A program made the position numbers and the translations under genes. DNA of 64,000 bases. Source: Bacilli bacterium (GTDB lineage: Bacteria > Bacillota_I > Bacilli_A > ML615J-28 > CAG-313). The notes beneath the pieces were generated by a model, which saw only the letters and a program-made list of their open reading frames with translations, searched no databases and had not been told where the DNA came from. This document shows, one piece after another, positions 1 through 64,000 of this stretch (position 1 is its first letter; the number at the start of each line of letters is the position of its first letter). The DNA lies in the NCBI GenBank assembly GCA_017501465.1, contig JAFVWY010000018.1, positions 77,829-141,828 on the forward strand. Direction: 5' to 3'.

Positions 1-10847: not shown

Positions 10848-13187
10848 ATGAAAAAGATATTAAGATTATTTTTATTAGTATTAGTAGCTTTTTGTGTAGT
10901 TGCATGTAACAATGATAAAACTCTATCTACTCCAACTAATGTTCAAATCTCAGATAGTGGATTAATTACATGGGATGTTGTTCCTAATGCTACTACATAT
11001 ACTGTTAAAATTAATGGAGTTGAATTTAATGTTTCTACACCATTTTATTTGGTAAATGACCTAACAAAAGATTTTACTTATAGTATTAGTGCACATGCTG
11101 AAGATTTTGACTCTTCAAATGAAACTGAACAATTTGTTTATCTTGCACCAAAAGTAGTAATACCAGAACAACCAAAGAAAGATATTGTTATTGGTATCAG
11201 TGGTTCATCTGAAGTTAAAAGTGGTAAATCAATAACTTTAACTGCTAATGTTACAGGTACTGATAATACTGATGTTTCATGGTCTATTACAAAAGGTAAA
11301 GATTATGCAACTATTAGTGAAGATGGTATTTTAACTGCCAAAGAAGTCACTAAAGAAGAAGGTGACAAAGTAATTGAAGTTACTGCAAGAAGTAAAGATG
11401 ATTCATCTTGTAAAGCTACTAAAATTATTACTATTGTTACAAAGCCTGATCTTACTCAAGAAATGTTAGATGTTTTATCAAATGAATCATATATATCATT
11501 TGAAGGATATATTAATATAAATTTGTATCCGTTTGGCTCTAATAAACTATATTCAACATATACTACAGTTATTAAGACTGCTTTAGATGGTGAGTATTGG
11601 TATGCTGAATATGAAAATACTGATAGTTATACAAAACTAGGAATTTACTATAAAAATCATAATGGCTATGCTTGTCAAGTAGGCGTTAACTTTATGAATG
11701 AAGAACAATACGAATACGCATTAGATGATTCTGGACTTCCACTTTCTTGGAATGAATATGGCTTATATAATAACTTTAAAGGTTTAACAATTGATGACTT
11801 TATGTTTGATGAAGAAACATGGCGTTGGACTTACTGTGGTAATGATCAAGAATTAGATAACCGTATGGTAGCATCTGCTAACCCATATGAGTTTAAAGCT
11901 AATGGCTTCTCTTTAATAATTGAAGAAGGTGAAATTCTTGGTATATATGCTAAGAGTGAAGATGATTATACAATTGTTGAACAATATAAAGCTATTCAAG
12001 AATTAATTGTTGCAATAAATTATGGCGAGGATAATGTAAAAGTAAATAAAGTTCCAAAATATGTATATGATGAAGAAATTCATGGTAATTTAAAACAAGC
12101 TTTAGAGACTATTCATACTAAAGATAATTACACATTAAGATATAAAGATATCCAAGCATCTAGTATGACTAGTGGATACTTACAAGAAGGTTTTACTGAA
12201 TATATTACAAATACAGATTGTCACTTTATTCCATTTACAACTTCTTATGATAATTATGGTAATGAAGTATATACGCCAAAGAAAAATGCAAGTTATGGAT
12301 ATCATAAATTTAATGATACTTTATATAATGCTTATTATGAAGTTGAAAATGAAAAAGAGGAAAGCTTAGGTTTTAGAGCTTCTAGAGCTTATGAAAAGAG
12401 TTTTGATAATGCTCGTCCAACATTTGCTTTTGCTCCTGAAATTTTCACAAAATATTACATAGACGAAGAAGAAGGCACAACTACATATTATGTTGATGAA
12501 TTGATGACTGCTGTTGCATCTACTTTCTATTATGGTGTAGGAAATGATATTAACCTTTATGGTATTTATGCTACTACAGGTTATATTTCACAAACAGAAT
12601 CATTTACTCCTTATATTGTAGTTGATAATGAAACTAAGACTATTGTTTCAAGTTGTTTCTATTATTATTTAGGCTATATTTATGGTGTTGTTGAAATTGA
12701 ATATTATGATTTTGATACAACATTATTACCTGAGGATGTAAGAGTTGAATTTGAACAAAGAGATGTACCTACAAGATGGGATCAATTAACAATCACTAAA
12801 TCTATGATTGGTACAAGCACTGAAGATGATTACGAAGAAAATGCCTTAGTAGTTTTAAAAGAATTCTTTGGTGTAACAGACGAAGAAGAAGCGGAATTTA
12901 TTGAAAAAATGCCATTCTTTGGTAAGCCTTTAGGCGATACATATGGTTTTGGTTTAACATCATACCATATTGATAGTCATAATGTTAATCATCCAGCGAT
13001 TACTTTCTATTACGATGTGCCGTTAGATGTTGACTATTCTATTGAATCATCGCTTGAACTAGTAGAAGAATATTTACTTTCTATTGGTTTTAGAAAGAAC
13101 TCTGCTGGTGAATTTAATAAAGATGATATCTGGGTTGCACCAGTTGATCAAAGTTTAGATTTAATTATCTATGTTTGGAAAAATTAA
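10848..13187 (+). CDS. Large surface lipoprotein (779 aa) with an N-terminal Big_2/Ig-like domain. It is a paralog of the next gene over the C-terminal ~560 aa.
   Basis: Lipobox VVAC|NN. Big_2-like segment 'SGKSITLTANVTGTDNTDVSWSI...'. Its C-terminal region is collinear with the 13206 gene (e.g. 'DFDTTLLPEDVRVEFEQRDVPTRW' vs 'DFGTTVIPEDTFDTYVPRAWRTSW', and 'EENALVVLKEFFG' vs 'EENAQTVFEHVFG'). Confidence 0.7.
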   Translation: MKKILRLFLLVLVAFCVVACNNDKTLSTPTNVQISDSGLITWDVVPNATTYTVKINGVEFNVSTPFYLVNDLTKDFTYSISAHAEDFDSSNETEQFVYLAPKVVIPEQPKKDIVIGISGSSEVKSGKSITLTANVTGTDNTDVSWSITKGKDYATISEDGILTAKEVTKEEGDKVIEVTARSKDDSSCKATKIITIVTKPDLTQEMLDVLSNESYISFEGYININLYPFGSNKLYSTYTTVIKTALDGEYWYAEYENTDSYTKLGIYYKNHNGYACQVGVNFMNEEQYEYALDDSGLPLSWNEYGLYNNFKGLTIDDFMFDEETWRWTYCGNDQELDNRMVASANPYEFKANGFSLIIEEGEILGIYAKSEDDYTIVEQYKAIQELIVAINYGEDNVKVNKVPKYVYDEEIHGNLKQALETIHTKDNYTLRYKDIQASSMTSGYLQEGFTEYITNTDCHFIPFTTSYDNYGNEVYTPKKNASYGYHKFNDTLYNAYYEVENEKEESLGFRASRAYEKSFDNARPTFAFAPEIFTKYYIDEEEGTTTYYVDELMTAVASTFYYGVGNDINLYGIYATTGYISQTESFTPYIVVDNETKTIVSSCFYYYLGYIYGVVEIEYYDFDTTLLPEDVRVEFEQRDVPTRWDQLTITKSMIGTSTEDDYEENALVVLKEFFGVTDEEEAEFIEKMPFFGKPLGDTYGFGLTSYHIDSHNVNHPAITFYYDVPLDVDYSIESSLELVEEYLLSIGFRKNSAGEFNKDDIWVAPVDQSLDLIIYVWKN

Positions 13188-13205
13188 TTGAAAAGGAGAA
13201 AAAAT

Positions 13206-16043
13206 ATGAAGAAATTAACCAAAATTTTCTCTTTAGTGCTAGTTGCTTTATTCACTTTGGTTATTGTTGCTTGTGGTGGTGATAAAGACCCACAAAATGT
13301 TACAATTTCTTTTGAAGCGTCTAAGACGACTCTTACTAAAGATGAAACTTCAAACTTAACTGTAACAGTTACAGGAAGTGATAATACTAAATATTCATTT
13401 ATTTATGATGCTTCTATAGTTAAAATCGAAAATAATGTTTTAAGTGTTATTGCGGATGTTACTGAAAATAAAACTGTAACTGTTGTTGCTTACGCTGAAG
13501 CAGACGCTAGTAAAACTGCTACTAAAGTATTTACTATTAAAGCTGCAAGTGAAGTACCATCTATTGAAATTACTACTCAAAGAAATACAATCACATATGG
13601 TGAACAAATTTCTTTAAATGTTGTTGTTAGTGGTTTAGAAAATAAAGCCTATGGTTGGGTAGTATCTGATACTTCTTTAGTTAAAGTTGATAATAATGTA
13701 TTATCAGTTTTAAAAGAAGTTAGTGTTGATACTGTTGTAACAATTAAGGCTGTATCAGTTGAAAATTCAAGTGTTTATGCTGAAAAAACTATTACTGTAA
13801 AAGCTCCTAGTTCTTTAGGAAGTATTACAGTAAGTGCAAGTCAAGATACTATTGCTGAAGGTGAAGAAGTATTACTTTCTGCAGTCGTTACTGGTTTAGC
13901 TGATACAAGTTATACATGGACAGTATCTCATGAGAACTTAGTTAAAGTTGAAGGCAATGTATTAAAATTAATTGGTACTGTAAAAGTTGATACTAACGTT
14001 ACAATTACTTGCGTTGCTAATGCTGATGAAAGTGTTACTAAATCTAAAACTATTATTGTAAAAGCTCCAATTATTGCAGGTCAAGTTGGTGAATTAACAA
14101 ATGCTGTTTTAGGTGAAATTGCTAATGGTTCTATTACATTTAGTGGAACTGTAACTGATTATTATACTGATTTTAATAATTCATTTAATAATACTGTTAA
14201 CCAATATGATTCATTAGTTATGATGTCAGATGGTAGATGGTATGGTCAATGGAATGTCTCTGGCAAAACAGCCAACTTAATGGTTGATAACTATAGACGT
14301 GGTGAAACTGATGGCTTAAAAGATGCTTATGGTAATGTTGGTCATGCATTAGAAAAATTATATATTAATTTAAATAATGAAGTTGCTGCTGAAATTGTTA
14401 AAGACTATAGAAGTATTCCTGCTGTATGGGAAGCTCAACATTTATGGAATCATTTAGGTAATTTAACTGTAACAAATTTCGTTTATAGTCCAGATGATCA
14501 ATTATATACATATAAAGTTGATGAAAAAGATGTAGAAGGTTTATATTTAATGACTTACTTATCTTATTGTTTAACTCCAATGTTAGAAGATACATTAGCT
14601 GAAATTTCATTTAAGATTGTTGATGGTCACATCGTTTCTATTATTGCAAGAACTGAAGTTTTATATTATGGTTCTGATACACAAGAAGAAGCAGATGCTA
14701 TGAGTTATACAGAATTAATTTTAACTCCTAGTTATATTGGTACTACAGTAGTTCCTGAACCTGCTAGATATGATGCTCCTGAAAATGCTGAATTATTAGC
14801 TCAAGCTCTACAAAATATGCAAGCATTAAATAACTATAAATACAGTGCAAGTGATGTTACTACTTATGCTCCATCTGGAGACGGTGGTGATTATGAAATT
14901 TCTGCAAGTGCATCATCAACAGGTGTTACTTCTAAATTAGCTCATAGAACTAATTTAATTTCTGGTGTTTCTTCAAATGCTGTTCATAATTATACTTCAT
15001 CTGTTGGTACAGTTGGTGAAGTTGGTTTAGTTACACAAGATGCAATTTTAATTGCTAATACTGGTAAATATAGTTACGGTTTAGATGATAAACTATATCA
15101 TACTGAATATTATGGATATAAACAAAATAATGATGGAACTTATGATGAATTTGAATATGATAGTAGCGTTGCTGCACTAAAAGGTACAAGAAAAGTAACT
15201 GGAAGTCTTGCTGATATCTTACCTGGATTCCAATTCTCTGCAAACATTTTTGAATTTGTAGGAACAAAAGGAAGTGGTGATGATATTACTTATACATTTA
15301 AATTAAGAGCAACTGAGGCTACAAGAGAAATTGCAATGCAAGTGTCTTTACATAGTTATGCTGAAGATGCTGAACAATCAACAAATAATACATTCACAAT
15401 TGTTGTTGATAAATTTGGCCATGTAGTATCTACAACTTATTCTTATAATTTAAGTGGTGTTTATTTTGGTAATATTACTACTAAATATTCTGATTTTGGT
15501 ACTACTGTAATTCCAGAAGATACTTTTGATACATATGTTCCAAGAGCTTGGAGAACAAGTTGGAGTGAATATGTTTGTAAATATTTCCAACCTTCTCATA
15601 CAGGAAACAGTTATGAAGAAAATGCTCAAACTGTATTTGAACATGTATTTGGTGAAGAAGTTGTGAATTTACCATCTCCTCAAATCTTCTTAGAAGCATT
15701 TGATGATTTAGTCTTTGGACCATTCTTTGATTGGCGTAGTAAAGAAGTTGATGGTGTAACAGTTTATACTGATTATGTTTCAATTAATGTTCAAAGCAGT
15801 GAATTCGATGAAAATTCTGTTATTACAAATTATGAAGAATTAATGGAAGAATTAATTACTGCATTACAAGAAGAAGGTTATGTTTTAGATAGTGCAAATA
15901 CTGATACATCAGGTGGAGAAAGTGGATATGGTGATCGTTATGTTACTTTAATCAAGGGTAACATTCAAATCGTTATCACTAATAACCGTACTAAACATTT
16001 ATCAATTTACTTCTATCATCTTGGAGATTGGATTTTAAAATAA
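13206..16043 (+). CDS. Large surface lipoprotein (about 945 aa) with 4-5 tandem Big_2/Ig-like domains plus a C-terminal module shared with the 10848 gene
   Basis: ATG at 13206 with RBS AAGGAG. The track TTG at 13188 is less likely. Lipobox IVAC|GG. Repeated ~85-aa units ending '...VKxxNNVLSV....VTxxAxA....xxKTxTVKA' around 13300-14060. Confidence 0.7.
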   Translation: MKKLTKIFSLVLVALFTLVIVACGGDKDPQNVTISFEASKTTLTKDETSNLTVTVTGSDNTKYSFIYDASIVKIENNVLSVIADVTENKTVTVVAYAEADASKTATKVFTIKAASEVPSIEITTQRNTITYGEQISLNVVVSGLENKAYGWVVSDTSLVKVDNNVLSVLKEVSVDTVVTIKAVSVENSSVYAEKTITVKAPSSLGSITVSASQDTIAEGEEVLLSAVVTGLADTSYTWTVSHENLVKVEGNVLKLIGTVKVDTNVTITCVANADESVTKSKTIIVKAPIIAGQVGELTNAVLGEIANGSITFSGTVTDYYTDFNNSFNNTVNQYDSLVMMSDGRWYGQWNVSGKTANLMVDNYRRGETDGLKDAYGNVGHALEKLYINLNNEVAAEIVKDYRSIPAVWEAQHLWNHLGNLTVTNFVYSPDDQLYTYKVDEKDVEGLYLMTYLSYCLTPMLEDTLAEISFKIVDGHIVSIIARTEVLYYGSDTQEEADAMSYTELILTPSYIGTTVVPEPARYDAPENAELLAQALQNMQALNNYKYSASDVTTYAPSGDGGDYEISASASSTGVTSKLAHRTNLISGVSSNAVHNYTSSVGTVGEVGLVTQDAILIANTGKYSYGLDDKLYHTEYYGYKQNNDGTYDEFEYDSSVAALKGTRKVTGSLADILPGFQFSANIFEFVGTKGSGDDITYTFKLRATEATREIAMQVSLHSYAEDAEQSTNNTFTIVVDKFGHVVSTTYSYNLSGVYFGNITTKYSDFGTTVIPEDTFDTYVPRAWRTSWSEYVCKYFQPSHTGNSYEENAQTVFEHVFGEEVVNLPSPQIFLEAFDDLVFGPFFDWRSKEVDGVTVYTDYVSINVQSSEFDENSVITNYEELMEELITALQEEGYVLDSANTDTSGGESGYGDRYVTLIKGNIQIVITNNRTKHLSIYFYHLGDWILK

Positions 16044-16073
16044 TCTAACATTTAAGAAATGGAGGGCAGAATT

Positions 16074-19000
16074 ATGTTTAAAAAATTTAAATTTATAACA
16101 GTTATTATAATTACTATTGCCCTTACACTTATGGGTTGTGAAGGTGGTTCTACCTCACCAACAATTAAGGTTACTGCCTCACAACCTTCCATTAGTATTG
16201 AAGCAAGTGAAGTTGAAACTCATGATTTTAAACAATATTTTACTATCACAGAAGGTAGCCAAAATGTCACAGTTTTAGATACATATTTAGATCTTTCTGC
16301 GTTAACTGAATCAGCTGGATCATATATTGTAACATGTACTTATAAAACAAAAATGGCTTCTATTATAGTAGAGGTTAATACAAGTACAACTGTTAAAATT
16401 ACTACTTTAGTTGATAGTGTTACTGTTAATAATTTAGAAGTTTTAAATCACAATTATAAACAATATTTTAGTATTACAGATGAAGATTTAGAAATAGAAG
16501 TACAAGATTCTTATTTAGATTTATCTAGTTTAAGACTTGCGGAAGGAACATATACAATTCGTTGTACATACAATGGTGTAGTTAAAACACTAGCTGTTAA
16601 TGTTACAGAAGTTAGTTATCAAATCAAATTAGAAAGCAAGGAAATTTCTGTTAAGCAATCAGATGCATTAACTTATGATTATAAGTCATTATTCACTGCG
16701 GTGGTATCTGGAAAGATAATTGAAATTACTGATGATATGATAAAATCTAACATTTCAAATAATGTAGGAACTTATCAATATACAGTATATTTAGGTGAAA
16801 CATCAATGACTCTAACAGTTAATGTTATTAGTGATCATGACGTAGAAATTATTAATTCATACAATTTAATTGAAATTGAAGAATCTAAACTAAATGAATT
16901 TGATTTTACTAAATTATTTAGTGTTTATGTTGATGGCGTTTCAAGAACTGTCACAATTGATATGATTGATAAAACTGGACTAAATAATCCAGTTGATGGA
17001 GTCTGTGAAATTAAAATAACATATACAGAAAATCAAGCAGTTGCTACTGCTTCATGCAATATTAAAATTGTAAAAGATAGTCAAGTTATAGTAACTACTA
17101 AAAATATAGTTACTTATCCAAATGGTGAACATATTGATTTAACAACACTATTTGAGATTAAAAAAGGAAATGAAATAATTCCAGTAACTAACGATTTAAT
17201 TACTGGAACAATTAATTACTCTGAAGTTGGCAATAATGTAATTACATTAACTTATAAAGGAGTTACATATAAGGCCAATGTTGAAGTAAAACAAGGTGTA
17301 ATTATTAATTACACAAAAGATTCTATTGTTAAAGTAGGTCTTGGAACATCAAAATCAAGTTATGCTTTTAATGAAGATTTTAGTGTATTAATTAATGGTG
17401 TTGAATTTAGTGATATTAAAAAATACATTAATGTAGATAATGTTGATTTTACTAAAATAGGTTCATATGAAGCTGTAATTTCTATTCCATATAAAGATAG
17501 TTCTTTAGGAATAAATGAAACAACTTTATTTACAAAGACAATCACTTATGAGGTTGTTGATGTAACATACAACATATATATTTCAAATCAAGTTGTTGAA
17601 CTTCCTACCGGTTCAACATCATATAATGTTTTTGATAACTTAAGTGTTAAAGTTAATGGCATTAATCAAAAGTTAGTCAAGAATGCACAACAAGTATCTG
17701 CGATTGCAACTTACGCATATCAAGTCAATGAAATCGATTTTAACTCAATTGGGTTACAAGAAATTAGTGTGGCAATATTTGTATTTGGACCAGATAAAGA
17801 CCCAGTTTATGCAAACTTTAAAGTAATTATTAAATCAGATATTGATATTAAAATTAATAATGCATATATGTTTGAAGGTTCAACTCTTTATACAAAAGAT
17901 TTATTTACTATTACTGTTAATGGTAACGAAATACCTGTTACTCAAGATATGATTGAAGGTAAAGTTGACACTTTCACACCTGGAGTATACAGTGTTGTTA
18001 TTAATTATCAAGGTATTTTAAAAGAAGCTAAAGTAATCGTTTTAAATAAGAAAATGATTGGTCAATATAAAACAAATTTAATAACTATTGGAACTAGTGA
18101 TTCTACTGATGAAGAAGGATATGAAGATGCTGGTACAAAGCCAAGAGAAATTAAAGACTTATTTATTACTGAAGATGGAAGAATTTCTGTTGATGGTACT
18201 TTAGCAACAATTTTATATGGTATTGATGAAAATACAATGTATATCAAAGTTGGTAGTTATGAATTTACTTTATATTACAACGATGGTATTGTAGTCTTAG
18301 ATCCAGATAACAAAATTAAATTAGGTTTTATTAATGATAAACGTCCACTTGTTTATTTCCATACTGATGTTTGGGAATTAAGTGATAAAGTTACAATTAA
18401 TAGTGCTAATGAACATATTCTAGTTAATCCAATTGTGGCTTACACTATTGATGCATTTAAAATAAAATCATTAATTAGTGGTGACACTAAATGGTATGGT
18501 TTAAATATCAACTTATATGAAAAAGCAAATAGTGATACTAATTATTTAGTAACACATGGATTTATCGAGTTTAGTGATGATTTTGAACAAACTGCAAACA
18601 CTCATTCATCACTAAGAATGAACAATGAAGTTATTGAATTTAATATGCTTGATTCAAATACAGCAAAAGTAGGTAAAGCAACAGATGATTCTGGATATAA
18701 ATTTGCTGGTCATACTTTTGTTGGTAAATATAATGGCCTTGATGCAATTTTAAGTGTTGATATTTATGAAGGCTATTTATTAAAAGTTGGCGATCAAGTA
18801 ATATTAAATGTTTCTGGCGCAAGTGTTAGAAATCAAAAATATGGTGGTGCTGATTACGAAAATAATACAGTATTAATCATTGATGAAGGTAGTTTAACGG
18901 AAGCTCCATATTCATTTAAATTTAGCCTTGATTTAGTAAATAATACATTTACTTATATTGAAAAAGATATCTATTATGGTAGATATGAAAATAGTGAAAT

Positions 19001-19499
19001 GATGTTATTCTTTGATGGTTATGGTAGTGGTTTAGTCAATTTCGATATTAAACAATACGGTTTAACGACATTTGATTACCAAAGAAAAGGTAATGAATTA
19101 GAAATTGTTTATACAAACACTAAACCAACATTTACACATGGGGAATATGCAACATTCTACATGGATTCTTTAAATAATGCATTAACAGCTAAATATTTTA
19201 AAGATGAAGAAATAAGAGGAAGTATATTTGTTAATAATTACTTAACTGATGGTGCAATTATTAACATTTCTACATATACTTTTAAAACATACTCAAATGC
19301 AGTTTTGGGTAGAAAAGCTTTATTTGATTCAATTCAAATAATTCTTCCTGATGGCGAAGTAACAGACAATAATATTAAGATTACAATGATTGATATTAGT
19401 GATATTAATTTTGCAGTTTCAGGGTTCTATCATTTCTCAATTACATGTAGTGTAAATGGAAATGATGTAGTTATGCATTATGCATTACAAATTATCTAA
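16074..19499 (+). CDS. Large surface lipoprotein (about 1141 aa) built of repeated Ig-like beta domains
   Basis: ATG at 16074 is preceded by GGAGGG. Lipobox LMGC|EGG. Recurrent ~95-aa units such as '...DTYLDLSALTESAGSYIVTCTYKTKMASIIVEVN' and '...DSYLDLSSLRLAEGTYTIRCTYNGVVKTLAVNVTE'. Confidence 0.65.
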   Translation: MFKKFKFITVIIITIALTLMGCEGGSTSPTIKVTASQPSISIEASEVETHDFKQYFTITEGSQNVTVLDTYLDLSALTESAGSYIVTCTYKTKMASIIVEVNTSTTVKITTLVDSVTVNNLEVLNHNYKQYFSITDEDLEIEVQDSYLDLSSLRLAEGTYTIRCTYNGVVKTLAVNVTEVSYQIKLESKEISVKQSDALTYDYKSLFTAVVSGKIIEITDDMIKSNISNNVGTYQYTVYLGETSMTLTVNVISDHDVEIINSYNLIEIEESKLNEFDFTKLFSVYVDGVSRTVTIDMIDKTGLNNPVDGVCEIKITYTENQAVATASCNIKIVKDSQVIVTTKNIVTYPNGEHIDLTTLFEIKKGNEIIPVTNDLITGTINYSEVGNNVITLTYKGVTYKANVEVKQGVIINYTKDSIVKVGLGTSKSSYAFNEDFSVLINGVEFSDIKKYINVDNVDFTKIGSYEAVISIPYKDSSLGINETTLFTKTITYEVVDVTYNIYISNQVVELPTGSTSYNVFDNLSVKVNGINQKLVKNAQQVSAIATYAYQVNEIDFNSIGLQEISVAIFVFGPDKDPVYANFKVIIKSDIDIKINNAYMFEGSTLYTKDLFTITVNGNEIPVTQDMIEGKVDTFTPGVYSVVINYQGILKEAKVIVLNKKMIGQYKTNLITIGTSDSTDEEGYEDAGTKPREIKDLFITEDGRISVDGTLATILYGIDENTMYIKVGSYEFTLYYNDGIVVLDPDNKIKLGFINDKRPLVYFHTDVWELSDKVTINSANEHILVNPIVAYTIDAFKIKSLISGDTKWYGLNINLYEKANSDTNYLVTHGFIEFSDDFEQTANTHSSLRMNNEVIEFNMLDSNTAKVGKATDDSGYKFAGHTFVGKYNGLDAILSVDIYEGYLLKVGDQVILNVSGASVRNQKYGGADYENNTVLIIDEGSLTEAPYSFKFSLDLVNNTFTYIEKDIYYGRYENSEMMLFFDGYGSGLVNFDIKQYGLTTFDYQRKGNELEIVYTNTKPTFTHGEYATFYMDSLNNALTAKYFKDEEIRGSIFVNNYLTDGAIINISTYTFKTYSNAVLGRKALFDSIQIILPDGEVTDNNIKITMIDISDINFAVSGFYHFSITCSVNGNDVVMHYALQII

Positions 19500-19528
19500 A
19501 TTTTAAAAAGGGAAATAGGAGAAAAAAG

Positions 19529-22500
19529 ATGAAAAAAGTTAGAATTTTATTAACGTCTGTTTTCGCTTTAGTTTTAGGCCTTTTCCTTGTTGCATGTGAA
19601 GGCGCACCTGTTCATCAACATACATTAGTATTTAATGAAGCAGTTGAAGCAACATGTACTGAAAAAGGTACAATTCAACATTATGAATGTACAAAATGTG
19701 AAAGAATTTACTCTGACATTGAATGCACTAATCAATTAAAACAAAGTGAAATTTATGTAGAAGCATTAGGACATACTTTAAAAGAAGTAGAACATGTTGC
19801 TCCTACTTGTAAAACTGAAGGTAACATTCACTATTATGAATGTGAAACTTGTGGAAATTATTATGAAGATGAAGCAGCTACAATTGTTTTAAGTGCTAAT
19901 GATGTAGTTATTCCATGTTCTGCTCATGAAGGTCTTGTTGAAAGAGAACAAGTTAATCCTGATTGTGAAAATGATGGTGTTATAGCTCATTTCTATTGTG
20001 CTGTTTGTGATAGAACATATAAAGATGCTGAAGGCTTTATAGAAATTAAAGGTGCACAATTAGTTATTCCAGCACTAGGACATGAATTAAAAGAACATGC
20101 TGCAGTTAGTGCAGATTGTGAAAATGCTGGTAACGTTCATTATTATGAATGTGAAACTTGTCATAAATATTATGAAGATGAAGCTGCAACAAAAGCATTA
20201 ACAGCAGAACAATTAGTAGTACCAGCACTTGGTCACAGTGTTGAATATCATGCTGCAATTGCTGCTGATTGTGAAAATGCTGGTAAAGTAGCTTATTACG
20301 AATGTAGTGTTTGTCATAAATATTTTGAAGATGAAGCTGCAACAAAAGCATTAACAGAAGAACAATTAGTAGCACCTGCACTTGGTCACAGTGTTGAATA
20401 TCATGCTGCAATTGCTGCTGATTGTGAAAATGCTGGTAAAGTAGCTTATTACGAATGTAGTGTTTGTCATAAATATTTTGAAGATGAAGCTGCAACAAAA
20501 GTATTAACAGAAGAACAATTAGTAGTTCCTGCACTTGGACATTCTCTAGTTCATCATGCAGAAGTTCCTGCAGTTGTTGGTAATCCTGGTTCTGCTGAAT
20601 ATTATCAATGTTCAGTTTGTGGTAAAGTATACTTAGATCAAGAAGCTACAGTTGAAACTTCATTAGATGAATTAACAAGATATGCTTATTTAATTAGTAA
20701 AAATGATGCTGCTACAAGTGGTTATTATATTGATTATACTGATTCTAAACATACATTTGTTGATGCTGAAAATAATGGTGTTTTCGTATCTAATAATAAA
20801 GGTGTAAATAGTGCTACTGCATATATGCATTTATTCTTTACATCAAGTGGTGTTGTATCATTTGATTATTCAGTTTCATCTGAAAGTGGATGGGATAAGA
20901 TGACTATTTATGCTTCAAACAATGGTGAAGCATATCGTGCTATTGTTAGTGGTATTTCTGGTATTCAATCAGGTAGCCAAACTTTAGTGGTTAATGCAGG
21001 TGATTATATTTACTTCCAATACAGTAAAGATAGTAGTGGAAATAAAAATGATGATATCGCAACTATTTCAAATATCGTATTTGTAACTGCTGATGTATAT
21101 GTTAAATCTGTATTAACATTTAATGCTAATGGTGGTGAAGAAGTTCCACAAATTGAAGCTTATGATGGCGTTGCTTTAACTGCTCCTGAAGCTGTGAAAG
21201 ATGGTTATTTCTTTGATGGTTGGTATACTGATGATACTTTAACTACTCCATTTGATTTTGCTGCTGGTTTACATGGTAATGCTACTGTTTATGCTAAATA
21301 TACAAAAGGTGTTAATGTAAGTTATGCTAATACTCAAGATTCTACAGTTGAATCTGAATTAGTAAGACCAAATTCAGCAGTAACTGTTCCTTCAGTTATT
21401 CCTACATCTTCAACTCAATATTTCAAGGGTTGGTATGTTGATGAAGCATGTACAGAATTATTTGATTTTGAAGCTGGCGTAAGTGTTGATACTGTTGTAT
21501 ATGCTGGTTGGAGAAACCCTGTTGTTTTATCTTTTGAAGCTAATAATGGTTCTACAATTGAAGCTATTTCTACAGATATTAATGTAGCTATTACTATGCC
21601 AAGTGATCCAACTAAAGATGCTCATAAATTTGCTGGTTGGTATGTAGATGAAGCTTGCACAATTGCATTTGCTCCTGAAAATGGTATTACAGAAGATACT
21701 ACAGTTTATGCTAAATGGTTAGCACAAGTAGAAGTAACATTTGTATTTAAGGGTGAAGTTGTTGGTACTCAAAAGGTTGACAATGGATCTGAATATTCAA
21801 TCGTTAATCCTGAAGGATTTGGTGAAATTATTGATGGTTGGTTCACTGATGAACAATTTGCAAATGAATATGTCGATGGTACTGTTTTAGTAGAAGGTAT
21901 CACTTTATATGCTAAACCTCATGCATTTGCTCCAGAGGGTGTATTAGTAAGCTTTGTCAATGGTGATGGTTCATCTAAGACTAAATATCCATGGATTTAT
22001 GATGTGGCAACTAATACTTTCTCATCAAGTAATCAAACTGTTGGAAGTAGTTATTCTACATTAGAAATTACTTTTGCAAAACAATCATTTGTTTCATTTG
22101 ATTACTTAGTTAATAGTGAATCTAATTATGACTTTATTATCGTAACTGTTAATGGAACTCAAGTATTATCTACTAAAGTTTCTGGCTATAATGGAAAAGA
22201 TGTATCTGGTTCATTTAGTGATACATTTGAAGCTGGTGATGTGGTTGTTATTCAATACAAGAAAGATAGCAGTGGTAACCAAGGTACAGATACAGCTACT
22301 ATTTCTAATTTAATAATTAACGATGGTGTTCCTACACTTGATATCGTTTTAGATTACCAAGATGAAGCTGTTGCTGATGTAACTGTTCAAACTGGTATCA
22401 ACACTACTATTAAAGATATTGAAAACTTTGAAAGTTATGCTCCTGCTGATACAGATGCAAGACATTTCGGTGGATGGTATTACGATGCTGAATGTACTCT

Positions 22501-30664: not shown

Positions 30665-32761
30665 TTGAAAAATAGTGAATATAATTTTTTTGAAGAAGTT
30701 CGAAAAACTCAAGAAAATCAAAACTATCAAGCTATACAATACTCGGCTGTTGAAAATGAATCTTATTTACAAAAAAATGAAACTTTATTGTCAGAAGAGT
30801 TTGGTCATACCAAAACTAAAACAAATAAAGTTAAAGAAAATAATGGTATCGTAAAGAAGTTAATTCAAAAAGTAACTGAAGCTACAAGCTCATTTATGGG
30901 AGGTATTGCCGCAACAGCAGTTGTAGCTGTTTCTTCTGTAATTTTGTTTACTAATATTCTAGTGAAAGAGCCTGTTGTTGAATTAATAGATATTATTGTA
31001 GGTCAAGACTATGTTACGTATAATTTATTATTAGATGATATTTCAGATAATATGGATTATTATACAATAATATCTAATGATTTTGAAAGTTATGAATATG
31101 AACTAGTTGAAGGTGAAAACCTCAATACAATTTCTAATTTAAAACTCAATACAGAATATAATTTATCTGTAATTGGAATTAATAATGATAATAAAGAAGA
31201 AATTAAATATTTTAATACAAAATTTAGTACAAAGTCTTATGAATATACCGCAACATTCAATCAATTATCACCTGATGAAGTGGTGATTGAATATGGTATT
31301 GATTCTAATATTTTAATCTTTAATACGAACTTTAATAATTATGGTGATGATAGTTTAAAATATAAAATTATTTTAAAAGATCCTGAAACAAGTGAAAAAT
31401 ATATATATGATGGTAATGAAGAAATAGCTGTAATTGATGTCCCATCGAATATAACAGTATTTAATATATCATATGAATTATATGGAATATATGATGGTGC
31501 CCAAAAAGTTTTTGAAACTATTAATGTTAATGATCCATTAGTTATAAGTATAATATCATCAGATATTACGGATTTAACATTAACAGATATCAATAAATAT
31601 CAATTATCATTACTAATAAATTCGGACTTTGTAGAAGAAGAAATATATAATTCAGTAAATTTATTAATTACTTATGATGATTTAACTACAAATAATATTG
31701 TGATTGAAGATATTTTAGTTAATGAAAAGATGAATTTTGAAGTATTAGTTCCTAGCTATTGTAAGTCATTTAATATTGACTATACAATTGATTTATTAGG
31801 AGCTAATGGTAATAATCCAAGAACGATAACTAGTAGTAAAGAATTTACTTTAGAAAATAGTTATGAATTAATAGAAATGCAAGTAGAAACTCAACAAGAT
31901 TACTCAATAACTAGATTTTTATTTAAATATCATTTTATTGATGAAAATACTACTTTAGCTGTTAAAAATGCTGCAACAGGTAATGTAGTAATGTTATATG
32001 AAGGAGAAGATAATATTCAAATTGAATTAAATGCTTCAACAAATGTTCAAGAATATACGTATTATTTATCAAATATTAATGGTGAAGCAATAGGTGAAGA
32101 AAATACTGTTTCATTTGAGATTCAAGATGTAAAAGGAGATTATAATTTCCAATATATTAATCCTGGAGACGCAATTGTTACATTTAATGATGATGATACA
32201 ATGAATATCTATTTAAATACAGTATTTGAAACAGAAGATAGTTCAATATATTATGTAGTTAGATATACTAATTATAATGATGGAACAGTTTATAATATTA
32301 AATATACTGAATCAGTAGCATATTTAGAAGATGTTCCATTTAGTAATTATGGAATAGAATATTTTGTATTCAAAACAGTAAATGGATTAGAATATCAATT
32401 ACAAAATATTGCGGTATCAGGCGGAATTGAAATAACATTAGATGGTGTATTACAAAGTACTTTAGAAACAGATGATTATGGTAATCCTTATGTCTTTATA
32501 ATGTATTATGATTATTATAATTTAAGTAATTTTGTTTTAATAGCAGATGACAAAAAGATACCAATACCATCTAGTAATATAGTATTTAACAATGGTTATT
32601 GTGAGATTGAGTATCAATTAGACTTTATCCCTAGTAAATTAGTTTTAGAATATGAAGCAATGTTTAATGATGAAATAACGTATGAATCTATTTCATCTGT
32701 TAGAGAAATTAAAGGGGAACAATATAGAAAAATGTACTTAGAAATTCCAATATTTCTTTAA
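30665..32761 (+). CDS. Single-pass membrane protein with a ~90-aa cytoplasmic N-terminus and a ~600-aa extracellular beta-rich repeat region. Function unknown.
   Basis: RBS AGGAGGTG is followed by TTG at 30665. The track GTG at 30656 abuts the RBS. TM 'GGIAATAVVAVSSVILFTNIL'. Ecto-region is Tyr/Asn/Ile-rich with recurring ~90-aa units (e.g. 'YNLLLDDISDNMDYYTIISNDFESYEYELVEGENLNTISNLKLNTEYNLSVIGIN'). Confidence 0.55.
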   Translation: MKNSEYNFFEEVRKTQENQNYQAIQYSAVENESYLQKNETLLSEEFGHTKTKTNKVKENNGIVKKLIQKVTEATSSFMGGIAATAVVAVSSVILFTNILVKEPVVELIDIIVGQDYVTYNLLLDDISDNMDYYTIISNDFESYEYELVEGENLNTISNLKLNTEYNLSVIGINNDNKEEIKYFNTKFSTKSYEYTATFNQLSPDEVVIEYGIDSNILIFNTNFNNYGDDSLKYKIILKDPETSEKYIYDGNEEIAVIDVPSNITVFNISYELYGIYDGAQKVFETINVNDPLVISIISSDITDLTLTDINKYQLSLLINSDFVEEEIYNSVNLLITYDDLTTNNIVIEDILVNEKMNFEVLVPSYCKSFNIDYTIDLLGANGNNPRTITSSKEFTLENSYELIEMQVETQQDYSITRFLFKYHFIDENTTLAVKNAATGNVVMLYEGEDNIQIELNASTNVQEYTYYLSNINGEAIGEENTVSFEIQDVKGDYNFQYINPGDAIVTFNDDDTMNIYLNTVFETEDSSIYYVVRYTNYNDGTVYNIKYTESVAYLEDVPFSNYGIEYFVFKTVNGLEYQLQNIAVSGGIEITLDGVLQSTLETDDYGNPYVFIMYYDYYNLSNFVLIADDKKIPIPSSNIVFNNGYCEIEYQLDFIPSKLVLEYEAMFNDEITYESISSVREIKGEQYRKMYLEIPIFL

Positions 32762-32820
32762 CAATTTAAATCTACTGTAAACGTAGTGTTAGTGATATAT
32801 TGTAAAAAAAGGAGACTAAA

Positions 32821-33855
32821 ATGAAAAACAGAAAAGTATTAAAAATTATCGAAATAATATTAATAGCCTCAGCGGCACTATTTGTTATAAGCGCAACATT
32901 ATTTCAATTAATAGCCCCAGAAAATGCATTTTCAAAATGGTGTATAGAAAATGTATGGGATGTTAAAAATATTTTTACATCATTTAAAAATCATATACCA
33001 GTATTAATTGATTGTTTAATTTATATAGTAATTATATATAGCGTATGTAAACTATTAAGATTAATATTTAGATCTAAAATGAAAGAAAGTGATAGAACTA
33101 AAACAATCTTTACTTTATTAGATGGTTTTACTAAATATGGTTGTGCTATTGCTGTAATTTTATTAATCTTAAAAGCTTGTGGAGTTGACACTGCAGCTCT
33201 TATTGCATCAGTTGGTGTATTAACATTAATTGTCGGTTTAGGTGCTCAATCATTGATAGCTGATATAATAGCTGGAATATTTATTATTTTTGAAAATGAA
33301 TATAATGTAGGTGAAATCATTAGTGTTGATGGTTTTAGAGGAACAGTAACAGAAATAGGTATTAGATCTACAAAGGTTTTAGATGCAGCTGGCAACATTA
33401 AAATCATTAATAATAGTAATATTGGAGACATTGTTAATTTATCTAGAGAATTATCTTTAGCAATTGTAGATTTAGATTTTCCATATGATGTGCCTGTTGA
33501 AATCATTGAAAACTTATTAAAAGAAAACTTTGAGAAAATGAAAGAAGAAATACCAGGTATTATAGAAGGTCCTTACTATAAAGGAATTTGTGATTACAAA
33601 GATTCAAATGTTACATTAAAAATAGTTGCAAAATGTACTGAAGAAGATAAATTCCAAGTAGAAAGAGATATTAGAAGAGCTTATAGACAAATTCTAGTAG
33701 ATAATAATATTGATATTGCTTATCCACAAGTAGTACTTAATTATCCTACAGGTAAAGAATTTAAGTCAGATAAAAAATCAAAAAGAACTGCTCAAAAGTT
33801 TACTGAAGAACAAAAAGAATTATCAAAAGATTTAGATGATCAAGAAAATAATTAG
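32821..33855 (+). CDS. Small-conductance mechanosensitive channel (MscS family)
   Basis: N-terminal TM helices and the MscS core 'IADIIAGIFIIFENEYNVGEIISVDGFRGTVTEIGIRSTKV'. RBS AAAGGAG. Confidence 0.8.
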   Translation: MKNRKVLKIIEIILIASAALFVISATLFQLIAPENAFSKWCIENVWDVKNIFTSFKNHIPVLIDCLIYIVIIYSVCKLLRLIFRSKMKESDRTKTIFTLLDGFTKYGCAIAVILLILKACGVDTAALIASVGVLTLIVGLGAQSLIADIIAGIFIIFENEYNVGEIISVDGFRGTVTEIGIRSTKVLDAAGNIKIINNSNIGDIVNLSRELSLAIVDLDFPYDVPVEIIENLLKENFEKMKEEIPGIIEGPYYKGICDYKDSNVTLKIVAKCTEEDKFQVERDIRRAYRQILVDNNIDIAYPQVVLNYPTGKEFKSDKKSKRTAQKFTEEQKELSKDLDDQENN

Positions 33856-34034
33856 TAGGATATAAAAAGTAAAGACAATAAAAGTTACAGTATATGAAAA
33901 TATAGTAGAAGAAGAAGCATAATACATAGTATTATGCTTTTATTATTTATTGGTTATATATAATTAAGTATTATTTGTTTTATATTTTTTCAATATTTGA
34001 TATAATAATAGTTAGAAAGTAATGGTGAATAATA

Positions 34035-34871
34035 GTGTTAAAAAAATATAAAGAAAAAGCAATAGAAAATAATTTAAATATTTATTTTATAGCTCAAGGT
34101 GATAAAAATTATCAAATAGAAAAGGAAGTAGTAGTTCCAGCTAATCCGACATGTAATTGTTATAGTGTCGCAAAAGCTTTTACTGTTTTAGCAATAGGCA
34201 TGTTATATGATAGGGGTTTGATCAAACTTGATGATTTATTGGTTAATATCTTAAGTAAGTATTTACCTTCAAGTATTGATTCATTGTGGCAACAAGTTAC
34301 TATTCATGATGTATTAAGTCATAAAATAGGTTTTGATAGCGGTTTATTAGATATTGATTGTGATGATGCCTCTCTTTACGAAAGTAGCGATTATTTAAAA
34401 ATAGTATTAAATAAAAAATTAACTCATAAACCAGGCAGCGTGTACCAATATACTGATGCTGCATACTATCTTTTATCAAGAGTAGTATGTGAGGTAAGTG
34501 GTATAGAACTATGTGATTTTTTAAGACCTATTTTAATGGAGAAACTAAAATTTAAAGAACTTGCTTGGAGTAAATGTCCTTATGGATATTCCATGGGAGC
34601 TACAGGACTTTATATTAGAACAGAAGATATGGTAAAACTAGGTATTTTATTTCTTAATAAAGGTATGTGGTATAATGAAGAAATAGTATCGAAAGAATGG
34701 ATTGATATAGTGATTGCCAATAGATATGAATTTACTCACGTCAAAGATGGCTGGTATGCAAAAGGTGGTATGAGGGGTCAATTACTAATGTTTAATTTTG
34801 AACTTGGTAAATCAATAGCGTGTCACTCATATGAATCTAGAATTCCATATGATATTTTTATTGAAAATTAA
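34035..34871 (+). CDS. Beta-lactamase/transpeptidase-fold serine hydrolase, short (278 aa)
   Basis: S-x-x-K motif 'CYSVAKAF' near the N-terminus and beta-lactamase-family similarity through 'YQYTDAAYYLLSRVV'. It lacks a clear YxN/KTG region at canonical spacing. GTG start. Confidence 0.5.
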   Translation: MLKKYKEKAIENNLNIYFIAQGDKNYQIEKEVVVPANPTCNCYSVAKAFTVLAIGMLYDRGLIKLDDLLVNILSKYLPSSIDSLWQQVTIHDVLSHKIGFDSGLLDIDCDDASLYESSDYLKIVLNKKLTHKPGSVYQYTDAAYYLLSRVVCEVSGIELCDFLRPILMEKLKFKELAWSKCPYGYSMGATGLYIRTEDMVKLGILFLNKGMWYNEEIVSKEWIDIVIANRYEFTHVKDGWYAKGGMRGQLLMFNFELGKSIACHSYESRIPYDIFIEN

Positions 34872-34892
34872 AAATAATTAAAGGAGTTAAGT

Positions 34893-35234
34893 ATGGCAAA
34901 AATTAAAAGATTTGGTGGGCTTTATTTTCTAGAAATAAATAATGGAGTCGTAAAAGAATTCGGTGGACTTAATAAGTATGTATTAAGAGATAATAAAATT
35001 TGTGAATTTAGTGGCAGAATCATATATACTATTGACGGAGATAAAATCAAAGAATTTAGTGGTAGACCAGTATTAGAGGTTTCTTTTGGTAAAGTTAAAA
35101 GATTTGGTGGTATGTATATAGCAACAATAGACGGTAATAAAATTAAAGAATTTGGTGGTAGGATATTATATGAAATTGATGGTTTTATTACCAATAGAGA
35201 GTTAATGATGTTAATTGCGTTGCTATTTGCATAA
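34893..35234 (+). CDS. Small protein of six tandem ~16-aa repeats (GG-R-x-I/L-Y-x-I-D-G-x-K-I-K-E-F) with a hydrophobic C-terminal tail
   Basis: AKIKRFGGLYFLEINNGVVKEF / GGLNKYVLRDNKICEF / SGRIIYTIDGDKIKEF / SGRPVLEVSFGKVKRF / GGMYIATIDGNKIKEF / GGRILYEIDGFITNRE, then LMMLIALLFA. RBS AAAGGAG 8 nt upstream. Confidence 0.55.
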   Translation: MAKIKRFGGLYFLEINNGVVKEFGGLNKYVLRDNKICEFSGRIIYTIDGDKIKEFSGRPVLEVSFGKVKRFGGMYIATIDGNKIKEFGGRILYEIDGFITNRELMMLIALLFA

Positions 35235-35305
35235 ATTTAAATAATTAAATTTAAAGATATAAATTTATTTATTTGTTATAATTAATAAAAAAGAGGTGAT
35301 TTATA

Positions 35306-36045
35306 TGGTTATTAGAGATGGAAATTATTGTTATGATTTTTTTCCGATTTTATTTATTGTGTTAGGAACTATTGGCTTTATTTTTAATATAATAGCTTTG
35401 ATTAAGTCATTCAAAATGAAAAATAATTTAAAATATATTGTTATGGGTTTTGGTAATTTTGTAATTTTACTATACCTAGGAGCAATTGTTTTAGGTTTAA
35501 TTGGATTTGGACCAAGAGATTGTTGGGGTTACTTCTGGCGTAGTGCATCTTCATGGGTTAGTTTTGGTTTAAGTTGTGGAACTTTGTTATTTGGAATTGT
35601 TAACTTTATTTTGTATACTAAAACAAAATATAGAGTTCCTAATAAAAAAGACAAAGAGGATGAAATTCAAGGAATTGTGACAAATAATACTGCAATTGCT
35701 AAACAGCAATTAAATCAAAATGATGTACTATTTTATGTAAAATATAGTCAAGGTGCAATTTCAGTAACAGAAGATTATATTACAATTTATAAAAATCTAT
35801 TAAACTTTTCTAATTTTACTAAGGGAAGAGTATCTAAAGTAATTTTTATTAATGATATTCAAAGCGTAGAATATAAAGGTTGTGGTTGGTTTAGAGGAAT
35901 ACTTGGATTTACATTTAAACATCCTAATAAACCTGTTAGAGTACGTTTTGGTAAATGGTTTGTTTCAAGAAGAAAAAGATTTAATAAAAAAATGACACCA
36001 GTATATCAATATATTCTTTCAAAGGTAATTGAAAATAATAAATAA
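35306..36045 (+). CDS. Membrane protein: four N-terminal TM helices plus a C-terminal bacterial PH-like (bPH/YokE-like) domain
   Basis: ATG at 35306 after AGAGGTGA. The track GTG at 35296 lies inside the RBS. C-terminus 'GRVSKVIFINDIQSVEYKGCGWFRGILGFTFKHPNKPVRVRFGKWF' resembles bPH_2. Confidence 0.5.
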
Positions 36046-36150
36046 GGCTTTATAAGCCTTTTTTATTTTAGATATATTAATTAGGAAAACGTTTGCAATA
36101 TTATGTATAATATGTTAAAATGATAGAGTAATTAAACTAGGAGGAAAATA

Positions 36151-39100
36151 ATGTTTAAAAGAATTTCTTTATTTATAATTACTTTTATATTAATTTTTAC
36201 TGTAGTTGGATGTACAATGGGTCCATCTACTCAAAATAAAGATGAAAAGTATACAGTTACATTTGAATGTGAATTTGAATGTGAAATTGAAAGTGTTCAA
36301 GTTAAAAAAGGCGAATTGGTAGAACAACCTGAAACTAATGAACATGAAGGATATATATTCCTTGGTTGGTATAACGGCAAAGTTCTTTGGGACTTTGAAA
36401 AAGATACTGTTACCAAAAATATTACTTTAACAGCAAAATGGGAAGAACATACTCATGAGTTTGTTGAAGGCGAATGTGAATGTGGTGAAAAAGATCCAAA
36501 TTACGTCCCACCTCATGAACACGTATTTGTTGAAGGTGAATGTGAATGTGGTGAAAAGGATCCAAATTACGTTCCACCTCATGAACATGTATTTGTTGAA
36601 GGTGAATGTGAATGTGGTGAAAAGGATCCAAATTACGTCCCACCTCATGAACATATATTTGTAGAAGGTGAATGCGAATGTGGTGAAAAAGATCCTAATT
36701 GGAATGCTCCTGTTGTAGGTGACCCATTTACAATCACTTATCAATTAAATGGTGGTGCATGGTCATGGACTACTGGTAGTGTTAGCGCTCCTGCAAAAGG
36801 AATTGATTCAATATCAAATTTACCAGAAATATTCATGGCTGATTTCTATACATATTTATATGAAAATAATTTATTAAATTCATCTAAAGTTTCAACTAAA
36901 TTACAAGTAGCAACATGGGATGCGTTTAGTACACCAAATGGTGACCCAGTAGCTTTATATAATGCAACATCTACTGGTGGATATGGTGCTGCTGATGGTT
37001 ATAGTGAATTATTCTTTGATAGTGTTAATGGTTATGAAGCAGTTGGCGGATTCTTAGGAACAAGCCCTTATAAAGAAAAATACGCTAATGTTACGAAACA
37101 TATTATTCAATTAACAACTGCTAGATATTCAATGGCTACAACATCTGCAAGTTTCAAGGGTGCATGTGGATTTGTCCTTGATGGATATTTCTATGGAACT
37201 CAAGGTTTACTTGCAACTGATAAAGCTAATGCTGAAACATTTAATGCCTTACGTGCAGTTATTCCTACTCCAACAGTTGGTTATGTAGGAAGCACATCAT
37301 CTACTAATTCTTATCAAATATCAACTGGAAAAGTTGGGACTTTAGTTAAATTAGTAGCTCCTGTTAAAGAAGGTTATATGTTCTTAGGTTGGTATGAATC
37401 ACCAGATTTTAGTGGCAATGAAATTGATTCAGTTTCTAAAGAAACTACTCTATATGCAAAATGGTATGATTTAAGTTCTCCGGCTCCTAAATATAATATT
37501 AACTATGAATTAGATGGTGGAACTAATCCAAGTACAGCTCCTAAACAATATACTTTTGGTCAAGGCGCTGAATTAGTAGAACCTACAAAAGATGGCTATA
37601 TGTTTATGGGTTGGACAACAGATGCTGAAGGTGAAAACCTTATTACTTCTATTTCAAAATTTGCAGAAGGTGAAGTAACAGTTTATGCAAATTGGGTTGA
37701 AATTGATAAGAATTTATATACAATTACATATATATATTCAGATGGTAAATTACCAACTTATAATCCAACTACGATTCAAGAAGTAGCTGAATATGTATTT
37801 ACTGAGTATTATAAATGGTATAAACCAAGTGATGATTATGAAACATTTAAATCTAAAGTAATCGCTCAATGGAAAGATAAACAAGCTCAAGGTATTTATA
37901 AATTCTATAAACAAAATGGAAAAGATACTATTGATGAATCATATTTCTGTAATGCTTCTGAAAACTTTGAAGAATGGAATGCATGGTTTACAGTCTTCGA
38001 TTCTTTAGTAACAAAAGCAAATGGTGCACAAAATGCATGGAATAGTTACGTTGGTATTTTAAGACTTGGTCAAGTATTAAGTGGTAACGCTCCAACTACT
38101 TGGAAAGCAGACTTTAATACAACTTTATGTAATGCAACTAATATTGCAATTCCTCTAGTTACGGAATATAGACTTGGTCAAGAAGTTGAGCTTGTTGAAC
38201 TAGTAATTGATGATGGCAGAACTTTCCTTGGTTGGTATGATGAATTTGGTAATAAAGTTGAAAAGATTACATCAACTACTGAAGGTAATCTTGTATTAAC
38301 TGCTAGATGGAGTGAAGCAGTTCCTGTTGATTCATTTAGTATTACAAATCCTATTGATAGATTATTAAAATTATCTGACTATCAATTAACTTATAGTATT
38401 GGTCCTTCAAATGCAACGTTCAAGAAAGTTACATTTGAATCAACAAATCCTAGTGTATTAAAAGTTTCTGAAAAGGGTTTATTAGAAGCTGTAAGTTGTG
38501 GTACTGCAAAAATCTTAATTACAGTTCATGGTAACCAAGATTTAAATATGGAACTTGAAATTGAAGTTTATGTTGATCCATTTATTCGTGGTGAATTTAT
38601 GGAAAACTCATATGTTGTAGCTGGTGAATCTGTTCAATTAGGTGCAACATTAGTTGGTGCAAATACTACTAATTTAGTGTGGAAATCAAATACACCTTCT
38701 ATCGCAACTGTATCTCAAACAGGTTTAGTAACTGGTGTTAATGAAGGTCTTGCTGAAATCGTAGTTTACTGTGTTGATAATGATAATATTGCTTTTACTT
38801 TCTATGTAACTGTATTTGATAGTGAACCTACTGGTATTTTAAAATTATTAGCAGATAGCAACAATTCTGAAATTTATACAAAGAAAGATTTATTGATCGG
38901 TATTAAGATTGGTTCTGATGGTGCTTATTATTCTGATATCATAGGTAGCGTATCTAAATTATTATTTGAAGACTATGTTGTTCATGATGATTATTATTTA
39001 GCAAACCCATCTAATAAATCAACATTAAATGGTGATGGTAAAGGTGGAATTGATTTCATTACTGTTCACTATGCTGCTGATATGCCATATGCTCCATCTG

Positions 39101-39915
39101 CAACATTTAATGGTGGTAAAAACTTAGCTTCATACAACCAATCTTGTAATAGTAGTGGTACACAAGCTTCATGGCATTATAGTGTTGGTAATGACGGTAT
39201 TTGGTCTTGTCAAAATGAAAGTTATGGTGCATGGCATGCTGGTGCAAGCAAAAAAATGACTTGGGTAGATAGTGGTCTTACAATTCATGATGTTGGTAGT
39301 GATTTATATACTACTGATGTAACAATGGGTACAGATGGCTATTTCTATATTAAAGGTGTTAAAACTAACATTAAGAATACTTCAGGTGGTACTAAACTAA
39401 ATGGTCTAGGTTTAGGTGTTAAAGTAGAAGGTAATACAGTATATCTTGGTGGTCATTATCAAAATACATCTTATAACTATATCTCATCAACTGGTGGTAA
39501 TAATAACTCGATTGGTATGGAAACATCAGTTAGAGAAGGTTCAGATTTATGGTTAACATGGCAATATACTGCTCAACTTTGTGCTAAGTTATTAATCAAA
39601 TATGAATTACCACTTAATAGACTTGTTGGTCATCATTTCTTCTCTGGTAAATGGTGTCCACAACCAATGTTAGAAAATGATTTAGAAATCTGGTATGAAT
39701 TTGTTGAACTTACAAGACAACAAATGGAACTATATCAAAACTATTCTAACTATCAATTATCATTTACATCTAATAGTCAATATTTAGATGATAATGGTAG
39801 AGTAAAAGAATTACCTGATTATACACAATGTGTAACTTATACAATTACTTATAGTGATGGTGTAACTACAAAGACTGTTACATTCTCATCTATTCTTCCT
39901 GGTAATTTAGAATAA
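36151..39915 (+). CDS. Large surface lipoprotein (1254 aa): Flg_new (Listeria-Bacteroides) repeats, 4x22-aa Cys-rich tandem repeats, Big_2 domain, and a C-terminal N-acetylmuramoyl-L-alanine amidase (Amidase_2/PGRP)-like domain
   Basis: Lipobox VVGC|TMG. Flg_new at 'HEGYIFLGWYNGKVLWDFEKDTVTKNITLTAKW', 'GYMFLGWYESPDFSG', 'GYMFMGWTTDAEGEN', 'RTFLGWYDEFGN'. Big_2 'VLKVSEKGLLEAVSCGTAKILITVHG'. Amidase_2 motifs 'IDFITVHYAAD', 'ASWHYSV', 'AWHAG', 'NNSIGMETS', 'LVGHHFFSGKWCP' at about 39040-39700. Confidence 0.75.
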   Translation: MFKRISLFIITFILIFTVVGCTMGPSTQNKDEKYTVTFECEFECEIESVQVKKGELVEQPETNEHEGYIFLGWYNGKVLWDFEKDTVTKNITLTAKWEEHTHEFVEGECECGEKDPNYVPPHEHVFVEGECECGEKDPNYVPPHEHVFVEGECECGEKDPNYVPPHEHIFVEGECECGEKDPNWNAPVVGDPFTITYQLNGGAWSWTTGSVSAPAKGIDSISNLPEIFMADFYTYLYENNLLNSSKVSTKLQVATWDAFSTPNGDPVALYNATSTGGYGAADGYSELFFDSVNGYEAVGGFLGTSPYKEKYANVTKHIIQLTTARYSMATTSASFKGACGFVLDGYFYGTQGLLATDKANAETFNALRAVIPTPTVGYVGSTSSTNSYQISTGKVGTLVKLVAPVKEGYMFLGWYESPDFSGNEIDSVSKETTLYAKWYDLSSPAPKYNINYELDGGTNPSTAPKQYTFGQGAELVEPTKDGYMFMGWTTDAEGENLITSISKFAEGEVTVYANWVEIDKNLYTITYIYSDGKLPTYNPTTIQEVAEYVFTEYYKWYKPSDDYETFKSKVIAQWKDKQAQGIYKFYKQNGKDTIDESYFCNASENFEEWNAWFTVFDSLVTKANGAQNAWNSYVGILRLGQVLSGNAPTTWKADFNTTLCNATNIAIPLVTEYRLGQEVELVELVIDDGRTFLGWYDEFGNKVEKITSTTEGNLVLTARWSEAVPVDSFSITNPIDRLLKLSDYQLTYSIGPSNATFKKVTFESTNPSVLKVSEKGLLEAVSCGTAKILITVHGNQDLNMELEIEVYVDPFIRGEFMENSYVVAGESVQLGATLVGANTTNLVWKSNTPSIATVSQTGLVTGVNEGLAEIVVYCVDNDNIAFTFYVTVFDSEPTGILKLLADSNNSEIYTKKDLLIGIKIGSDGAYYSDIIGSVSKLLFEDYVVHDDYYLANPSNKSTLNGDGKGGIDFITVHYAADMPYAPSATFNGGKNLASYNQSCNSSGTQASWHYSVGNDGIWSCQNESYGAWHAGASKKMTWVDSGLTIHDVGSDLYTTDVTMGTDGYFYIKGVKTNIKNTSGGTKLNGLGLGVKVEGNTVYLGGHYQNTSYNYISSTGGNNNSIGMETSVREGSDLWLTWQYTAQLCAKLLIKYELPLNRLVGHHFFSGKWCPQPMLENDLEIWYEFVELTRQQMELYQNYSNYQLSFTSNSQYLDDNGRVKELPDYTQCVTYTITYSDGVTTKTVTFSSILPGNLE
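36448..36711 (+). repeat. Four tandem 66-bp repeats encoding H(T/E)H(E/V/I)FVEGECECGEKDPNYVPP
   Basis: Direct DNA repeats with only silent or near-silent differences (cacgtatttgttgaaggtgaatgtgaatgtggtgaaaaggatccaaattacgttccacct ...). The fourth copy is diverged at its 3' end. The minus-strand ORFs 36422-36744 in the track are repeat by-products. Confidence 0.9.
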
Positions 39916-39924
39916 TAAAAAAAG

Positions 39925-39956
39925 AAACGATAATAGTAACTATTATCGTTTTTTTA
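39925..39956 (+). terminator. Rho-independent terminator
   Basis: aaacgataatagt-aactattatcgttttttt: 12-bp stem plus a T-run, 10 nt after the stop. Confidence 0.85.
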
Positions 39957-40022
39957 ATTTCTATTAAAAACGTGGTATAAAAAACAAATTTATGTTATAA
40001 TCAATTAAAATGGGAGTATCAA

Positions 40023-42632
40023 ATGGTTAGAATAGAGAATTTATATAAAATATACAAGACAAGAAACAAAGAAAAATGCACTGCAGTAAACGATATATCA
40101 CTTAATTTAGAAGATCAAGGGTTTGTCTTTATTATTGGTAAAAGCGGTAGTGGTAAAACAACCCTTTTAAGTTTAATTGGTGGATTAGAAAGCATTACTA
40201 GTGGGGACATTATTGTTAATGGAATAGCTTTTTCTAAATTTAAATATAATGATTTTATTGATTATAGAAATCAAATGATTGGATATATCTTTCAAGATTT
40301 TCATTTAATTGATGAACTAACAGTTGAAGAAAATATTGCATTATCATTAGATTTACAAAACATTATATATACAAATGAAATTGAAGAAGCCCTAAAAAGT
40401 GTTGATTTAGAAGGATATGGCAAAAGATATCCTAAAGAATTATCTGGTGGGGAAAAACAAAGAGTTGCAGTCGCAAGAGCTTTGGTAAAAAATCCACGAA
40501 TTATTTTAGCAGATGAACCAACCGGAAACTTAGATAGTAAAACTACTACTCAAATATTAAATTTATTAAAAGAATTATCTAAGGAAAGATTGGTTTTGAT
40601 TGTTTCTCATAATTTAACAGATGCAAGAAATTATGCTGATAGAATTATTGAATTATCTAATGGTAAAATAATTAATGACTATATCAGAAATGAAGAATAT
40701 TGTTATGATTGTAAGATTGAAAACAATAACTTAATACTTCCAATCAATAAAAAAATTACTGAAGATGAAATACAAGTTATTAATAAAGAATTAGCAAATG
40801 GAAATATTAAAACTATTGAACAAACAGAAAATGTATTTATTAAAAATGATAGAACATATTCCGAGTCATTAATTGATTACAAGTTAAAGTCAAATAAATA
40901 TAATTTCAAAAAATTATGGAATTTAACATATACTTTTATCAGAAAAGACTTTGTTAAATTATCCATTTATTCTTTCGTTGTGGCAGCATTAATTATTATT
41001 TTAGGTTTAGCTCAATTAATTGTTAACTTCAATCCAACTGAAGTAATTCAAAACGAACTTGATGAAATGAATCAAACTGTTCTTTCAATTAATAAAATAA
41101 CACCAACTGTTGAATCTATAATTGCATTTGATGAAACAAGAATAATTGATATAACACAAAATGATATTGAAAAATTTAAGGGTGATGGTTATCATATTTA
41201 TGAATTGGTTAATTTAGTTTTAGATTATGGTCCAAACAGTAGTTTATCTCATTATCACAAATATGGCAGTATTAACCCTAAAGCTCCATATTATTCAGGA
41301 ACAAGAGGAACATTAATTACTGATGAAAGTTATGTCGAAAAAATATTTGATGGTCTTGAATATATATGTACAGCTAGTGAAATTAAAGACTATGGTATAT
41401 ATATTACTGACTATTCAGCAGATGCTATGATTTTGTATAAAACTGGCAACTTTAATGACTATGAATCTATTCTTGGTAATCATAAGAGTATGGCTGTTAG
41501 TCAATATGCTTATGTTAATGGTATCATAAAAACTGGTTATAAGGATAAATATGGAAGTATTGTTGAAAAGTTAAGTGATATTAATACATCACAAGATGAT
41601 ATTCAAGAATTAATGAAATCGAAAGAATACTTGGCTTTTTATGATGATGTAATTCAATCATATTCTATTAGCTATACTTTTAATAAAAATTTTAAAGATG
41701 ATTTCGTAGAGTCATTATCAAGAACTTGGTGTCCTGCTGGTAATTCCACTTTAACATATAATGGAATACCAAGAGAAATCGATTATAGAACATGGTTCCA
41801 ATTACATTCTCAAGAAAAGAAATTTCAATTAAAAGATAATGAAATAGTATTACATTATACAAGATATAATGAAATCTTTGGAACTAACTATAATTCAACA
41901 AATCTAAATCAATTTGTTCCTCACACTGCAACTTACAAGTATTATCAATATTATGATGAGTTAAGAACTAATGTGGTAGTAGAATTTGATGTTAATATTG
42001 TTGCTATATCTAATGTTAGAAATTATGCATCAGATGATGTCATGAAAAAATTATTACACGCTACTACTTTTACATCCTCTTTATACTTTAGTAGTATGCC
42101 AACAGACACCAATATTTTTGATCAAGTTTTTGATGAAGGATTTGAACCAAACAGTGTTGTTGCTCAGTCTTTATCTACAATGACTAAAGCTGTTAATATT
42201 TTTAGTGAATTCTTTTCTATTATTTTTATTGGGTTATGTATGTGTATATTCATTATCTTAGTAAATTATGGTATTAAGGCAATTAAAGAAAGAAAATATG
42301 AAATAGGTATTTTAAAAGCTTTGGGTATTAAAGATATTCATTTATTGTTTATCTTTGGTATGCAGATATTATTATTAATTTTATTAGTGATTATTTTATA
42401 TTACTTAGGATCTGTTGTATTTATTGGACTTTCTAATGATATTTTAGTTTCTTCATTATTAGAACTAGCTCCTAATCATTTCTTAATGGATATTGATGTT
42501 TTATATCTAAGAGTTCCATTTATGTTAAGAAATACAGTATTAGTTGTTGCGATTGTGTTAATATCTTTCATTATTCCACTTGCTGAATTAAAGGCTTTAA
42601 AGCCTACAAATATTATTAAAGCTAAGGAATAA
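40023..42632 (+). CDS. ABC transporter, NBD fused to an FtsX/MacB-type permease (869 aa)
   Basis: N-terminal NBD (Walker A GKSGSGKTT, signature LSGGEKQRVAVARAL, Walker B ILADEPTGNLD). Then a TM helix, a large extracytoplasmic domain and a C-terminal FtsX-like 3-helix bundle. Confidence 0.85.
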   Translation: MVRIENLYKIYKTRNKEKCTAVNDISLNLEDQGFVFIIGKSGSGKTTLLSLIGGLESITSGDIIVNGIAFSKFKYNDFIDYRNQMIGYIFQDFHLIDELTVEENIALSLDLQNIIYTNEIEEALKSVDLEGYGKRYPKELSGGEKQRVAVARALVKNPRIILADEPTGNLDSKTTTQILNLLKELSKERLVLIVSHNLTDARNYADRIIELSNGKIINDYIRNEEYCYDCKIENNNLILPINKKITEDEIQVINKELANGNIKTIEQTENVFIKNDRTYSESLIDYKLKSNKYNFKKLWNLTYTFIRKDFVKLSIYSFVVAALIIILGLAQLIVNFNPTEVIQNELDEMNQTVLSINKITPTVESIIAFDETRIIDITQNDIEKFKGDGYHIYELVNLVLDYGPNSSLSHYHKYGSINPKAPYYSGTRGTLITDESYVEKIFDGLEYICTASEIKDYGIYITDYSADAMILYKTGNFNDYESILGNHKSMAVSQYAYVNGIIKTGYKDKYGSIVEKLSDINTSQDDIQELMKSKEYLAFYDDVIQSYSISYTFNKNFKDDFVESLSRTWCPAGNSTLTYNGIPREIDYRTWFQLHSQEKKFQLKDNEIVLHYTRYNEIFGTNYNSTNLNQFVPHTATYKYYQYYDELRTNVVVEFDVNIVAISNVRNYASDDVMKKLLHATTFTSSLYFSSMPTDTNIFDQVFDEGFEPNSVVAQSLSTMTKAVNIFSEFFSIIFIGLCMCIFIILVNYGIKAIKERKYEIGILKALGIKDIHLLFIFGMQILLLILLVIILYYLGSVVFIGLSNDILVSSLLELAPNHFLMDIDVLYLRVPFMLRNTVLVVAIVLISFIIPLAELKALKPTNIIKAKE

Positions 42633-42655
42633 TATATAAATTTAATCAATAAAGA

Positions 42656-42686
42656 AAAGATGCAATTTTCTATTTGCATCTTTTTT
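42656..42686 (+). terminator. Rho-independent terminator
   Basis: aagatgcaa-ttttctat-ttgcatctttttt. Confidence 0.8.
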
Positions 42687-42706
42687 AAAATTTTTTTCTT
42701 CATTAT

Positions 42707-42735
42707 TTGAAATAAAATTTCAATCATGGTATAAT
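42707..42735 (+). promoter_or_regulatory. Near-consensus sigma-A promoter for pckA
   Basis: TTGAAA, a 17-nt spacer, then TGgTATAAT. Confidence 0.7.
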
Positions 42736-42828
42736 ATATTGGGAAAATAAGGTTATAAATAGAATTTTAAGTACAAATTATGCTTAATTCCTAAAAAAGT
42801 AATTAAATAGAAAGAGGTATTTAACATT

Positions 42829-44433
42829 ATGAAAACAATTGATTTAAGTAAATACGGTATCGTTGGCGCTACTGATATTATTTACAACCCTTCTTATGAA
42901 CAATTATTCGAAGCCGAAACTGATCCAACACTTGAAGGTTATGAAAAAGGTCAAGTTACTGAACTTGGTGCAGTTAATGTAATGACTGGTGTTTACACAG
43001 GACGTTCGCCTAAGGATAAATTCATTGTTATGGATGAAAACTCAAAAGATACAGTTTGGTGGACATCAGATGAATTTAAAAATGACAATCATCCATGTAG
43101 TGAAGAAACTTGGAAAGAATTAAAGAAAATTGCTGTTAATCAATTATCTAACAAAAAATTATACGTTGTTGATGTATTCTGTGGTGCTAATAAAGACACT
43201 AGAATGGCTATTAGATTTATCATGGAAGTTGCATGGCAAGCTCACTTTGTTAAAAATATGTTTATTAACCCAACTGAAGAAGAATTAGCAAACTTTGAAC
43301 CTGATTTCGTATGTTATAATGCTTCTAAAGCAAAAGTTACTAACTATAAAGAATTAGGTTTAAACTCTGAAACTGCAGCAGTGTTTAATATTACTTCACG
43401 TGAACAAGTTATTTTAAATACTTGGTATGGTGGAGAAATGAAAAAAGGTATGTTCTCAATGATGAACTACTACTTACCATTAAAAGGTATGGCTTCAATG
43501 CATTGTAGTGCAAATACTGATATGAATGGTGAAAATACTGCTTTATTCTTTGGTTTATCAGGTACTGGTAAAACTACTTTATCAACAGACCCTAAACGTT
43601 TATTAATCGGTGATGATGAACATGGATGGGATGATAAAGGTGTATTTAACTTTGAAGGCGGATGCTACGCTAAAGTAATTAACCTTGATAAAGATTCTGA
43701 ACCAGACATCTATAGAGCAATTAAACGTAATGCATTATTAGAAAACGTTACAGTTAGTGAAGAAGGAAAAATAGATTTTGCTGATGCTTCAGTTACTGAA
43801 AATACACGTGTATCTTATCCAATTCAACACATTGAAAAGATTGTACGCCCAGTTTCTGCTGCTCCTGCTGCTAAGAATGTTATCTTCTTATCAGCTGATG
43901 CATTTGGAGTACTTCCTCCAGTTTCAATCTTAACTCCAGAACAAGCTCAATACTATTTCTTATCAGGTTTCACTTCAAAACTTGCTGGTACTGAACGTGG
44001 TATCACTGAACCAACTCCAACTTTCTCTGCATGCTTCGGTCAAGCATTCTTAGAATTACATCCAACTAAATATGCTGAAGAATTAGTTAAGAAAATGGAA
44101 GCAAGTGGTGCAAAAGCTTATCTTGTTAATACTGGTTGGAATGGTACTGGTAAACGTATCTCTATTAAAGATACAAGAGGAATTATTGATGCTATTTTAG
44201 ATGGCTCAATCTTAAAAGCTGAAACTAAAGTTATTCCTTATTTCAATTTAGCAGTTCCAACAGCACTTCCTGGTGTTGCAACTAACATCTTAGATCCTCG
44301 TGATACTTATCAAGATGCAGCTGAATGGGATAGAAAAGCTCAAGATTTAGCAGGACGTTTCGTTAAGAACTTTGCTAAATATACTGGCAATGTTGCTGGT
44401 AAAGCTTTAGTTAAAGCTGGTCCACAACTATAA
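42829..44433 (+). CDS. pckA: Phosphoenolpyruvate carboxykinase (ATP)
   Basis: Kinase-1a '[11 protein letters not shown]', 'IGDDEHGW', and the N-terminal '[12 protein letters not shown]' typical of the ATP-dependent PEPCK. 534 aa. Confidence 0.92.
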
Positions 44434-44440
44434 TAAAAAA

Positions 44441-44469
44441 ACTAACAAGACCTTATGGTCTTGTTTTTT
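44441..44469 (+). terminator. Rho-independent terminator after pckA
   Basis: aacaagacc-ttat-ggtcttgtttttt. Confidence 0.85.
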
Positions 44470-44516
44470 AATTGTTATATAAATATATATATGTTATAAT
44501 ACTATCGGTGATTATT

Positions 44517-45782
44517 ATGAATAAATTTTTAATTAAAACAATGACAACTATTTTAACTAGAAGTTTTAAGCCTTTTATTTTTACATCTAAATATCATAAA
44601 GTAATTGATTATGATAATGAAGTAAATTTAGGATTATATGTTCATATTCCATTTTGTGAGAAACTTTGTAGTTTTTGTCCTTATTGTAAAATGAAATATA
44701 ACAAAGATTCTGCCGAAAAATATATTAATGCGTTATTAAAAGAAATTGATTTAGTAACTTGCAATCATGCAAAAAAAGAAGTTACTAGCCTTTATTTTGG
44801 TGGAGGTACACCAACTCTTTGTGTTGAATATTTAGAAAGTATTATTAATAAATTAAAAGAGCATTTTATTATCTTAGGTGATATAGGCGTTGAACTACAC
44901 CCTAGAGATGTTAGTATTGAACTTCTTACAAAATTAAAAAGTATTGGCTTTACAATGATTAGTATTGGTATCCAATCTTTTGATATTAATTCTTTAACTT
45001 CTCTTGGTAGAAATAAAGATGAAATTGAATCAATGCATAAAAGGGTATTTGAAAGCTTAAAAGAAGTTAAATTTAATACTGTCGATATGGATTTAATCTT
45101 TGCAATTCCTAAACAAACTAAAGAAACTTTAAAGAAAGATATTGATATTGCTTTTGCAAATGGTGCTACTCAAATATCAACTTATCCATTTATTGATTTT
45201 ACTTTTGCTAATAATGAATATAAACCAATGAATAAAAAAACCAAAAAAGAAATGCTTAATATGATCGTAGATTATACAAAAGCAAATGACTTAGAAAGAA
45301 CATCGGTTTGGACATTTGGTAAAAGAAATACTACTAAGTATTCTTCTATTACAAGAGATAATTATTTGGGATTTGGACTATCTAGTGTAAGCTTATTAAA
45401 AGATTCATTTAAGGTTAATACGTTTTCTTTAAAAGAGTATATTAACAGAGTAGAACAAAATGAATTACCAACATCTTTGACAATTGATTTTACGAGAAGA
45501 CAAAGAATGGTTTATTATTTATTTTGGAAAACTTATGGTACAAGAATTTCAAAAAAAGAGTTTTTAGATTTCTTTGGTGTTAGTTTAAAAAGAATGTATG
45601 GGGTAGAATTATTTGCTGCAAAAGTACTTGGTTATATTAAAGAAACTAAAGAAGAATATGTGCTTACTAAGAAAGGTGCATATATATATCATCTGATAGA
45701 ACAAGCATATACTACAGCATATATTGATAAGATGTGGCATATATTAAGATTAGAAGCTTTTCCGGATAAAATGAAATTATAA
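44517..45782 (+). CDS. hemW: Radical SAM family protein, HemW/HemN-like (heme chaperone / oxygen-independent coproporphyrinogen-III oxidase-like)
   Basis: CxxxCxxC 'HIPFCEKLCSFCPY' and 'LYFGGGTPT'. ATG at 44517 with GGTGA RBS. The track TTG at 44472 lies inside the promoter (TGtTATAAT at 44492-44500, preceded by a short (TA)5 tract). Confidence 0.75.
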   Translation: MNKFLIKTMTTILTRSFKPFIFTSKYHKVIDYDNEVNLGLYVHIPFCEKLCSFCPYCKMKYNKDSAEKYINALLKEIDLVTCNHAKKEVTSLYFGGGTPTLCVEYLESIINKLKEHFIILGDIGVELHPRDVSIELLTKLKSIGFTMISIGIQSFDINSLTSLGRNKDEIESMHKRVFESLKEVKFNTVDMDLIFAIPKQTKETLKKDIDIAFANGATQISTYPFIDFTFANNEYKPMNKKTKKEMLNMIVDYTKANDLERTSVWTFGKRNTTKYSSITRDNYLGFGLSSVSLLKDSFKVNTFSLKEYINRVEQNELPTSLTIDFTRRQRMVYYLFWKTYGTRISKKEFLDFFGVSLKRMYGVELFAAKVLGYIKETKEEYVLTKKGAYIYHLIEQAYTTAYIDKMWHILRLEAFPDKMKL

Positions 45783-45970
45783 GTTGAAAAAATCGCTTGT
45801 ATAATGTTTTAAAACATTACGAAATAGAAAAGGTCTTCAGACCTTTTTTATTTTTGAAAACTTAAATATTTTCAAATCACTTTATATTTTTAAATAATTA
45901 TGTTAAAATAAGTTTGTACTATGGACTATTATCGTCTATTAACAAAATTACTAAAGAAAATGGTGATTGT

Positions 45971-47965
45971 ATGAAGAAAAGCTATAAAATAATGCCTGTA
46001 TTATTGTTATTAATATCAGTATCTTTAGGTGTTATTACATATATTAGTTATGAGAAAAAACATAAAATGTATACATACTTATTAGCAGCATTAATATGTT
46101 CAGTCATCTTATTGCTATCAGAATTAATAAGCCAATATCGCTTACAAAAACATATTAAACGTGGTGATTTCTACGAAAATAGATTAAAACTTTGGAATAC
46201 AATTTCTTATCGTGTTAAAAAATCTGGTGAACATGCCTTTAATGATTTACCAATTGGCATCGTGATTCTTTCTAATAAACATGAAATTATTTGGTCAAAT
46301 GATTGTGCTAAGAAGATTTTTAATAGTCAATTAAATGATATTCCACTTTCTAATATTGCTCCAATTTTAATAGAACATATAGAACTTGAACAAGAAAATT
46401 TCGTTGTAGAAATCTATGGTAATAAATATAATGTAGAGTATGACAAAAAATATAATATTTTATATTTAAGTGATATTACAGAAATTATTAAGATCCAACA
46501 AAAATATGATAATAGAATAACAGCATTAGGTTATATTAACGTCGATAACTTAGAAAACATATTATCCGATTTTGATGTACAAGAACGTGCTGAATTCATG
46601 TATAAAATTGTTAGTGAAATTGCGACATGGGTAGAAACTTTTGGAGCATATGTTCGTGCCTATAGTGATAACTCATATTTATTAGTAATGGATAAACAAC
46701 AATTACAAATGATGATCGATAATAATTTTTCAATCTTAGATTCAATTAAAGACTTGGGCCAAGGTAAGACTTTTAAAATTAGTTTGAGTATTGGTATTGC
46801 TTGTGTTGATGATAATATTGAAGTTTTGTCAAATCTTGCTAAAGAACAATTAGAACATGCTTTAAATAGAGGTGGTGACCAAGCCTCTGTTAAAATTGAT
46901 GATAAAATTAAATTCTTTGGTGCAAAAAATGATACTGCTCAAGCTGTCACTAAAGTTACTATGAGAATGAAAGCAGAAGAACTTCAAGACTTAATGAAAA
47001 ACTCAAGTGAGGTTATGGTTGTAGGTCATAGAGGAACTGATGCGGATGCTTTTGGTGCAACACTTGCTATTTATCGAATGGCAAAAGCATTAGGGAAAAA
47101 AGCATTTATCATCTTAGATAAAAATAGTATTGATTCAACGGTAACTAGAATTTATGAATCTATTCATAAAGATTACGTTGGATTATTAGATTGTATAATT
47201 ACACCACAAATGGCTCTTGCTAGAATGACAAGTGATACTTTATTGATGGTAGTTGACTGTCAAACTGTTTCACAATTATCTGAACCAAAATTAGTTAAGA
47301 AAGCTTCAAAAATTGGGGTTGTAGACCATCATAGAAGAGGCGATGATGCAATTGATAATTTATCATTCTATTTATCATCTACAGCTGCATCTTCTAGCGT
47401 TGAGTTAATTGTTCAATTATATGAATTCTTAGAAACTGAAATTGAATTTGATAAATTAGAAGCAACATGGTTATTATTAGGTATTATCGTTGATACTAAT
47501 AACTTTGTTTATAGATGTTCTGAAAAGACATTTAAAGTTGCATCAATTCTTGCTAAGTATGGTGCAAACATGACAGGTGTTAAAAAATTCTTAAAAGAAG
47601 AAATATCTGATAAAATTGCTCGAAATGAACTTATTAATGAACTTGATCAATTCCAAGGTCATGTAGGAATTGCTAAAGGTAAAGATAGTGTTATCTTTGA
47701 ACGTTCTGCTCTTGCTAAAATTAGTGATGAAATTATTTCGGTTGTTGGAATTGATGTGGGTATCACAGTTGGTAAAATTTCTAACAACACAATTGGTTTA
47801 AGTGCGAGAAGTTTAGGTACTATAAATGTTCAAATATTAATGGAACGTTTTGGTGGTGGTGGTCACTTTAATAACGCGGCTGCACAAGTTCATAGTGATA
47901 ACATTGATGAAGTTGTAAAAACATTAAAACAATATATCGATGAATATATTGAGAAAGAGGAAAAC
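45971..47965 (+). CDS. gdpP: Cyclic-di-AMP phosphodiesterase GdpP (2 TM, PAS, degenerate GGDEF, DHH, DHHA1). It has no stop codon of its own and reads through in frame into rplI.
   Basis: TM helices. DHH motif 'VVGHRGTDADAFGA'. DHHA1 'ERFGGGGHFNNAAAQ'. ATG at 45971 (GGTGA RBS) preferred over the track start at 45914. The frame is continuous to 48412. Confidence 0.8.
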
Positions 47966-48412
47966 ATGAAAGTTATTCTTATTAAAGACGTTAAAGGTCA
48001 TGGTAAAAAAGGTGAAATTATTGACTTTAATTTAGGCTTTGCAAATCACTTAATTAGAAGTGGACAAGCAATTGCTGTTACTGATGAAAACTTAAAACGT
48101 TTAGATGAACAAAAGAAACAAGCAGAAATCGAAGAAGAAAAGAAAGTTCAAGAAATGAAAGAACTTAAGAAAATTATCGAAGAAACTCCTATTAAATTCC
48201 CTGTAAAAGTTGGTAGTGAAGGTCGTTTATTTGGTTCTATTAATACTAAACAAATTGTTGATACTTTCCAAAAAGAAACTGGTAAAGTTTTAAATAAACA
48301 AAATATTAAACTTGACAAGAATATTAATGCTTTAGGTACTTATCAAATTCCAATTGATTTATATAAAGGTATTAAAGCAAACATTACTCTATATGTAGTT
48401 GAAAAGGAGTAA
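47966..48412 (+). CDS. rplI: 50S ribosomal protein L9
   Basis: MKVILIKDVKGHGKKGEIIDFNLGFANHLIRSGQAIAVT... with own RBS GAGAAAGAGG 5 nt upstream. It is in the same frame as gdpP with no intervening stop. Confidence 0.88.
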   Translation: MKVILIKDVKGHGKKGEIIDFNLGFANHLIRSGQAIAVTDENLKRLDEQKKQAEIEEEKKVQEMKELKKIIEETPIKFPVKVGSEGRLFGSINTKQIVDTFQKETGKVLNKQNIKLDKNINALGTYQIPIDLYKGIKANITLYVVEKE

Positions 48413-48415
48413 TAT

Positions 48416-49813
48416 ATGGCAAGTTATGAAAACTTATATAATAATGTTGCTGAACGTTATGTATTAGGTAGTATTTTAATTGATGCTAATGTCATGAATG
48501 GTGTTAGTGGAACTTTAAGTGTTAATGATTTTTATAATGAAGATAACAGAAAAGTATATGAAGCAATGTTAAGTTTATTTAAGAATCAATCACCGATTGA
48601 AGTATTACTTTTAATTGATGAATTAAAAAGATTGAATTTATCTTTGACAATTGATCCTAAAGAGTTTTTATTAGGTTTGACTGATGAAGTTCCGACAACT
48701 GCAAATACTGAATTATATGTTAATTTAGTAAAAGACAAAGCAATTGAAAGAGAATTACACAGAATCTTAAATGAAATTAATAGTGATATTTTGTCTAGTA
48801 AATTAGAATTTAATAGTTTACTTGATAAAACAGAAGATAAGATTTTAGGTATTATCAAAAACAGAAGAACTAGTGAACTTTTAACTATCGACCAAGCTGC
48901 TAGAAGAGTATATAGTAAAATCGAAACTTTCTCTAAAGGAGATGGTGAAGTAAATGGGGTTGAAACTGGCTATCCAGCATTAGATAGAGCAACTCTTGGT
49001 TTTCAAAAAGGTGATTTAATTATTTTAGCTGCACGTCCTTCTGTTGGTAAGAGTGCTTTTGCTTTAAACTTAGCAGTTAACGCATGTCGAAAAAAAGTAA
49101 ATTCTGTTGCTTTCTTTAGTTTAGAAATGAGTATTGAACAATTAATGATGAGACTATTTAGTTATGAATCATCAATACCAATGTCTAAACTTCAAAAAGG
49201 TGAATTAAGTGATCAAGAAATGATTATTCTTGGTCGTAGTAGAAATTCACTTGCTAAATATAATATTTATTTTGATGAATCAAACTCAACAAATGTGTAT
49301 GACATTAGAACTAAATGTCGTCAATTAAAACAACAAGGTAACCTTGATTTAGTAATCATTGACTACTTACAATTAATTACAAGCGAAGGAAAAGGTAGCC
49401 GTCAAGAAGAAGTTGCTGCCATTTCACGTGCATTAAAAATTCTTGCAAAAGAACTTGATGTTCCAGTTATTGCTTTATCACAGTTATCACGTAACGTCGA
49501 AACTCGTGAAGATAAAACACCAGTTTTATCTGACTTACGTGAATCTGGTTCTATCGAACAAGATGCCGATATCGTAATGTTCTTACATCGACCAGAAGAT
49601 AGCAATAAGAAAGAACGTGAAGAAGAAGAAGTAGTTGAAGCTGCAAGTGTTGGCTTAGATACATCAGAAAAATTAATTGAATTAGTTATCGCTAAGAACC
49701 GTCAAGGTGCATTAAGTAATATTAAATATAACTTCTTCCCTGCTGAATGTAGATTTAGAGAAGTTAAACATATTACTCGCAAAAAACCAAATTATCATAA
49801 TATTGAAGAATAG
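48416..49813 (+). CDS. dnaB: Replicative DNA helicase (DnaB family; DnaC in Bacillus nomenclature)
   Basis: Walker A 'AARPSVGKSAFALNLA', 'LIIIDYLQLI', 465 aa, in the conserved position after rplI. Confidence 0.92.
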   Translation: MASYENLYNNVAERYVLGSILIDANVMNGVSGTLSVNDFYNEDNRKVYEAMLSLFKNQSPIEVLLLIDELKRLNLSLTIDPKEFLLGLTDEVPTTANTELYVNLVKDKAIERELHRILNEINSDILSSKLEFNSLLDKTEDKILGIIKNRRTSELLTIDQAARRVYSKIETFSKGDGEVNGVETGYPALDRATLGFQKGDLIILAARPSVGKSAFALNLAVNACRKKVNSVAFFSLEMSIEQLMMRLFSYESSIPMSKLQKGELSDQEMIILGRSRNSLAKYNIYFDESNSTNVYDIRTKCRQLKQQGNLDLVIIDYLQLITSEGKGSRQEEVAAISRALKILAKELDVPVIALSQLSRNVETREDKTPVLSDLRESGSIEQDADIVMFLHRPEDSNKKEREEEEVVEAASVGLDTSEKLIELVIAKNRQGALSNIKYNFFPAECRFREVKHITRKKPNYHNIEE

Positions 49814-49824
49814 GAGTTTTTAAA

Positions 49825-50889
49825 ATGAAAGATCGTTTAGAAGTTATTGCTAATAGATATAATCAAATAAACGAAATGTTACTAGATATTAACATTGTTA
49901 GTGATATCAAAAAACTAACTGAATTATCTAAAGAACAACGTTCTCTTGAAAAGATTGTAGTAAAATATAAAGAACTTCAAGAGTTAGAAGCTAACATTTT
50001 AGAAGCTAAAGAATTACTTCATGATTCTGATGAAGAATTAAGAAGTATGGCTGAACTTCAATTAGAAGAAGCTAAAGAAAGAATTGAAGTAGTTGAACAA
50101 GAATTAAAAATTCTTTTAATCCCTAAAGATCCTAATGATGAAAAGAACGTTATTATGGAAATTAGAGGAGCTGCTGGTGGAGACGAAGGTAACATTTTTG
50201 CTGGTGACTTATTTAGAATGTATTTTAAATATGCTGAATCAAAAGGATGGAAAATTGAAGTTGTAGATTCTCTTGCATGTGAAGCGGGTGGATATACACA
50301 AATTAGTTTCATGGTATCTGGTGATTCTGTTTATTCATATTTAAAATATGAATCTGGATCACACCGTGTTCAAAGAGTGCCAAGTACTGAATCTGCTGGT
50401 AGAATTCACACATCAACTGCCACAGTTTTAGTAATGCCTGAAGCTGATGAATTAGAAGTAAATTTAGATTTAAATGATGTTAGAATAGATACTTTCTGTG
50501 CATCAGGTCCTGGTGGACAATGTGTAAATACAACAAAGTCTGCAATTCGTGTAACACACATTCCTACTGGAATTGTGGTATCTTGTCAAGATGGTAAGAG
50601 TCAACACGAAAATAAAGCAAGTGCTTTAAAAGTATTACAAGCAAGATTATATGACTTTATGTTGCAACAAAAACAAGATGCCGAAGGTGCTGAAAGACTT
50701 GCTAAAGTTGGACATGGTGATAGAAGTGAAAAAATTCGTACTTATAACTATCCACAAAACAGAGTTACAGATCATAGAATCGGTTTTACTATCCAACAAT
50801 TAGATAGAGTTATGGAAGGAAAACTTGATCCTGTTATTGATGCTTTAATAGCAGAAGATCAAAAGAAAGCTTTAAGTGTAGAAGAATAA
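49825..50889 (+). CDS. prfA: Peptide chain release factor 1
   Basis: GGQ motif 'SGPGGQCVNTT' and the RF1-type tripeptide P-S-T in 'RVQRVPSTESAGRIHTSTATV'. Followed by prmC. Confidence 0.92.
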   Translation: MKDRLEVIANRYNQINEMLLDINIVSDIKKLTELSKEQRSLEKIVVKYKELQELEANILEAKELLHDSDEELRSMAELQLEEAKERIEVVEQELKILLIPKDPNDEKNVIMEIRGAAGGDEGNIFAGDLFRMYFKYAESKGWKIEVVDSLACEAGGYTQISFMVSGDSVYSYLKYESGSHRVQRVPSTESAGRIHTSTATVLVMPEADELEVNLDLNDVRIDTFCASGPGGQCVNTTKSAIRVTHIPTGIVVSCQDGKSQHENKASALKVLQARLYDFMLQQKQDAEGAERLAKVGHGDRSEKIRTYNYPQNRVTDHRIGFTIQQLDRVMEGKLDPVIDALIAEDQKKALSVEE

Positions 50890-50910
50890 ACCTGCAATGC
50901 AGGTTTTTTT
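50888..50910 (+). terminator. Rho-independent terminator after prfA
   Basis: aaacctgc-aat-gcaggttttttt. Confidence 0.8.
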
Positions 50911-50986
50911 CTTACGTTAATTATAGACTTGATAAAACAATTAATATGTGGTAAAATAAATATAGTATAAAAATAAGGAGTTATTT

Positions 50987-51844
50987 ATGACTTATAATCA
51001 ATTATTAAACTATGGAAAAAAATTAGCGAAAAAGCATAAAGTAGAAATCGAAGGTATTAGACTTTTAGTTTTAGAGTTATCTAACTTAAATGGGGCTTTA
51101 TTTTTAGCATCAATTGATGAAGAATGTCCTAAAGATATTGAAGAAAAAATTCTAGATGCTTTTGATAAATATTTTAGTGGATTACCTGTTCAACACATTA
51201 TTGGTTATAGTTACTTTTATGGCTATAAAATGATAGTAAATAAAGATGTTTTAATTCCAAGACCTGAAACAGAAGAATTAATTGGTTATGTCTTAGCATA
51301 TTATGATGAAATGTTTGAAAACCAAGTTGTTGATTTAGTAGATGTAGGAACAGGATCTGGTAATATTGCTATTGCTCTTGCTAAAGAAGAAGCTAATATG
51401 AAAGTAGTAGCTACTGACATATCAAATGAAGCATTAAATACTGCTAAACAAAATGCCATAAACAATGAGGCTAATGTTAGTTTTTATCAAGGAAATATGT
51501 TGGATCCTTTGATTGAAAAAAATATGAAGTTTGATATTTTAGTATCGAATCCTCCATATATTCCTGATGATGAATATGTAGAACCACTTGTTTTAGATAA
51601 TGAACCAAATATTGCGTTATTTGGTGGTGACAAAGGAATGAAGTTTTACAATGAAATTTTTGAAAAAGCTCACCTTGTTTTAAAAGAAAAAGCTATTATG
51701 GCCTTTGAACATAGTCATAAGACAAAACAAGAAATGTTGGCTTTAGCTTCTAAATATTTCCCTGATGCAAAATCTTTTGTTATTCAAGATTTAAACGGAA
51801 AAGACCGCTTCTTAATCGTCTTAATAGGTAAAGAAAATGATTAA
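50987..51844 (+). CDS. prmC: Release-factor glutamine N5-methyltransferase PrmC (HemK)
   Basis: SAM-binding 'VDVGTGSGNIAIAL' and the catalytic 'NPPY' ('VSNPPYIP'). Confidence 0.9.
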   Translation: MTYNQLLNYGKKLAKKHKVEIEGIRLLVLELSNLNGALFLASIDEECPKDIEEKILDAFDKYFSGLPVQHIIGYSYFYGYKMIVNKDVLIPRPETEELIGYVLAYYDEMFENQVVDLVDVGTGSGNIAIALAKEEANMKVVATDISNEALNTAKQNAINNEANVSFYQGNMLDPLIEKNMKFDILVSNPPYIPDDEYVEPLVLDNEPNIALFGGDKGMKFYNEIFEKAHLVLKEKAIMAFEHSHKTKQEMLALASKYFPDAKSFVIQDLNGKDRFLIVLIGKEND

Positions 51845-52610
51845 ATTTATTAAATTATTTTTTATTTCTTTTTCCGTTCTTTTAAGTTTTAATAATTCAA
51901 TAAGTGGTACTAATTTTATAGAACAAGTAAATAAAGCATACGATAAATATGTTATAGTAGATGATGAAACAATTATGGTTGGGGATTATACTTTGGTTTT
52001 TGGCAGTTATAATAACAAGTATTATATATCTGTTTATTTATTAAATAATGGAACTCAAAATAATCATCAAATTAAAGTCTTAATAAATGATGAAGAATTA
52101 ACAACTTTTGTCTATGATAGTGGGGTTGTTTTAGGGTATGGGTTAGAAGTTAAATCTACTGATAAATTTAAAGTATATGTTAGTGATAAAAACACAGATA
52201 CTTTAATTGATACATATGATGTTCAAAACTTAATTGATGAATTAATAAAAAATCCATCTAATGGTTTATCAACTGGTGAATTTCCTAAAAACAAAAGAGA
52301 ATTAGATTTAATCAAAACCATTAAAATATATATATATTTGTTTATAGCATTATCTGTTGGTTTTATTGTTGTGTTAATTATTTTATATCGATTAAGAGCC
52401 GGTAGATTTAATAGCAACTTTAAAGAACAAGAAGAGAATTTATTCAAGAAAAATATTGAGGATGAAGAAATAATAGATGCTTCATTTGAAGTAGAACAAG
52501 TCAACAAACAAGAAATTATGGATCGTTTATTTGAAGAATATCGTCATGGTGATATCACAGAAGAAGAACTAAATGAAAAATTAAAGAAACTTTGGTGGAA
52601 TAATGATTAA
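51837..52610 (+). CDS. Membrane-anchored protein: signal peptide, beta-rich ectodomain, TM, and a cytoplasmic tail ending in a SHOCT-like motif
   Basis: TM 'IYIYLFIALSVGFIVVLIILY'. C-terminal 'DRLFEEYRHGDITEEELNEKLKKL' resembles SHOCT. It overlaps prmC by 8 nt and tsaC by 8 nt. Confidence 0.45.
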   Translation: MIKFIKLFFISFSVLLSFNNSISGTNFIEQVNKAYDKYVIVDDETIMVGDYTLVFGSYNNKYYISVYLLNNGTQNNHQIKVLINDEELTTFVYDSGVVLGYGLEVKSTDKFKVYVSDKNTDTLIDTYDVQNLIDELIKNPSNGLSTGEFPKNKRELDLIKTIKIYIYLFIALSVGFIVVLIILYRLRAGRFNSNFKEQEENLFKKNIEDEEIIDASFEVEQVNKQEIMDRLFEEYRHGDITEEELNEKLKKLWWNND

Positions 52611-53166
52611 ATTAACAAAAGAAGAATTATTGACAATAGATAAAACAAAACTTAGTGGTAAAGTATTGTGTTTTGTTACTGATACTGTATATGGTATTGG
52701 TGTAATGGTAGATGATAATATCAAAACTGGTCTTGATAAAATTTATCAAATGAAAAAAAGAGACTCTAATAAGCCTCTTGCAGTACTTGCTGGTAACATT
52801 AATCAGTTTATTGACCATGTTATTCTTAATAAACAAACTAGTAATTTGTTTAATGATTGGCCTGGTGCTTTAACAATTATTTTTAAGAAAAAAGATTCTT
52901 TTTTTGATTTAGTTACTAATCTTGATACTATTGGTATTAGAATACCTAATTGTAATATTACTTTAGATATCTTAAATCACTTAGGGTTGATTGCTACTAC
53001 AAGCGTAAATTTAAGTAGTTTTGAGCCCCTTAATAATTTAGATGAAATTATTAATTCATTTGGTGAATATATTGACTATTGTGTAACTGATACCTTCCCT
53101 TTATCTAAAACATCATCTAAGGTAGTAGATGCTACAACTGATGAAATTAAAATACTTAGAAAATAA
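52603..53166 (+). CDS. tsaC: L-threonylcarbamoyladenylate synthase (YrdC/YwlC/Sua5 family, short form)
   Basis: YrdC-like fold 'VLCFVTDTVYGIGV...KPLAVLAGN...', 187 aa. Downstream of prfA-prmC as ywlC is in Bacillus. Confidence 0.8.
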   Translation: MIKLTKEELLTIDKTKLSGKVLCFVTDTVYGIGVMVDDNIKTGLDKIYQMKKRDSNKPLAVLAGNINQFIDHVILNKQTSNLFNDWPGALTIIFKKKDSFFDLVTNLDTIGIRIPNCNITLDILNHLGLIATTSVNLSSFEPLNNLDEIINSFGEYIDYCVTDTFPLSKTSSKVVDATTDEIKILRK

Positions 53167-53216
53167 ATGTATAAATTACCAAACATTACCAATAATATTA
53201 TTGGTGATGTTTTTTT

Positions 53217-53678
53217 ATGAATAAGAAGTTTCAAATATATATATTTTTAATAACTTTATTAATCGGTTTTACTTTCTTTTTAACAAGTTGTCATGAACAA
53301 AATCAAATTAGAATTAGAATAAAAGCTAGTGATGATTCAAAAGAAGCCCAACTTTTAAAAGAAGAAATAAAAGATGAAGTTATTGAATTATTAAAAGACA
53401 ATAAAAGTTTAGATATTAATCATTTAGTAGATTATTTAAATGTTTCTTTGTCTAAAAAATATCAAGATATTACAGTAGTATATACAAAAGAAGCTTTTCC
53501 TGCCAAATCTATTAATGGTAAAGTAATTCCTAGTGGAACATATCCTACCATCTTAATTAAAATAAAAGATGGACTTGGTAGTAATTGGTGGAGTGTTTTA
53601 TATCCTGAATATTTTAATATTTCTTATGAGTCAACTGATGAAATAGAGTATCGCAGTTATTTTATAGATAAATACTAA
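53217..53678 (+). CDS. Small lipoprotein, unknown function
   Basis: Lipobox LTSC|HEQ. 153 aa. Confidence 0.5.
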   Translation: MNKKFQIYIFLITLLIGFTFFLTSCHEQNQIRIRIKASDDSKEAQLLKEEIKDEVIELLKDNKSLDINHLVDYLNVSLSKKYQDITVVYTKEAFPAKSINGKVIPSGTYPTILIKIKDGLGSNWWSVLYPEYFNISYESTDEIEYRSYFIDKY

Positions 53679-53841
53679 CAAAGTATTGAAAAGTTCAAAA
53701 ATGGCTTAATTTTAGGCCTATTTTTTGATTTTGGAAGCTATTTATTAAAAAAATGGTTTATATATGAGTTGGTAAATAAAAAAGCAATAATTATATGAAA
53801 AAAATATAATTATGTTATAATTAAATGATAGAGGTAAAATT

Positions 53842-56667
53842 ATGGCTAGAATTAATAATCAAATAATAGTAAAAGGTGCAAGAGAAAATAATTTAAAAAA
53901 TGTAGATATTACGCTACCAAAAGATAGTCTAATTGTCATGACAGGGGTAAGTGGTTCTGGGAAGACATCTTTAGCGTTTGATACCATTTATGCTGAAGGT
54001 CAAAGAAAATATGTCGAAAGCTTATCAGCATACGCTAGACAATTTTTAGATAATGTTAATAAACCAGATGTTGATCAAATTGAAGGTTTATCACCTGCTA
54101 TTTCTATTGACCAAAAAACAACTAGTAAAAATCCAAGATCTACTGTAGGTACTGTTACTGAAATCTATGATTATTTAAGATTATTATACGCAAGAATAGG
54201 TCATCCAACATGTCCTGTTCATCATATTGAGATTAACGCTCAAACATATGAAGAAATGGTAGATAAGATTTATACATATGAAGAAAACTCTAAGATAATT
54301 ATTATGGGTATTATTTGTGAGAACCAAAAAGGGACTCACGAAAAGGTCTTTGATATTTTAAGAAAAGATGGTTATTCTAAAGTCTTAATAGATGAAGAAA
54401 TGATTGACTTGGATGAAGATATTAAATTAGATAAAAATAAGAAACATAATATATATGTTATTATTGACCGTTTACGTTTAAATCAAGAAAATAGAAGTAG
54501 AATCTATGAATCAATAGAAACTGCAGCGACACACAGTAACGGTAAATTATATGTAGAAATTAATGATGAAAGATTATTATTTAGTGAACATTATTCATGT
54601 CCACATTGTGATTTTACTGTACCTAAATTAGAACCTGCAATGTTTTCTTTCAACTCTCCTCTTGGGGCTTGTAGTGAATGTAAAGGTCTTGGTATTATTT
54701 CTAGTGTTGATCCTGATTTATTAATAGTTGATGATAACTTAAGTATTGCTGATGGGGCCATTCGTTATTTGAAAAATATTGTTTTTTCTGAAAACATTGA
54801 GTGGCAACAATATAAAAAGTTATGTGATTATTATGGTATTGATTTATTCGTGCCTTATAAGAATTTAACTGATTTACAAAAAGAAGTTTTATTATATGGT
54901 TCTAAAGAACCAATTTCGTATGAAATTCATACCACTGGTGGAATTACCATGAAAAAGAATAAAATCATTGAAGGTTTGATTCCACTAATTGAAAGAAGAT
55001 ATCAAGAAACAACTTCTAGTTTTGCTCGTGAATATTATGGCTCTTACTTAGCAGAAGTAAACTGTCCAGTTTGTAATGGTAAAAGATTATCACCTATGGT
55101 TTTATCGGTTTTAATTAATAATTTAAATATTCATGATTTTACAGAACTTTCTGTTTTACAAGCACTAGATTTTGTTAATAATTTAAAACTTACACCAATG
55201 GAAGAACAAATTGCTAAACTGGTATTAAAAGAAATTAAAGAAAGATTAGAATTCTTAAAAAAAGTTGGTTTAGAATATTTAACTTTATCAAGAAAAGCCG
55301 GTACATTATCAGGTGGTGAGGCTCAACGAATAAGACTTGCTACGCAAATTGGTTCACATTTAACTGATGTTTTATATGTTTTAGATGAACCTTCAATTGG
55401 CTTACACCAAAGGGATAATTCTAGATTAATTGATGCTTTAAAAGTAATGAGAGATTTAGGTAATACTTTGATTGTCGTTGAACATGATGAAGAGATTATG
55501 CATCAAGCTGATTATTTAGTAGACATTGGTCCTGGTGCAGGTGTTCATGGTGGTGAGGTTGTAGCATATGGCAAGCCTGAAGAATTTAAAAACTTTACTA
55601 ATTCCATTACAGCTGATTATTTATTTGGTAGAAAGAAAATTCTAGTACCAAGTAAAAGAAGAAGCGGAAATGGTAAAGTTTTAAAAGTTATTAACGCAAG
55701 AGAAAATAATTTGAAAAATATTAATGTGGAAATTCCACTAAATAAAATTACTTGTGTAACAGGAGTAAGTGGAAGTGGTAAGTCTACTTTAGTTAATGAA
55801 ATTGTCGCAAACGCAATTAGTAAAAAGCTATATAAAAGTAAAGTTCATGTTGGCAAACATGATGCAATCGAAGGTATTGAAAATTTAGATAAAATAATTA
55901 TTATTGACCAATCTCCAATTGGAAGAACGCCAAGAAGTAATCCAGCAACTTATACTGGCGTATTTGATTTAATCAGAGATGTTTTCACAAATGTTATTGA
56001 ATCACAAAAAAGAGGTTATACAAAGGGAAGATTTTCTTTTAATGTTAAAGGTGGTCGATGTGAAACTTGTCAAGGGGATGGGGTAATTAGAATTTCAATG
56101 CACTTTTTACCAGACGTTTATATTCCATGTTCTGCGTGTCATGGTAAAAGGTATAATCGAGAAACGTTAGATATTAAATATCATGATAAGACAATTGCTG
56201 AAGTATTAGATATGACTGTAGAAGATGCGTTAAAATTCTTTGATCATATTCCAAATATTAAAAATAGATTACAAACTTTATATGATGTAGGTCTTGGTTA
56301 TATTAAGCTTGGTCAATCATCAACAACATTATCTGGTGGAGAAGCTCAAAGAGTAAAACTTGCAAGTGAGCTTTATAAGAAAGTTACAGATGGTTCTATT
56401 TATATTTTAGATGAACCAACAACTGGACTTCATACATCAGATATTGCAAAACTTATTGAAGTGTTAAACAGATTAGTAGATGCAGGGGGAACAGTTTTAA
56501 TTATTGAACATAATTTAGATATTATTAAAATATCTGACCATATTATTGATTTAGGTCCAGAAGGCGGTGACGGTGGGGGAACGGTAGTCGCATGTGGCAC
56601 TCCAGAAGAAGTAGCGAATGTTGATGCTTCATATACTGGACAATATTTGAAAAAAGTATTAAAATAA
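53842..56667 (+). CDS. uvrA: Excinuclease ABC subunit A
   Basis: Two ABC ATPase modules (GVSGSGKTSLAFDT..., GVSGSGKSTLVNE...), zinc fingers 'CPHCDF...CSEC' and 'CETCQGDG...CSACHGKRY'. 941 aa. No Cheo/LexA box (GAAC-N4-GTTC) was seen upstream. Confidence 0.95.
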   Translation: MARINNQIIVKGARENNLKNVDITLPKDSLIVMTGVSGSGKTSLAFDTIYAEGQRKYVESLSAYARQFLDNVNKPDVDQIEGLSPAISIDQKTTSKNPRSTVGTVTEIYDYLRLLYARIGHPTCPVHHIEINAQTYEEMVDKIYTYEENSKIIIMGIICENQKGTHEKVFDILRKDGYSKVLIDEEMIDLDEDIKLDKNKKHNIYVIIDRLRLNQENRSRIYESIETAATHSNGKLYVEINDERLLFSEHYSCPHCDFTVPKLEPAMFSFNSPLGACSECKGLGIISSVDPDLLIVDDNLSIADGAIRYLKNIVFSENIEWQQYKKLCDYYGIDLFVPYKNLTDLQKEVLLYGSKEPISYEIHTTGGITMKKNKIIEGLIPLIERRYQETTSSFAREYYGSYLAEVNCPVCNGKRLSPMVLSVLINNLNIHDFTELSVLQALDFVNNLKLTPMEEQIAKLVLKEIKERLEFLKKVGLEYLTLSRKAGTLSGGEAQRIRLATQIGSHLTDVLYVLDEPSIGLHQRDNSRLIDALKVMRDLGNTLIVVEHDEEIMHQADYLVDIGPGAGVHGGEVVAYGKPEEFKNFTNSITADYLFGRKKILVPSKRRSGNGKVLKVINARENNLKNINVEIPLNKITCVTGVSGSGKSTLVNEIVANAISKKLYKSKVHVGKHDAIEGIENLDKIIIIDQSPIGRTPRSNPATYTGVFDLIRDVFTNVIESQKRGYTKGRFSFNVKGGRCETCQGDGVIRISMHFLPDVYIPCSACHGKRYNRETLDIKYHDKTIAEVLDMTVEDALKFFDHIPNIKNRLQTLYDVGLGYIKLGQSSTTLSGGEAQRVKLASELYKKVTDGSIYILDEPTTGLHTSDIAKLIEVLNRLVDAGGTVLIIEHNLDIIKISDHIIDLGPEGGDGGGTVVACGTPEEVANVDASYTGQYLKKVLK

Positions 56668-56692
56668 TTCTTATTCCCCACTTATTTAGAAA

Positions 56693-57280
56693 GTGTGGTA
56701 TAATTTATTGAAAACAAAAAAAGAAAAATTATTTGTGATAATAATTTTACTCATTTTATCAATATTAATTTCATTAATACCTAATGTTTATAATTTGATA
56801 AAAGCTTTTATTAAAATACATCCCATCATATATATATTTAATCTATTTTTAGTATTATATTATTGGTGGTTAAGTTTAAATAGAAAAAACAATTTCATAA
56901 CATTTATTATCATATACAGTATATTTTTAATTATTAATTTATTAATAAGAAATCAAAGTAAAGAAAATATTAATACCATCTTTTATTTAAAAGATTGGCT
57001 TAAGTTATTGTTTTCGAATAAAATAGTATTTATTAATGTTATAGGTAATATATTACTTTTTATACCTCTTGGTTTTATTATTAATACATTATTGGATAAT
57101 TTCTTTTATACGATGTTTTTAAGTCTTTTCATAATTTTAATTTTAGAATTGATGCAGTTTATAACAAAACGTGGTGTATTTGATTTAATAGATGTTTTAC
57201 TAAATATGATAGGTATAATAATAGGACTAATGTTAAAGAGGAAAGAACTATGGATGATAAAAAAGAACCAAGAGAGTTAA
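56693..57280 (+). CDS. VanZ-like family membrane protein (second paralog). Start codon uncertain.
   Basis: VanZ core 'IGNILLFIPLGFIINTLL'. The track start GTG at 56693 coincides with a TGtGGTATAAT extended -10-like sequence, so the true start is probably downstream (TTG at 56708 or GTG at 56735). Confidence 0.5.
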   Translation: MWYNLLKTKKEKLFVIIILLILSILISLIPNVYNLIKAFIKIHPIIYIFNLFLVLYYWWLSLNRKNNFITFIIIYSIFLIINLLIRNQSKENINTIFYLKDWLKLLFSNKIVFINVIGNILLFIPLGFIINTLLDNFFYTMFLSLFIILILELMQFITKRGVFDLIDVLLNMIGIIIGLMLKRKELWMIKKNQES

Positions 57281-57780
57281 CCGATCAAGAAAAAGAAATT
57301 CTAACCAAAATGGAAAATGCTGAATCAGAAGAAGAATTAATGAAGTTAATTGAAGAAATACAAAAAGAATCAAAAGATGCTAATGTAACAATTACTCCCA
57401 TTAAAGTTCCAAGTAAGAAATTTTTCCTTATTCGTTTTATAATTGAATGTCTTTTAGTTGGATTAGTTTCTTTTGCGTTAATCAGTATTTTCAAACCATT
57501 CACAATCGTTTCTGAGTATGGTGTTTATATATATATTAGTTCTATTGTTATTTGTCAAATTATAATTAATTTATTATTAAGATTAATTAAACATCCGTTT
57601 ATCATATTATTTACTGGTATTATATCTTGTTTATTGTTGATTATTGTAATGTGTATAATTCCAATTTTTATGAAACAAATGTTGATTACTAATTTTAATA
57701 ATTTGTTCTTTATTGCGATATTTACTGCTTTATTAAAAGCAATGATATTACCTACTCTATCTAAATTTATTCGAGGTTAA
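57250..57780 (+). CDS. Membrane protein with an acidic N-terminal cytoplasmic segment and 3-4 TM helices. Unknown function.
   Basis: MDDKKEPRELTDQEKEIL...EELMKLIEEIQKE followed by hydrophobic helices. It overlaps the VanZ gene by 31 nt. Confidence 0.4.
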   Translation: MDDKKEPRELTDQEKEILTKMENAESEEELMKLIEEIQKESKDANVTITPIKVPSKKFFLIRFIIECLLVGLVSFALISIFKPFTIVSEYGVYIYISSIVICQIIINLLLRLIKHPFIILFTGIISCLLLIIVMCIIPIFMKQMLITNFNNLFFIAIFTALLKAMILPTLSKFIRG

Positions 57781-57783
57781 AAT

Positions 57784-59544
57784 ATGAAGAATTTAACAAA
57801 AAAACAAAAAAGTGATATTTTTGGTATTGCCTTACTAATTGTAGCATTTATAATTTATGCAATTATTAGCATTACATATAAGTACCCATTCGCTGAACAT
57901 ATAACACCTACTGCTTTAAATAAAGTAGCTATTCCAATAAGTGATCGTATTCAAGTTAGATGGTATGCGATCTTTGTTGTGGGTGGTGCTGCAGCATTAT
58001 CGGTATTTGGATATTATAGATATTTAAAACCTTTAAAACTTGATTCTGATAATACCTTAACTGGTGTAACATTTGGTATTTTATTTGGAATCTTGGGCGC
58101 TAGATTATATTATGTATTATTTGAACATACTGGAATTTCATTTGATGAAGGATTCTTTAGAGGTATCTTACAAATTATTAATCCAGCTGATGGCGGTTTA
58201 GCTATTCATGGTGCTTTATATGGTGCTTGTATTTATATTTTCTTTTTTACAAGAAAACGTGGATTAAAATTATTAGAAATAATTGAAATCGTTCTACCTG
58301 TGTTTATGCTTGCACAAGTTGTAGGAAGATGGGGAAATTTCTTTAATCAAGAAGCATATGGCCCATTAGTTGGTGGTTTTACTAATTATCCTTTAACGGA
58401 TGAACAATTAATTAGTCAAAGAGAAACCTTAAGACATTTATTAGTTCCTAACTTTGTTATTGATAATATGTATATTAAAAGTTATGTAAAAGTTGCTGGA
58501 TATTATCATCCTACATTCTTTTATGAAGGAGTAGCAAACCTTTTTGGTGCGGTTGCTTACTTAATTTTGAGAAAGAAGAGCAAGAAAATTTATATTGGTG
58601 ATGGTATAAGTTTTTATCTATTCTGGTATGGATTTGTTAGATTATTTATCGAAATTTTAAGACAAGATCCATTGACATTCCCTTTATTTGGTATGAATAT
58701 AAAGGTTGCAATTTTAACTTCTGTTATCTTTATGATTGTAGGTATTTTACTATTTATCTTAAGAAGAGTATTTAAATTCCATTTGGTTTCATGTCGTGAA
58801 TTTATTTATAATGGTGGTACTTTATGGAAAGAAGGATATGGTCCAAAAGGTAAAATCATTGAAGAAGAAAAAGAAGAAATTAATACAAATAAAGTAATCT
58901 TCTTTGACTGTGATGGAACTCTTTTAGATACTTTCACTTTAATTGAAAAAACAACGATGAGAGTATTTGATGAATTACTTCCGGATTATCAATATACAAT
59001 AGAAGAGATTCATGCTTTCTTTGGCCCTTTATTAAATGAAAGTTTTGCTAAGTACGCTAAAGATGAAGAACAATTAGAACAACTTGTTGAAAGATATCGC
59101 GTTCTTAATAAAGAACTTCATGAAGAATATATTAAATCTTTTGATGGTATTTATGAAATGCTACAAGAATTAAAACAAAAAGGAATTACAACGGTTATTG
59201 TTTCTAATAAAGTAACCTCTGCAATTATTCAAGGTTTACAAATTTGTGGTATTCATGAATTTATTGATGAAGTTGTTGGTGTAGAAAAACTTTCAAAACC
59301 TAAACCAGACCCTGATGGAATTTATGAATTAATGGAAAAATATAATATAGATCGAGGTTTATTTGTTGGTGATACAGAATTTGACATTACAACAGTTAAC
59401 AATGTCAAAACTAAATATCCTAACCTTTTATCAGTCGGTGTTACTTGGTGTAAAACATCACGTGAAAAGTTTAACGAACTAAATGCTGATTATGTAATTG
59501 ATAAACCAAGTGAATTGGTAGAAGTGATTAAAAATTATGAATAG
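57784..59544 (+). CDS. lgt: Prolipoprotein diacylglyceryl transferase (Lgt) fused to a C-terminal HAD-superfamily phosphatase (PpaX/phosphoglycolate-phosphatase-like)
   Basis: Lgt signature 'GRWGNFFNQEAYG' and seven TM helices in residues about 1-330. HAD motifs I 'IFFDCDGTLLDT', II 'VSNKV', K 'KPKPDPDG', IV 'FVGDTEFDITT' in residues about 370-586. This is one continuous ORF of 586 aa. Confidence 0.85.
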   Translation: MKNLTKKQKSDIFGIALLIVAFIIYAIISITYKYPFAEHITPTALNKVAIPISDRIQVRWYAIFVVGGAAALSVFGYYRYLKPLKLDSDNTLTGVTFGILFGILGARLYYVLFEHTGISFDEGFFRGILQIINPADGGLAIHGALYGACIYIFFFTRKRGLKLLEIIEIVLPVFMLAQVVGRWGNFFNQEAYGPLVGGFTNYPLTDEQLISQRETLRHLLVPNFVIDNMYIKSYVKVAGYYHPTFFYEGVANLFGAVAYLILRKKSKKIYIGDGISFYLFWYGFVRLFIEILRQDPLTFPLFGMNIKVAILTSVIFMIVGILLFILRRVFKFHLVSCREFIYNGGTLWKEGYGPKGKIIEEEKEEINTNKVIFFDCDGTLLDTFTLIEKTTMRVFDELLPDYQYTIEEIHAFFGPLLNESFAKYAKDEEQLEQLVERYRVLNKELHEEYIKSFDGIYEMLQELKQKGITTVIVSNKVTSAIIQGLQICGIHEFIDEVVGVEKLSKPKPDPDGIYELMEKYNIDRGLFVGDTEFDITTVNNVKTKYPNLLSVGVTWCKTSREKFNELNADYVIDKPSELVEVIKNYE

Positions 59545-60391
59545 ATATGATTGTATTGTAATTGGCGCGGGTCCTGCTGGAATTAGTGCTTGTATATATC
59601 TACAAAGATCAAAACTTAAGGTTTTGTTAATTGAAAAATCAACTCCAGGTGGCAGAATGTTACAAGCATCTAAGATTGATAATTATGCTGGGCTTAATGA
59701 TTCTGGTATAAATATTGCTGCCAAGATGTTTGAGATGTTAGATCTTACTAAAATTGATTTTGTCATCGAAACTGTAACTAAAGTTACAAAAGAAAAAGAT
59801 ATTAAGGTAGTAACTAACCAAAATGAATATGTTTGTAGTAAATTAATTATTGCAACTGGTTTTGTTAACAAAACACTACCCAATACTAACGAATTAGATT
59901 TTGTTGGTAGAGGTATTAGCTATTGTGCATTATGTGATGCACCACTTGTTAAAAATAAAAAAATACTAGCGTATGCTAATTCTAAAAAATCGCTTGATGA
60001 AATTTTATATTTATCAACACTAGCTGATAAAGTATATTTAATAACAAAGGATAAAACAATTTCTAAAGATAATATTGAAGTATTAAATGATACAACAATT
60101 AAACGTTTTAATGGAACATTTAAATTAAATAGTGTTACAGTTATTAAAGATGATAAAGAAATTGATCTAGAAGTATCGATGGCATTCATATATAATGGAT
60201 ATATACCAGGTACAAATTTTGTTAAAGATTTAAATTTAACTAATAGTTTTGGTTTAATTGAGATTGATGGAAAATACGAAACAAAAGTTAAAAATATATA
60301 TGCAATAGGAGATGTAAATAATAGAAACGTTAAACAAGTAGCCACCGCGGTAGGTGATGGTGCTTATGTTTCAAGTATTATAATTAAATAG
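59537..60391 (+). CDS. trxB: Thioredoxin-reductase-like flavoprotein (TrxB family) with the redox CxxC retained but NADPH-binding motifs degenerate
   Basis: FAD GxGxxG 'VIGAGPAG'. Redox 'CALCD'. C-terminal 'IYAIGDV'. The region aligning to E. coli 'VAVIGGGNTA...HLIHRRD' reads 'ILAYANSKKS...YLITKDK'. 284 aa. Confidence 0.75.
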   Translation: MNRYDCIVIGAGPAGISACIYLQRSKLKVLLIEKSTPGGRMLQASKIDNYAGLNDSGINIAAKMFEMLDLTKIDFVIETVTKVTKEKDIKVVTNQNEYVCSKLIIATGFVNKTLPNTNELDFVGRGISYCALCDAPLVKNKKILAYANSKKSLDEILYLSTLADKVYLITKDKTISKDNIEVLNDTTIKRFNGTFKLNSVTVIKDDKEIDLEVSMAFIYNGYIPGTNFVKDLNLTNSFGLIEIDGKYETKVKNIYAIGDVNNRNVKQVATAVGDGAYVSSIIIK

Positions 60392-60402
60392 GGGGTATTA
60401 AA

Positions 60403-61344
60403 ATGTCATTTGCTACAGAAGTAAAAAAAGAATTATTAGGACTAGACTTAACACCTTGTTGTAAGAAAGCATTAATTGCTGGGATTCTACATGGTATTGG
60501 TGAGGTTGCCATAGTAGATCGAAAATTTAAATTAAAAGTCTCATCATTTATGCCAAGTGTAATAAGATATATTGCACCATTCATTAGAAATGAATATGGC
60601 TTACAAACACAAACAAGTTATTTAGAAAGAACTAATATTAATAAAAAAAGAATCTATTGTTTAGAAATATTAGACGATCCAACAGATCTTTTAGATGAAC
60701 TGCATTTATTACCATTTGATGCAATCGTTTATGATGATGATTTAGTAGATAGTGAATGCTGCAAAAGAGCATATGTCATTGGCTCATTTATTGCGAAAGG
60801 TTCTATTAATGATCCAAGAAAAAGTGATTATCATTTAGAGATATTATTTAGAAAAGCTGAGTCTGTTATTTTAGTAAAAGAGATTTTATTTAATAATGGA
60901 ATAGAAGCTAAAGTAATAAATAAAAATAATCAATATTTACTGTATATTAAAAAATCCGAAACGATTAGTAATTTTTTAGCATATGTAGGAGCCAATTCTG
61001 GCGTCTTACAGTTTGAAGATTTAAGAATTATGCGTGATTTAAATAACGCTGTTAATCGAATGATGAACTGTGATATTTCAAATGGTAAAAAATCTTTAAA
61101 TTGTTGTAATGAACAACTTGAAGCGATTAAGTTTTTAAAAGAACATGAGTTAGATAAAAAATTAACCATTAGACTTCAAGATGCTATGAAACTAAGAGAA
61201 GAGTATCCTGATGCTACTTTATCTGAACTTAGTGATTTTTCTGAAAATATTTTAGGTAAACATTTATCTAAATCTGGTATTAGTCATTGTTTTAAAGAAA
61301 TAATGAATTATTATAAATTAGTATTAAAAAAAGGCAATAATTAA
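60403..61344 (+). CDS. whiA: DNA-binding protein WhiA
   Basis: MSFATEVKKELLGLDLTPCCKKALIAGILHG... LAGLIDG-type N-terminal domain and a C-terminal HTH. 313 aa. It sits downstream of trxB as in Bacillus. Confidence 0.9.
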   Translation: MSFATEVKKELLGLDLTPCCKKALIAGILHGIGEVAIVDRKFKLKVSSFMPSVIRYIAPFIRNEYGLQTQTSYLERTNINKKRIYCLEILDDPTDLLDELHLLPFDAIVYDDDLVDSECCKRAYVIGSFIAKGSINDPRKSDYHLEILFRKAESVILVKEILFNNGIEAKVINKNNQYLLYIKKSETISNFLAYVGANSGVLQFEDLRIMRDLNNAVNRMMNCDISNGKKSLNCCNEQLEAIKFLKEHELDKKLTIRLQDAMKLREEYPDATLSELSDFSENILGKHLSKSGISHCFKEIMNYYKLVLKKGNN

Positions 61345-61358
61345 TATTGCCTTTTTTT
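61329..61358. terminator. Bidirectional rho-independent terminator shared by whiA (+) and the DUF378 gene (-)
   Basis: aaaaaaggcaata-attaa-tattgcctttttttag. The stem overlaps the last whiA codons. An A-run lies upstream and a T-run downstream. Confidence 0.7.
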
Positions 61359-61563
61359 AGTCTATATCTTTCATATCTAATAAACAACTAACTACATATA
61401 CTACCCCTGCAATACCAACTAAAGAAAAAATAATTCTTGATATTACAACAGATAAGTTATCAAAGATAAATGTAACTAGGTTAAAATTAAATAAACCAAC
61501 TAAACCCCAGTTTAATGCACCAATGACAATTAAAGTAATGCATATTTTTTTAACGATATTCAT
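61357..61563 (-). CDS. DUF378-family small membrane protein
   Basis: MNIVKKICITLIVIGALNWGLVGLFNFNLV... with RBS GGAGGT 5 nt upstream of the ATG (complement of 61561-61563). The track ORF is extended to 61614. Confidence 0.7.
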   Translation of the reverse strand: MNIVKKICITLIVIGALNWGLVGLFNFNLVTFIFDNLSVVISRIIFSLVGIAGVVYVVSCLLDMKDID

Positions 61564-61669
61564 ATAATACCTCCATTCAAATATATTATTTACCAAATAG
61601 ATAAAACTATACATTTATTTGTATATTTTGGATGTATAAAACATATATTTAATTGTCTAGAGGTGGAAT

Positions 61670-62659
61670 ATGAAAAAAATAATTAAAATCTTATTAGTAT
61701 TTATTTTAGTGTTTTGTTTAGCAAGTTGTAATAAAACACCTAAAAAAGTTGAAAGTTTTCCAGAATATGTTAGTAAGTTAGAATCTTACAAACTAACTGG
61801 TAAATTATATTCAATGTTTCCAACAGGAACAAAAGAAAGTTTAATCACAGTGTATTATCAAAAACCTAATTTTTACCGTGTTGAAATAGATAATCAAACA
61901 AATGGTGATAAACAAATCATTTTAAAGAATAATGAAGGAGTCTTTGTTTTGGTCCCTTCAGTTAATAAAAGTTTTAAACTTAAAAGTGGTTGGCCTATTA
62001 ATTCATCCTATCCATATTTATTAGAATCTTTAAGTAAAGATTTTGTTAATGATGAAGATAAAGTAATCACGAAAGGTGACAATGAAACGACCATTGAAAT
62101 GGATGTAAAAATGTTTGAAAATGCTCAGATGACTAAACAAAAAGTCATTTTTGATAATAACAAAAGTACACCAAAAGAGGTTCAAATATTTGATGATAAA
62201 CAAAATTTAGTGACAAGATTTGTTATTGTTAATTTTGAAGAAGATCCTAAATTTGAAATAGATATGTTTAATAAAAGTCAAACAATGACATCATATTTTG
62301 AAACATATAGTCAAATTGAATATAATAGAAGTACAACCTATCCTACATATTATCCCAATAATACAAAATTAGTTGATGAGTTAAAATTAACTGATGATAA
62401 TTTAACTAAAGTGATTATGACTTATAGTGGAGAATATAATTATACAATAGTTGAACAGTTTATTATACCTTCTGAATTAGAAACAACTGATTATTTAGAT
62501 GGTGATATATATGTAATTGGTGATTATGTAGGGATTGTGAATGACAATAATATTACATTTGTCAGTCTTGGTATAGAATACTATATTGCGTCAAACGATG
62601 TTACTACTTTAGAAATGTTTAAAATGGGAAACTCCTTAATTGTAGAAACTAGTAAATAA
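61670..62659 (+). CDS. Lipoprotein, unknown function (possibly LolA-like/DUF4367-like fold)
   Basis: Lipobox LASC|NKT. 329 aa. Confidence 0.45.
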   Translation: MKKIIKILLVFILVFCLASCNKTPKKVESFPEYVSKLESYKLTGKLYSMFPTGTKESLITVYYQKPNFYRVEIDNQTNGDKQIILKNNEGVFVLVPSVNKSFKLKSGWPINSSYPYLLESLSKDFVNDEDKVITKGDNETTIEMDVKMFENAQMTKQKVIFDNNKSTPKEVQIFDDKQNLVTRFVIVNFEEDPKFEIDMFNKSQTMTSYFETYSQIEYNRSTTYPTYYPNNTKLVDELKLTDDNLTKVIMTYSGEYNYTIVEQFIIPSELETTDYLDGDIYVIGDYVGIVNDNNITFVSLGIEYYIASNDVTTLEMFKMGNSLIVETSK

Positions 62660-62721
62660 GAAACGATTTTCTTGATATTTAACTTTATTTGTGTTATAAT
62701 AACTAGAAAGTTGGTGTAGAA

Positions 62722-63162
62722 ATGATTAATAGATTTAAAAAGTTATTTCTTGTAGCGATATTTACTATCTTTTGCTTAACCCTTTCAGCTTGTAAATCAT
62801 ATGAAGATTTAGAACATGTTACACATTCAGAAATTTTTAATATTCAAGAGACTGAATATTATATATATGTGTATCGACCTAATTGCGAGGTTTGTTCAAA
62901 TCTCGAAGAAACTGTTTATAAGTATGCAAAGAAAGCTAAAAGAAGTGACGATCTTCCTAACCTTTATGTTTTGAATAAAGGGGACGGAGTAAATAATGCG
63001 GGAATTTATTGTAGTCAAGAAGACTATAAAGATTTCTTAGGAGCTACTACACCTAGCGAAGTAAAAACAAGTACATCACCATACTTATTTAAGATTAAAA
63101 ACGGTCAAGTCGTTTTAACTATTGATGATGGAAATATAATGAAAGAAAAGCTAACTTTATAG
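62722..63162 (+). CDS. Thioredoxin-fold lipoprotein with a CxxC motif
   Basis: Lipobox LSAC|KSY. 'YVYRPNCEVCSNLE'. Confidence 0.5.
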   Translation: MINRFKKLFLVAIFTIFCLTLSACKSYEDLEHVTHSEIFNIQETEYYIYVYRPNCEVCSNLEETVYKYAKKAKRSDDLPNLYVLNKGDGVNNAGIYCSQEDYKDFLGATTPSEVKTSTSPYLFKIKNGQVVLTIDDGNIMKEKLTL

Positions 63163-63173
63163 AGGAGTATAAC

Positions 63174-63650
63174 ATGAAAAAAAGAGAAAACTTTACAGAA
63201 ATATTATTTAAAAGAGCTTTCGTAATTATCCCATTAATCTTTTTACTAATCATCGCTATTGTTCTTTTTAAACCATTTGATACAGTTAATTTAGAAAAAG
63301 TAAGACATACACAAGTTCAAGACTGTCTAAAAGAAAACTTTAACGCAGCTGGTAAACAAGGTAAGTATTATGTTTTATTCTATACTGAATCTGATCGAGA
63401 TAATGAAATTATTAAAGAAGCAGTTTTGGCGTATTATAATGCTGAAAAGAAATTAAATAGTGAATTAAATAATATCTATTTAGTAAAAGCAAATGAATCT
63501 AATATCACTCAAATTAGAACAATTGATAGTAAAATTGATAGTTTATCAAAACTACCTTATATGATTTTAGTGAGTGATGGATCAGTTAGTACTAAATACG
63601 ACACTAATTCTGAGATTGCTAATGCTTTATATTCTGCATTATTAAAGTAA
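63174..63650 (+). CDS. Membrane-anchored thioredoxin-like-fold protein (no CxxC)
   Basis: N-terminal TM 'FVIIPLIFLLIIAIVLF'. Architecture parallel to the preceding gene ('KYYVLFYTESDRDNEIIKEAV'). Confidence 0.4.
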   Translation: MKKRENFTEILFKRAFVIIPLIFLLIIAIVLFKPFDTVNLEKVRHTQVQDCLKENFNAAGKQGKYYVLFYTESDRDNEIIKEAVLAYYNAEKKLNSELNNIYLVKANESNITQIRTIDSKIDSLSKLPYMILVSDGSVSTKYDTNSEIANALYSALLK

Positions 63651-63682
63651 AAAAAAAACTAGTTCAATGAACTAGTTTTTTA
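63651..63682. terminator. Bidirectional rho-independent terminator
   Basis: aaaaaaaa-aactagttc-aat-gaactagtt-ttttt. It sits between convergent genes. Confidence 0.85.
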
Positions 63683-64000
63683 TTTACAATTATCAACGCA
63701 TTCAAAAGTCTTACACATGGATTCATGTTGAGCTTTTGCACCGATCGTATCTTTTTGTTCTTTGATTTCCACTTTATCAGCATAACACATAGCGTTTCTT
63801 TGGAAAACACAGTTTTTAGCATCACAATGAATTTTAGTCTCTAAACTAATATCTTCATTGATATCTGAAATTTCAGCTAAAAAGTTTCGATGATCGCGTG
63901 GTGAGAAGCTACAACACTCGGTTTCTTTTTTAGAAAAAGAATGAGGTCCATCAATACTAATGGCATGTCTTGAACATAAGCCAGTAGCATTGTATAAACA
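63680..64000 (-). CDS. DUF1540-family Cys-rich protein, N-terminally truncated by the window end
   Basis: Minus-strand translation reads ...KIHCDAKNCVFQRNAMCYADKVEIKEQKDTIGAKAQHESMCKTFECVDNCK*, matching the DUF1540 pattern (V-x-C-x-V-x-N-C-x-Y/F...C-x-A). The motif appears twice. Confidence 0.55.
   Translation of the reverse strand, partial: CLYNATGLCSRHAISIDGPHSFSKKETECCSFSPRDHRNFLAEISDINEDISLETKIHCDAKNCVFQRNAMCYADKVEIKEQKDTIGAKAQHESMCKTFECVDNCK

Follow-up and report, generated by a model that had tools for sequence, protein, structure and literature searches.

Surface lipoproteins whose size changes with repeat number are found in Mollicutes: the Vlp proteins of Mycoplasma hyorhinis and the Vsa proteins of M. 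pulmonis are lipoproteins of low-G+C bacteria in which the number of in-frame repeats alters protein size within a lineage. Their repeats are short, of low complexity, C-terminal and distal, and their expression is switched by promoter homopolymers or by site-specific inversion. A second class of length-variable surface molecules comprises the Periscope Proteins, e.g. SasG/Aap, Rib/alpha C, Sgo_0707 and CdrA (Whelan et al. 2021, PMC8201768; review PMC9704523). Cys/His modules were described in the M64 IgA protease of Thomasclavelia ramosa, as domains ZBD1/ZBD2 (= CTD2/CTD4), and the authors proposed them as 'metal-associated periscope domains' (PMC12237041, PMC12415215). In this module the zinc sites are predicted at the interfaces between subdomains; structure 9QA6 does not resolve the ZBDs, and their zinc binding is a prediction (PMC12237041). 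CTD2 was characterised by SAXS as a fully extended rod (PMC12415215).

Organisation of the lipoprotein gene and its repeat array

The window, i.e. the whole stretch of 64,000 nucleotides analysed here, carries a gene for a large surface lipoprotein which contains a tandem array of Cys/His units. The host is an uncultured herbivore-gut bacterium. The features of the gene are as follows.

19529..24466, + strand: surface lipoprotein gene, 1645 aa (open reading frame list and translation)
19529..19597, + strand: lipoprotein signal peptide with the lipobox L-V-A-C (read from the sequence)
19607..19762, + strand: unit 1, aa 27-78, array-initial type with H-x-H ahead of the module (positional orthologue in P0002)
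19763..19912, + strand: unit 2, aa 79-128 (direct unit comparison and comparison with P0002)
19913..20071, + strand: unit 3, aa 129-181, diverged more than any other unit; has C-S-A-H where L-G-H is usual and is longer by one residue
20072..20224, + strand: unit 4, aa 182-232, 81% nucleotide identity to units 5 and 6
20173..20204, + strand: 32-nt stretch TGAAGATGAAGCTGCAACAAAAGCATTAACAG, exact second copy at 20326-20357
20225..20377, + strand: unit 5, aa 233-283, 3 of 153 nt different from unit 6
20225..20348, + strand: 124-nt exact repeat, second copy at 20378-20501
20378..20530, + strand: unit 6, aa 284-334 (Tandem Repeats Finder and direct comparison)
20531..20680, + strand: unit 7, aa 335-384, array-terminal type with Val at the first Cys position
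20681..21106, + strand: beta-jelly-roll (CBM-like) domain, aa 385-526 (AlphaFold2 pLDDT 92.8, pTM 0.87)
21917-22333, + strand: second jelly-roll copy, about aa 797-935
24472..24494, + strand: terminator-like hairpin (10 pairs, then a T-run) located six bases past the stop codon

The gene product is identical to MBR2892060.1, annotated in the protein collection as 'InlB B-repeat-containing protein [Bacilli bacterium]'. Flg_new (PF09479) matched five stretches of the 1645-aa protein above the cutoff (162.1 bits) and TIGR02543 scored 57.3 bits. This Flg_new or InlB B-repeat label names the middle of the protein, not its Cys/His array. Cys23 (19595-19597), which ends a canonical lipobox, is predicted to carry the lipid and to start the mature protein (N-terminus of the precursor MKKVRILLTSVFALVLGLFLVAC), and the lipobox is retained in every full-length orthologue. 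The array begins at aa 27, four residues past Cys23, and is followed by the CBM/adhesin-like jelly-roll and then by the Flg_new repeats. A Foldseek search with the jelly-roll domain (aa 385-526) returned CBM32/61/29/35, gingipain adhesin domains and MAM (E ~1e-5) at modest TM values of 0.4-0.5.

Five genes for very large lipobox-bearing proteins lie consecutively in this 28% G+C 'Bacilli bacterium' DNA, and the lipoprotein gene appears to be co-transcribed with the lipoprotein genes upstream. Directly upstream of 19529-24466 we saw no promoter-like site or switch element, and no invertible promoter or homopolymer switch. Rfam and tRNA scans of the window gave no matches, and a minus-strand open reading frame within the repeats (20106-20534) found no support as a gene.

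Seven tandem in-frame units of 50-53 aa form the array. The original prediction of near-identical 153-bp in-frame repeats in a giant lipoprotein gene was borne out by units 5 and 6 (20225-20377 and 20378-20530; 98% nucleotide identity), whose three differences are C>T at 20349/20502, C>T at 20373/20526 and A>T at 20374/20527. Tandem Repeats Finder reported a single array at 20096-20538 with a period of 153, 2.9 copies, 92% matches, no indels and a score of 746. Unit 4 differs from units 5 and 6 at 29-30 of 153 nt and the outer units at 62-105 nt (31-59% nucleotide identity); the predicted gradient from a close third unit to more diverged outer ones thus holds, with 'close' meaning 81% identity, but the proposed interval 19763-20683 covers six of the seven units and leaves unit 1 outside. 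Likewise, the predicted 51 aa is correct as the typical knuckle-to-knuckle spacing (51, 52, 51, 51, 51 and 51 aa) but not as a uniform unit length. The pattern C-x(14-15)-C-x2-C, which had been called invariant, has to be replaced by H-x11-C-x10-C-x2-C, and unit 7 with its Val departs even from this.

P0002, an orthologue with 72% identity, also has seven units, and these are more diverged from each other. Comparison of both proteins revealed that the terminal units are positional orthologues between the proteins, and the central units are most alike within one protein. The central units show concerted evolution.

Gain and loss of whole units among alleles

Variation of the repeat number, as predicted earlier, was found in DNA that is otherwise identical to the base. 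Two contigs from two samples, L001 (24.8 kb) and L002 (16.3 kb), showed 0 mismatches to the window except for a single in-frame deletion of 153 nt, which reduces the array to six units and has its junction in the 32-nt identity between units 4 and 5. To the left of this 32-nt core the shorter allele has unit-4 sequence (...AAATATTA|TGAAGATG...) and to the right unit-5 sequence (...TTAACAG|AAGAACAATTAGTAGCACC). A second six-unit allele, encoding protein P0123 on contig L004, has its junction in the 124-nt identity of units 5 and 6.

The same behaviour was observed in a second species with a 53%-identical orthologue, where contigs L033 and L031 encode 10 units and contigs L027-L030 encode 9 units; over up to 16 kb the two alleles have 0 mismatches and differ solely by a deletion of 147 nt with an 81-nt junction. 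Protein pairs with zero substitutions and one unit indel were P0007/P0151, P0007/P0153 (with a different breakpoint), P0006/P0146 and P0121/P0001. Within orthologue clusters of at least 90% identity the unit counts were 5/6/7/8, 9/10/13 and 6/7, and thus ranged overall from 5 to 13; the form with 13 units arose via duplication of a three-unit block, and 8 versus 7 units were also seen. Several clusters were invariant among the members read, including those of P0002 (6 full-length members) and P0009 (15 members listed), and several cluster members are fragments. All these alleles come from short-read metagenome assemblies and their junctions are known at the contig level. Whole units are gained and lost in otherwise identical DNA, and changes in unit number outpace the accumulation of point substitutions. 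Steps of 153 nt are always in frame and therefore cause size variation, not on/off switching.

In the JGI metagenomes, a protein-pattern scan yielded one true orthologue (from giraffe, in the 1776-aa, 10-unit size class) together with many unrelated Flg_new proteins, and an exact-match scan with a 41-mer of unit 7 gave 0 matches.

The Cys/His module and its putative ligands

A phmmer search matched the array to ZBD1 of the T. ramosa IgA protease (E = 1.1e-4), and a profile built from 38 three-unit segments matched residues 851-910 of the same protease domain in chain 9qa6_A with E = 2.9e-11. As judged from these matches, the units are homologous to the ZBD1/CTD2 modules. The array alone also scored above the gathering cutoff of 27 for PF23674 (RYYR-CCHC) with 35.9 bits, as did P0002, P0005 and P0006 (39.1, 44.2 and 32.3 bits), unlike the full-length window protein (17.7 bits); the alignment is restricted to profile positions 31-52 (at most 31-62) of 79. 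More distant array proteins also matched PF23447 (DUF7128) and PF23455 (DUF7129). Literature searches on RYYR-CCHC, PF23674, DUF7128 and DUF7129 returned no papers. Weak Pfam and PDB matches to C2H2 zinc fingers (zf-met, zf-C2H2, Aart, PRDM9) were dismissed as compositional, as they reflect just a CxxC...H pattern and include no significant stretch of their own.

Many unrelated secreted proteins contain the module, and some of them consist largely of it, in arrays that reach about 35 units. Among 1,129 units the candidate ligands were conserved as H(-23) in 76%, C(-11) in 90%, and C(0) and C(+3) each in 100%, the last two values being fixed by the search pattern that found the units; positions other than those of the ligands and the core vary freely among the units. 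The ends of the arrays deviate in a regular manner: of 108 units without the first Cys, 99 close their array, and H-x-H is present in 29% of the first units as compared to 4% of the others (p = 4e-31). No position is enriched in His in the units that lack the first Cys, which does not support compensation within the unit and therefore led us to a model of coordination across units, in which the first Cys of unit i would act together with His and CxxC of unit i+1. The ligand changes at the array ends fit such cross-unit sites. For more than 1000 large secreted proteins, this would amount to a structural rule for the module, with H-x-H at the array start, predicted Cys3His sites between units and a last unit without the first Cys.

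AlphaFold2 modelling of three units (pLDDT 95.1, pTM 0.67) predicted with confidence a repeated beta fold with the same strands and a short helix in each unit, and the pTM value fits a defined arrangement of the units. A fold search of the PDB revealed no matching solved fold. The original prediction of a metal-binding mini-domain is indirectly supported by the homology to the predicted zinc-binding ZBD1/CTD2 and by the conservation of H/C/C/C in the 1,129 units. Its suggestion of a zinc-ribbon-like fold is not supported, as there was no PDB match and each unit has a single CxxC knuckle instead of the two of a zinc ribbon. The modules probably bind zinc, judging from homology to domains for which this is itself a prediction, and the array may have the shape of a rigid rod by analogy with CTD2.

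A proposed stalk and its relation to known systems

The reading that we regard as probable is a Periscope-type stalk of seven Cys/His modules, whose length is altered by recombination and which projects the CBM-like and InlB-B-repeat domains. Such a stalk, most likely zinc-stapled, would be rooted four residues from Cys23 and would keep the rest of the protein off the membrane, namely two CBM-like jelly-roll domains, the InlB-type B-repeats and C-terminal beta domains. Because similar DNA sequences for the modules follow one another head to tail, in-register recombination or replication slippage could delete or add whole units of 153 nt (51 aa) without breaking the frame, and strains of one clone would end up with stalks of unequal length. 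If the ZBD1 model of the T. ramosa IgA protease, with three subdomains and a length of about 110 A, is taken as a guide, each unit may add about 3.7 nm. The distal domains may bind ligands, and a change in stalk length may be of selective value or may be mutational noise. A speculative and rather unlikely extension is a metal-stapled chain, in which each zinc would sit between neighbouring units, so that length would be set by unit number and stiffness or extension by gut zinc. If true, this would represent a metal-gated, length-tunable surface stalk which occurs widely in Firmicutes proteins, in arrays reaching about 35 units, and in which in-register recombination would always regenerate complete sites.

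A different role of the array would be size or antigenic variation in the style of Mycoplasma, with an exposed, immunodominant or shielding tract whose copy number is selected via antibody or phage recognition or steric shielding and not via positioning of distal domains. Both the display of very large lipobox proteins from five genes in a row by a bacterium of low G+C content and the fast shifts in unit number speak for this possibility, and immune evasion is among the effects of repeat loss listed for Periscope Proteins (PMC9704523). We nevertheless consider it improbable, because the units are folded and conserved Cys/His modules (pLDDT 95), common to many unrelated secreted proteins, and not low-complexity sequences. 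Furthermore, altering the number of identical units makes no new epitope, the upstream region shows no switch, and the array is the least exposed part of the protein because it adjoins the membrane and is overlain by about 1,260 residues that belong to other domains. One could also imagine that the array is the working part itself, either a multivalent binding surface or an extracellular zinc-binding or sensing device, with copy number tuning avidity or metal capacity and not reach. Seven predicted metal sites per chain and arrays that at up to about 35 units exceed apparent spacer needs are in agreement with this idea, and further functions including zinc regulation were left open by the authors of the IgA-protease study (PMC12415215). 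However, in their published models every coordination position of the Cys/His sites is occupied, which leaves none open to exchange or bridging (PMC12415215), catalysis by the IgA protease does not require the homologous domains (PMC12237041) and the units vary freely beyond ligand and core positions. In P0013, moreover, the whole array is swapped for an unrelated module with the protein body kept, as expected of an interchangeable spacer, and we regard a working array as quite improbable.

Very improbable, in our opinion, is a constant true copy number from which the shorter alleles derive as short-read collapses or mis-joins. All data are short-read metagenome contigs, the fragmentary cluster members are expected if contigs break in or near the gene, and L004 has exactly a collapse-type junction, together with 120 nt of unrelated sequence at the contig end. 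In contrast, L001 and L002, recovered from two samples, are joined in the 32-nt identity of units that are just 81% identical overall, which is not where a collapse would be expected; collapse of the near-identical pair would yield a different product, and such a product is seen separately in L004. The assembler k of 141 is longer than both exact repeats (32 and 124 nt), and a de Bruijn graph with k = 141 would need reads containing the L001/L002 join to produce it. For the second species, k141 contigs from neighbouring sample accessions represent both alleles (L033 and L027-L030), and k again exceeds the longest exact repeat in register (81 nt). Expansions as in the 13-unit form or in the 8-unit relative of a 7-unit protein cannot be produced by collapse. 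Conversely, assembly expansion is an unlikely source of the seven units, because four contigs carry the same protein and P0002 has seven units which are more diverged. Existing metagenome assemblies can reveal the length polymorphism of surface proteins if junctions are compared with the assembler k-mer size.

With regard to the Mollicute systems, the stalk proposed here differs from Vlp and Vsa in that its repeats are folded 51-aa modules, N-terminal and adjacent to the anchor. As the repeats are neither short nor C-terminal and no switch element was seen directly upstream, we do not assign the protein to this type.

The likeness to the T. ramosa M64 IgA protease lies in homologous sequence with the motif H...C-x10-C-x2-C...F.D (PMC12237041, PMC12415215), in the secondary structure of subdomain I (three strands and a short helix), in the anchor-proximal position of the modules and in the presence of InlB-B-repeat-like domains in the same protein. 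Each block of the protease is made up of two or three non-identical subdomains, and copy-number variation has not been reported for it, whereas the window protein has seven units, some near-identical, with documented gain and loss; the protease modules are located in the C-terminal tail before the sortase motif and are mostly His2Cys2, whereas those described here are N-terminal and mostly predicted as Cys3His. Until now, knowledge of the Cys/His module was confined to a predicted 'metal-associated periscope domain' of this one IgA protease. The window protein adds the behaviour by which Periscope Proteins are defined, namely gain and loss of whole units among otherwise identical strains.

With Periscope Proteins the window protein shares surface anchoring, here by the predicted lipidation of Cys23, and tandem small folded domains on similar DNA (seven units, 98% and 81% nucleotide identity, pLDDT 95.1) that would form a stalk between the anchor and other domains. 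The repeat character is weaker than in canonical cases because the outer units are only 31-59% identical; high similarity is confined to two or three units in the centre, and two of seven are near-identical, in contrast to the many of canonical arrays. Close strains differ by whole in-frame units in both systems (here 7 versus 6, 10 versus 9, 5-8 and 9/10/13, all from short-read assemblies), with homologous recombination or slippage as presumed driver, and the range observed here within a 90% cluster is small (1-4 units). Further differences concern the module, which is of the Cys/His type, probably zinc-dependent, about 51 aa long and devoid of a classical hydrophobic core, and the anchor, which is an N-terminal lipid instead of an LPXTG or outer-membrane anchor and reverses the polarity. 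Lipoproteins are not mentioned in PMC8201768 and PMC9704523. By analogy, the protein would represent a mirror-image version of the Periscope principle, in which both anchor and stalk are N-terminal, and would widen this class to include proteins with an N-terminal lipid anchor from uncultured Bacilli of the herbivore gut.

Repeat array and gene neighbourhood

The near-identical repeats lie in frame, as predicted, within the ORF of the 1645-aa window lipoprotein. Tandem Repeats Finder revealed a single array at 20096–20538 (period 153, 2.9 copies, 92% matches, no indels, score 746), and direct comparison confirmed that the units at 20225–20377 and 20378–20530 differ at just 3 of 153 nt. The unit at 20072–20224 differs from those two at 29–30 of 153 nt, and the outer units differ from the near-identical pair at 62–105 nt. 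In total, seven units of 50–53 aa each were identified, so that the interval originally predicted (19763–20683) covers the later units while unit 1 falls just outside it. The proposed invariant spacing C-x(14-15)-C-x2-C had to be revised: the motif is H-x11-C-x10-C-x2-C, and unit 7 lacks the first Cys. The relevant features are listed below.

3347–24466: five head-to-tail lipoprotein genes with gaps of 1–30 nt
3347–10846 (+): first gene of this row, 2499-aa lipoprotein with subtilisin S8 and PA, Fn3_5 and Big_2 domains and eight BspA-type LRR blocks
19529–24466 (+): fifth and last gene, window protein; N-terminus MKKVRILLTSVFALVLGLFLVAC, read from the sequence as a lipoprotein signal peptide with lipobox L-V-A-C
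19607–20680: seven-unit array, aa 27–384
20681–21106: domain directly following the array, aa 385–526
about 21917–22333: second copy of this domain, about aa 797–935
24472–24494: terminator-like hairpin (10 bp), 3′ of the stop codon of the last lipoprotein gene
24537–24565: strong promoter-like site (11/12 match) ahead of rpsF-ssb-rpsR
36151–39915 (+): 1254-aa protein that starts with a lipoprotein-like signal and carries four Flg_new, two Big_2 and an N-acetylmuramoyl-L-alanine amidase (Amidase_2) domain

No promoter-like site was found directly ahead of 19529. The gene order, lipoprotein genes followed by rpsF-ssb-rpsR, is kept in orthologous loci of other species. The window has a G+C content of 28%, and the window protein shares every residue with MBR2892060.1 (‘InlB B-repeat-containing protein [Bacilli bacterium]’), which comes from a metagenome-assembled genome (MAG). 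Orthologues with 35–72% identity were confined to MAGs and contigs of uncultured gut bacteria, the majority of them from goat, water deer, giraffe and fecal samples of unnamed origin, with one weaker match from a human-gut MAG collection. A 142-aa ORF at 20106–20534 (−) lies fully within the repeats; no evidence speaks for a gene there, and the repeated, stop-poor sequence probably accounts for this reading frame. The 2499-aa lipoprotein shows a partial match to the SGO_0316/0317 serine-peptidase family, its 252 bits lying far under the model cutoff, and the domain composition of the Amidase_2 protein looks like that of a surface-displayed peptidoglycan hydrolase.

Gain and loss of whole units

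The predicted variation in repeat number was borne out by seven- and six-unit alleles in otherwise base-identical DNA and by further counts in orthologue clusters, all alleles compared being contigs of short-read metagenome assemblies. The 90%-identity cluster of the window protein contains a 1594-aa protein, P0001, which is exactly 51 aa shorter and is encoded on L001 (130-kb contig, ERZ27256844) and L002 (104-kb contig, ERZ27256852). In the compared stretches of 24.8 kb (L001) and 16.3 kb (L002), every base equals the window save for one in-frame 153-nt deletion. Its junction is a 32-nt identity, TGAAGATGAAGCTGCAACAAAAGCATTAACAG, located at 20173–20204 and repeated at 20326–20357, at which the front part of unit 4 continues into the rear part of unit 5; these units are only 81% identical. 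The seven-unit allele was found on four contigs.

A second species, carrying a 53%-identity orthologue, showed the same behaviour: L033 and L031 have 10 units and L027–L030 have 9, and every base is equal over up to 16 kb save for a 147-nt deletion at an 81-nt junction, with L033 and L027–L030 all being k141 contigs from neighbouring sample accessions. The longest in-register exact repeat of this array is likewise 81 nt.

Unit counts of related proteins within clusters of at least 90% identity
Window protein: 7, 6
P0006: 10, 9
P0007: 10, 9, 13
P0008: 5, 6, 7, 8
P0010: 7, 6
P0011: 7, 6
P0002: 7 only (6 full-length members)
P0003: constant among full-length members (11 listed)
P0009: 7 only among 15 members listed

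The 13-unit allele, P0161 (1923 aa), arose from duplication of a three-unit block, units 5–7 being equal to units 8–10 over the 45-aa core compared; thus, expansions occur besides deletions. Four pairs (P0121/P0001, P0007/P0151, P0007/P0153 and P0006/P0146) show zero substitutions in about 1,600–1,730 residues and yet differ by one unit, which indicates that units are gained and lost faster than point substitutions accumulate. The breakpoint of P0007/P0153 differs from that of P0007/P0151. Units 1, 2 and the last are most similar to their positional counterparts in other species, whereas central units most resemble other units of the protein they belong to, the signature left by recurrent unequal exchange or gene conversion. 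P0011 (L006, gene at 6001–10803) contains three short 39-aa units (C-x10-C-x2-C-DYTT...) without the strand and helix after the knuckle, and the size difference within its cluster is one such unit.

Fold and putative zinc ligands of the unit

Scanned alone, the array matched the Pfam family PF23674 (RYYR-CCHC) with 35.9 bits (cutoff 27), only profile positions 31–52 of 79 being aligned; the full-length protein scored 17.7 bits against the same cutoff. The sole sequence-related entry with a solved structure was the Thomasclavelia ramosa IgA protease (9qa6_A; phmmer E = 1.1e-4). A profile of 38 three-unit segments matched chain residues 851–910 (E = 2.9e-11), which correspond to the predicted zinc-binding domain ZBD1 (= CTD2), present in the construct and unresolved in the structure. 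CTD2 is a fully extended rod by SAXS (PMC12415215). AlphaFold2 modelling of units 4–6 (mean pLDDT 95.1, pTM 0.67) showed a common set of short strands plus a single short helix in each unit. The zinc-ribbon-like fold suggested originally found no backing, as the best Foldseek match of the unit model in the PDB had E = 0.5. The module is widespread, with more than 1,000 proteins matching the query; the 120 matches listed carry arrays of 2 to about 35 modules and combine them with LRR, Big_2, S8 peptidase, SLH and dockerin domains.

Among 1,129 units of 117 proteins from the range P0002–P0121, H(-23) (76%), C(-11) (90%), C(0), C(+3), F(+7) and D(+9) are conserved, C(0) and C(+3) being set by the search pattern used to find the units. 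Of the 108 units that lack the first Cys, 99 close their array, and none of their other positions is enriched for a compensating His. H-x-H occurs in 29% of first units vs 4% of others (odds ratio 10.6, p = 4e-31) and in all 12 orthologues with the first unit listed. The simplest reading of this array-end pattern is that zinc sites span adjacent units: each zinc would be held jointly by unit i, through its first Cys, and unit i+1, through its His and CxxC, a second His would serve in the first unit, which has no upstream Cys, and the partnerless first Cys of the last unit would be lost. This model agrees with the zinc sites predicted at subdomain interfaces of the IgA-protease ZBD (PMC12237041), and it implies that an in-register deletion or duplication leaves all sites complete.

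A probable stalk of variable length

The domain following the array was modelled as a beta-jelly-roll (pLDDT 92.8, pTM 0.87), for which Foldseek returned CBM32, CBM61, CBM29, CBM35, gingipain adhesin and MAM domains (E about 1e-5, TM 0.4–0.5). SSE..DK and KD.(S/G)G motifs are strongly conserved in both copies; in Pfam, the first has just a weak sub-threshold DUF6911 hit and the second has no match. The two domains are likely ligand-binding heads. Flg_new (InlB B-repeat) domains come next, and Pfam has no match for the last 570 residues. In P0013, P0014 and the P0013 cluster (P0217–P0223), an unrelated Cys-free N-terminal region of ~380 aa replaces the array on the same body (P0013 and P0014, about 54% identity to the query over 76%), a whole-module swap which fits an interchangeable spacer.

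We consider it probable that the window protein is a Periscope-type protein in mirror image, with an N-terminal lipid anchor, a probably zinc-stapled stalk and putative binding domains. The stalk would change by whole 51-aa units via recombination or slippage between units, each accounting for about 3.7 nm by analogy with ZBD1. As the steps are always in frame, they represent size variation rather than on/off phase variation. Size or antigenic variation of the Mycoplasma style, with the repeats themselves as the surface under selection, appears improbable, and an array serving as a multivalent binder or zinc device slightly more so. The least credible alternative is an assembly artefact. It is favoured by the six-unit allele of contig L004, a collapse-type product in which unit 4 is whole and units 5 and 6 are fused at a 124-nt identity. 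However, collapse of the near-identical pair would not yield the L001/L002 allele, whose 32-nt junction joins more diverged units, and a de Bruijn graph with k = 141 needs reads holding this junction to make the join. L004 was given less weight because of 1 mismatch across its 10-kb upstream flank and its contig end in unrelated sequence. At this end (L004:12766–12885, corresponding to window position 22447 onward), the contig breaks off abruptly from the window sequence into unrelated DNA of 120 nt, leaving a truncated gene of 937 aa; either chimerism of the contig end or a genuine rearrangement may be the cause.

The module family, from Pfam and the IgA protease, and the Periscope principle of stalks varying by repeat number were already known. 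New are the canonical repeat-number variation shown for the Cys/His module, its occurrence in an N-terminally lipid-anchored protein, and the array-end ligand rule, of which the papers found contain no earlier description. The two accounts of Periscope Proteins (PMC8201768, PMC9704523) do not mention lipoproteins.

Follow-up and report, generated by a model that had tools for sequence, protein, structure and literature searches.

A predicted surface lipoprotein carrying an extended Amidase_2 module on a repeat-rich stalk in a Bacilli bacterium

Described amidases and the layout of the protein

The amidase considered here finds its closest matches, in sequence and in fold, among the phage and prophage lysins: XlyA of Bacillus subtilis (3hmb/3rdr) and PlyL (1yb0) and PlyG (2l47), both of B. 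anthracis. Their zinc ligands and their Glu and Lys align with it residue for residue, and the core folds are alike (TMt up to 0.80). However, their catalytic domains measure about 155 aa and have essentially no loop at the place where the present family has a beta-subdomain of 80-161 aa, and they lack the N- and C-terminal accessory subdomains. They also have no lipid anchor, whereas the protein described here is predicted to be lipid-anchored and its amidase module is essentially non-phage.

Other Amidase_2 enzymes resemble it in other respects. Staphylococcal AmiA (from Atl; 4knk/4knl) and AmiE (3lat), matched by Foldseek with E-values near 1e-4 and TMt near 0.6, are surface autolysins that target the producer's own wall, with repeat modules positioning the enzyme. 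Those are GW-type wall-binding repeats and not lipid anchors, and the beta-insertion, Flg_new, Big_2 and a His/Cys stalk are all missing from them. E. coli AmiD is an outer-membrane lipoprotein whose zinc Amidase_2 domain is tethered through a lipobox-lipidated Cys, as here. It differs in being Gram-negative and periplasmic, with a short tether, a C-terminal PG_binding_1 domain and neither a long stalk nor the insertion, and it was not among the top Foldseek structural matches of the amidase module. PGRPs, which are animal innate-immunity proteins, have the T7-lysozyme/Amidase_2 fold in common with it; sensor types lack the catalytic Cys, whereas the amidase family here keeps this residue and all other catalytic ones.

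The window analysed is a 64,000-nucleotide stretch of a contig from an uncultured Bacilli bacterium of the gut. An open reading frame at 36151-39915 on the + strand encodes a lipoprotein of 1254 aa, exactly as in a first-pass annotation, and NCBI names the product 'InlB B-repeat-containing protein'. From N- to C-terminus, it comprises a lipobox, one Flg_new repeat, four His/Cys units, three further Flg_new repeats, two Big_2 domains and Amidase_2 (Pfam E-values of 1.4e-35 for the four Flg_new and 5.6e-20 for the two Big_2). That this is a lipoprotein with an active-type Amidase_2, a family-wide insertion and a repeat serving as spacer is very probable. The full statement, in which a surface lipoprotein holds a distal zinc N-acetylmuramoyl-L-alanine amidase on a stalk and acts on its own wall, is one towards which the evidence leans slightly. 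Neither the extended amidase module nor the His/Cys stalk repeat has been described so far, although both occur commonly among related bacteria.

The signal peptide MFKRISLFIITFILIFTVVG (36151-36213, +), read from the sequence, has a K/R n-region and a hydrophobic core, followed by the lipobox VVGC with Cys21 as the lipidated residue. Lipoprotein signals are found at the N-terminus of all ten aligned orthologs, and lgt lies within the window at 57784-59544. The gene looks monocistronic: a terminator-like hairpin closes the upstream gene (36044-36060) ahead of a candidate sigma-70-like promoter with a TG (TTGCAA-17-TAAAAT; 36092-36121, +), and another hairpin, with a 16-pair stem and T-run, lies directly 3' of the stop codon (39921-39955, +). 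Terminator-like sites number four in the region against 1.2 expected; the promoter is weak evidence, since promoter counts in the region do not rise above the shuffled expectation. No conserved operon partner of the gene was found.

The extended amidase module

Pfam places Amidase_2 (PF01510) at aa 967-1172 with 56.6 bits against a cutoff of 26. This region covers profile positions 5-131 in one stretch, which implies an insertion. The first half of the core (aa 970-1032; 39058-39246, +) has its zinc ligand, His973, within FITVHY and also includes AWHAG, and the second (aa 1115-1174; 39493-39672, +) holds Glu1124, the zinc ligands His1161 and Cys1169, and Lys1167; the second-half catalytic residues were assigned by residue-by-residue alignment to XlyA 3hmb and PlyL 1yb0. 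The motifs cited in the first pass are present, with AWHAG at 1027, GGNNNSIGME at 1115 and GHHFFSGKWCP at 1160, and its Amidase_2 assignment stands, as all three zinc ligands (H973, H1161 and C1169) and the catalytic Glu1124 and Lys1167 are kept. The corresponding module residues H84, E235, H272, K278 and C280 do not vary in any of the 60 family members of alignment A2. Supporting this, phmmer and profile matches to XlyA, PlyL and PlyG bring the catalytic motifs into register, and the module fold is matched by Foldseek to XlyA with probability 1.0 and TMt 0.80, and also to AmiA, AmiE and AmpD. By these residue patterns, the module is probably catalytically competent.

An earlier suggestion was that the domain might sense peptidoglycan in the manner of a PGRP. 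Retention of the catalytic Cys, Glu and Lys makes a sensor without catalysis unlikely. More broadly, the Amidase_2 fold could merely bind muropeptides, for sensing or for adhesion to other bacteria. The adhesin-like scaffold of Flg_new and Big_2, the fold common to PGRPs, with weak Foldseek matches to PGRP-LB and PGRP-Ialpha, and the large insertion near the active-site strands all fit such a role. However, the H, H, C, E and K of the active site are invariant across 60 diverse family members, the nearest relatives by structure and sequence are active lysins, and non-catalytic PGRPs typically lose the Cys ligand. A purely binding function is thus very improbable.

Between AWHAG and GGNNNSIGME lies an all-beta subdomain of 83 aa (aa 1032-1114; 39244-39492, +), in agreement with the roughly 85 aa first estimated. 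AF2 predicts its strands at module residues 149-224 with pLDDT >90. In a profile alignment, the two core halves map to residues 21-85 and 87-147 of XlyA (3hmb), and the insertion therefore sits where XlyA has essentially no loop. It had seemed an oddity of this protein, but it is instead a conserved subdomain of the whole amidase subfamily, found in all aligned relatives with a length of 80-161 aa (median 115) and with conserved module residues that include W149, N179, G180, N195, G198, Y208 and Y214.

Two accessory parts flank the core. The N-terminal subdomain (aa 890-969; 38818-39057, +; HNSN...YYxDIxGSVSKLLF) has no Pfam match and is conserved across the family in alignments A1 and A2. AF2 models the C-terminal part (aa 1175-1254; 39673-39912, +) as a long helix (H282-308 of the module) that leads into a small beta-sandwich (E313-360); this part is also family-conserved, and Foldseek gave only weak Ig-like matches for it. 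Together, the N-terminal subdomain, the core with its beta-insertion, the helix and the beta-sandwich make up an extended module of 365 aa, which AF2 models as one rigid body (pLDDT 93.4, pTM 0.93). No LysM, SH3b, SLH, CWB or SPOR wall-binding domain was recognised by Pfam in the 1254-aa protein. The beta-insertion and the two flanking subdomains probably stand in for such domains and would extend the substrate groove.

An amidase on such a scaffold had been called unusual, a view that does not hold: the extended module was matched in at least 201 stretches of species-representative genomes, several MAGs having it at 3-6 loci each, and it also forms the tip of proteins as long as about 2,400 aa. 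Phage genomes, viral contigs and viral structure models essentially lack it.

The stalk and its His/Cys repeat

The Flg_new repeats belong to the InlB B-repeat family (Listeria-Bacteroides repeat; PF09479, TIGR02543), and the four here lie above Pfam and NCBIfam thresholds. Repeat 1 (aa 33-99; 36247-36447, +), supported by Pfam, AF2 and Foldseek, is modelled with a pLDDT of about 90 as a beta-grasp unit matching the InlB B-repeat 2y5p (TMt 0.84, rmsd 1.7 A); within it, Tandem Repeats Finder places a short 12-bp repeat, FECEFECE, at 36261-36295. Repeat 3 (aa 447-517; 37489-37701, +) is canonical and unbroken, and it is the best-matching Pfam stretch (aa 448-513, profile positions 1-64 of 65). 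Unlike InlB B-repeats, the other two are interrupted by predicted helical inserts of 140-190 aa, for which neither Pfam nor the PDB offers a counterpart. Repeat 2 (aa 192-440; 36724-37470, +; Pfam, AF2) is divided after 'NGG' by an insert of about 190 aa, so that Pfam matches only its C-terminal half. AF2 predicts helices at model residues 204-348 (pLDDT >90), Foldseek against the PDB matched nothing in this region beyond the B-repeat, and the repeat with its insert is conserved and colinear in all aligned orthologs. Repeat 4 (aa 522-722; 37714-38316, +) is likewise matched by Pfam only in its C-terminal half (E 1.2e-5; 25.7 bits, slightly below the gathering score of 27). Its insert of about 140 aa has no Pfam match and is inferred to be helical by analogy with repeat 2. 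Two Big_2 Ig-like domains follow (aa 726-810 and 811-889; 38326-38817, +), with a Big-like Pfam match as well. A scaffold in common with the operon of giant lipoproteins upstream had been proposed. The resemblance is real, as Pfam finds five Flg_new in a 1645-aa protein and Big_2 in a 2499-aa protein; however, about 11.7 kb and several unrelated genes separate them from the amidase gene.

Four tandem His/Cys units of 22 aa and 66 bp each (aa 100-187; 36448-36711, +) form a proposed metal-stabilised stalk module, and the four near-identical copies seen in the first pass coincide with these units in protein register. Tandem Repeats Finder scores the 66-bp unit at 419 over 36460-36700, with 3.7 copies and 94% matches. 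The form here is H-x-H-x-F-V-E-G-E-C-E-C-G-E-K-D-P-N-Y-V-P-P, and the family-wide form is H-x-H-x-F-V-x-G-x-C-x-C-G-x-x-D-P-N-Y with a strict 22-aa period, in which H1, H3, G8, C10, C12 and G13 are about 95-99% conserved, also under HMM-based unit extraction. AF2 gives one small hairpin per unit (pLDDT about 74-85). Neither Pfam and NCBIfam models nor the PDB gave a significant match to the unit.

Functional analogues exist in short zinc-knuckle-type modules, whose brief repeated motifs conserve His and/or Cys ligands, and in streptococcal Pht histidine-triad proteins, which carry repeated metal-binding motifs on a surface lipoprotein. The H-x-H-x6-C-x-C-G-x2-D-P-N-Y motif is distinct from both and resembles no Pfam, NCBIfam or PDB entry. 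Its four nearly invariant candidate ligands and its linker position bear out the idea of a metal-binding linker to the extent that the units may well bind metal. Each would then be a small folded knuckle, probably stabilised by a metal ion (Zn), in an interchangeable spacer of adjustable length. As a structural observation, a regular hairpin would place H1 and C10 rather far apart, which counts against a joint metal site.

Other genes carry the repeat as well: it is found in 453 cluster representatives, where tandem arrays on lipoproteins reach 20 units, and the usual Pfam-verified layout is a lipobox followed directly by 4-6 units ahead of unrelated enzymes such as Amidase_2, CHAP, NlpC/P60, GH18, GH5, pectate lyase or GDSL. 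In orthologs at the same locus, a Big_2-like domain and at least three extra Flg_new occupy the position of the array while the remainder of the protein is colinear, and the array is therefore read as a stalk or spacer. Alternatively, its main task could be surface metal capture or storage, for which the streptococcal histidine-triad lipoproteins provide the logic, or it could be a metal-free spacer whose Cys and His take part in another chemistry such as redox or cross-links. Each 22 aa offers four conserved potential ligands among many acidic residues, and exported Firmicutes proteins usually avoid cysteine, so its retention here implies selection on Cys. Nevertheless, the array is nearly always joined to an enzyme or adhesin domain and not to metal-uptake components, no linked metal transporter lies within the window, Flg_new repeats can replace it, and AF2 predicts discrete small folded units. 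Both alternatives are thus improbable.

The same region had been proposed as a hot-spot for slippage or recombination, and part of this stands. Species vary in copy number by a single in-register unit (three in L001, four in the window and L005), and unit identity reaches 66/66 nt within a genome against 37-53/66 between genomes; at the nucleotide level, this is concerted evolution, with the copies homogenised inside each genome. However, no strain-level polymorphism is on record, as the identical protein occurs on 10-11 contigs and the 90% cluster has one member.

Host wall and site of action

A wall-less or thin-walled host had been considered. This is disfavoured by a SpoIIR-family gene in the window and by class B PBPs in the MAGs of close relatives (none of those counted lies in the window), and the host is probably walled. 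The SpoIIR-family gene has Bacillus-like synteny, adjoining prfA, prmC and sua5, with a match of 62 bits that is below the NCBIfam equivalog cutoff of 151.9; a weakly matching GerS-like lipoprotein is also present.

In the proposed mechanism, the protein is lipidated at Cys21 and its Flg_new, His/Cys and Big_2 modules, some 870 residues in all, act as a stalk. The stalk would keep the amidase off the membrane, either inside the host's own peptidoglycan layer or past it, where the enzyme would cut the MurNAc-L-Ala bond. Since the host appears walled, the most probable role is own-wall remodelling or autolysis during growth, separation, sporulation or germination, a proposal whose chances we consider nearly balanced. 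Several observations count against it. Besides the lack of a recognised wall-binding domain and of a conserved operon partner, housekeeping autolysins do not usually have multiple paralogs in each genome, carried on giant adhesin-like proteins, and the stalk design is common to polysaccharide- and lipid-degrading enzymes, which an outward digestive role fits about equally.

Such an outward-facing amidase would harvest peptidoglycan, either that of other bacteria in the gut or free fragments of wall, releasing stem peptides and glycan for uptake, possibly as muropeptides for a precursor-deficient lineage, or would lyse competitors. The multiple loci per genome and the very long proteins tipped by the module fit this role, as does the lack of a classical wall-targeting domain by Pfam. 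Lipobox and His/Cys stalk also bear enzymes for external substrates, namely GH5, GH18, pectate lyase, GDSL and NAGPA; the 2,499-aa lipoprotein in the window is an S8-protease/LRR protein, and oligopeptide ABC components are encoded in the window too. One family member has a NamZ exo-muramidase gene nearby. Related uncultured orders are predicted to lack sortases and certain precursor steps, and they may depend on scavenged muropeptides (PMC10868615), although this prediction concerns related orders and may not apply to the host. Outward harvesting or antagonism is possible but doubtful, as the amidase gene has neither a muropeptide transporter nor a MurQ-type catabolic gene linked to it and further features point to the producer's own wall.

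One subfamily lacks any signal peptide; its members, of about 460 aa, have a housekeeping chromosomal context and are not in prophages. Two paralogs directly adjoin a division and cell-wall cluster: in L013 and L032, the latter from the same MAG as the ortholog L005, rsmH and then a class B PBP lie directly downstream of the amidase-module gene. Both the signal-less subfamily and this linkage fit action on the producer's own wall.

An extended Amidase_2 module on a lipoprotein

The ORF at 36151-39915 (+) encodes a protein of 1254 aa, in a window of ~29% G+C where every large ORF lies on the + strand. Its N-terminus, MFKRISLFIITFILIFTVVG followed by C21, is a canonical lipoprotein signal that satisfies the lipobox pattern [LVI][ASTVI][GAS]C, and lipoboxes are also found in its orthologs. 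Four stretches match Flg_new (Pfam, 121.7 bits, E 1.4e-35; TIGR02543, 75.7 bits, the sole family recognised by NCBIfam) and two match Big_2 (PF02368, 71.5 bits against a threshold of 22.8, E 5.6e-20). With the lipoprotein signal, the tandem repeats and the C-terminal Amidase_2 domain, this accounts for every element listed in the first-pass annotation, each found where it had been placed. In NCBI, the protein (MBR2892073.1) is annotated just as 'InlB B-repeat-containing protein [Bacilli bacterium]', and a literature search for its architecture found no paper.

The amidase itself belongs to a known enzyme class. Amidase_2 (PF01510) matches aa 967-1172 at 56.6 bits (gathering score 26) in a single stretch covering profile positions 5-131, and a 206-residue match to a 131-position profile implies an insertion inside the domain. 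Accordingly placed breaks are seen in a phmmer search of the PDB, where XlyA (3hmb/3rdr), PlyL (1yb0/2ar3) and PlyG (2l47) were matched as two pieces on either side of the insertion. A profile of 60 family members aligned with XlyA at E 1.2e-27, its positions 152-216 corresponding to XlyA 21-85 and positions 317-377 to XlyA 87-147; the two halves, separated by ~100 profile positions in the family, abut in XlyA.

The first zinc ligand is H973, in FITVHY (aligned to the XlyA and PlyL motifs), and the catalytic glutamate is E1124, in NSIGME, while H1161, K1167 and C1169 in GHHFFSGKWCP align with the H-x5-K-x-C of PlyL. In PlyL the zinc ligands are H29, H129 and C137, a numbering in agreement with this alignment, and the catalytic Glu and Lys are E90 and K135. 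All five residues are invariant in alignments of 20 and of 60 diverse relatives, among them the zinc triad H973/H1161/C1169 that the first-pass annotation had singled out for checking. By Foldseek, the core has the T7-lysozyme/PGRP-type alpha/beta fold, which is shared by enzymes and by the peptidoglycan-sensing type of protein that had been offered as one option. Such a non-catalytic sensor would be expected to have lost the zinc-ligand cysteine and other catalytic residues; C1169, E1124 and K1167 are all retained and invariant, making this reading unlikely.

A search with the C-terminal 365 aa (aa 890-1254) returned 99 proteins, many of them covering 97-100% of the query at just 31-44% identity. 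All family relatives found have the insertion. In the 70 members with both flanking motifs identified, it spans 80-161 aa with a median of 115, and that of the window protein (83 aa) lies at the short end of this range. A WWCY...GRIC segment is present in most relatives and absent from its subgroup. Family-wide conservation extends to two further segments of ~80 aa each, one N-terminal (HNSN...YYxDIxGSVSKLLF) and one C-terminal. AlphaFold2, run on all 365 aa with a 60-sequence alignment, gave a mean pLDDT of 93.4 and a pTM of 0.93, which indicates that the modelled module is a single compact body. In this model the insertion is all-beta, with strands between module residues 149 and 224 (counted from aa 890), and the C-terminus consists of a long helix and, after it, a small beta-sandwich. 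Foldseek matches in the PDB were limited to the catalytic core (XlyA, PlyL, PlyG, an Enterococcus prophage amidase, AmiA, AmiE, AmpD and LysGH15; TMt up to 0.80, TMq ~0.35), with probability 1.0 for XlyA, PlyL, PlyG, AmiA, AmiE and AmpD, and no solved structure there contained the extended module. The closest module homologs are already auto-annotated as amidases.

The Flg_new repeats are beta-grasp-like by model, with a Foldseek match to the InlB B-repeat (2y5p) at TMt 0.84. Repeats 2 and 4 (36724-37470 and 37714-38316) are interrupted after an 'NGG' turn by inserts of ~190 and ~140 aa, neither of which has a Pfam match. AlphaFold2 models the first with confidence as a helical domain (pLDDT above 90); in this region, Foldseek against the PDB matched the B-repeat alone and returned no known fold for the helical insert. 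Helical inserts in Flg_new repeats are new, and the same N-terminal layout is common to many ~600-aa Flg_new lipoproteins of Bacilli MAGs (25-37% identity).

A 22-aa His/Cys repeat as an interchangeable stalk

A 66-bp unit, present in 3.7 copies at 36460-36700, was detected by Tandem Repeats Finder (94% matches, score 419). Read in the protein register, the array comprises four units of 22 aa (aa 100-187; nt 36448-36711), namely HTHEFVEGECECGEKDPNYVPP, HEHVFVEGECECGEKDPNYVPP twice and HEHIFVEGECECGEKDPNWNAP. An exhaustive phmmer search with the four units against 1.84 billion representatives found 453 clusters at E <= 1e-3, including 248 at E <= 1e-10 and 42 at E <= 1e-30. In the best 150 proteins, the units recur with a dominant period of exactly 22 aa, mostly in 2-4 copies and at most in 20, and share the consensus PP-H-E-H-x-F-V-E/D-G-K-C-E-C-G-E-x-D-P-N-Y-V; a lipobox-like start is seen in about two-thirds of the Met-starting matches. 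Besides a regex-based logo, extraction with an HMM, which requires neither His nor Cys, yielded 661 units; among the residues present in them, H1 is conserved at ~95%, H3, C10 and C12 at ~99% each, and G8 and G13 within ~95-99%.

Homolog searches, regex mapping and Pfam together uncovered a recurrent layout, in which a few residues and then 4-6 units separate the lipobox Cys from an enzyme. The enzymes are Amidase_2 (also with an insertion), CHAP, NlpC/P60 with SH3b, GH18, GH5 cellulase, pectate lyase and GDSL lipase; in NAGPA proteins the array is at the C-terminal side. The repeat has no significant model in Pfam (E up to 10) or NCBIfam and no phmmer sequence match in the PDB. What is new here is to recognise the 22-aa H2C2 unit as a stalk module of lipoprotein exo-enzymes that is widespread and has not been catalogued.

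An AlphaFold2 model of aa 21-450 places a small hairpin in each of the four units ('EE--EE----E', pLDDT ~74-85), so that the units look like folded knuckles and not a disordered linker. The H2C2 pattern suggests that they bind metal, a suggestion that gains some weight from the fact that cysteine is unusually rare in exported Firmicute proteins. A longer form of the motif (HQHTLVFNEAVEATCTEKGTIQHYECTKC) directly follows the lipobox of the 1645-aa Flg_new lipoprotein encoded at 19529-24466, where the long-form element HQHTLVFNEAVEATCTEKGTIQHYECTKCERI occupies aa 24-60. Many database proteins have comparable H-x-H...ATCTExG...C-x-x-CG elements beside their 22-aa units of the short type, suggesting that putative extracellular His/Cys mini-modules form a wider family. 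Three other database proteins (P0253, P0271 and P0275) carry 5-7 units followed by a C-terminal Pfam Ribosomal_L27A match (47.6 bits), an odd combination on a presumably membrane-associated protein.

Comparison of eleven aligned orthologous proteins shows what the array is exchanged for. Their genes share a locus, with a beta-lactamase-fold gene upstream in two of them (L002 and L021) and PEPCK downstream in two (L002 and L004). The proteins are colinear and well conserved from 'PVVGDPFTITYELNGG' through the C-terminus, and it is the N-terminal stalk that is exchanged. The window protein and those of ortholog loci L001 and L005 have a lipobox, Flg_new and 3-4 His/Cys units. At the position of the array, the other 8 of the 11 have a Big_2-like domain and at least three extra Flg_new repeats behind the lipobox, the latter far more numerous in L006 and L016. 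Generic beta-rich spacers at the same position imply that the array is interchangeable with them, and this argues for a role as a spacer or stalk rather than an amidase-specific function.

The array also appears to be turning over. L001 has exactly one unit fewer, in register. Internal units are identical at 64/66 nt within the window and 66/66 within L005, compared with at most 53/66 between genomes, and variable position 9 is homogenised per genome (E9 in the window, K9 in L001, V9 in L005). In-register loss and within-genome homogenisation indicate that unequal recombination or gene conversion is ongoing. The repeat had been flagged from the start as a likely hot-spot for slippage or recombination, and on an evolutionary scale this is supported, with copy differences between species. 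As a contingency locus among strains it is not supported: the identical protein occurs on 10-11 contigs from different samples of ruminant gut metagenomes, its 90% cluster has one member, no strain-level copy-number variation is on record, and an exact DNA pattern scan of JGI metagenomes gave 0 matches.

Distribution, genomic setting and host

When one genome for each GTDB species was scanned, relatives of the module were encoded in 201 stretches, of which the best 80, representing 77 distinct loci, were retained. Nearly all of these 80 come from uncultured gut or rumen Bacillota MAGs, with source labels such as Bacilli bacterium, Erysipelotrichaceae bacterium, 'Staphylococcus sp. CAG:324', 'Coprobacillus sp. 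CAG:698', uncultured Mollicutes, Acholeplasmatales bacterium and some Clostridia. The module occupies 3-6 separate loci in several MAGs (six in JAZKYN01, five in SVBG01), sometimes as tandem genes. The module is often C-terminal on proteins of 900 to ~2,400 aa, and a ~460-aa subfamily without a signal peptide lies in housekeeping context (yqeH ... hrcA-grpE), outside prophages.

A phage origin of the module was also considered. The full extended form was found neither in 50,697 records of cultured phage genomes (protein mode) nor in 2.9 M IMG/VR viral contigs, which gave partial matches to the catalytic half, and Foldseek against the BFVD viral structure models recovered the core catalytic domain alone (TMq at most 0.41). 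Chromosomal housekeeping context and the lipobox also speak against a phage endolysin, and this candidate was rejected. The definition of the extended, insertion-bearing module as a cellular, expanded amidase subfamily that has no solved structure is new.

In the window, which is ordinary chromosomal DNA, there are oligopeptide ABC components, SSB, PEPCK, gdpP-rplI, dnaB, prfA (RF1 type), prmC, sua5, uvrA, lgt, a trxB-like gene and whiA. The amidase gene has terminator-like hairpins on both sides (36044-36060 and 39921-39955) and looks monocistronic. Clustering of 85 neighbouring ORFs from related loci found no conserved operon partner, only locus-specific housekeeping groups. The gene directly downstream (40023-42632; 869 aa) fuses an FtsE/LolD/MacB-like ABC ATPase to an FtsX-type permease and has a large extracytoplasmic region; FtsE is the best NCBIfam match of the ATPase, under that model's cutoff. 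FtsEX-type control of the amidase by this fusion was rejected, because a strong terminator lies between the two genes and their adjacency is absent in orthologs and paralogs.

Other genes of the window were noted as well. Lgt and a HAD-family phosphatase domain form a single 586-aa ORF (57784-59544), the corresponding genes being neighbouring but separate in Bacillus; Lsp was not seen within the 64-kb window. At 45914-48412, gdpP (cyclic-di-AMP phosphodiesterase; PAS, GGDEF-like, DHH and DHHA1 domains) continues without a stop into rplI, giving an 832-aa ORF with ribosomal protein L9 starting at MKVILIKDVKG (~aa 685), explained by a genuine fusion or by loss of the stop codon. Upstream of the amidase gene, a 113-aa ORF of degenerate ~16-aa repeats (..KIKEFGGR.LYEIDG..) without a family match (34893-35234) lies between a 249-aa membrane protein and a truncated-looking beta-lactamase-fold gene (278 aa), whose best NCBIfam match, the 3-succinylated cholic acid synthase family, is far under cutoff.

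Genetic code table 4 was considered and rejected, as TGG is the Trp codon and in-frame TGA is absent. In the 35 large ORFs of the window, TGA occurs in frame in 0 of 19,452 codons, compared with 1,613 out-of-frame occurrences, and all 39 long + strand frames end in TAA (30) or TAG (9). The single release factor in the window (49825-50889) has an RF1-type PST motif. This suggests that TGA is avoided or unassigned in this genome, possibly with loss of RF2. In some related loci, TGA is found at the ends of long ORFs.

Among related uncultured orders, some families are predicted to be walled and spore-forming and others to be without peptidoglycan; precursor synthesis is predicted to be partly eroded, and RFN20 and ML615J-28 are predicted to lack sortases (PMC10868615; PMC7301438). 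A wall-less or thin-walled host was entertained in the first-pass annotation. The window has a SpoIIR-family gene at 53217-53678 (Pfam 62.8 bits against a cutoff of 25; under the NCBIfam equivalog cutoff) and a GerS-like lipoprotein at 61670-62659 (a weak match, 34 bits), a hint that this reduced uncultured Bacilli lineage may keep sporulation and germination functions. The SpoIIR-family gene adjoins prfA, prmC and sua5, the same synteny as in B. subtilis. When E. coli dcw-cluster proteins were used as probes against the window and 79 loci (883 kb), rsmH followed by a class B PBP (PBP_dimer and Transpeptidase) was found directly downstream of amidase-module genes in two loci, L013 and L032, the latter from the same MAG as ortholog L005. 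Together, these genes point to a walled, probably spore-forming host, and the wall-less scenario is disfavoured as the leading reading by SpoIIR in the window and PBPs in relatives. In both loci, which belong to different MAGs, a giant amidase-module gene lies directly upstream of the start of the division/cell-wall cluster (L013, 7481-12161; L032, 7310-10786).

Candidate substrates and meaning for surface display

In the best-supported reading, a lipid-anchored stalk of ~870 aa would present a predicted active zinc amidase within or beyond the wall, where it would cleave MurNAc-L-Ala bonds. Substrate binding, done elsewhere by classical wall-binding domains, would probably fall to the conserved accessory subdomains, the insertion among them. 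The physiological substrate could be the host's own wall, as two paralogs are linked to the dcw cluster, signal-less paralogs exist and sporulation genes are present. It could also be foreign peptidoglycan, given that several paralogs are on giant adhesin-like proteins, the stalk is common to polysaccharide-degrading enzymes, a giant protease and peptide transporters lie nearby, and dependence on muropeptides is predicted. The evidence leans slightly towards the host's own wall. A more far-reaching proposal joins two claims: that the 22-aa unit (H-x-H-x6-C-x-C-G-x2-D-P-N-Y) is a previously undescribed extracellular zinc-knuckle stalk setting the reach of lipid-anchored exo-enzymes in gut and rumen Firmicutes, and that the expanded, insertion-bearing amidase family attached to it here, instead of performing housekeeping autolysis, harvests foreign peptidoglycan or muropeptides in uncultured Bacilli with eroding precursor synthesis. 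In this joint form, we regard it as rather improbable.

Current annotation names neither of two building blocks that recur in the surface proteome of uncultured gut and rumen Firmicutes; both can now be defined and put to the test. These are the 365-aa extended Amidase_2 module with its conserved beta-insertion, and the 22-aa His/Cys stalk repeat, found in ~450 clusters ahead of peptidoglycan hydrolases, glycoside hydrolases, pectate lyase and lipases. Cys-rich extracellular repeats are unexpected in Firmicutes, and a metal-stabilised spacer of adjustable copy number would, if true, represent a new design principle for enzyme display in sortase-poor lineages. Peptidoglycan is repeatedly being lost in these Bacilli lineages (PMC10868615), and whether expanded amidase families target their own or foreign walls bears directly on how this loss works.

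Further surface and wall-related genes were observed in the window and related loci. Five consecutive giant surface proteins of 2499, 779, 951, 1146 and 1645 aa, at least four of them with lipoboxes, are encoded at 3347-24466. In the 2,499-aa protein, an S8 subtilase and a PA domain occur together with Fn3-like and Big_2 domains and numerous BspA-type LRRs; nothing in Pfam matches the 779-aa protein. In related locus L082, a NamZ-type exo-beta-N-acetylmuramidase gene and a ROK kinase (662-1924) lie ~6 kb from a signal-less amidase-family member, which hints at possible peptidoglycan salvage in that organism.

Follow-up and report, generated by a model that had tools for sequence, protein, structure and literature searches.

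An ancient in-frame fusion of gdpP and rplI with conserved internal initiation signals for ribosomal protein L9

Does a missing stop codon between gdpP and rplI mark a sequencing error or a real gene fusion, and, if the fusion is real, how is ribosomal protein L9 made? The question arises from the 64-kb stretch of DNA analysed here (the window), which comes from a metagenome-assembled genome (MAG) of an uncultured gut 'Bacilli bacterium'. The original prediction offered two readings: a GdpP-L9 fusion polypeptide made beside free L9, or a sequencing error or point mutation that had removed the stop.

Positions 45971-48412 of the + strand form one stop-free frame of 813 codons, as seen on inspection of both the sequence and its translation. 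No TAA, TAG or TGA occurs in frame from the gdpP ATG at 45971 to the terminal TAA at 48410-48412, which confirms the continuous frame originally described; the coordinates, the peptide sequences, the ribosome-binding string and the L9 ATG at 47966 given with it were likewise all correct. At the junction, the codons GAT GAA TAT ATT (DEYI) are followed by GAG AAA GAG GAA AAC (EKEEN) and then directly by ATG AAA GTT ATT, where L9 begins (MKVILIK). The peptide that spans the junction runs through EENMK (...YIEKEENMKVILIK). The open reading frame listing gives a single ORF (45914..48412, 832 aa), counted from an upstream TTG, and the 813-aa form that starts at ATG 45971 is an exact match to the deposited NCBI protein MBR2892077.1.

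We considered whether two genes are really present, with the stop lost to an error of base calling or assembly, or to a point mutation confined to this strain. Two genes would be expected beforehand from operons of the Bacillus type, in which gdpP and rplI are separate, as they are in the split outgroups; this reading has no other argument on its side. Against it, the identical 813-aa sequence is found on 9 contigs from different archives (NCBI, Logan and ENA). Related genomes might all have shown a stop at the homologous position; the opposite was found, with a stop-free junction and unchanged linker length in 74 of 80 species genomes. Among the best 120 protein clusters (89%-41% identity to the window protein), nearly all are 812-848 aa long with the same six domains, and about 116 are about full length (800-848 aa), all of them fused, at identities down to 41%. 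The family has moreover been curated (NF011110), and the fusion has been noted in finished genomes. An artefact or recent lesion thus has a negligible probability: the missing gdpP stop is real and ancient, and not a sequencing error.

Recoding was also considered and ruled out, as there is no stop of any kind between the GdpP and L9 parts. The fused genes of relatives terminate at TAA, TAG or TGA, and the genetic code is therefore the standard one (code 11); TGG is the Trp codon. A regulatory RNA structure at the junction was rejected in turn (MFE -12.1 kcal/mol, z = -0.23 against shuffled sequences), and Rfam gave no matches in 45500-48600, even at E <= 1.

The single product carries, in order, the Pfam domains PAS_GdpP, GGDEF_GdpP, DHH, DHHA1, Ribosomal_L9_N and Ribosomal_L9_C. 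Its translation and AF2 model show two N-terminal hydrophobic helices (45980..46138, +), the membrane anchor typical of GdpP, with hydrophobic segments at about aa 7-27 and 33-55 and AF2 helices at 4-28 and 34-91. These are followed by a PAS_GdpP domain (aa 82-169, 46214..46477, +; PF21370, E = 4.9e-14, 52.9 bits, cutoff 27) and a degenerate GGDEF domain of the GdpP type (aa 189-313, 46535..46909, +; PF24898, E = 1.2e-25, 90.7 bits, cutoff 30). The DHH-DHHA1 phosphodiesterase module (aa 348-657, 47012..47941, +) had been called intact, and both its Pfam matches (PF01368 and PF02272, each above its cutoff) and its catalytic motifs (DxD, D, DHH and GGGH) bear this out: H353, D357, D359, D429, D452-H453-H454 and G629-G631-H632 are invariant across 70 sequences. 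PDB matches of this module include solved GdpP structures (9n0l_A, 4.7e-65; 5xsi_A, 1.2e-64). By its sequence, the N-terminal part is GdpP (YybT), a predicted c-di-AMP phosphodiesterase.

The C-terminal part (aa 666-813, 47966..48409, +) is a bL9 moiety with an N-domain, a long connecting helix and a C-domain. TIGR00158 scores 109.2 bits on this part alone and 103.1 bits within the fusion (cutoff 58.6), PF01281 and PF03948 are both found, and the part aligns with residues 1-148 of 1div_A (4e-27); the fold is assigned from such sequence matches to the PDB, and the AF2 secondary structure of this part fits the L9 fold. In the AF2 model, a canonical L9 module lies beyond a flexible hinge of three residues (aa 662-664, 47954..47962, +) between the last DHHA1 helix and the first L9 strand; pLDDT drops under 50 only here and in one other segment. 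Among the PDB matches listed, no solved L9 structure is preceded by an N-terminal extension of a size like that of GdpP.

The fusion as such has been described before. NCBIfam NF011110 (CDD PRK14538), 'putative bifunctional signaling protein/50S ribosomal protein L9', has an identical architecture over its full length: residues 29-812 of the protein match model positions 50-835 of 838 in one stretch (E = 1.3e-191). The score (638.9 bits) does not reach the 707 bits set as the curated equivalog cutoff, which places the window lineage at a greater distance than the seed proteins of the family, and we therefore treat the window protein as the same kind of fusion and not as an equivalog of those proteins. 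Grosjean et al. (2014) flag rplI as a 'fusion' in A. laidlawii and two phytoplasmas, where 'ACL_0196 fusion', 'PAM012 fusion' and 'PA0149 fusion' are entered as the rplI homologues of complete genomes (PMC4014445, Table S3); these appear to be of the same kind. A study of GdpP in M. bovis concerns a species in which L9 is annotated separately (Mbov_0277; PMC10720645). Searches of the literature found nothing on function or expression of the fusion beyond the 'fusion' flags of that Table S3, and no direct evidence of either product in any organism, whether from protein, Ribo-seq or transcript data.

How did the fusion arise, and how far has it spread? The 80 relatives compared at species level comprise 67 with a single-copy fusion, 7 with a fusion and a free rplI, and 6 with split genes. 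The 74 that carry the in-frame fusion belong to Acholeplasma-, Anaeroplasma- and Izemoplasma-like lineages, and the order gdpP-L9, dnaB, prfA is common to relatives and window. In the split outgroups, Alkalibacterium and a Carnobacteriaceae genome, gdpP adjoins rplI as a separate gene, which agrees with the suggestion that the gdpP-rplI adjacency is the ancestral Bacilli layout. In an NJ tree calculated without support values, the Carnobacteriaceae split locus is the outgroup and the split loci L063 and L078 are sister to one fused clade; split loci make up only 2 of 76 in the ingroup and branch basally. This comparison of genomes indicates that the fusion is characteristic of the Acholeplasma/Anaeroplasma/Phytoplasma/Izemoplasma-like branch of wall-less Bacilli and was fixed there anciently.

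A free rplI was also sought in close relatives, and none came to light among the matches inspected. These were the two best full-length ones of 148 aa (P0121 and P0124), and they proved to be artefacts: the contigs of P0124 and of one P0121 copy begin just upstream of the ATG, and in the scaffold of the other P0121 copy gdpP is interrupted by a gap of 100 N, with the frame still continuous. A further match, P0126, lies on a 1.6-kb contig. Within the 64-kb window there is no second copy of L9.

The window shares its domains, catalytic motifs, neighbours and gene order with the gdpP-rplI-dnaC operon of Bacillus and Staphylococcus; it differs in that the intergenic stop is missing and the Shine-Dalgarno sequence and start of rplI are internal to the ORF. 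We propose that in the ancestral operon the Shine-Dalgarno sequence of rplI would have lain inside the last codons of gdpP, with the gdpP stop between it and the rplI ATG. The layout persists in split relatives, which have a stop 1-3 nt before the rplI ATG (in L063, a TAG 3 nt before it). An in-frame loss of the gdpP stop would then have created the fusion and left the initiation signals of rplI untouched. As the sequence holds no in-frame stop, a GdpP-L9 read-through product is unavoidable: ribosomes that start at ATG 45971 would have to read on into L9 and make the 813-aa protein with its two transmembrane segments. Ribosomes could also initiate at the internal Shine-Dalgarno sequence and ATG (47957-47968), which, judging from the comparative evidence below, would give free L9 of 148 aa. 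Overall, it is probable that an ancient gdpP-rplI fusion yields both a membrane-anchored GdpP-L9 and free L9 from one ORF.

The internal signals in the window consist of a Shine-Dalgarno-like GAGAAAGAGG within the linker codons for E-K-E-E (47951..47960, +), whose GAGG core (47957-47960) ends 5 nt before the L9 ATG (47966-47968, +). That start codon is kept in all of the single-copy fusions (68/68, being the 67 species genomes and the window), as ATG in 66 and GTG in 2. Where L9 codon 1 encodes Val, it was GTG in 7/7 cases examined, and GTG makes up only 2-7% of the Val codons in those genes. One of GGAG, GAGG or AGGA occurs at -17 to -4 in 64/68 single-copy fusions, compared to 6.5% of background codon positions, and the median duplex dG of the Shine-Dalgarno sequence is -9.9 at the junction versus -1.6 at background positions. 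Glu codons in the linker are GAG in 50% of cases compared to 19% elsewhere (Fisher p = 6.5e-14), where the compared species are related by descent, so that combined p-values overstate independence. In the window, 2/3 of the linker Glu codons are GAG, compared to 6.4% of Glu codons window-wide. Its Shine-Dalgarno sequence is only of moderate strength: the duplex dG is -5.9 kcal/mol, where 39 gene starts of the window have a median of -7.1, and the site ranks within the top 5.3% of positions along its ORF. Promoter-like matches inside gdpP (20, with 19.3 expected from shuffled sequences) give no support for an internal rplI promoter.

A structural requirement of the L9 N-domain could account in part for the conserved Met1; this reading is disfavoured by the exclusive use of GTG for Val and by the synonymous bias towards GAG. 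Where the fused L9 is the only copy, an internal start and a correctly spaced Shine-Dalgarno sequence are conserved at the nucleotide level, and free L9 is, on this comparative evidence, very probably also made from that start.

Could free L9 arise by cleavage instead? In the eukaryotic fusions UBA52 and RPS27A, specific proteolysis behind a conserved Gly-Gly frees a ribosomal protein from the ubiquitin to which it is fused. GdpP-L9 resembles these in that the ribosomal protein is the C-terminal part and is joined to an unrelated protein, and a protease could cut the full-length fusion at the hinge of low confidence (aa 662-664) that separates its two well-folded modules. However, the linker amino acids vary among relatives (EKEEN, AEEEN, QEEKP, DDGDEK, YVEGG, GRMSV and KGEKI), which makes a specific cleavage site unlikely. 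Unlike in UBA52 and RPS27A, the linker is variable as protein, and it is the nucleotide signals for initiation, the Shine-Dalgarno sequence and the start codon, that are conserved. Cleavage would also couple L9 output to gdpP expression. We regard a polyprotein as highly improbable.

A different possibility is that there is no internal initiation, and that L9 enters the ribosome solely as the tail of GdpP or is dispensable. The unavoidable read-through product is compatible with this, as is the fact that L9 is dispensable in some Mollicutes (PMC4014445). It leaves unexplained why a start codon is kept at L9 codon 1, with Val as GTG only, and why the Shine-Dalgarno sequence is maintained by synonymous codon choice. 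Furthermore, a low-abundance membrane protein could not supply stoichiometric L9. Such an arrangement implies that some ribosomes are tethered to a membrane phosphodiesterase and that most lack L9.

At the level of sequence, the seven genomes with a separate downstream rplI are a natural control for the internal initiation signals. Their fused copy (L9') has the Shine-Dalgarno motif in 0/7 and has lost the start codon in 6/7 (ATT, AAG x3, ACT and TTA), and their free rplI has both ATG and Shine-Dalgarno sequence. The signals are thus lost precisely where a separate rplI exists, and they would be purposeless without initiation. This makes L9 supplied by the fusion alone improbable, and the comparison supports the idea of a GdpP-L9 fusion beside free L9, in that the Shine-Dalgarno sequence and start are kept or lost with L9 copy number.

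E. coli infB (the IF2 isoforms), clpB and cheA are familiar cases in which one ORF yields two proteins through internal initiation in frame. As in those genes, the internal Shine-Dalgarno sequence and start in the window predict a long and a short product with a common C-terminus. Unlike in those genes, the short product would be a complete, pre-existing ribosomal protein and its start the relic of a separate gene; for the window, both products are predictions.

If free L9 comes from the internal start, what is the L9 domain on GdpP for? It might be a functionless tail, tolerated after a harmless loss of the stop. A single point mutation in a stop between the Shine-Dalgarno sequence and the ATG, such as the TAG of L063, would suffice to produce it, and in the two-copy lineages the rate of evolution of L9' is about double that of free L9, and the GYANFL motif is gone from L9'. 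On the other hand, the fusion is stable across a deep clade, and one mutation could restore the stop, yet only the two split ingroup loci are found. The redundant L9' has also stayed open over its full length in apparently three separate two-copy lineages, although the number of independent duplications is uncertain. Its dN/dS is 0.27-0.32, not about 1, compared to 0.12-0.16 for free L9 and 0.10-0.15 for DHH-DHHA1. As lineages that regained a separate rplI keep purifying selection on L9', the fused domain is probably not a neutral appendage, and we consider a neutral by-product possible but doubtful. Selection on the fused domain even beside a free copy would also suit an L9 that acts only as part of the fusion.

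More tentatively still, the fused L9 domain may be a working module in its own right, which docks membrane-bound GdpP on the 50S subunit at the bL9 site, competes for that site or senses ribosomes in another way. If so, translational status or membrane-proximal ribosomes would be coupled to c-di-AMP turnover throughout the whole Acholeplasma/Phytoplasma/Anaeroplasma/Izemoplasma clade. The internal start would provide the bulk of L9, and the start-less, diverged L9' kept on GdpP under purifying selection after rplI was duplicated would be a case of subfunctionalisation. Should the fused L9 engage ribosomes, it would link a second-messenger phosphodiesterase physically to the translation machinery.

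For annotation the consequences are immediate, as had been anticipated for the c-di-AMP phosphodiesterase. NCBI names MBR2892077.1 only '50S ribosomal protein L9', which hides the phosphodiesterase. Because automated annotation gives the 813-aa protein this single name, the GdpP of this clade can escape surveys of c-di-AMP signalling; surveys of ribosomal proteins can mis-size its L9. MBR2892077.1 and its relatives should be annotated with two products or, failing that, with a bifunctional name. The locus also illustrates neatly how a gene fusion can retain the initiation signals of the downstream gene, so that one ORF probably gives both a fusion and a free ribosomal protein.

Signals on either side of the ORF complete the picture of the locus. 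Upstream, a palindromic, GC-containing hairpin followed by a T-run (45828..45847, +) is a likely terminator of the preceding radical-SAM gene, and gdpP-L9 would thus begin a new transcription unit; the scan scored this hairpin on the minus strand, but its sequence reads as a palindrome and the T-run sits on the + strand. Downstream, the AAGGAG Shine-Dalgarno sequence of dnaB (48404..48409, +; ATG at 48416) lies in the last codons of L9, a layout that matches the gdpP/L9 junction.

The gdpP and rplI genes of the window lie in one uninterrupted frame (45971-48412, + strand), as shown by sequence and ORF inspection and as originally predicted. At the junction the codons read GAT GAA TAT ATT GAG AAA GAG GAA AAC / ATG AAA GTT ATT, so that the protein runs ...DEYIEKEEN into MKVILIK... 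The L9 ATG is at 47966 (+), preceded by a Shine-Dalgarno (SD)-like string, GAGAAAGAGG (47951-47960, +), with its GAGG core 5 nt upstream of the ATG, and the TAA stop is at 48410-48412 (+). Pfam assigned six domains to the 813-aa product, each above its gathering score: PAS_GdpP (aa 82-169), GGDEF_GdpP (aa 189-313), DHH (aa 348-505), DHHA1 (aa 577-657), Ribosomal_L9_N (aa 666-711) and Ribosomal_L9_C (aa 727-811). The GdpP part matched solved c-di-AMP phosphodiesterases (9n0l_A, 4.7e-65; 5xsi_A, 1.2e-64), and residues 1-148 of Geobacillus L9 (1div_A) aligned with the L9 part. In an AF2 model (mean pLDDT 83.9, pTM 0.43) a canonical L9 module was joined to the last DHHA1 helix by a low-confidence, 3-residue hinge (aa 662-664). 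RNA structure at the junction was unremarkable, Rfam gave no match there, and promoter-like matches were not enriched.

Could a sequencing error account for the missing stop, the alternative raised with the original prediction? This is refuted, as the exact 813-aa sequence occurs on 9 contigs in public collections (NCBI, Logan, ENA) and the stop-free frame recurs across related species. In a protein search, 116 of the 120 best clusters (89% down to 41% identity) were 800-848 aa long, nearly all had all six domains, and almost all alignments lacked length variation at the junction. We then examined the frame and stop codons of 80 loci in a one-genome-per-species scan. A single stop-free gdpP-L9 frame was present in 67; in 7, GdpP was fused to an L9-like domain with a second, free rplI immediately downstream; and in 6 the genes are split. 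By record title, the fused loci belong to Acholeplasmataceae, Anaeroplasmataceae, Izemoplasmatales, Liberiplasma and many gut "Bacilli bacterium" MAGs. Several related MAGs titled Prevotella sp., Bacteroidales, Staphylococcaceae or Clostridium sp. appear to be taxonomically mislabelled, their genomes being Acholeplasma/Anaeroplasma-like.

Four of the six split loci are from Carnobacteriaceae (Lactobacillales), and the other two (L063 and L078) are sister to the entire fused clade in an unbootstrapped NJ tree of the DHH-DHHA1 region. In the split relatives, the rplI SD is embedded in the final codons of gdpP, whose stop comes 1-3 nt before the ATG (TAG-A-ATG in L078, TAG-TTT-ATG in L063). This layout is likely to be ancestral; from it, a single substitution removing an in-frame stop would fuse the genes and leave rplI initiation intact. 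The layout is repeated at the next junction of the window, where the dnaB SD (AAGGAG, 48404-48409, +) falls within the last three L9 codons (GAA AAG GAG); after it, within 48404-48418, come the TAA stop, 3 nt and the start ATG of dnaB. The gdpP-rplI pair presumably had the same packed arrangement before fusion. Since the dnaB ATG is out of frame with L9, loss of one stop codon at this junction would leave the two genes unfused.

What would be made from the fused frame? A read-through product is predicted directly by the absence of a stop: a ribosome starting at 45971 would end at 48412 and yield GdpP-L9. To this the original prediction added free L9, initiated internally, and the comparison of 68 single-copy fusions (the 67 loci and the window) supports that reading. 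L9 codon 1 was ATG in 66 and GTG in 2. As some protein-database relatives carry Val at this position, five further DNAs were obtained; Val was encoded by GTG in 7/7 examined, although GTG makes up only 2-7% of the Val codons of those genes. Thus, codon 1 is constrained as a start codon and not as an amino acid. The linker peptide is variable (EKEEN, AEEEN, QEEKP, DDGDEK, YVEGG, GRMSV, KGEKI). GGAG, GAGG or AGGA occurred at -17 to -4 in 64/68 fusions, compared to 6.5% of background codon positions, and GAG formed 50% of Glu codons in the linker, compared to 19% in the rest of the gene (Fisher p = 6.5e-14, with p-values overstating independence because the compared species are related). The anti-SD duplex had a median energy of -9.9 kcal/mol at the junction, compared to -1.6 for background positions. 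By rank, the junction fell within the top 0.6% of positions in its ORF (median). In the window, GAG accounts for 2/3 of linker Glu codons, compared to 6.4% (63/983) of Glu codons window-wide. The L9 SD has an energy of -5.9, against -5.8 at the start of gdpP itself and a median of -7.1 over 39 gene starts.

The seven two-copy loci (L019, L023, L024, L029, L033, L069 and L073) serve as a natural control for these signals. The start codon has disappeared from their fused copy in 6/7 (ATT, AAG three times, ACT, TTA) and the SD in 7/7 (dG -2.4 to +0.6, 28th-83rd percentile), while the free rplI has both ATG and SD. The window contains no second L9 copy, and no free rplI of close relatives was found among the two best full-length, 148-aa L9 matches; both were rejected, each being cut off from its upstream sequence by a contig end or a scaffold gap. 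Together, start codon, SD, the window itself, the natural control and the lack of a free rplI support one ORF that would give two products, GdpP-L9 and free L9.

In two-copy L023, the diverged fused domain (L9') is at 4915-5355 and the canonical free rplI at 5383-5823. Across the clade of L023, L024 and L073, dN/dS was 0.27-0.32 for L9', 0.12-0.16 for free L9 and 0.10-0.15 for DHH-DHHA1, so L9' is under relaxed yet still purifying selection. The GYANFL motif is gone from L9' and kept in the free copy. Both copies are closest to fused L9s of their own clade, which fits a tandem, local duplication of the L9 part, and the two-copy state appears at about three separate places on the unbootstrapped NJ tree. 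This recurrence and the persisting purifying selection argue that the L9 tail on GdpP is probably selected for some role.

The architecture is already known and has a name, and the novelty of the fusion is low. NCBIfam NF011110 (PRK14538) aligned over model positions 50-835 of 838 (E = 1.3e-191), and its 638.9 bits fall short of the curated cutoff (707). In Table S3 of Grosjean et al. (2014; PMC4014445), the rplI homologue appears as "ACL_0196 fusion" for Acholeplasma laidlawii and as "PAM012 fusion" and "PA0149 fusion" for two phytoplasmas; the sole rplI entry listed for these complete genomes is fusion-flagged, and the partner is not named there. Literature searches turned up no work on how the fusion is expressed or what it does. 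The additions here are modest: the comparative case for a dual-product ORF, and rplI-duplicated lineages with a start-less L9' on GdpP. The anticipated effect on c-di-AMP phosphodiesterase annotation is real, as the window protein (MBR2892077.1) is named only "MAG: 50S ribosomal protein L9 [Bacilli bacterium]". Such naming conceals the GdpP of the clade, and name-based searches will miss the phosphodiesterase of this organism.

Upstream of gdpP-L9 the window has PEP carboxykinase (42829-44433), then a radical-SAM gene (44472-45782) with a likely hairpin terminator behind it (45828-45847); downstream are dnaB (48416-49813) and prfA (49825-50889). In some relatives rpsF-ssb-rpsR lies directly 5' of gdpP-L9-dnaB-prfA (L085, 225-1285; L087, 229-1301), as in Bacillus and in contrast to the window. 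Elsewhere, five very large ORFs (2499, 779, 951, 1146 and 1645 aa) run through 3347-24466 (+). The first encodes a subtilase, in which Peptidase_S8 and a PA domain are combined with BspA-type leucine-rich repeats and Big_2. Ig-like domains (Big_3, Ig_3) or Listeria-Bacteroides repeats occur in others, and nothing in Pfam matched the 779-aa ORF; the run probably encodes a cluster of surface proteins or adhesins. Throughout 1-64000 every large gene-like ORF is on the + strand; minus-strand ORFs of 100 aa or more number just four, each nested within a longer + strand ORF. The G+C content of the window is 28.2%.

Follow-up and report, generated by a model that had tools for sequence, protein, structure and literature searches.

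The window, a 64,000-nucleotide stretch of DNA from an uncultured 'Bacilli bacterium' of gut metagenomes (28% GC), carries a trxB-like gene in the order uvrA-vanZ-x-lgt-trxB-whiA. The features of the locus are listed in Table 1. The stop codon of the upstream gene overlaps the start of the trxB-like gene by 8 nt, and both the Lgt-HAD fusion and an overlap of this type were conserved in the loci of the clade to which the protein belongs. A GGGGG ribosome-binding site precedes whiA, and a vanZ-x-lgt-trxB-whiA transcription unit likely ends at the terminal whiA hairpin. The whole block from uvrA to whiA was kept in clade members that are 56 to 59% identical, and in related low-GC Bacilli/Tenericutes MAGs the same block houses canonical-length TrxB genes. 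The nearest relative outside the clade, P0051, lies in the same context and retains GGGNSA/HRTDQYR. By position, the window gene is orthologous to trxB; the sequence-only reading had placed it in the trxB position upstream of whiA, and the conservation of the block in the clade and in related loci bears this out.

Table 1. Coordinates of the trxB-like gene, its motifs and its neighbors in the window
Feature	Position	Strand	Remarks
uvrA	53842..56667	+	conserved upstream anchor of the syntenic block
Lgt fused to HAD phosphatase	57784..59544	+	upstream gene; 586 aa
trxB-like gene	59537..60391	+	284 aa, ATG start; low-Mr thioredoxin-reductase fold, decayed NAD(P)H site
FAD-binding GxGxxG (GAGPAG, residues 10-15)	59564..59581	+	intact
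PGGR (residues 37-40), FAD motif of the NTR type (PGGQ)	59645..59656	+	from alignment
Redox-active CALC (C130, C133; residues 130-133), then DAPL	59924..59947	+	from alignments
ANSKKS (residues 147-152), aligned with the NADPH pyrophosphate motif GxGxxA	59975..59992	+	HMMER, MAFFT
Short loop TKDKTISKDN instead of the HRRxxxR 2'-phosphate-binding stretch and helix	60044..60076	+	alignment gaps, AF2
C-terminal FAD motifs GDV (258-260) and TAVGDGA (270-276)	60308..60364	+	NTR-type, intact
whiA	60403..61344	+	downstream, 11 nt past the trxB-like stop
Terminator-like hairpin at the end of whiA	61323..61361	+	consensus scan only

The window protein was identical to MBR2892088.1, which NCBI annotates only as 'FAD-dependent oxidoreductase [Bacilli bacterium]'; a clade member with 57% identity (P0017) is labeled 'thioredoxin reductase (NADPH)' by JGI. 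In the Pfam scan, Pyr_redox_2 spanned residues 4 to 275, that is, the whole length of the protein, and PF00070 gave no match. The TrxB equivalog model TIGR01292 scored 219.6 bits, under its cutoff of 343.45, with 386.7 for Streptococcus TrxB and 327.3 for P0051 as controls. The flavin and redox motifs were intact. G10, G12, and G15 of the FAD-binding motif were invariant across 86 aligned homologues, R40 of PGGR was invariant within the clade, and C130 and C133 showed no variation in any alignment, the CxxC being kept in all 150 nearest representatives. The TAVGDGA motif lies in the context KQVATAVGDGA, and the protein ends 8 residues past it (...GDGAYVSSIIIK) with no extension. The claim that the FAD motif, CALC, and GDV align with NADPH-thioredoxin reductases (NTRs) agreed with a residue-by-residue check, and the open reading frame confirmed that the protein is short.

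The second nucleotide-binding site has decayed. The segment ILAYANSKKS occupies residues 143 to 152, and in formal alignments with HMMER and MAFFT the columns of GGGDSA/GGGNTA were filled by ANSKKS, in which both glycines (now A147 and S149) and the alanine of GxGxxA are substituted. In agreement with the sequence-only reading, no GxGxxA was restored at these columns. That reading had further equated HRRD with TKDK (residues 170 to 173). MAFFT does place TKDK under HRRD, but the change exceeds a substitution. From the strand before HRR to the next conserved strand, the window protein has 11 residues; canonical relatives have a median of 22, and E. coli TrxB, which served only as a ruler for column numbering and as the outgroup for rooting, has 25. 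With a net loss of about 11 residues, the HRRxxxR stretch is therefore largely deleted. In the AF2 model (pLDDT 93.8), the beta-alpha-beta of the second Rossmann fold is still there, and strands 165 to 169 and 180 to 183 follow one another without a helix between them. Judged from these motifs, the window protein is predicted to be unable to bind NAD(P)H in the canonical manner and probably takes electrons from a non-NADPH donor.

Exact copies of the protein turned up on 21 contigs that came from different samples. The deletion and the CxxC recur in about 50 sequence clusters (at least 49% identical); all 21 clade members in the alignment have both, and 45 of its columns are invariant. Chance or sequencing error was rejected because of this recurrence, and a pseudogene or assembly artefact was likewise ruled out by recurrence and conservation, which is strong for the CxxC, R125, and all FAD motifs. 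The trxB-like gene is under purifying selection. Mean pairwise identity in the clade was 0.52 for the central domain and 0.59 for the FAD domain, so drift of the central domain is constrained. Glycine was retained at both Gly positions in 8 to 10 of the 21 members, a few of which have a full GxGxx[A/T]; the deletion is therefore the clade-wide feature, and the loss of GxGxxA is specific to the window protein and the members closer to it. Motif decay of a similar kind was common among the nearest relatives of the window protein, and many syntenic relatives show intermediate states, with GGGNSA kept and NRS replacing HRR. When a genome collection was scanned with the clade profile, all of the matches listed had at most 43% identity, and the clade's own genomes were not among them.

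No redox partner is encoded nearby. Motif scans of the 64 kb window and 11 related loci detected neither WCxPC thioredoxins nor CxxCxxCxxxCP ferredoxins, and Pfam scans revealed no redox partner among the further open reading frames of the window. With no ferredoxin, flavodoxin, or thioredoxin gene in the window or the clade loci examined, the genomic context ties the protein to neither a donor nor a substrate. That the cell has a low-potential carrier is weakly implied by a radical-SAM gene within the window. In a comparison of net charge and pI for a basic ferredoxin-docking surface, the window protein had a pI of 8.7 and clade members had pI values of 5.2 to 8.1.

The window protein is closest to Firmicute NTRs by sequence, profile, fold, and tree. 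The enzymes of S. pyogenes (5UWY), L. lactis (5MH4), B. cereus (7AAW), and S. aureus (4GCM) were its best matches, ranking first with phmmer, the clade profile, and Foldseek. They share its two-domain fold and its GxGxxG, PGGx, CxxC, GD, and TAVGDGA motifs, and Firmicute-type TrxB genes of related genomes occupy the same lgt-trxB-whiA slot. Apart from the nucleotide site, the difference lies in two Phe residues that follow CxxCD in NTRs and contact thioredoxin, where the window protein has Pro-Leu. The sequence-only reading was right that a TrxB homologue has lost both NAD(P)H motifs and kept the FAD motifs and CxxC, but its match to the flavin thioredoxin reductases dependent on ferredoxin (FFTRs) of clostridia as a family was not supported. 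That the window protein belongs to this family is suggested by several resemblances: both lack GxGxxA and HRRxxxR with a deletion in the same segment, both are short (288 to 294 aa in FFTR) and without the C-terminal aromatic tail, and the CDAPL loop is common to both (CATCDAPLYK in FFTR). For the central domain alone, 6gnc was also the second-best PDB match. However, against the clade profile FFTR chains scored 157 to 163 bits (ranks 12 to 16), compared with 204 to 228 bits for Firmicute NTRs; phmmer of the window protein gave 102 to 113 bits for clostridial FFTR, and no FFTR chain was among the top 50 Foldseek matches. None of the 150 nearest representatives was closer to FFTR than to NTR. 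In neighbor-joining trees (Kimura distances, 300 bootstraps, whole protein and each domain separately), in which deep nodes were weakly supported, the clade was 100% monophyletic with P0051 as its sister (41 to 67%), and FFTR sequences, recovered from HMMER alignments with a chimeric query and missing a few terminal residues, grouped with it in no more than 6% of bootstraps, whichever partition was used. FFTRs also lack PGGQ and TAxGDGA, ending in GDC...YQYIKSAGQG, whereas the window protein retains both types of motif, and its gene lies in the vertical trxB slot, where the sister has canonical motifs. The window protein is outside the FFTR clade, and we regard membership of that family as extremely unlikely. 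The likeness, which does not extend beyond the CDAPL loop and the second Rossmann region with its decayed site, looks convergent.

Clostridial FFTR is the best functional analogy. By a published motif criterion, in which a non-NTR lacks both NAD(P)H motifs and keeps the CxxC (PMC10880999), the window protein is a 'non-NTR', since it has lost both motifs and kept the CxxC. In Clostridia, FFTR genes frequently have trxA as a partner and occur alongside NTRs (PMC10880999); unlike them, the window gene occupies the ancestral trxB slot, and no trxA lies close to it. Cyanobacterial FFTR/DTR is an NTR-like, ferredoxin-dependent flavoenzyme without NADPH motifs and is the sole thioredoxin reductase in some organisms (PMC8154056, PMC12796991). 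Its representatives from Gloeobacter (5J60, 6XTF) have a C-terminal tail that the window protein lacks, and it scored 149 bits against the clade profile. DvTRi of Desulfovibrio vulgaris (5NII) is, like the window protein, a thioredoxin reductase homologue of an anaerobe with a CxxC and decayed NAD(P)H motifs, and it reduces Trx once artificially reduced (PMC5627308). The TQ/NGK motif that the TRi family has where HRRD would be (PMC5627308) is absent from the window protein, which reads TKDK with positions 171 to 174 variable in the clade, and 5NII scored 56 to 80 bits (phmmer/clade profile). On motifs and scores, the window protein was judged not to be a member of the TRi, DDOR, or cyanobacterial FFTR families. 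Across these enzymes, loss of the motifs is accompanied by NAD(P)H independence, and by ferredoxin dependence where the donor is known (PMC8154056, PMC12796991, PMC10880999, PMC5627308). Within the set of papers searched, there was no prior description in Mollicutes or Erysipelotrichia.

Fold and motif identity, loss of the NADPH motifs, and orthologous position are established. We propose, with a probability of roughly 0.6, that the window protein is a thioredoxin reductase that descends from NTRs, works independently of NAD(P)H, and is an analogue of FFTR through convergence, with ferredoxin or flavodoxin as the likeliest donor. We infer that it still reduces thioredoxin, and the decayed site suggests that it does not use NAD(P)H. 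By analogy with the characterized enzymes, ferredoxin or flavodoxin would be the most likely source of electrons; since the donors of several NAD(P)H-independent thioredoxin reductases are unknown (as for DvTRi, PMC5627308), ferredoxin is one option among others. Electrons would reach the FAD from a protein carrier in its reduced form, with ferredoxin or flavodoxin the most plausible, the disulfide domain would swing over the flavin, and FADH2 would reduce the C130-C133 disulfide to a dithiol that in turn would reduce thioredoxin. The ancestor would have been a Bacilli-type NTR whose nucleotide site decayed independently of the clostridial FFTR family, where the same structural segment was lost.

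Three other readings were considered. A pyridine nucleotide, for example NADH, might still be used through non-canonical binding, so that the protein would remain functionally an NAD(P)H-thioredoxin reductase. The structurally kept beta-alpha-beta is consistent with this, and the intermediate states in syntenic relatives suggest a shifting cofactor preference rather than outright loss; as some clade members keep GxGxx[A/T], some dinucleotide binding is possible for those members. We nevertheless consider it improbable for the window protein, in which the pyrophosphate-turn glycines are replaced and the entire 2'-phosphate loop and helix are missing. The clade alignment also shows no conserved acidic residue at the end of strand 2, as NADH enzymes would show, and positions 171 to 178 are variable. 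Characterized enzymes with comparable losses do not use NAD(P)H (PMC5627308, PMC8154056). Unlikely, too, is that the window protein is no longer the thioredoxin reductase of the cell, with a canonical second TrxB serving and this copy being a relic or repurposed, for instance as a disulfide reductase acting on a different substrate or a redox sensor. The genome may hold a second, canonical trxB: the related MAG VLC_128 contains a degenerate syntenic copy (L063) and, elsewhere, one with canonical motifs (L033). The replacement of the thioredoxin-contacting Phe-Phe by Pro-Leu and the lack of a nearby trx gene point the same way. However, the strong conservation in the clade argues against a decaying pseudogene, the gene keeps its place in the operon with a translationally coupled start, and clostridial FFTR, which has the same Pro-Leu loop, does reduce thioredoxin (PMC8154056). 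A survey of Bacilli, in which uncultured lineages were not sampled, likewise reported a single TrxB, of the NADPH type (PMC10880999). The remaining alternative is an NAD(P)H-independent enzyme served by a donor other than ferredoxin or flavodoxin, such as a small redox protein, a cofactor, or an oxidoreductase that docks directly, and no donor gene is linked in the window or the clade loci. To our knowledge, the donor of the T. acidophilum thioredoxin reductase remains unknown, and F420, one conceivable cofactor, is not expected in gut Bacilli. The donor of DvTRi also remains unknown and one archaeal homologue uses F420 (PMC5627308), but no protein other than ferredoxin has been demonstrated as a donor for enzymes of this type, and for ferredoxin this was done in two unrelated lineages (PMC8154056); we consider a different donor very unlikely.

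The usual view of thioredoxin reductase is that of an NADPH enzyme; here the ancestral trxB slot in a lineage of gut Bacilli holds a conserved enzyme without the NADPH site. Enzymes of this general kind are known already, and the window protein appears to have arisen separately from them; the practical gain is modest because the class has been characterized elsewhere. That unrelated lineages have lost the same helix points to a structural path by which an NTR becomes an enzyme dependent on a protein donor. A wider reading, which we hold tentatively and which remains doubtful as a whole, is that an NAD(P)H-blind enzyme is the sole thioredoxin reductase of this lineage and wires its thiol-redox system to ferredoxin or flavodoxin. 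The enzyme would then have originated separately from those of Clostridia and cyanobacteria, by deletion of the same 2'-phosphate loop and helix, and syntenic trxB genes would have decayed repeatedly in other gut Bacilli/Mollicutes-like lineages (P0058, P0064, and L016/L026/L063). If the enzyme is the sole reductase, thiol-redox homeostasis of these anaerobes would hang on low-potential carriers, which would bear on oxygen tolerance, on metabolic modeling of MAGs, and on automatic annotation. If the wider reading is true, NTR-derived non-NADPH reductases would be far commoner than the label 'clostridial-specific' suggests.

The trxB-like gene encodes a protein (N-terminus MNRYDCIVIGAGPAG) in which the Pfam Pyr_redox_2 domain spans residues 4-275. 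The FAD site and redox disulfide were intact and the two-domain fold was retained, and the residues that bind the NADPH pyrophosphate and 2'-phosphate were gone. The motifs quoted in the sequence-only reading were all found in place by a residue check, and the loss of both NADPH motifs that it had reported (GxGxxG and HRR) was confirmed by three results. When the protein was aligned by HMMER and MAFFT with NADPH-thioredoxin reductases (NTRs) of solved structure and with E. coli TrxB, ANSKKS (147-152) occupied the GGGDSA/GGGNTA columns, and the HRRDQLRAQKI site was an 11-residue gap. The segment from the pre-HRR strand to the next conserved strand was 11 residues long, versus a median of 22 in canonical-motif relatives. 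In a confident AF2 model (pLDDT 93.8), the second Rossmann beta-alpha-beta was kept (strand 142-146, helix 150-160, strand 165-169), and a loop alone, without a helix, preceded strand 180-183.

Positions of protein motifs and genomic features
Feature	Position	Sequence	Remark
GAGPAG	residues 10-15	trxB-like protein	position checked
CALC	residues 130-133	trxB-like protein	position checked
ILAYANSKKS	residues 143-152	trxB-like protein	position checked
TKDK	residues 170-173	trxB-like protein	position checked
GDV	residues 258-260	trxB-like protein	position checked
trxB-like ORF	59537-60391 (+)	window	284 aa
Lgt-HAD fusion	57784-59544 (+)	window	586 aa
GdpP-L9 ORF	45914-48412 (+)	window	832 aa, single ORF
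spoIIR	53217-53678 (+)	window	
CEVC protein	62722-63162 (+)	window	downstream of whiA
Adjacent small protein	63174-63650 (+)	window	without CxxC
Very large ORFs in a row	3347-10846, 10848-24466 (+)	window	2499, 779, 951, 1146, 1645 aa
DUF1540 gene	14144-14494 (-)	locus L001	just past window end

The deletion was common to a clade of about 50 sequence clusters (P0001-P0050; 281-291 aa, 49-98% identical). The two glycine positions were still glycine in 8 to 10 of 21 aligned members, with the full GxGxx[A/T] in a few, which makes the deletion the event that defines the clade, with the glycine turn decaying afterwards. The clade alignment held 45 invariant columns, including all FAD motifs, R125-equivalent positions, C130, C133, D134, and several central-domain residues. 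Mean pairwise identity in the FAD domain was 0.59, against 0.46 in a canonical NTR set; the corresponding central-domain values were 0.52 and 0.44. The gene is thus functional and under selection. An identical protein is deposited as MBR2892088.1 ("FAD-dependent oxidoreductase [Bacilli bacterium]", MAG derived), and the identical form occurred on 21 contigs from several metagenomes. When 1.84 billion 50%-identity representatives were searched exhaustively with HMMER, the whole clade was one cluster (P0045, 439 bits) and the next match scored 286 bits; the clade is a narrow, discrete lineage.

The best NCBIfam model was TIGR01292 (thioredoxin-disulfide reductase equivalog), at 219.6 bits versus a cutoff of 343.45; Streptococcus TrxB scored 386.7, P0051 (the nearest canonical relative) 327.3, and a clostridial FFTR (a flavin thioredoxin reductase that depends on ferredoxin) 181.2. 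Given this score and the lost NADPH motifs, canonical TrxB membership was rejected. In a single-sequence search, the best PDB matches were Firmicute NTRs (5UWY at 163 bits, then 5MH4, 7AAW, and 4GCM), and clostridial FFTRs scored 102-113 bits. The clade profile gave 204-228 bits for NTRs, 157-163 for clostridial FFTRs, 149 for the cyanobacterial FFTR, 80 for the NAD(P)H-independent Desulfovibrio enzyme DvTRi, and 78-88 for DDOR. The Foldseek ranking agreed with this order, and clostridial FFTRs were absent from its top 50. The window protein keeps PGGQ and TAxGDGA, whereas clostridial FFTRs, compared as near-full sequences recovered from alignment printouts, lack both; what they share with it comes down to decay of the central region, a deletion that falls in the same segment, and the CDAPL loop. 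In NJ trees (300 bootstraps), the clade was monophyletic in 100% of bootstraps with P0051 as its sister (41-67%), and a grouping with FFTR received ≤6% support in the whole protein, FAD domain, or central domain. FFTR family membership was likewise rejected on these scores, motifs, and trees, and the proposed match to clostridial FFTRs survives as a functional analogy: the protein resembles FFTR in what it has lost. It also lacks the TQ/NGK motif that characterizes the TRi family (PMC5627308) and the C-terminal Trp tail of cyanobacterial FFTR (PMC8154056). Scores, motifs, and trees therefore place it outside canonical TrxB and every named NAD(P)H-independent family.

The stop of the upstream lgt-HAD fusion gene and the trxB-like start share an 8-nt overlap, whiA begins 11 nt past the trxB-like stop with a strong ribosome-binding site, and a terminator-like hairpin after whiA probably closes the transcription unit. 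The order uvrA-vanZ-small ORF-lgt(-HAD)-trxB-like-whiA was kept in clade members just 56-59% identical. Related low-GC Bacilli, "Tenericutes," and "Mycoplasmatota" MAGs carry uvrA-lgt-trxB-(one gene)-whiA with TrxB of canonical length. P0051 (GCA_017463365.1), the nearest protein outside the clade (43% identical), has exactly the same gene block and keeps GGGNSA and HRTDQYR. The syntenic trxB position upstream of whiA noted from the sequence is thus conserved, and the window gene therefore descends vertically from trxB rather than having been added here as a paralogue. The Lgt-HAD (PpaX-like) phosphatase fusion is conserved in the degenerate-TrxB clade, and Lgt stands alone (260-380 aa) in relatives whose TrxB is canonical or of another type.

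Among the 150 nearest representatives, all kept CxxC, 34 kept both GxGxxA and HRR, and 54 had lost GxGxxA, 20 of these also being shortened; the search profile lacked the segment and so favors such matches. Every one of the 150 was at least as close to Firmicute NTRs as to clostridial FFTR. P0058 and P0064 (372 member sequences in gut data) are two further short, motif-less lineages, each directly downstream of lgt, with P0058 also flanked by uvrA and whiA. Several syntenic relatives showed intermediate motif states (GGGNSA with NRS, or GSEHGA/NPKD). NADPH-site decay is thus common around the clade. In low-GC gut MAGs of Bacilli/Tenericutes, many of the syntenic TrxBs (L007-L017, L029, L060, and others) keep GGGNSA with NRS replacing HRR, which may reflect an altered cofactor preference or an intermediate decay stage. 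"Non-NTR" TrxBs, defined by missing GxGxxA/HRR motifs, are already recognized and viewed as probably FFTRs, and Bacilli are described as having one TrxB (PMC10880999). The literature searched contained no description of a motif-less trxB in Bacilli or Mollicutes-like lineages.

GC content stays at 24-33% across the window, which has the look of ordinary chromosome. Just upstream of the dnaB helicase gene, one ORF joins the domains of the c-di-AMP phosphodiesterase GdpP (PAS, GGDEF, DHH, and DHHA1) in frame to both ribosomal protein L9 domains and looks like a gdpP-rplI fusion. The adjacent small proteins after whiA have predicted signal or lipobox sequences and no match in the Pfam scan; the CEVC protein has a weak precomputed match to PedC-like (thioredoxin-fold) proteins. 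In several loci from related MAGs, spoIIR is likewise close to trxB. Its presence with DUF1540 in a Mollicutes-like "Bacilli bacterium" MAG of 28% GC hints at a small-genome lineage that sporulates. The very large ORFs, with weak Ig-like or Big_3 matches at most, are probably surface proteins.

By analogy with established TrxR and FFTR mechanisms (PMC12796991, PMC8154056), an external one-electron protein donor would reduce the flavin, the disulfide domain would then rotate over it, and the resulting dithiol would pass electrons to thioredoxin. Ferredoxin or flavodoxin would be the likeliest donor, because ferredoxin is the sole protein donor demonstrated for such enzymes, in two unrelated lineages (PMC8154056), and the host is a gut anaerobe with a radical-SAM enzyme encoded in the window. 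No gene linking the protein to an electron donor or thioredoxin was found in the 64-kb window or fetched loci. The protein may have an accessory or repurposed role beside a second canonical TrxB, because the related MAG Bacilli bacterium VLC_128 (JBKDZI01) holds both a degenerate-motif copy in the syntenic lgt-trxB-whiA arrangement (L063; GYNEET/NPKN) and a non-syntenic canonical-motif copy more similar to clostridial-type sequences (L033; GGGNTA/HRN). Altogether, the window protein is probably a new, convergently derived variant among the NAD(P)H-independent thioredoxin reductases, a class already known.
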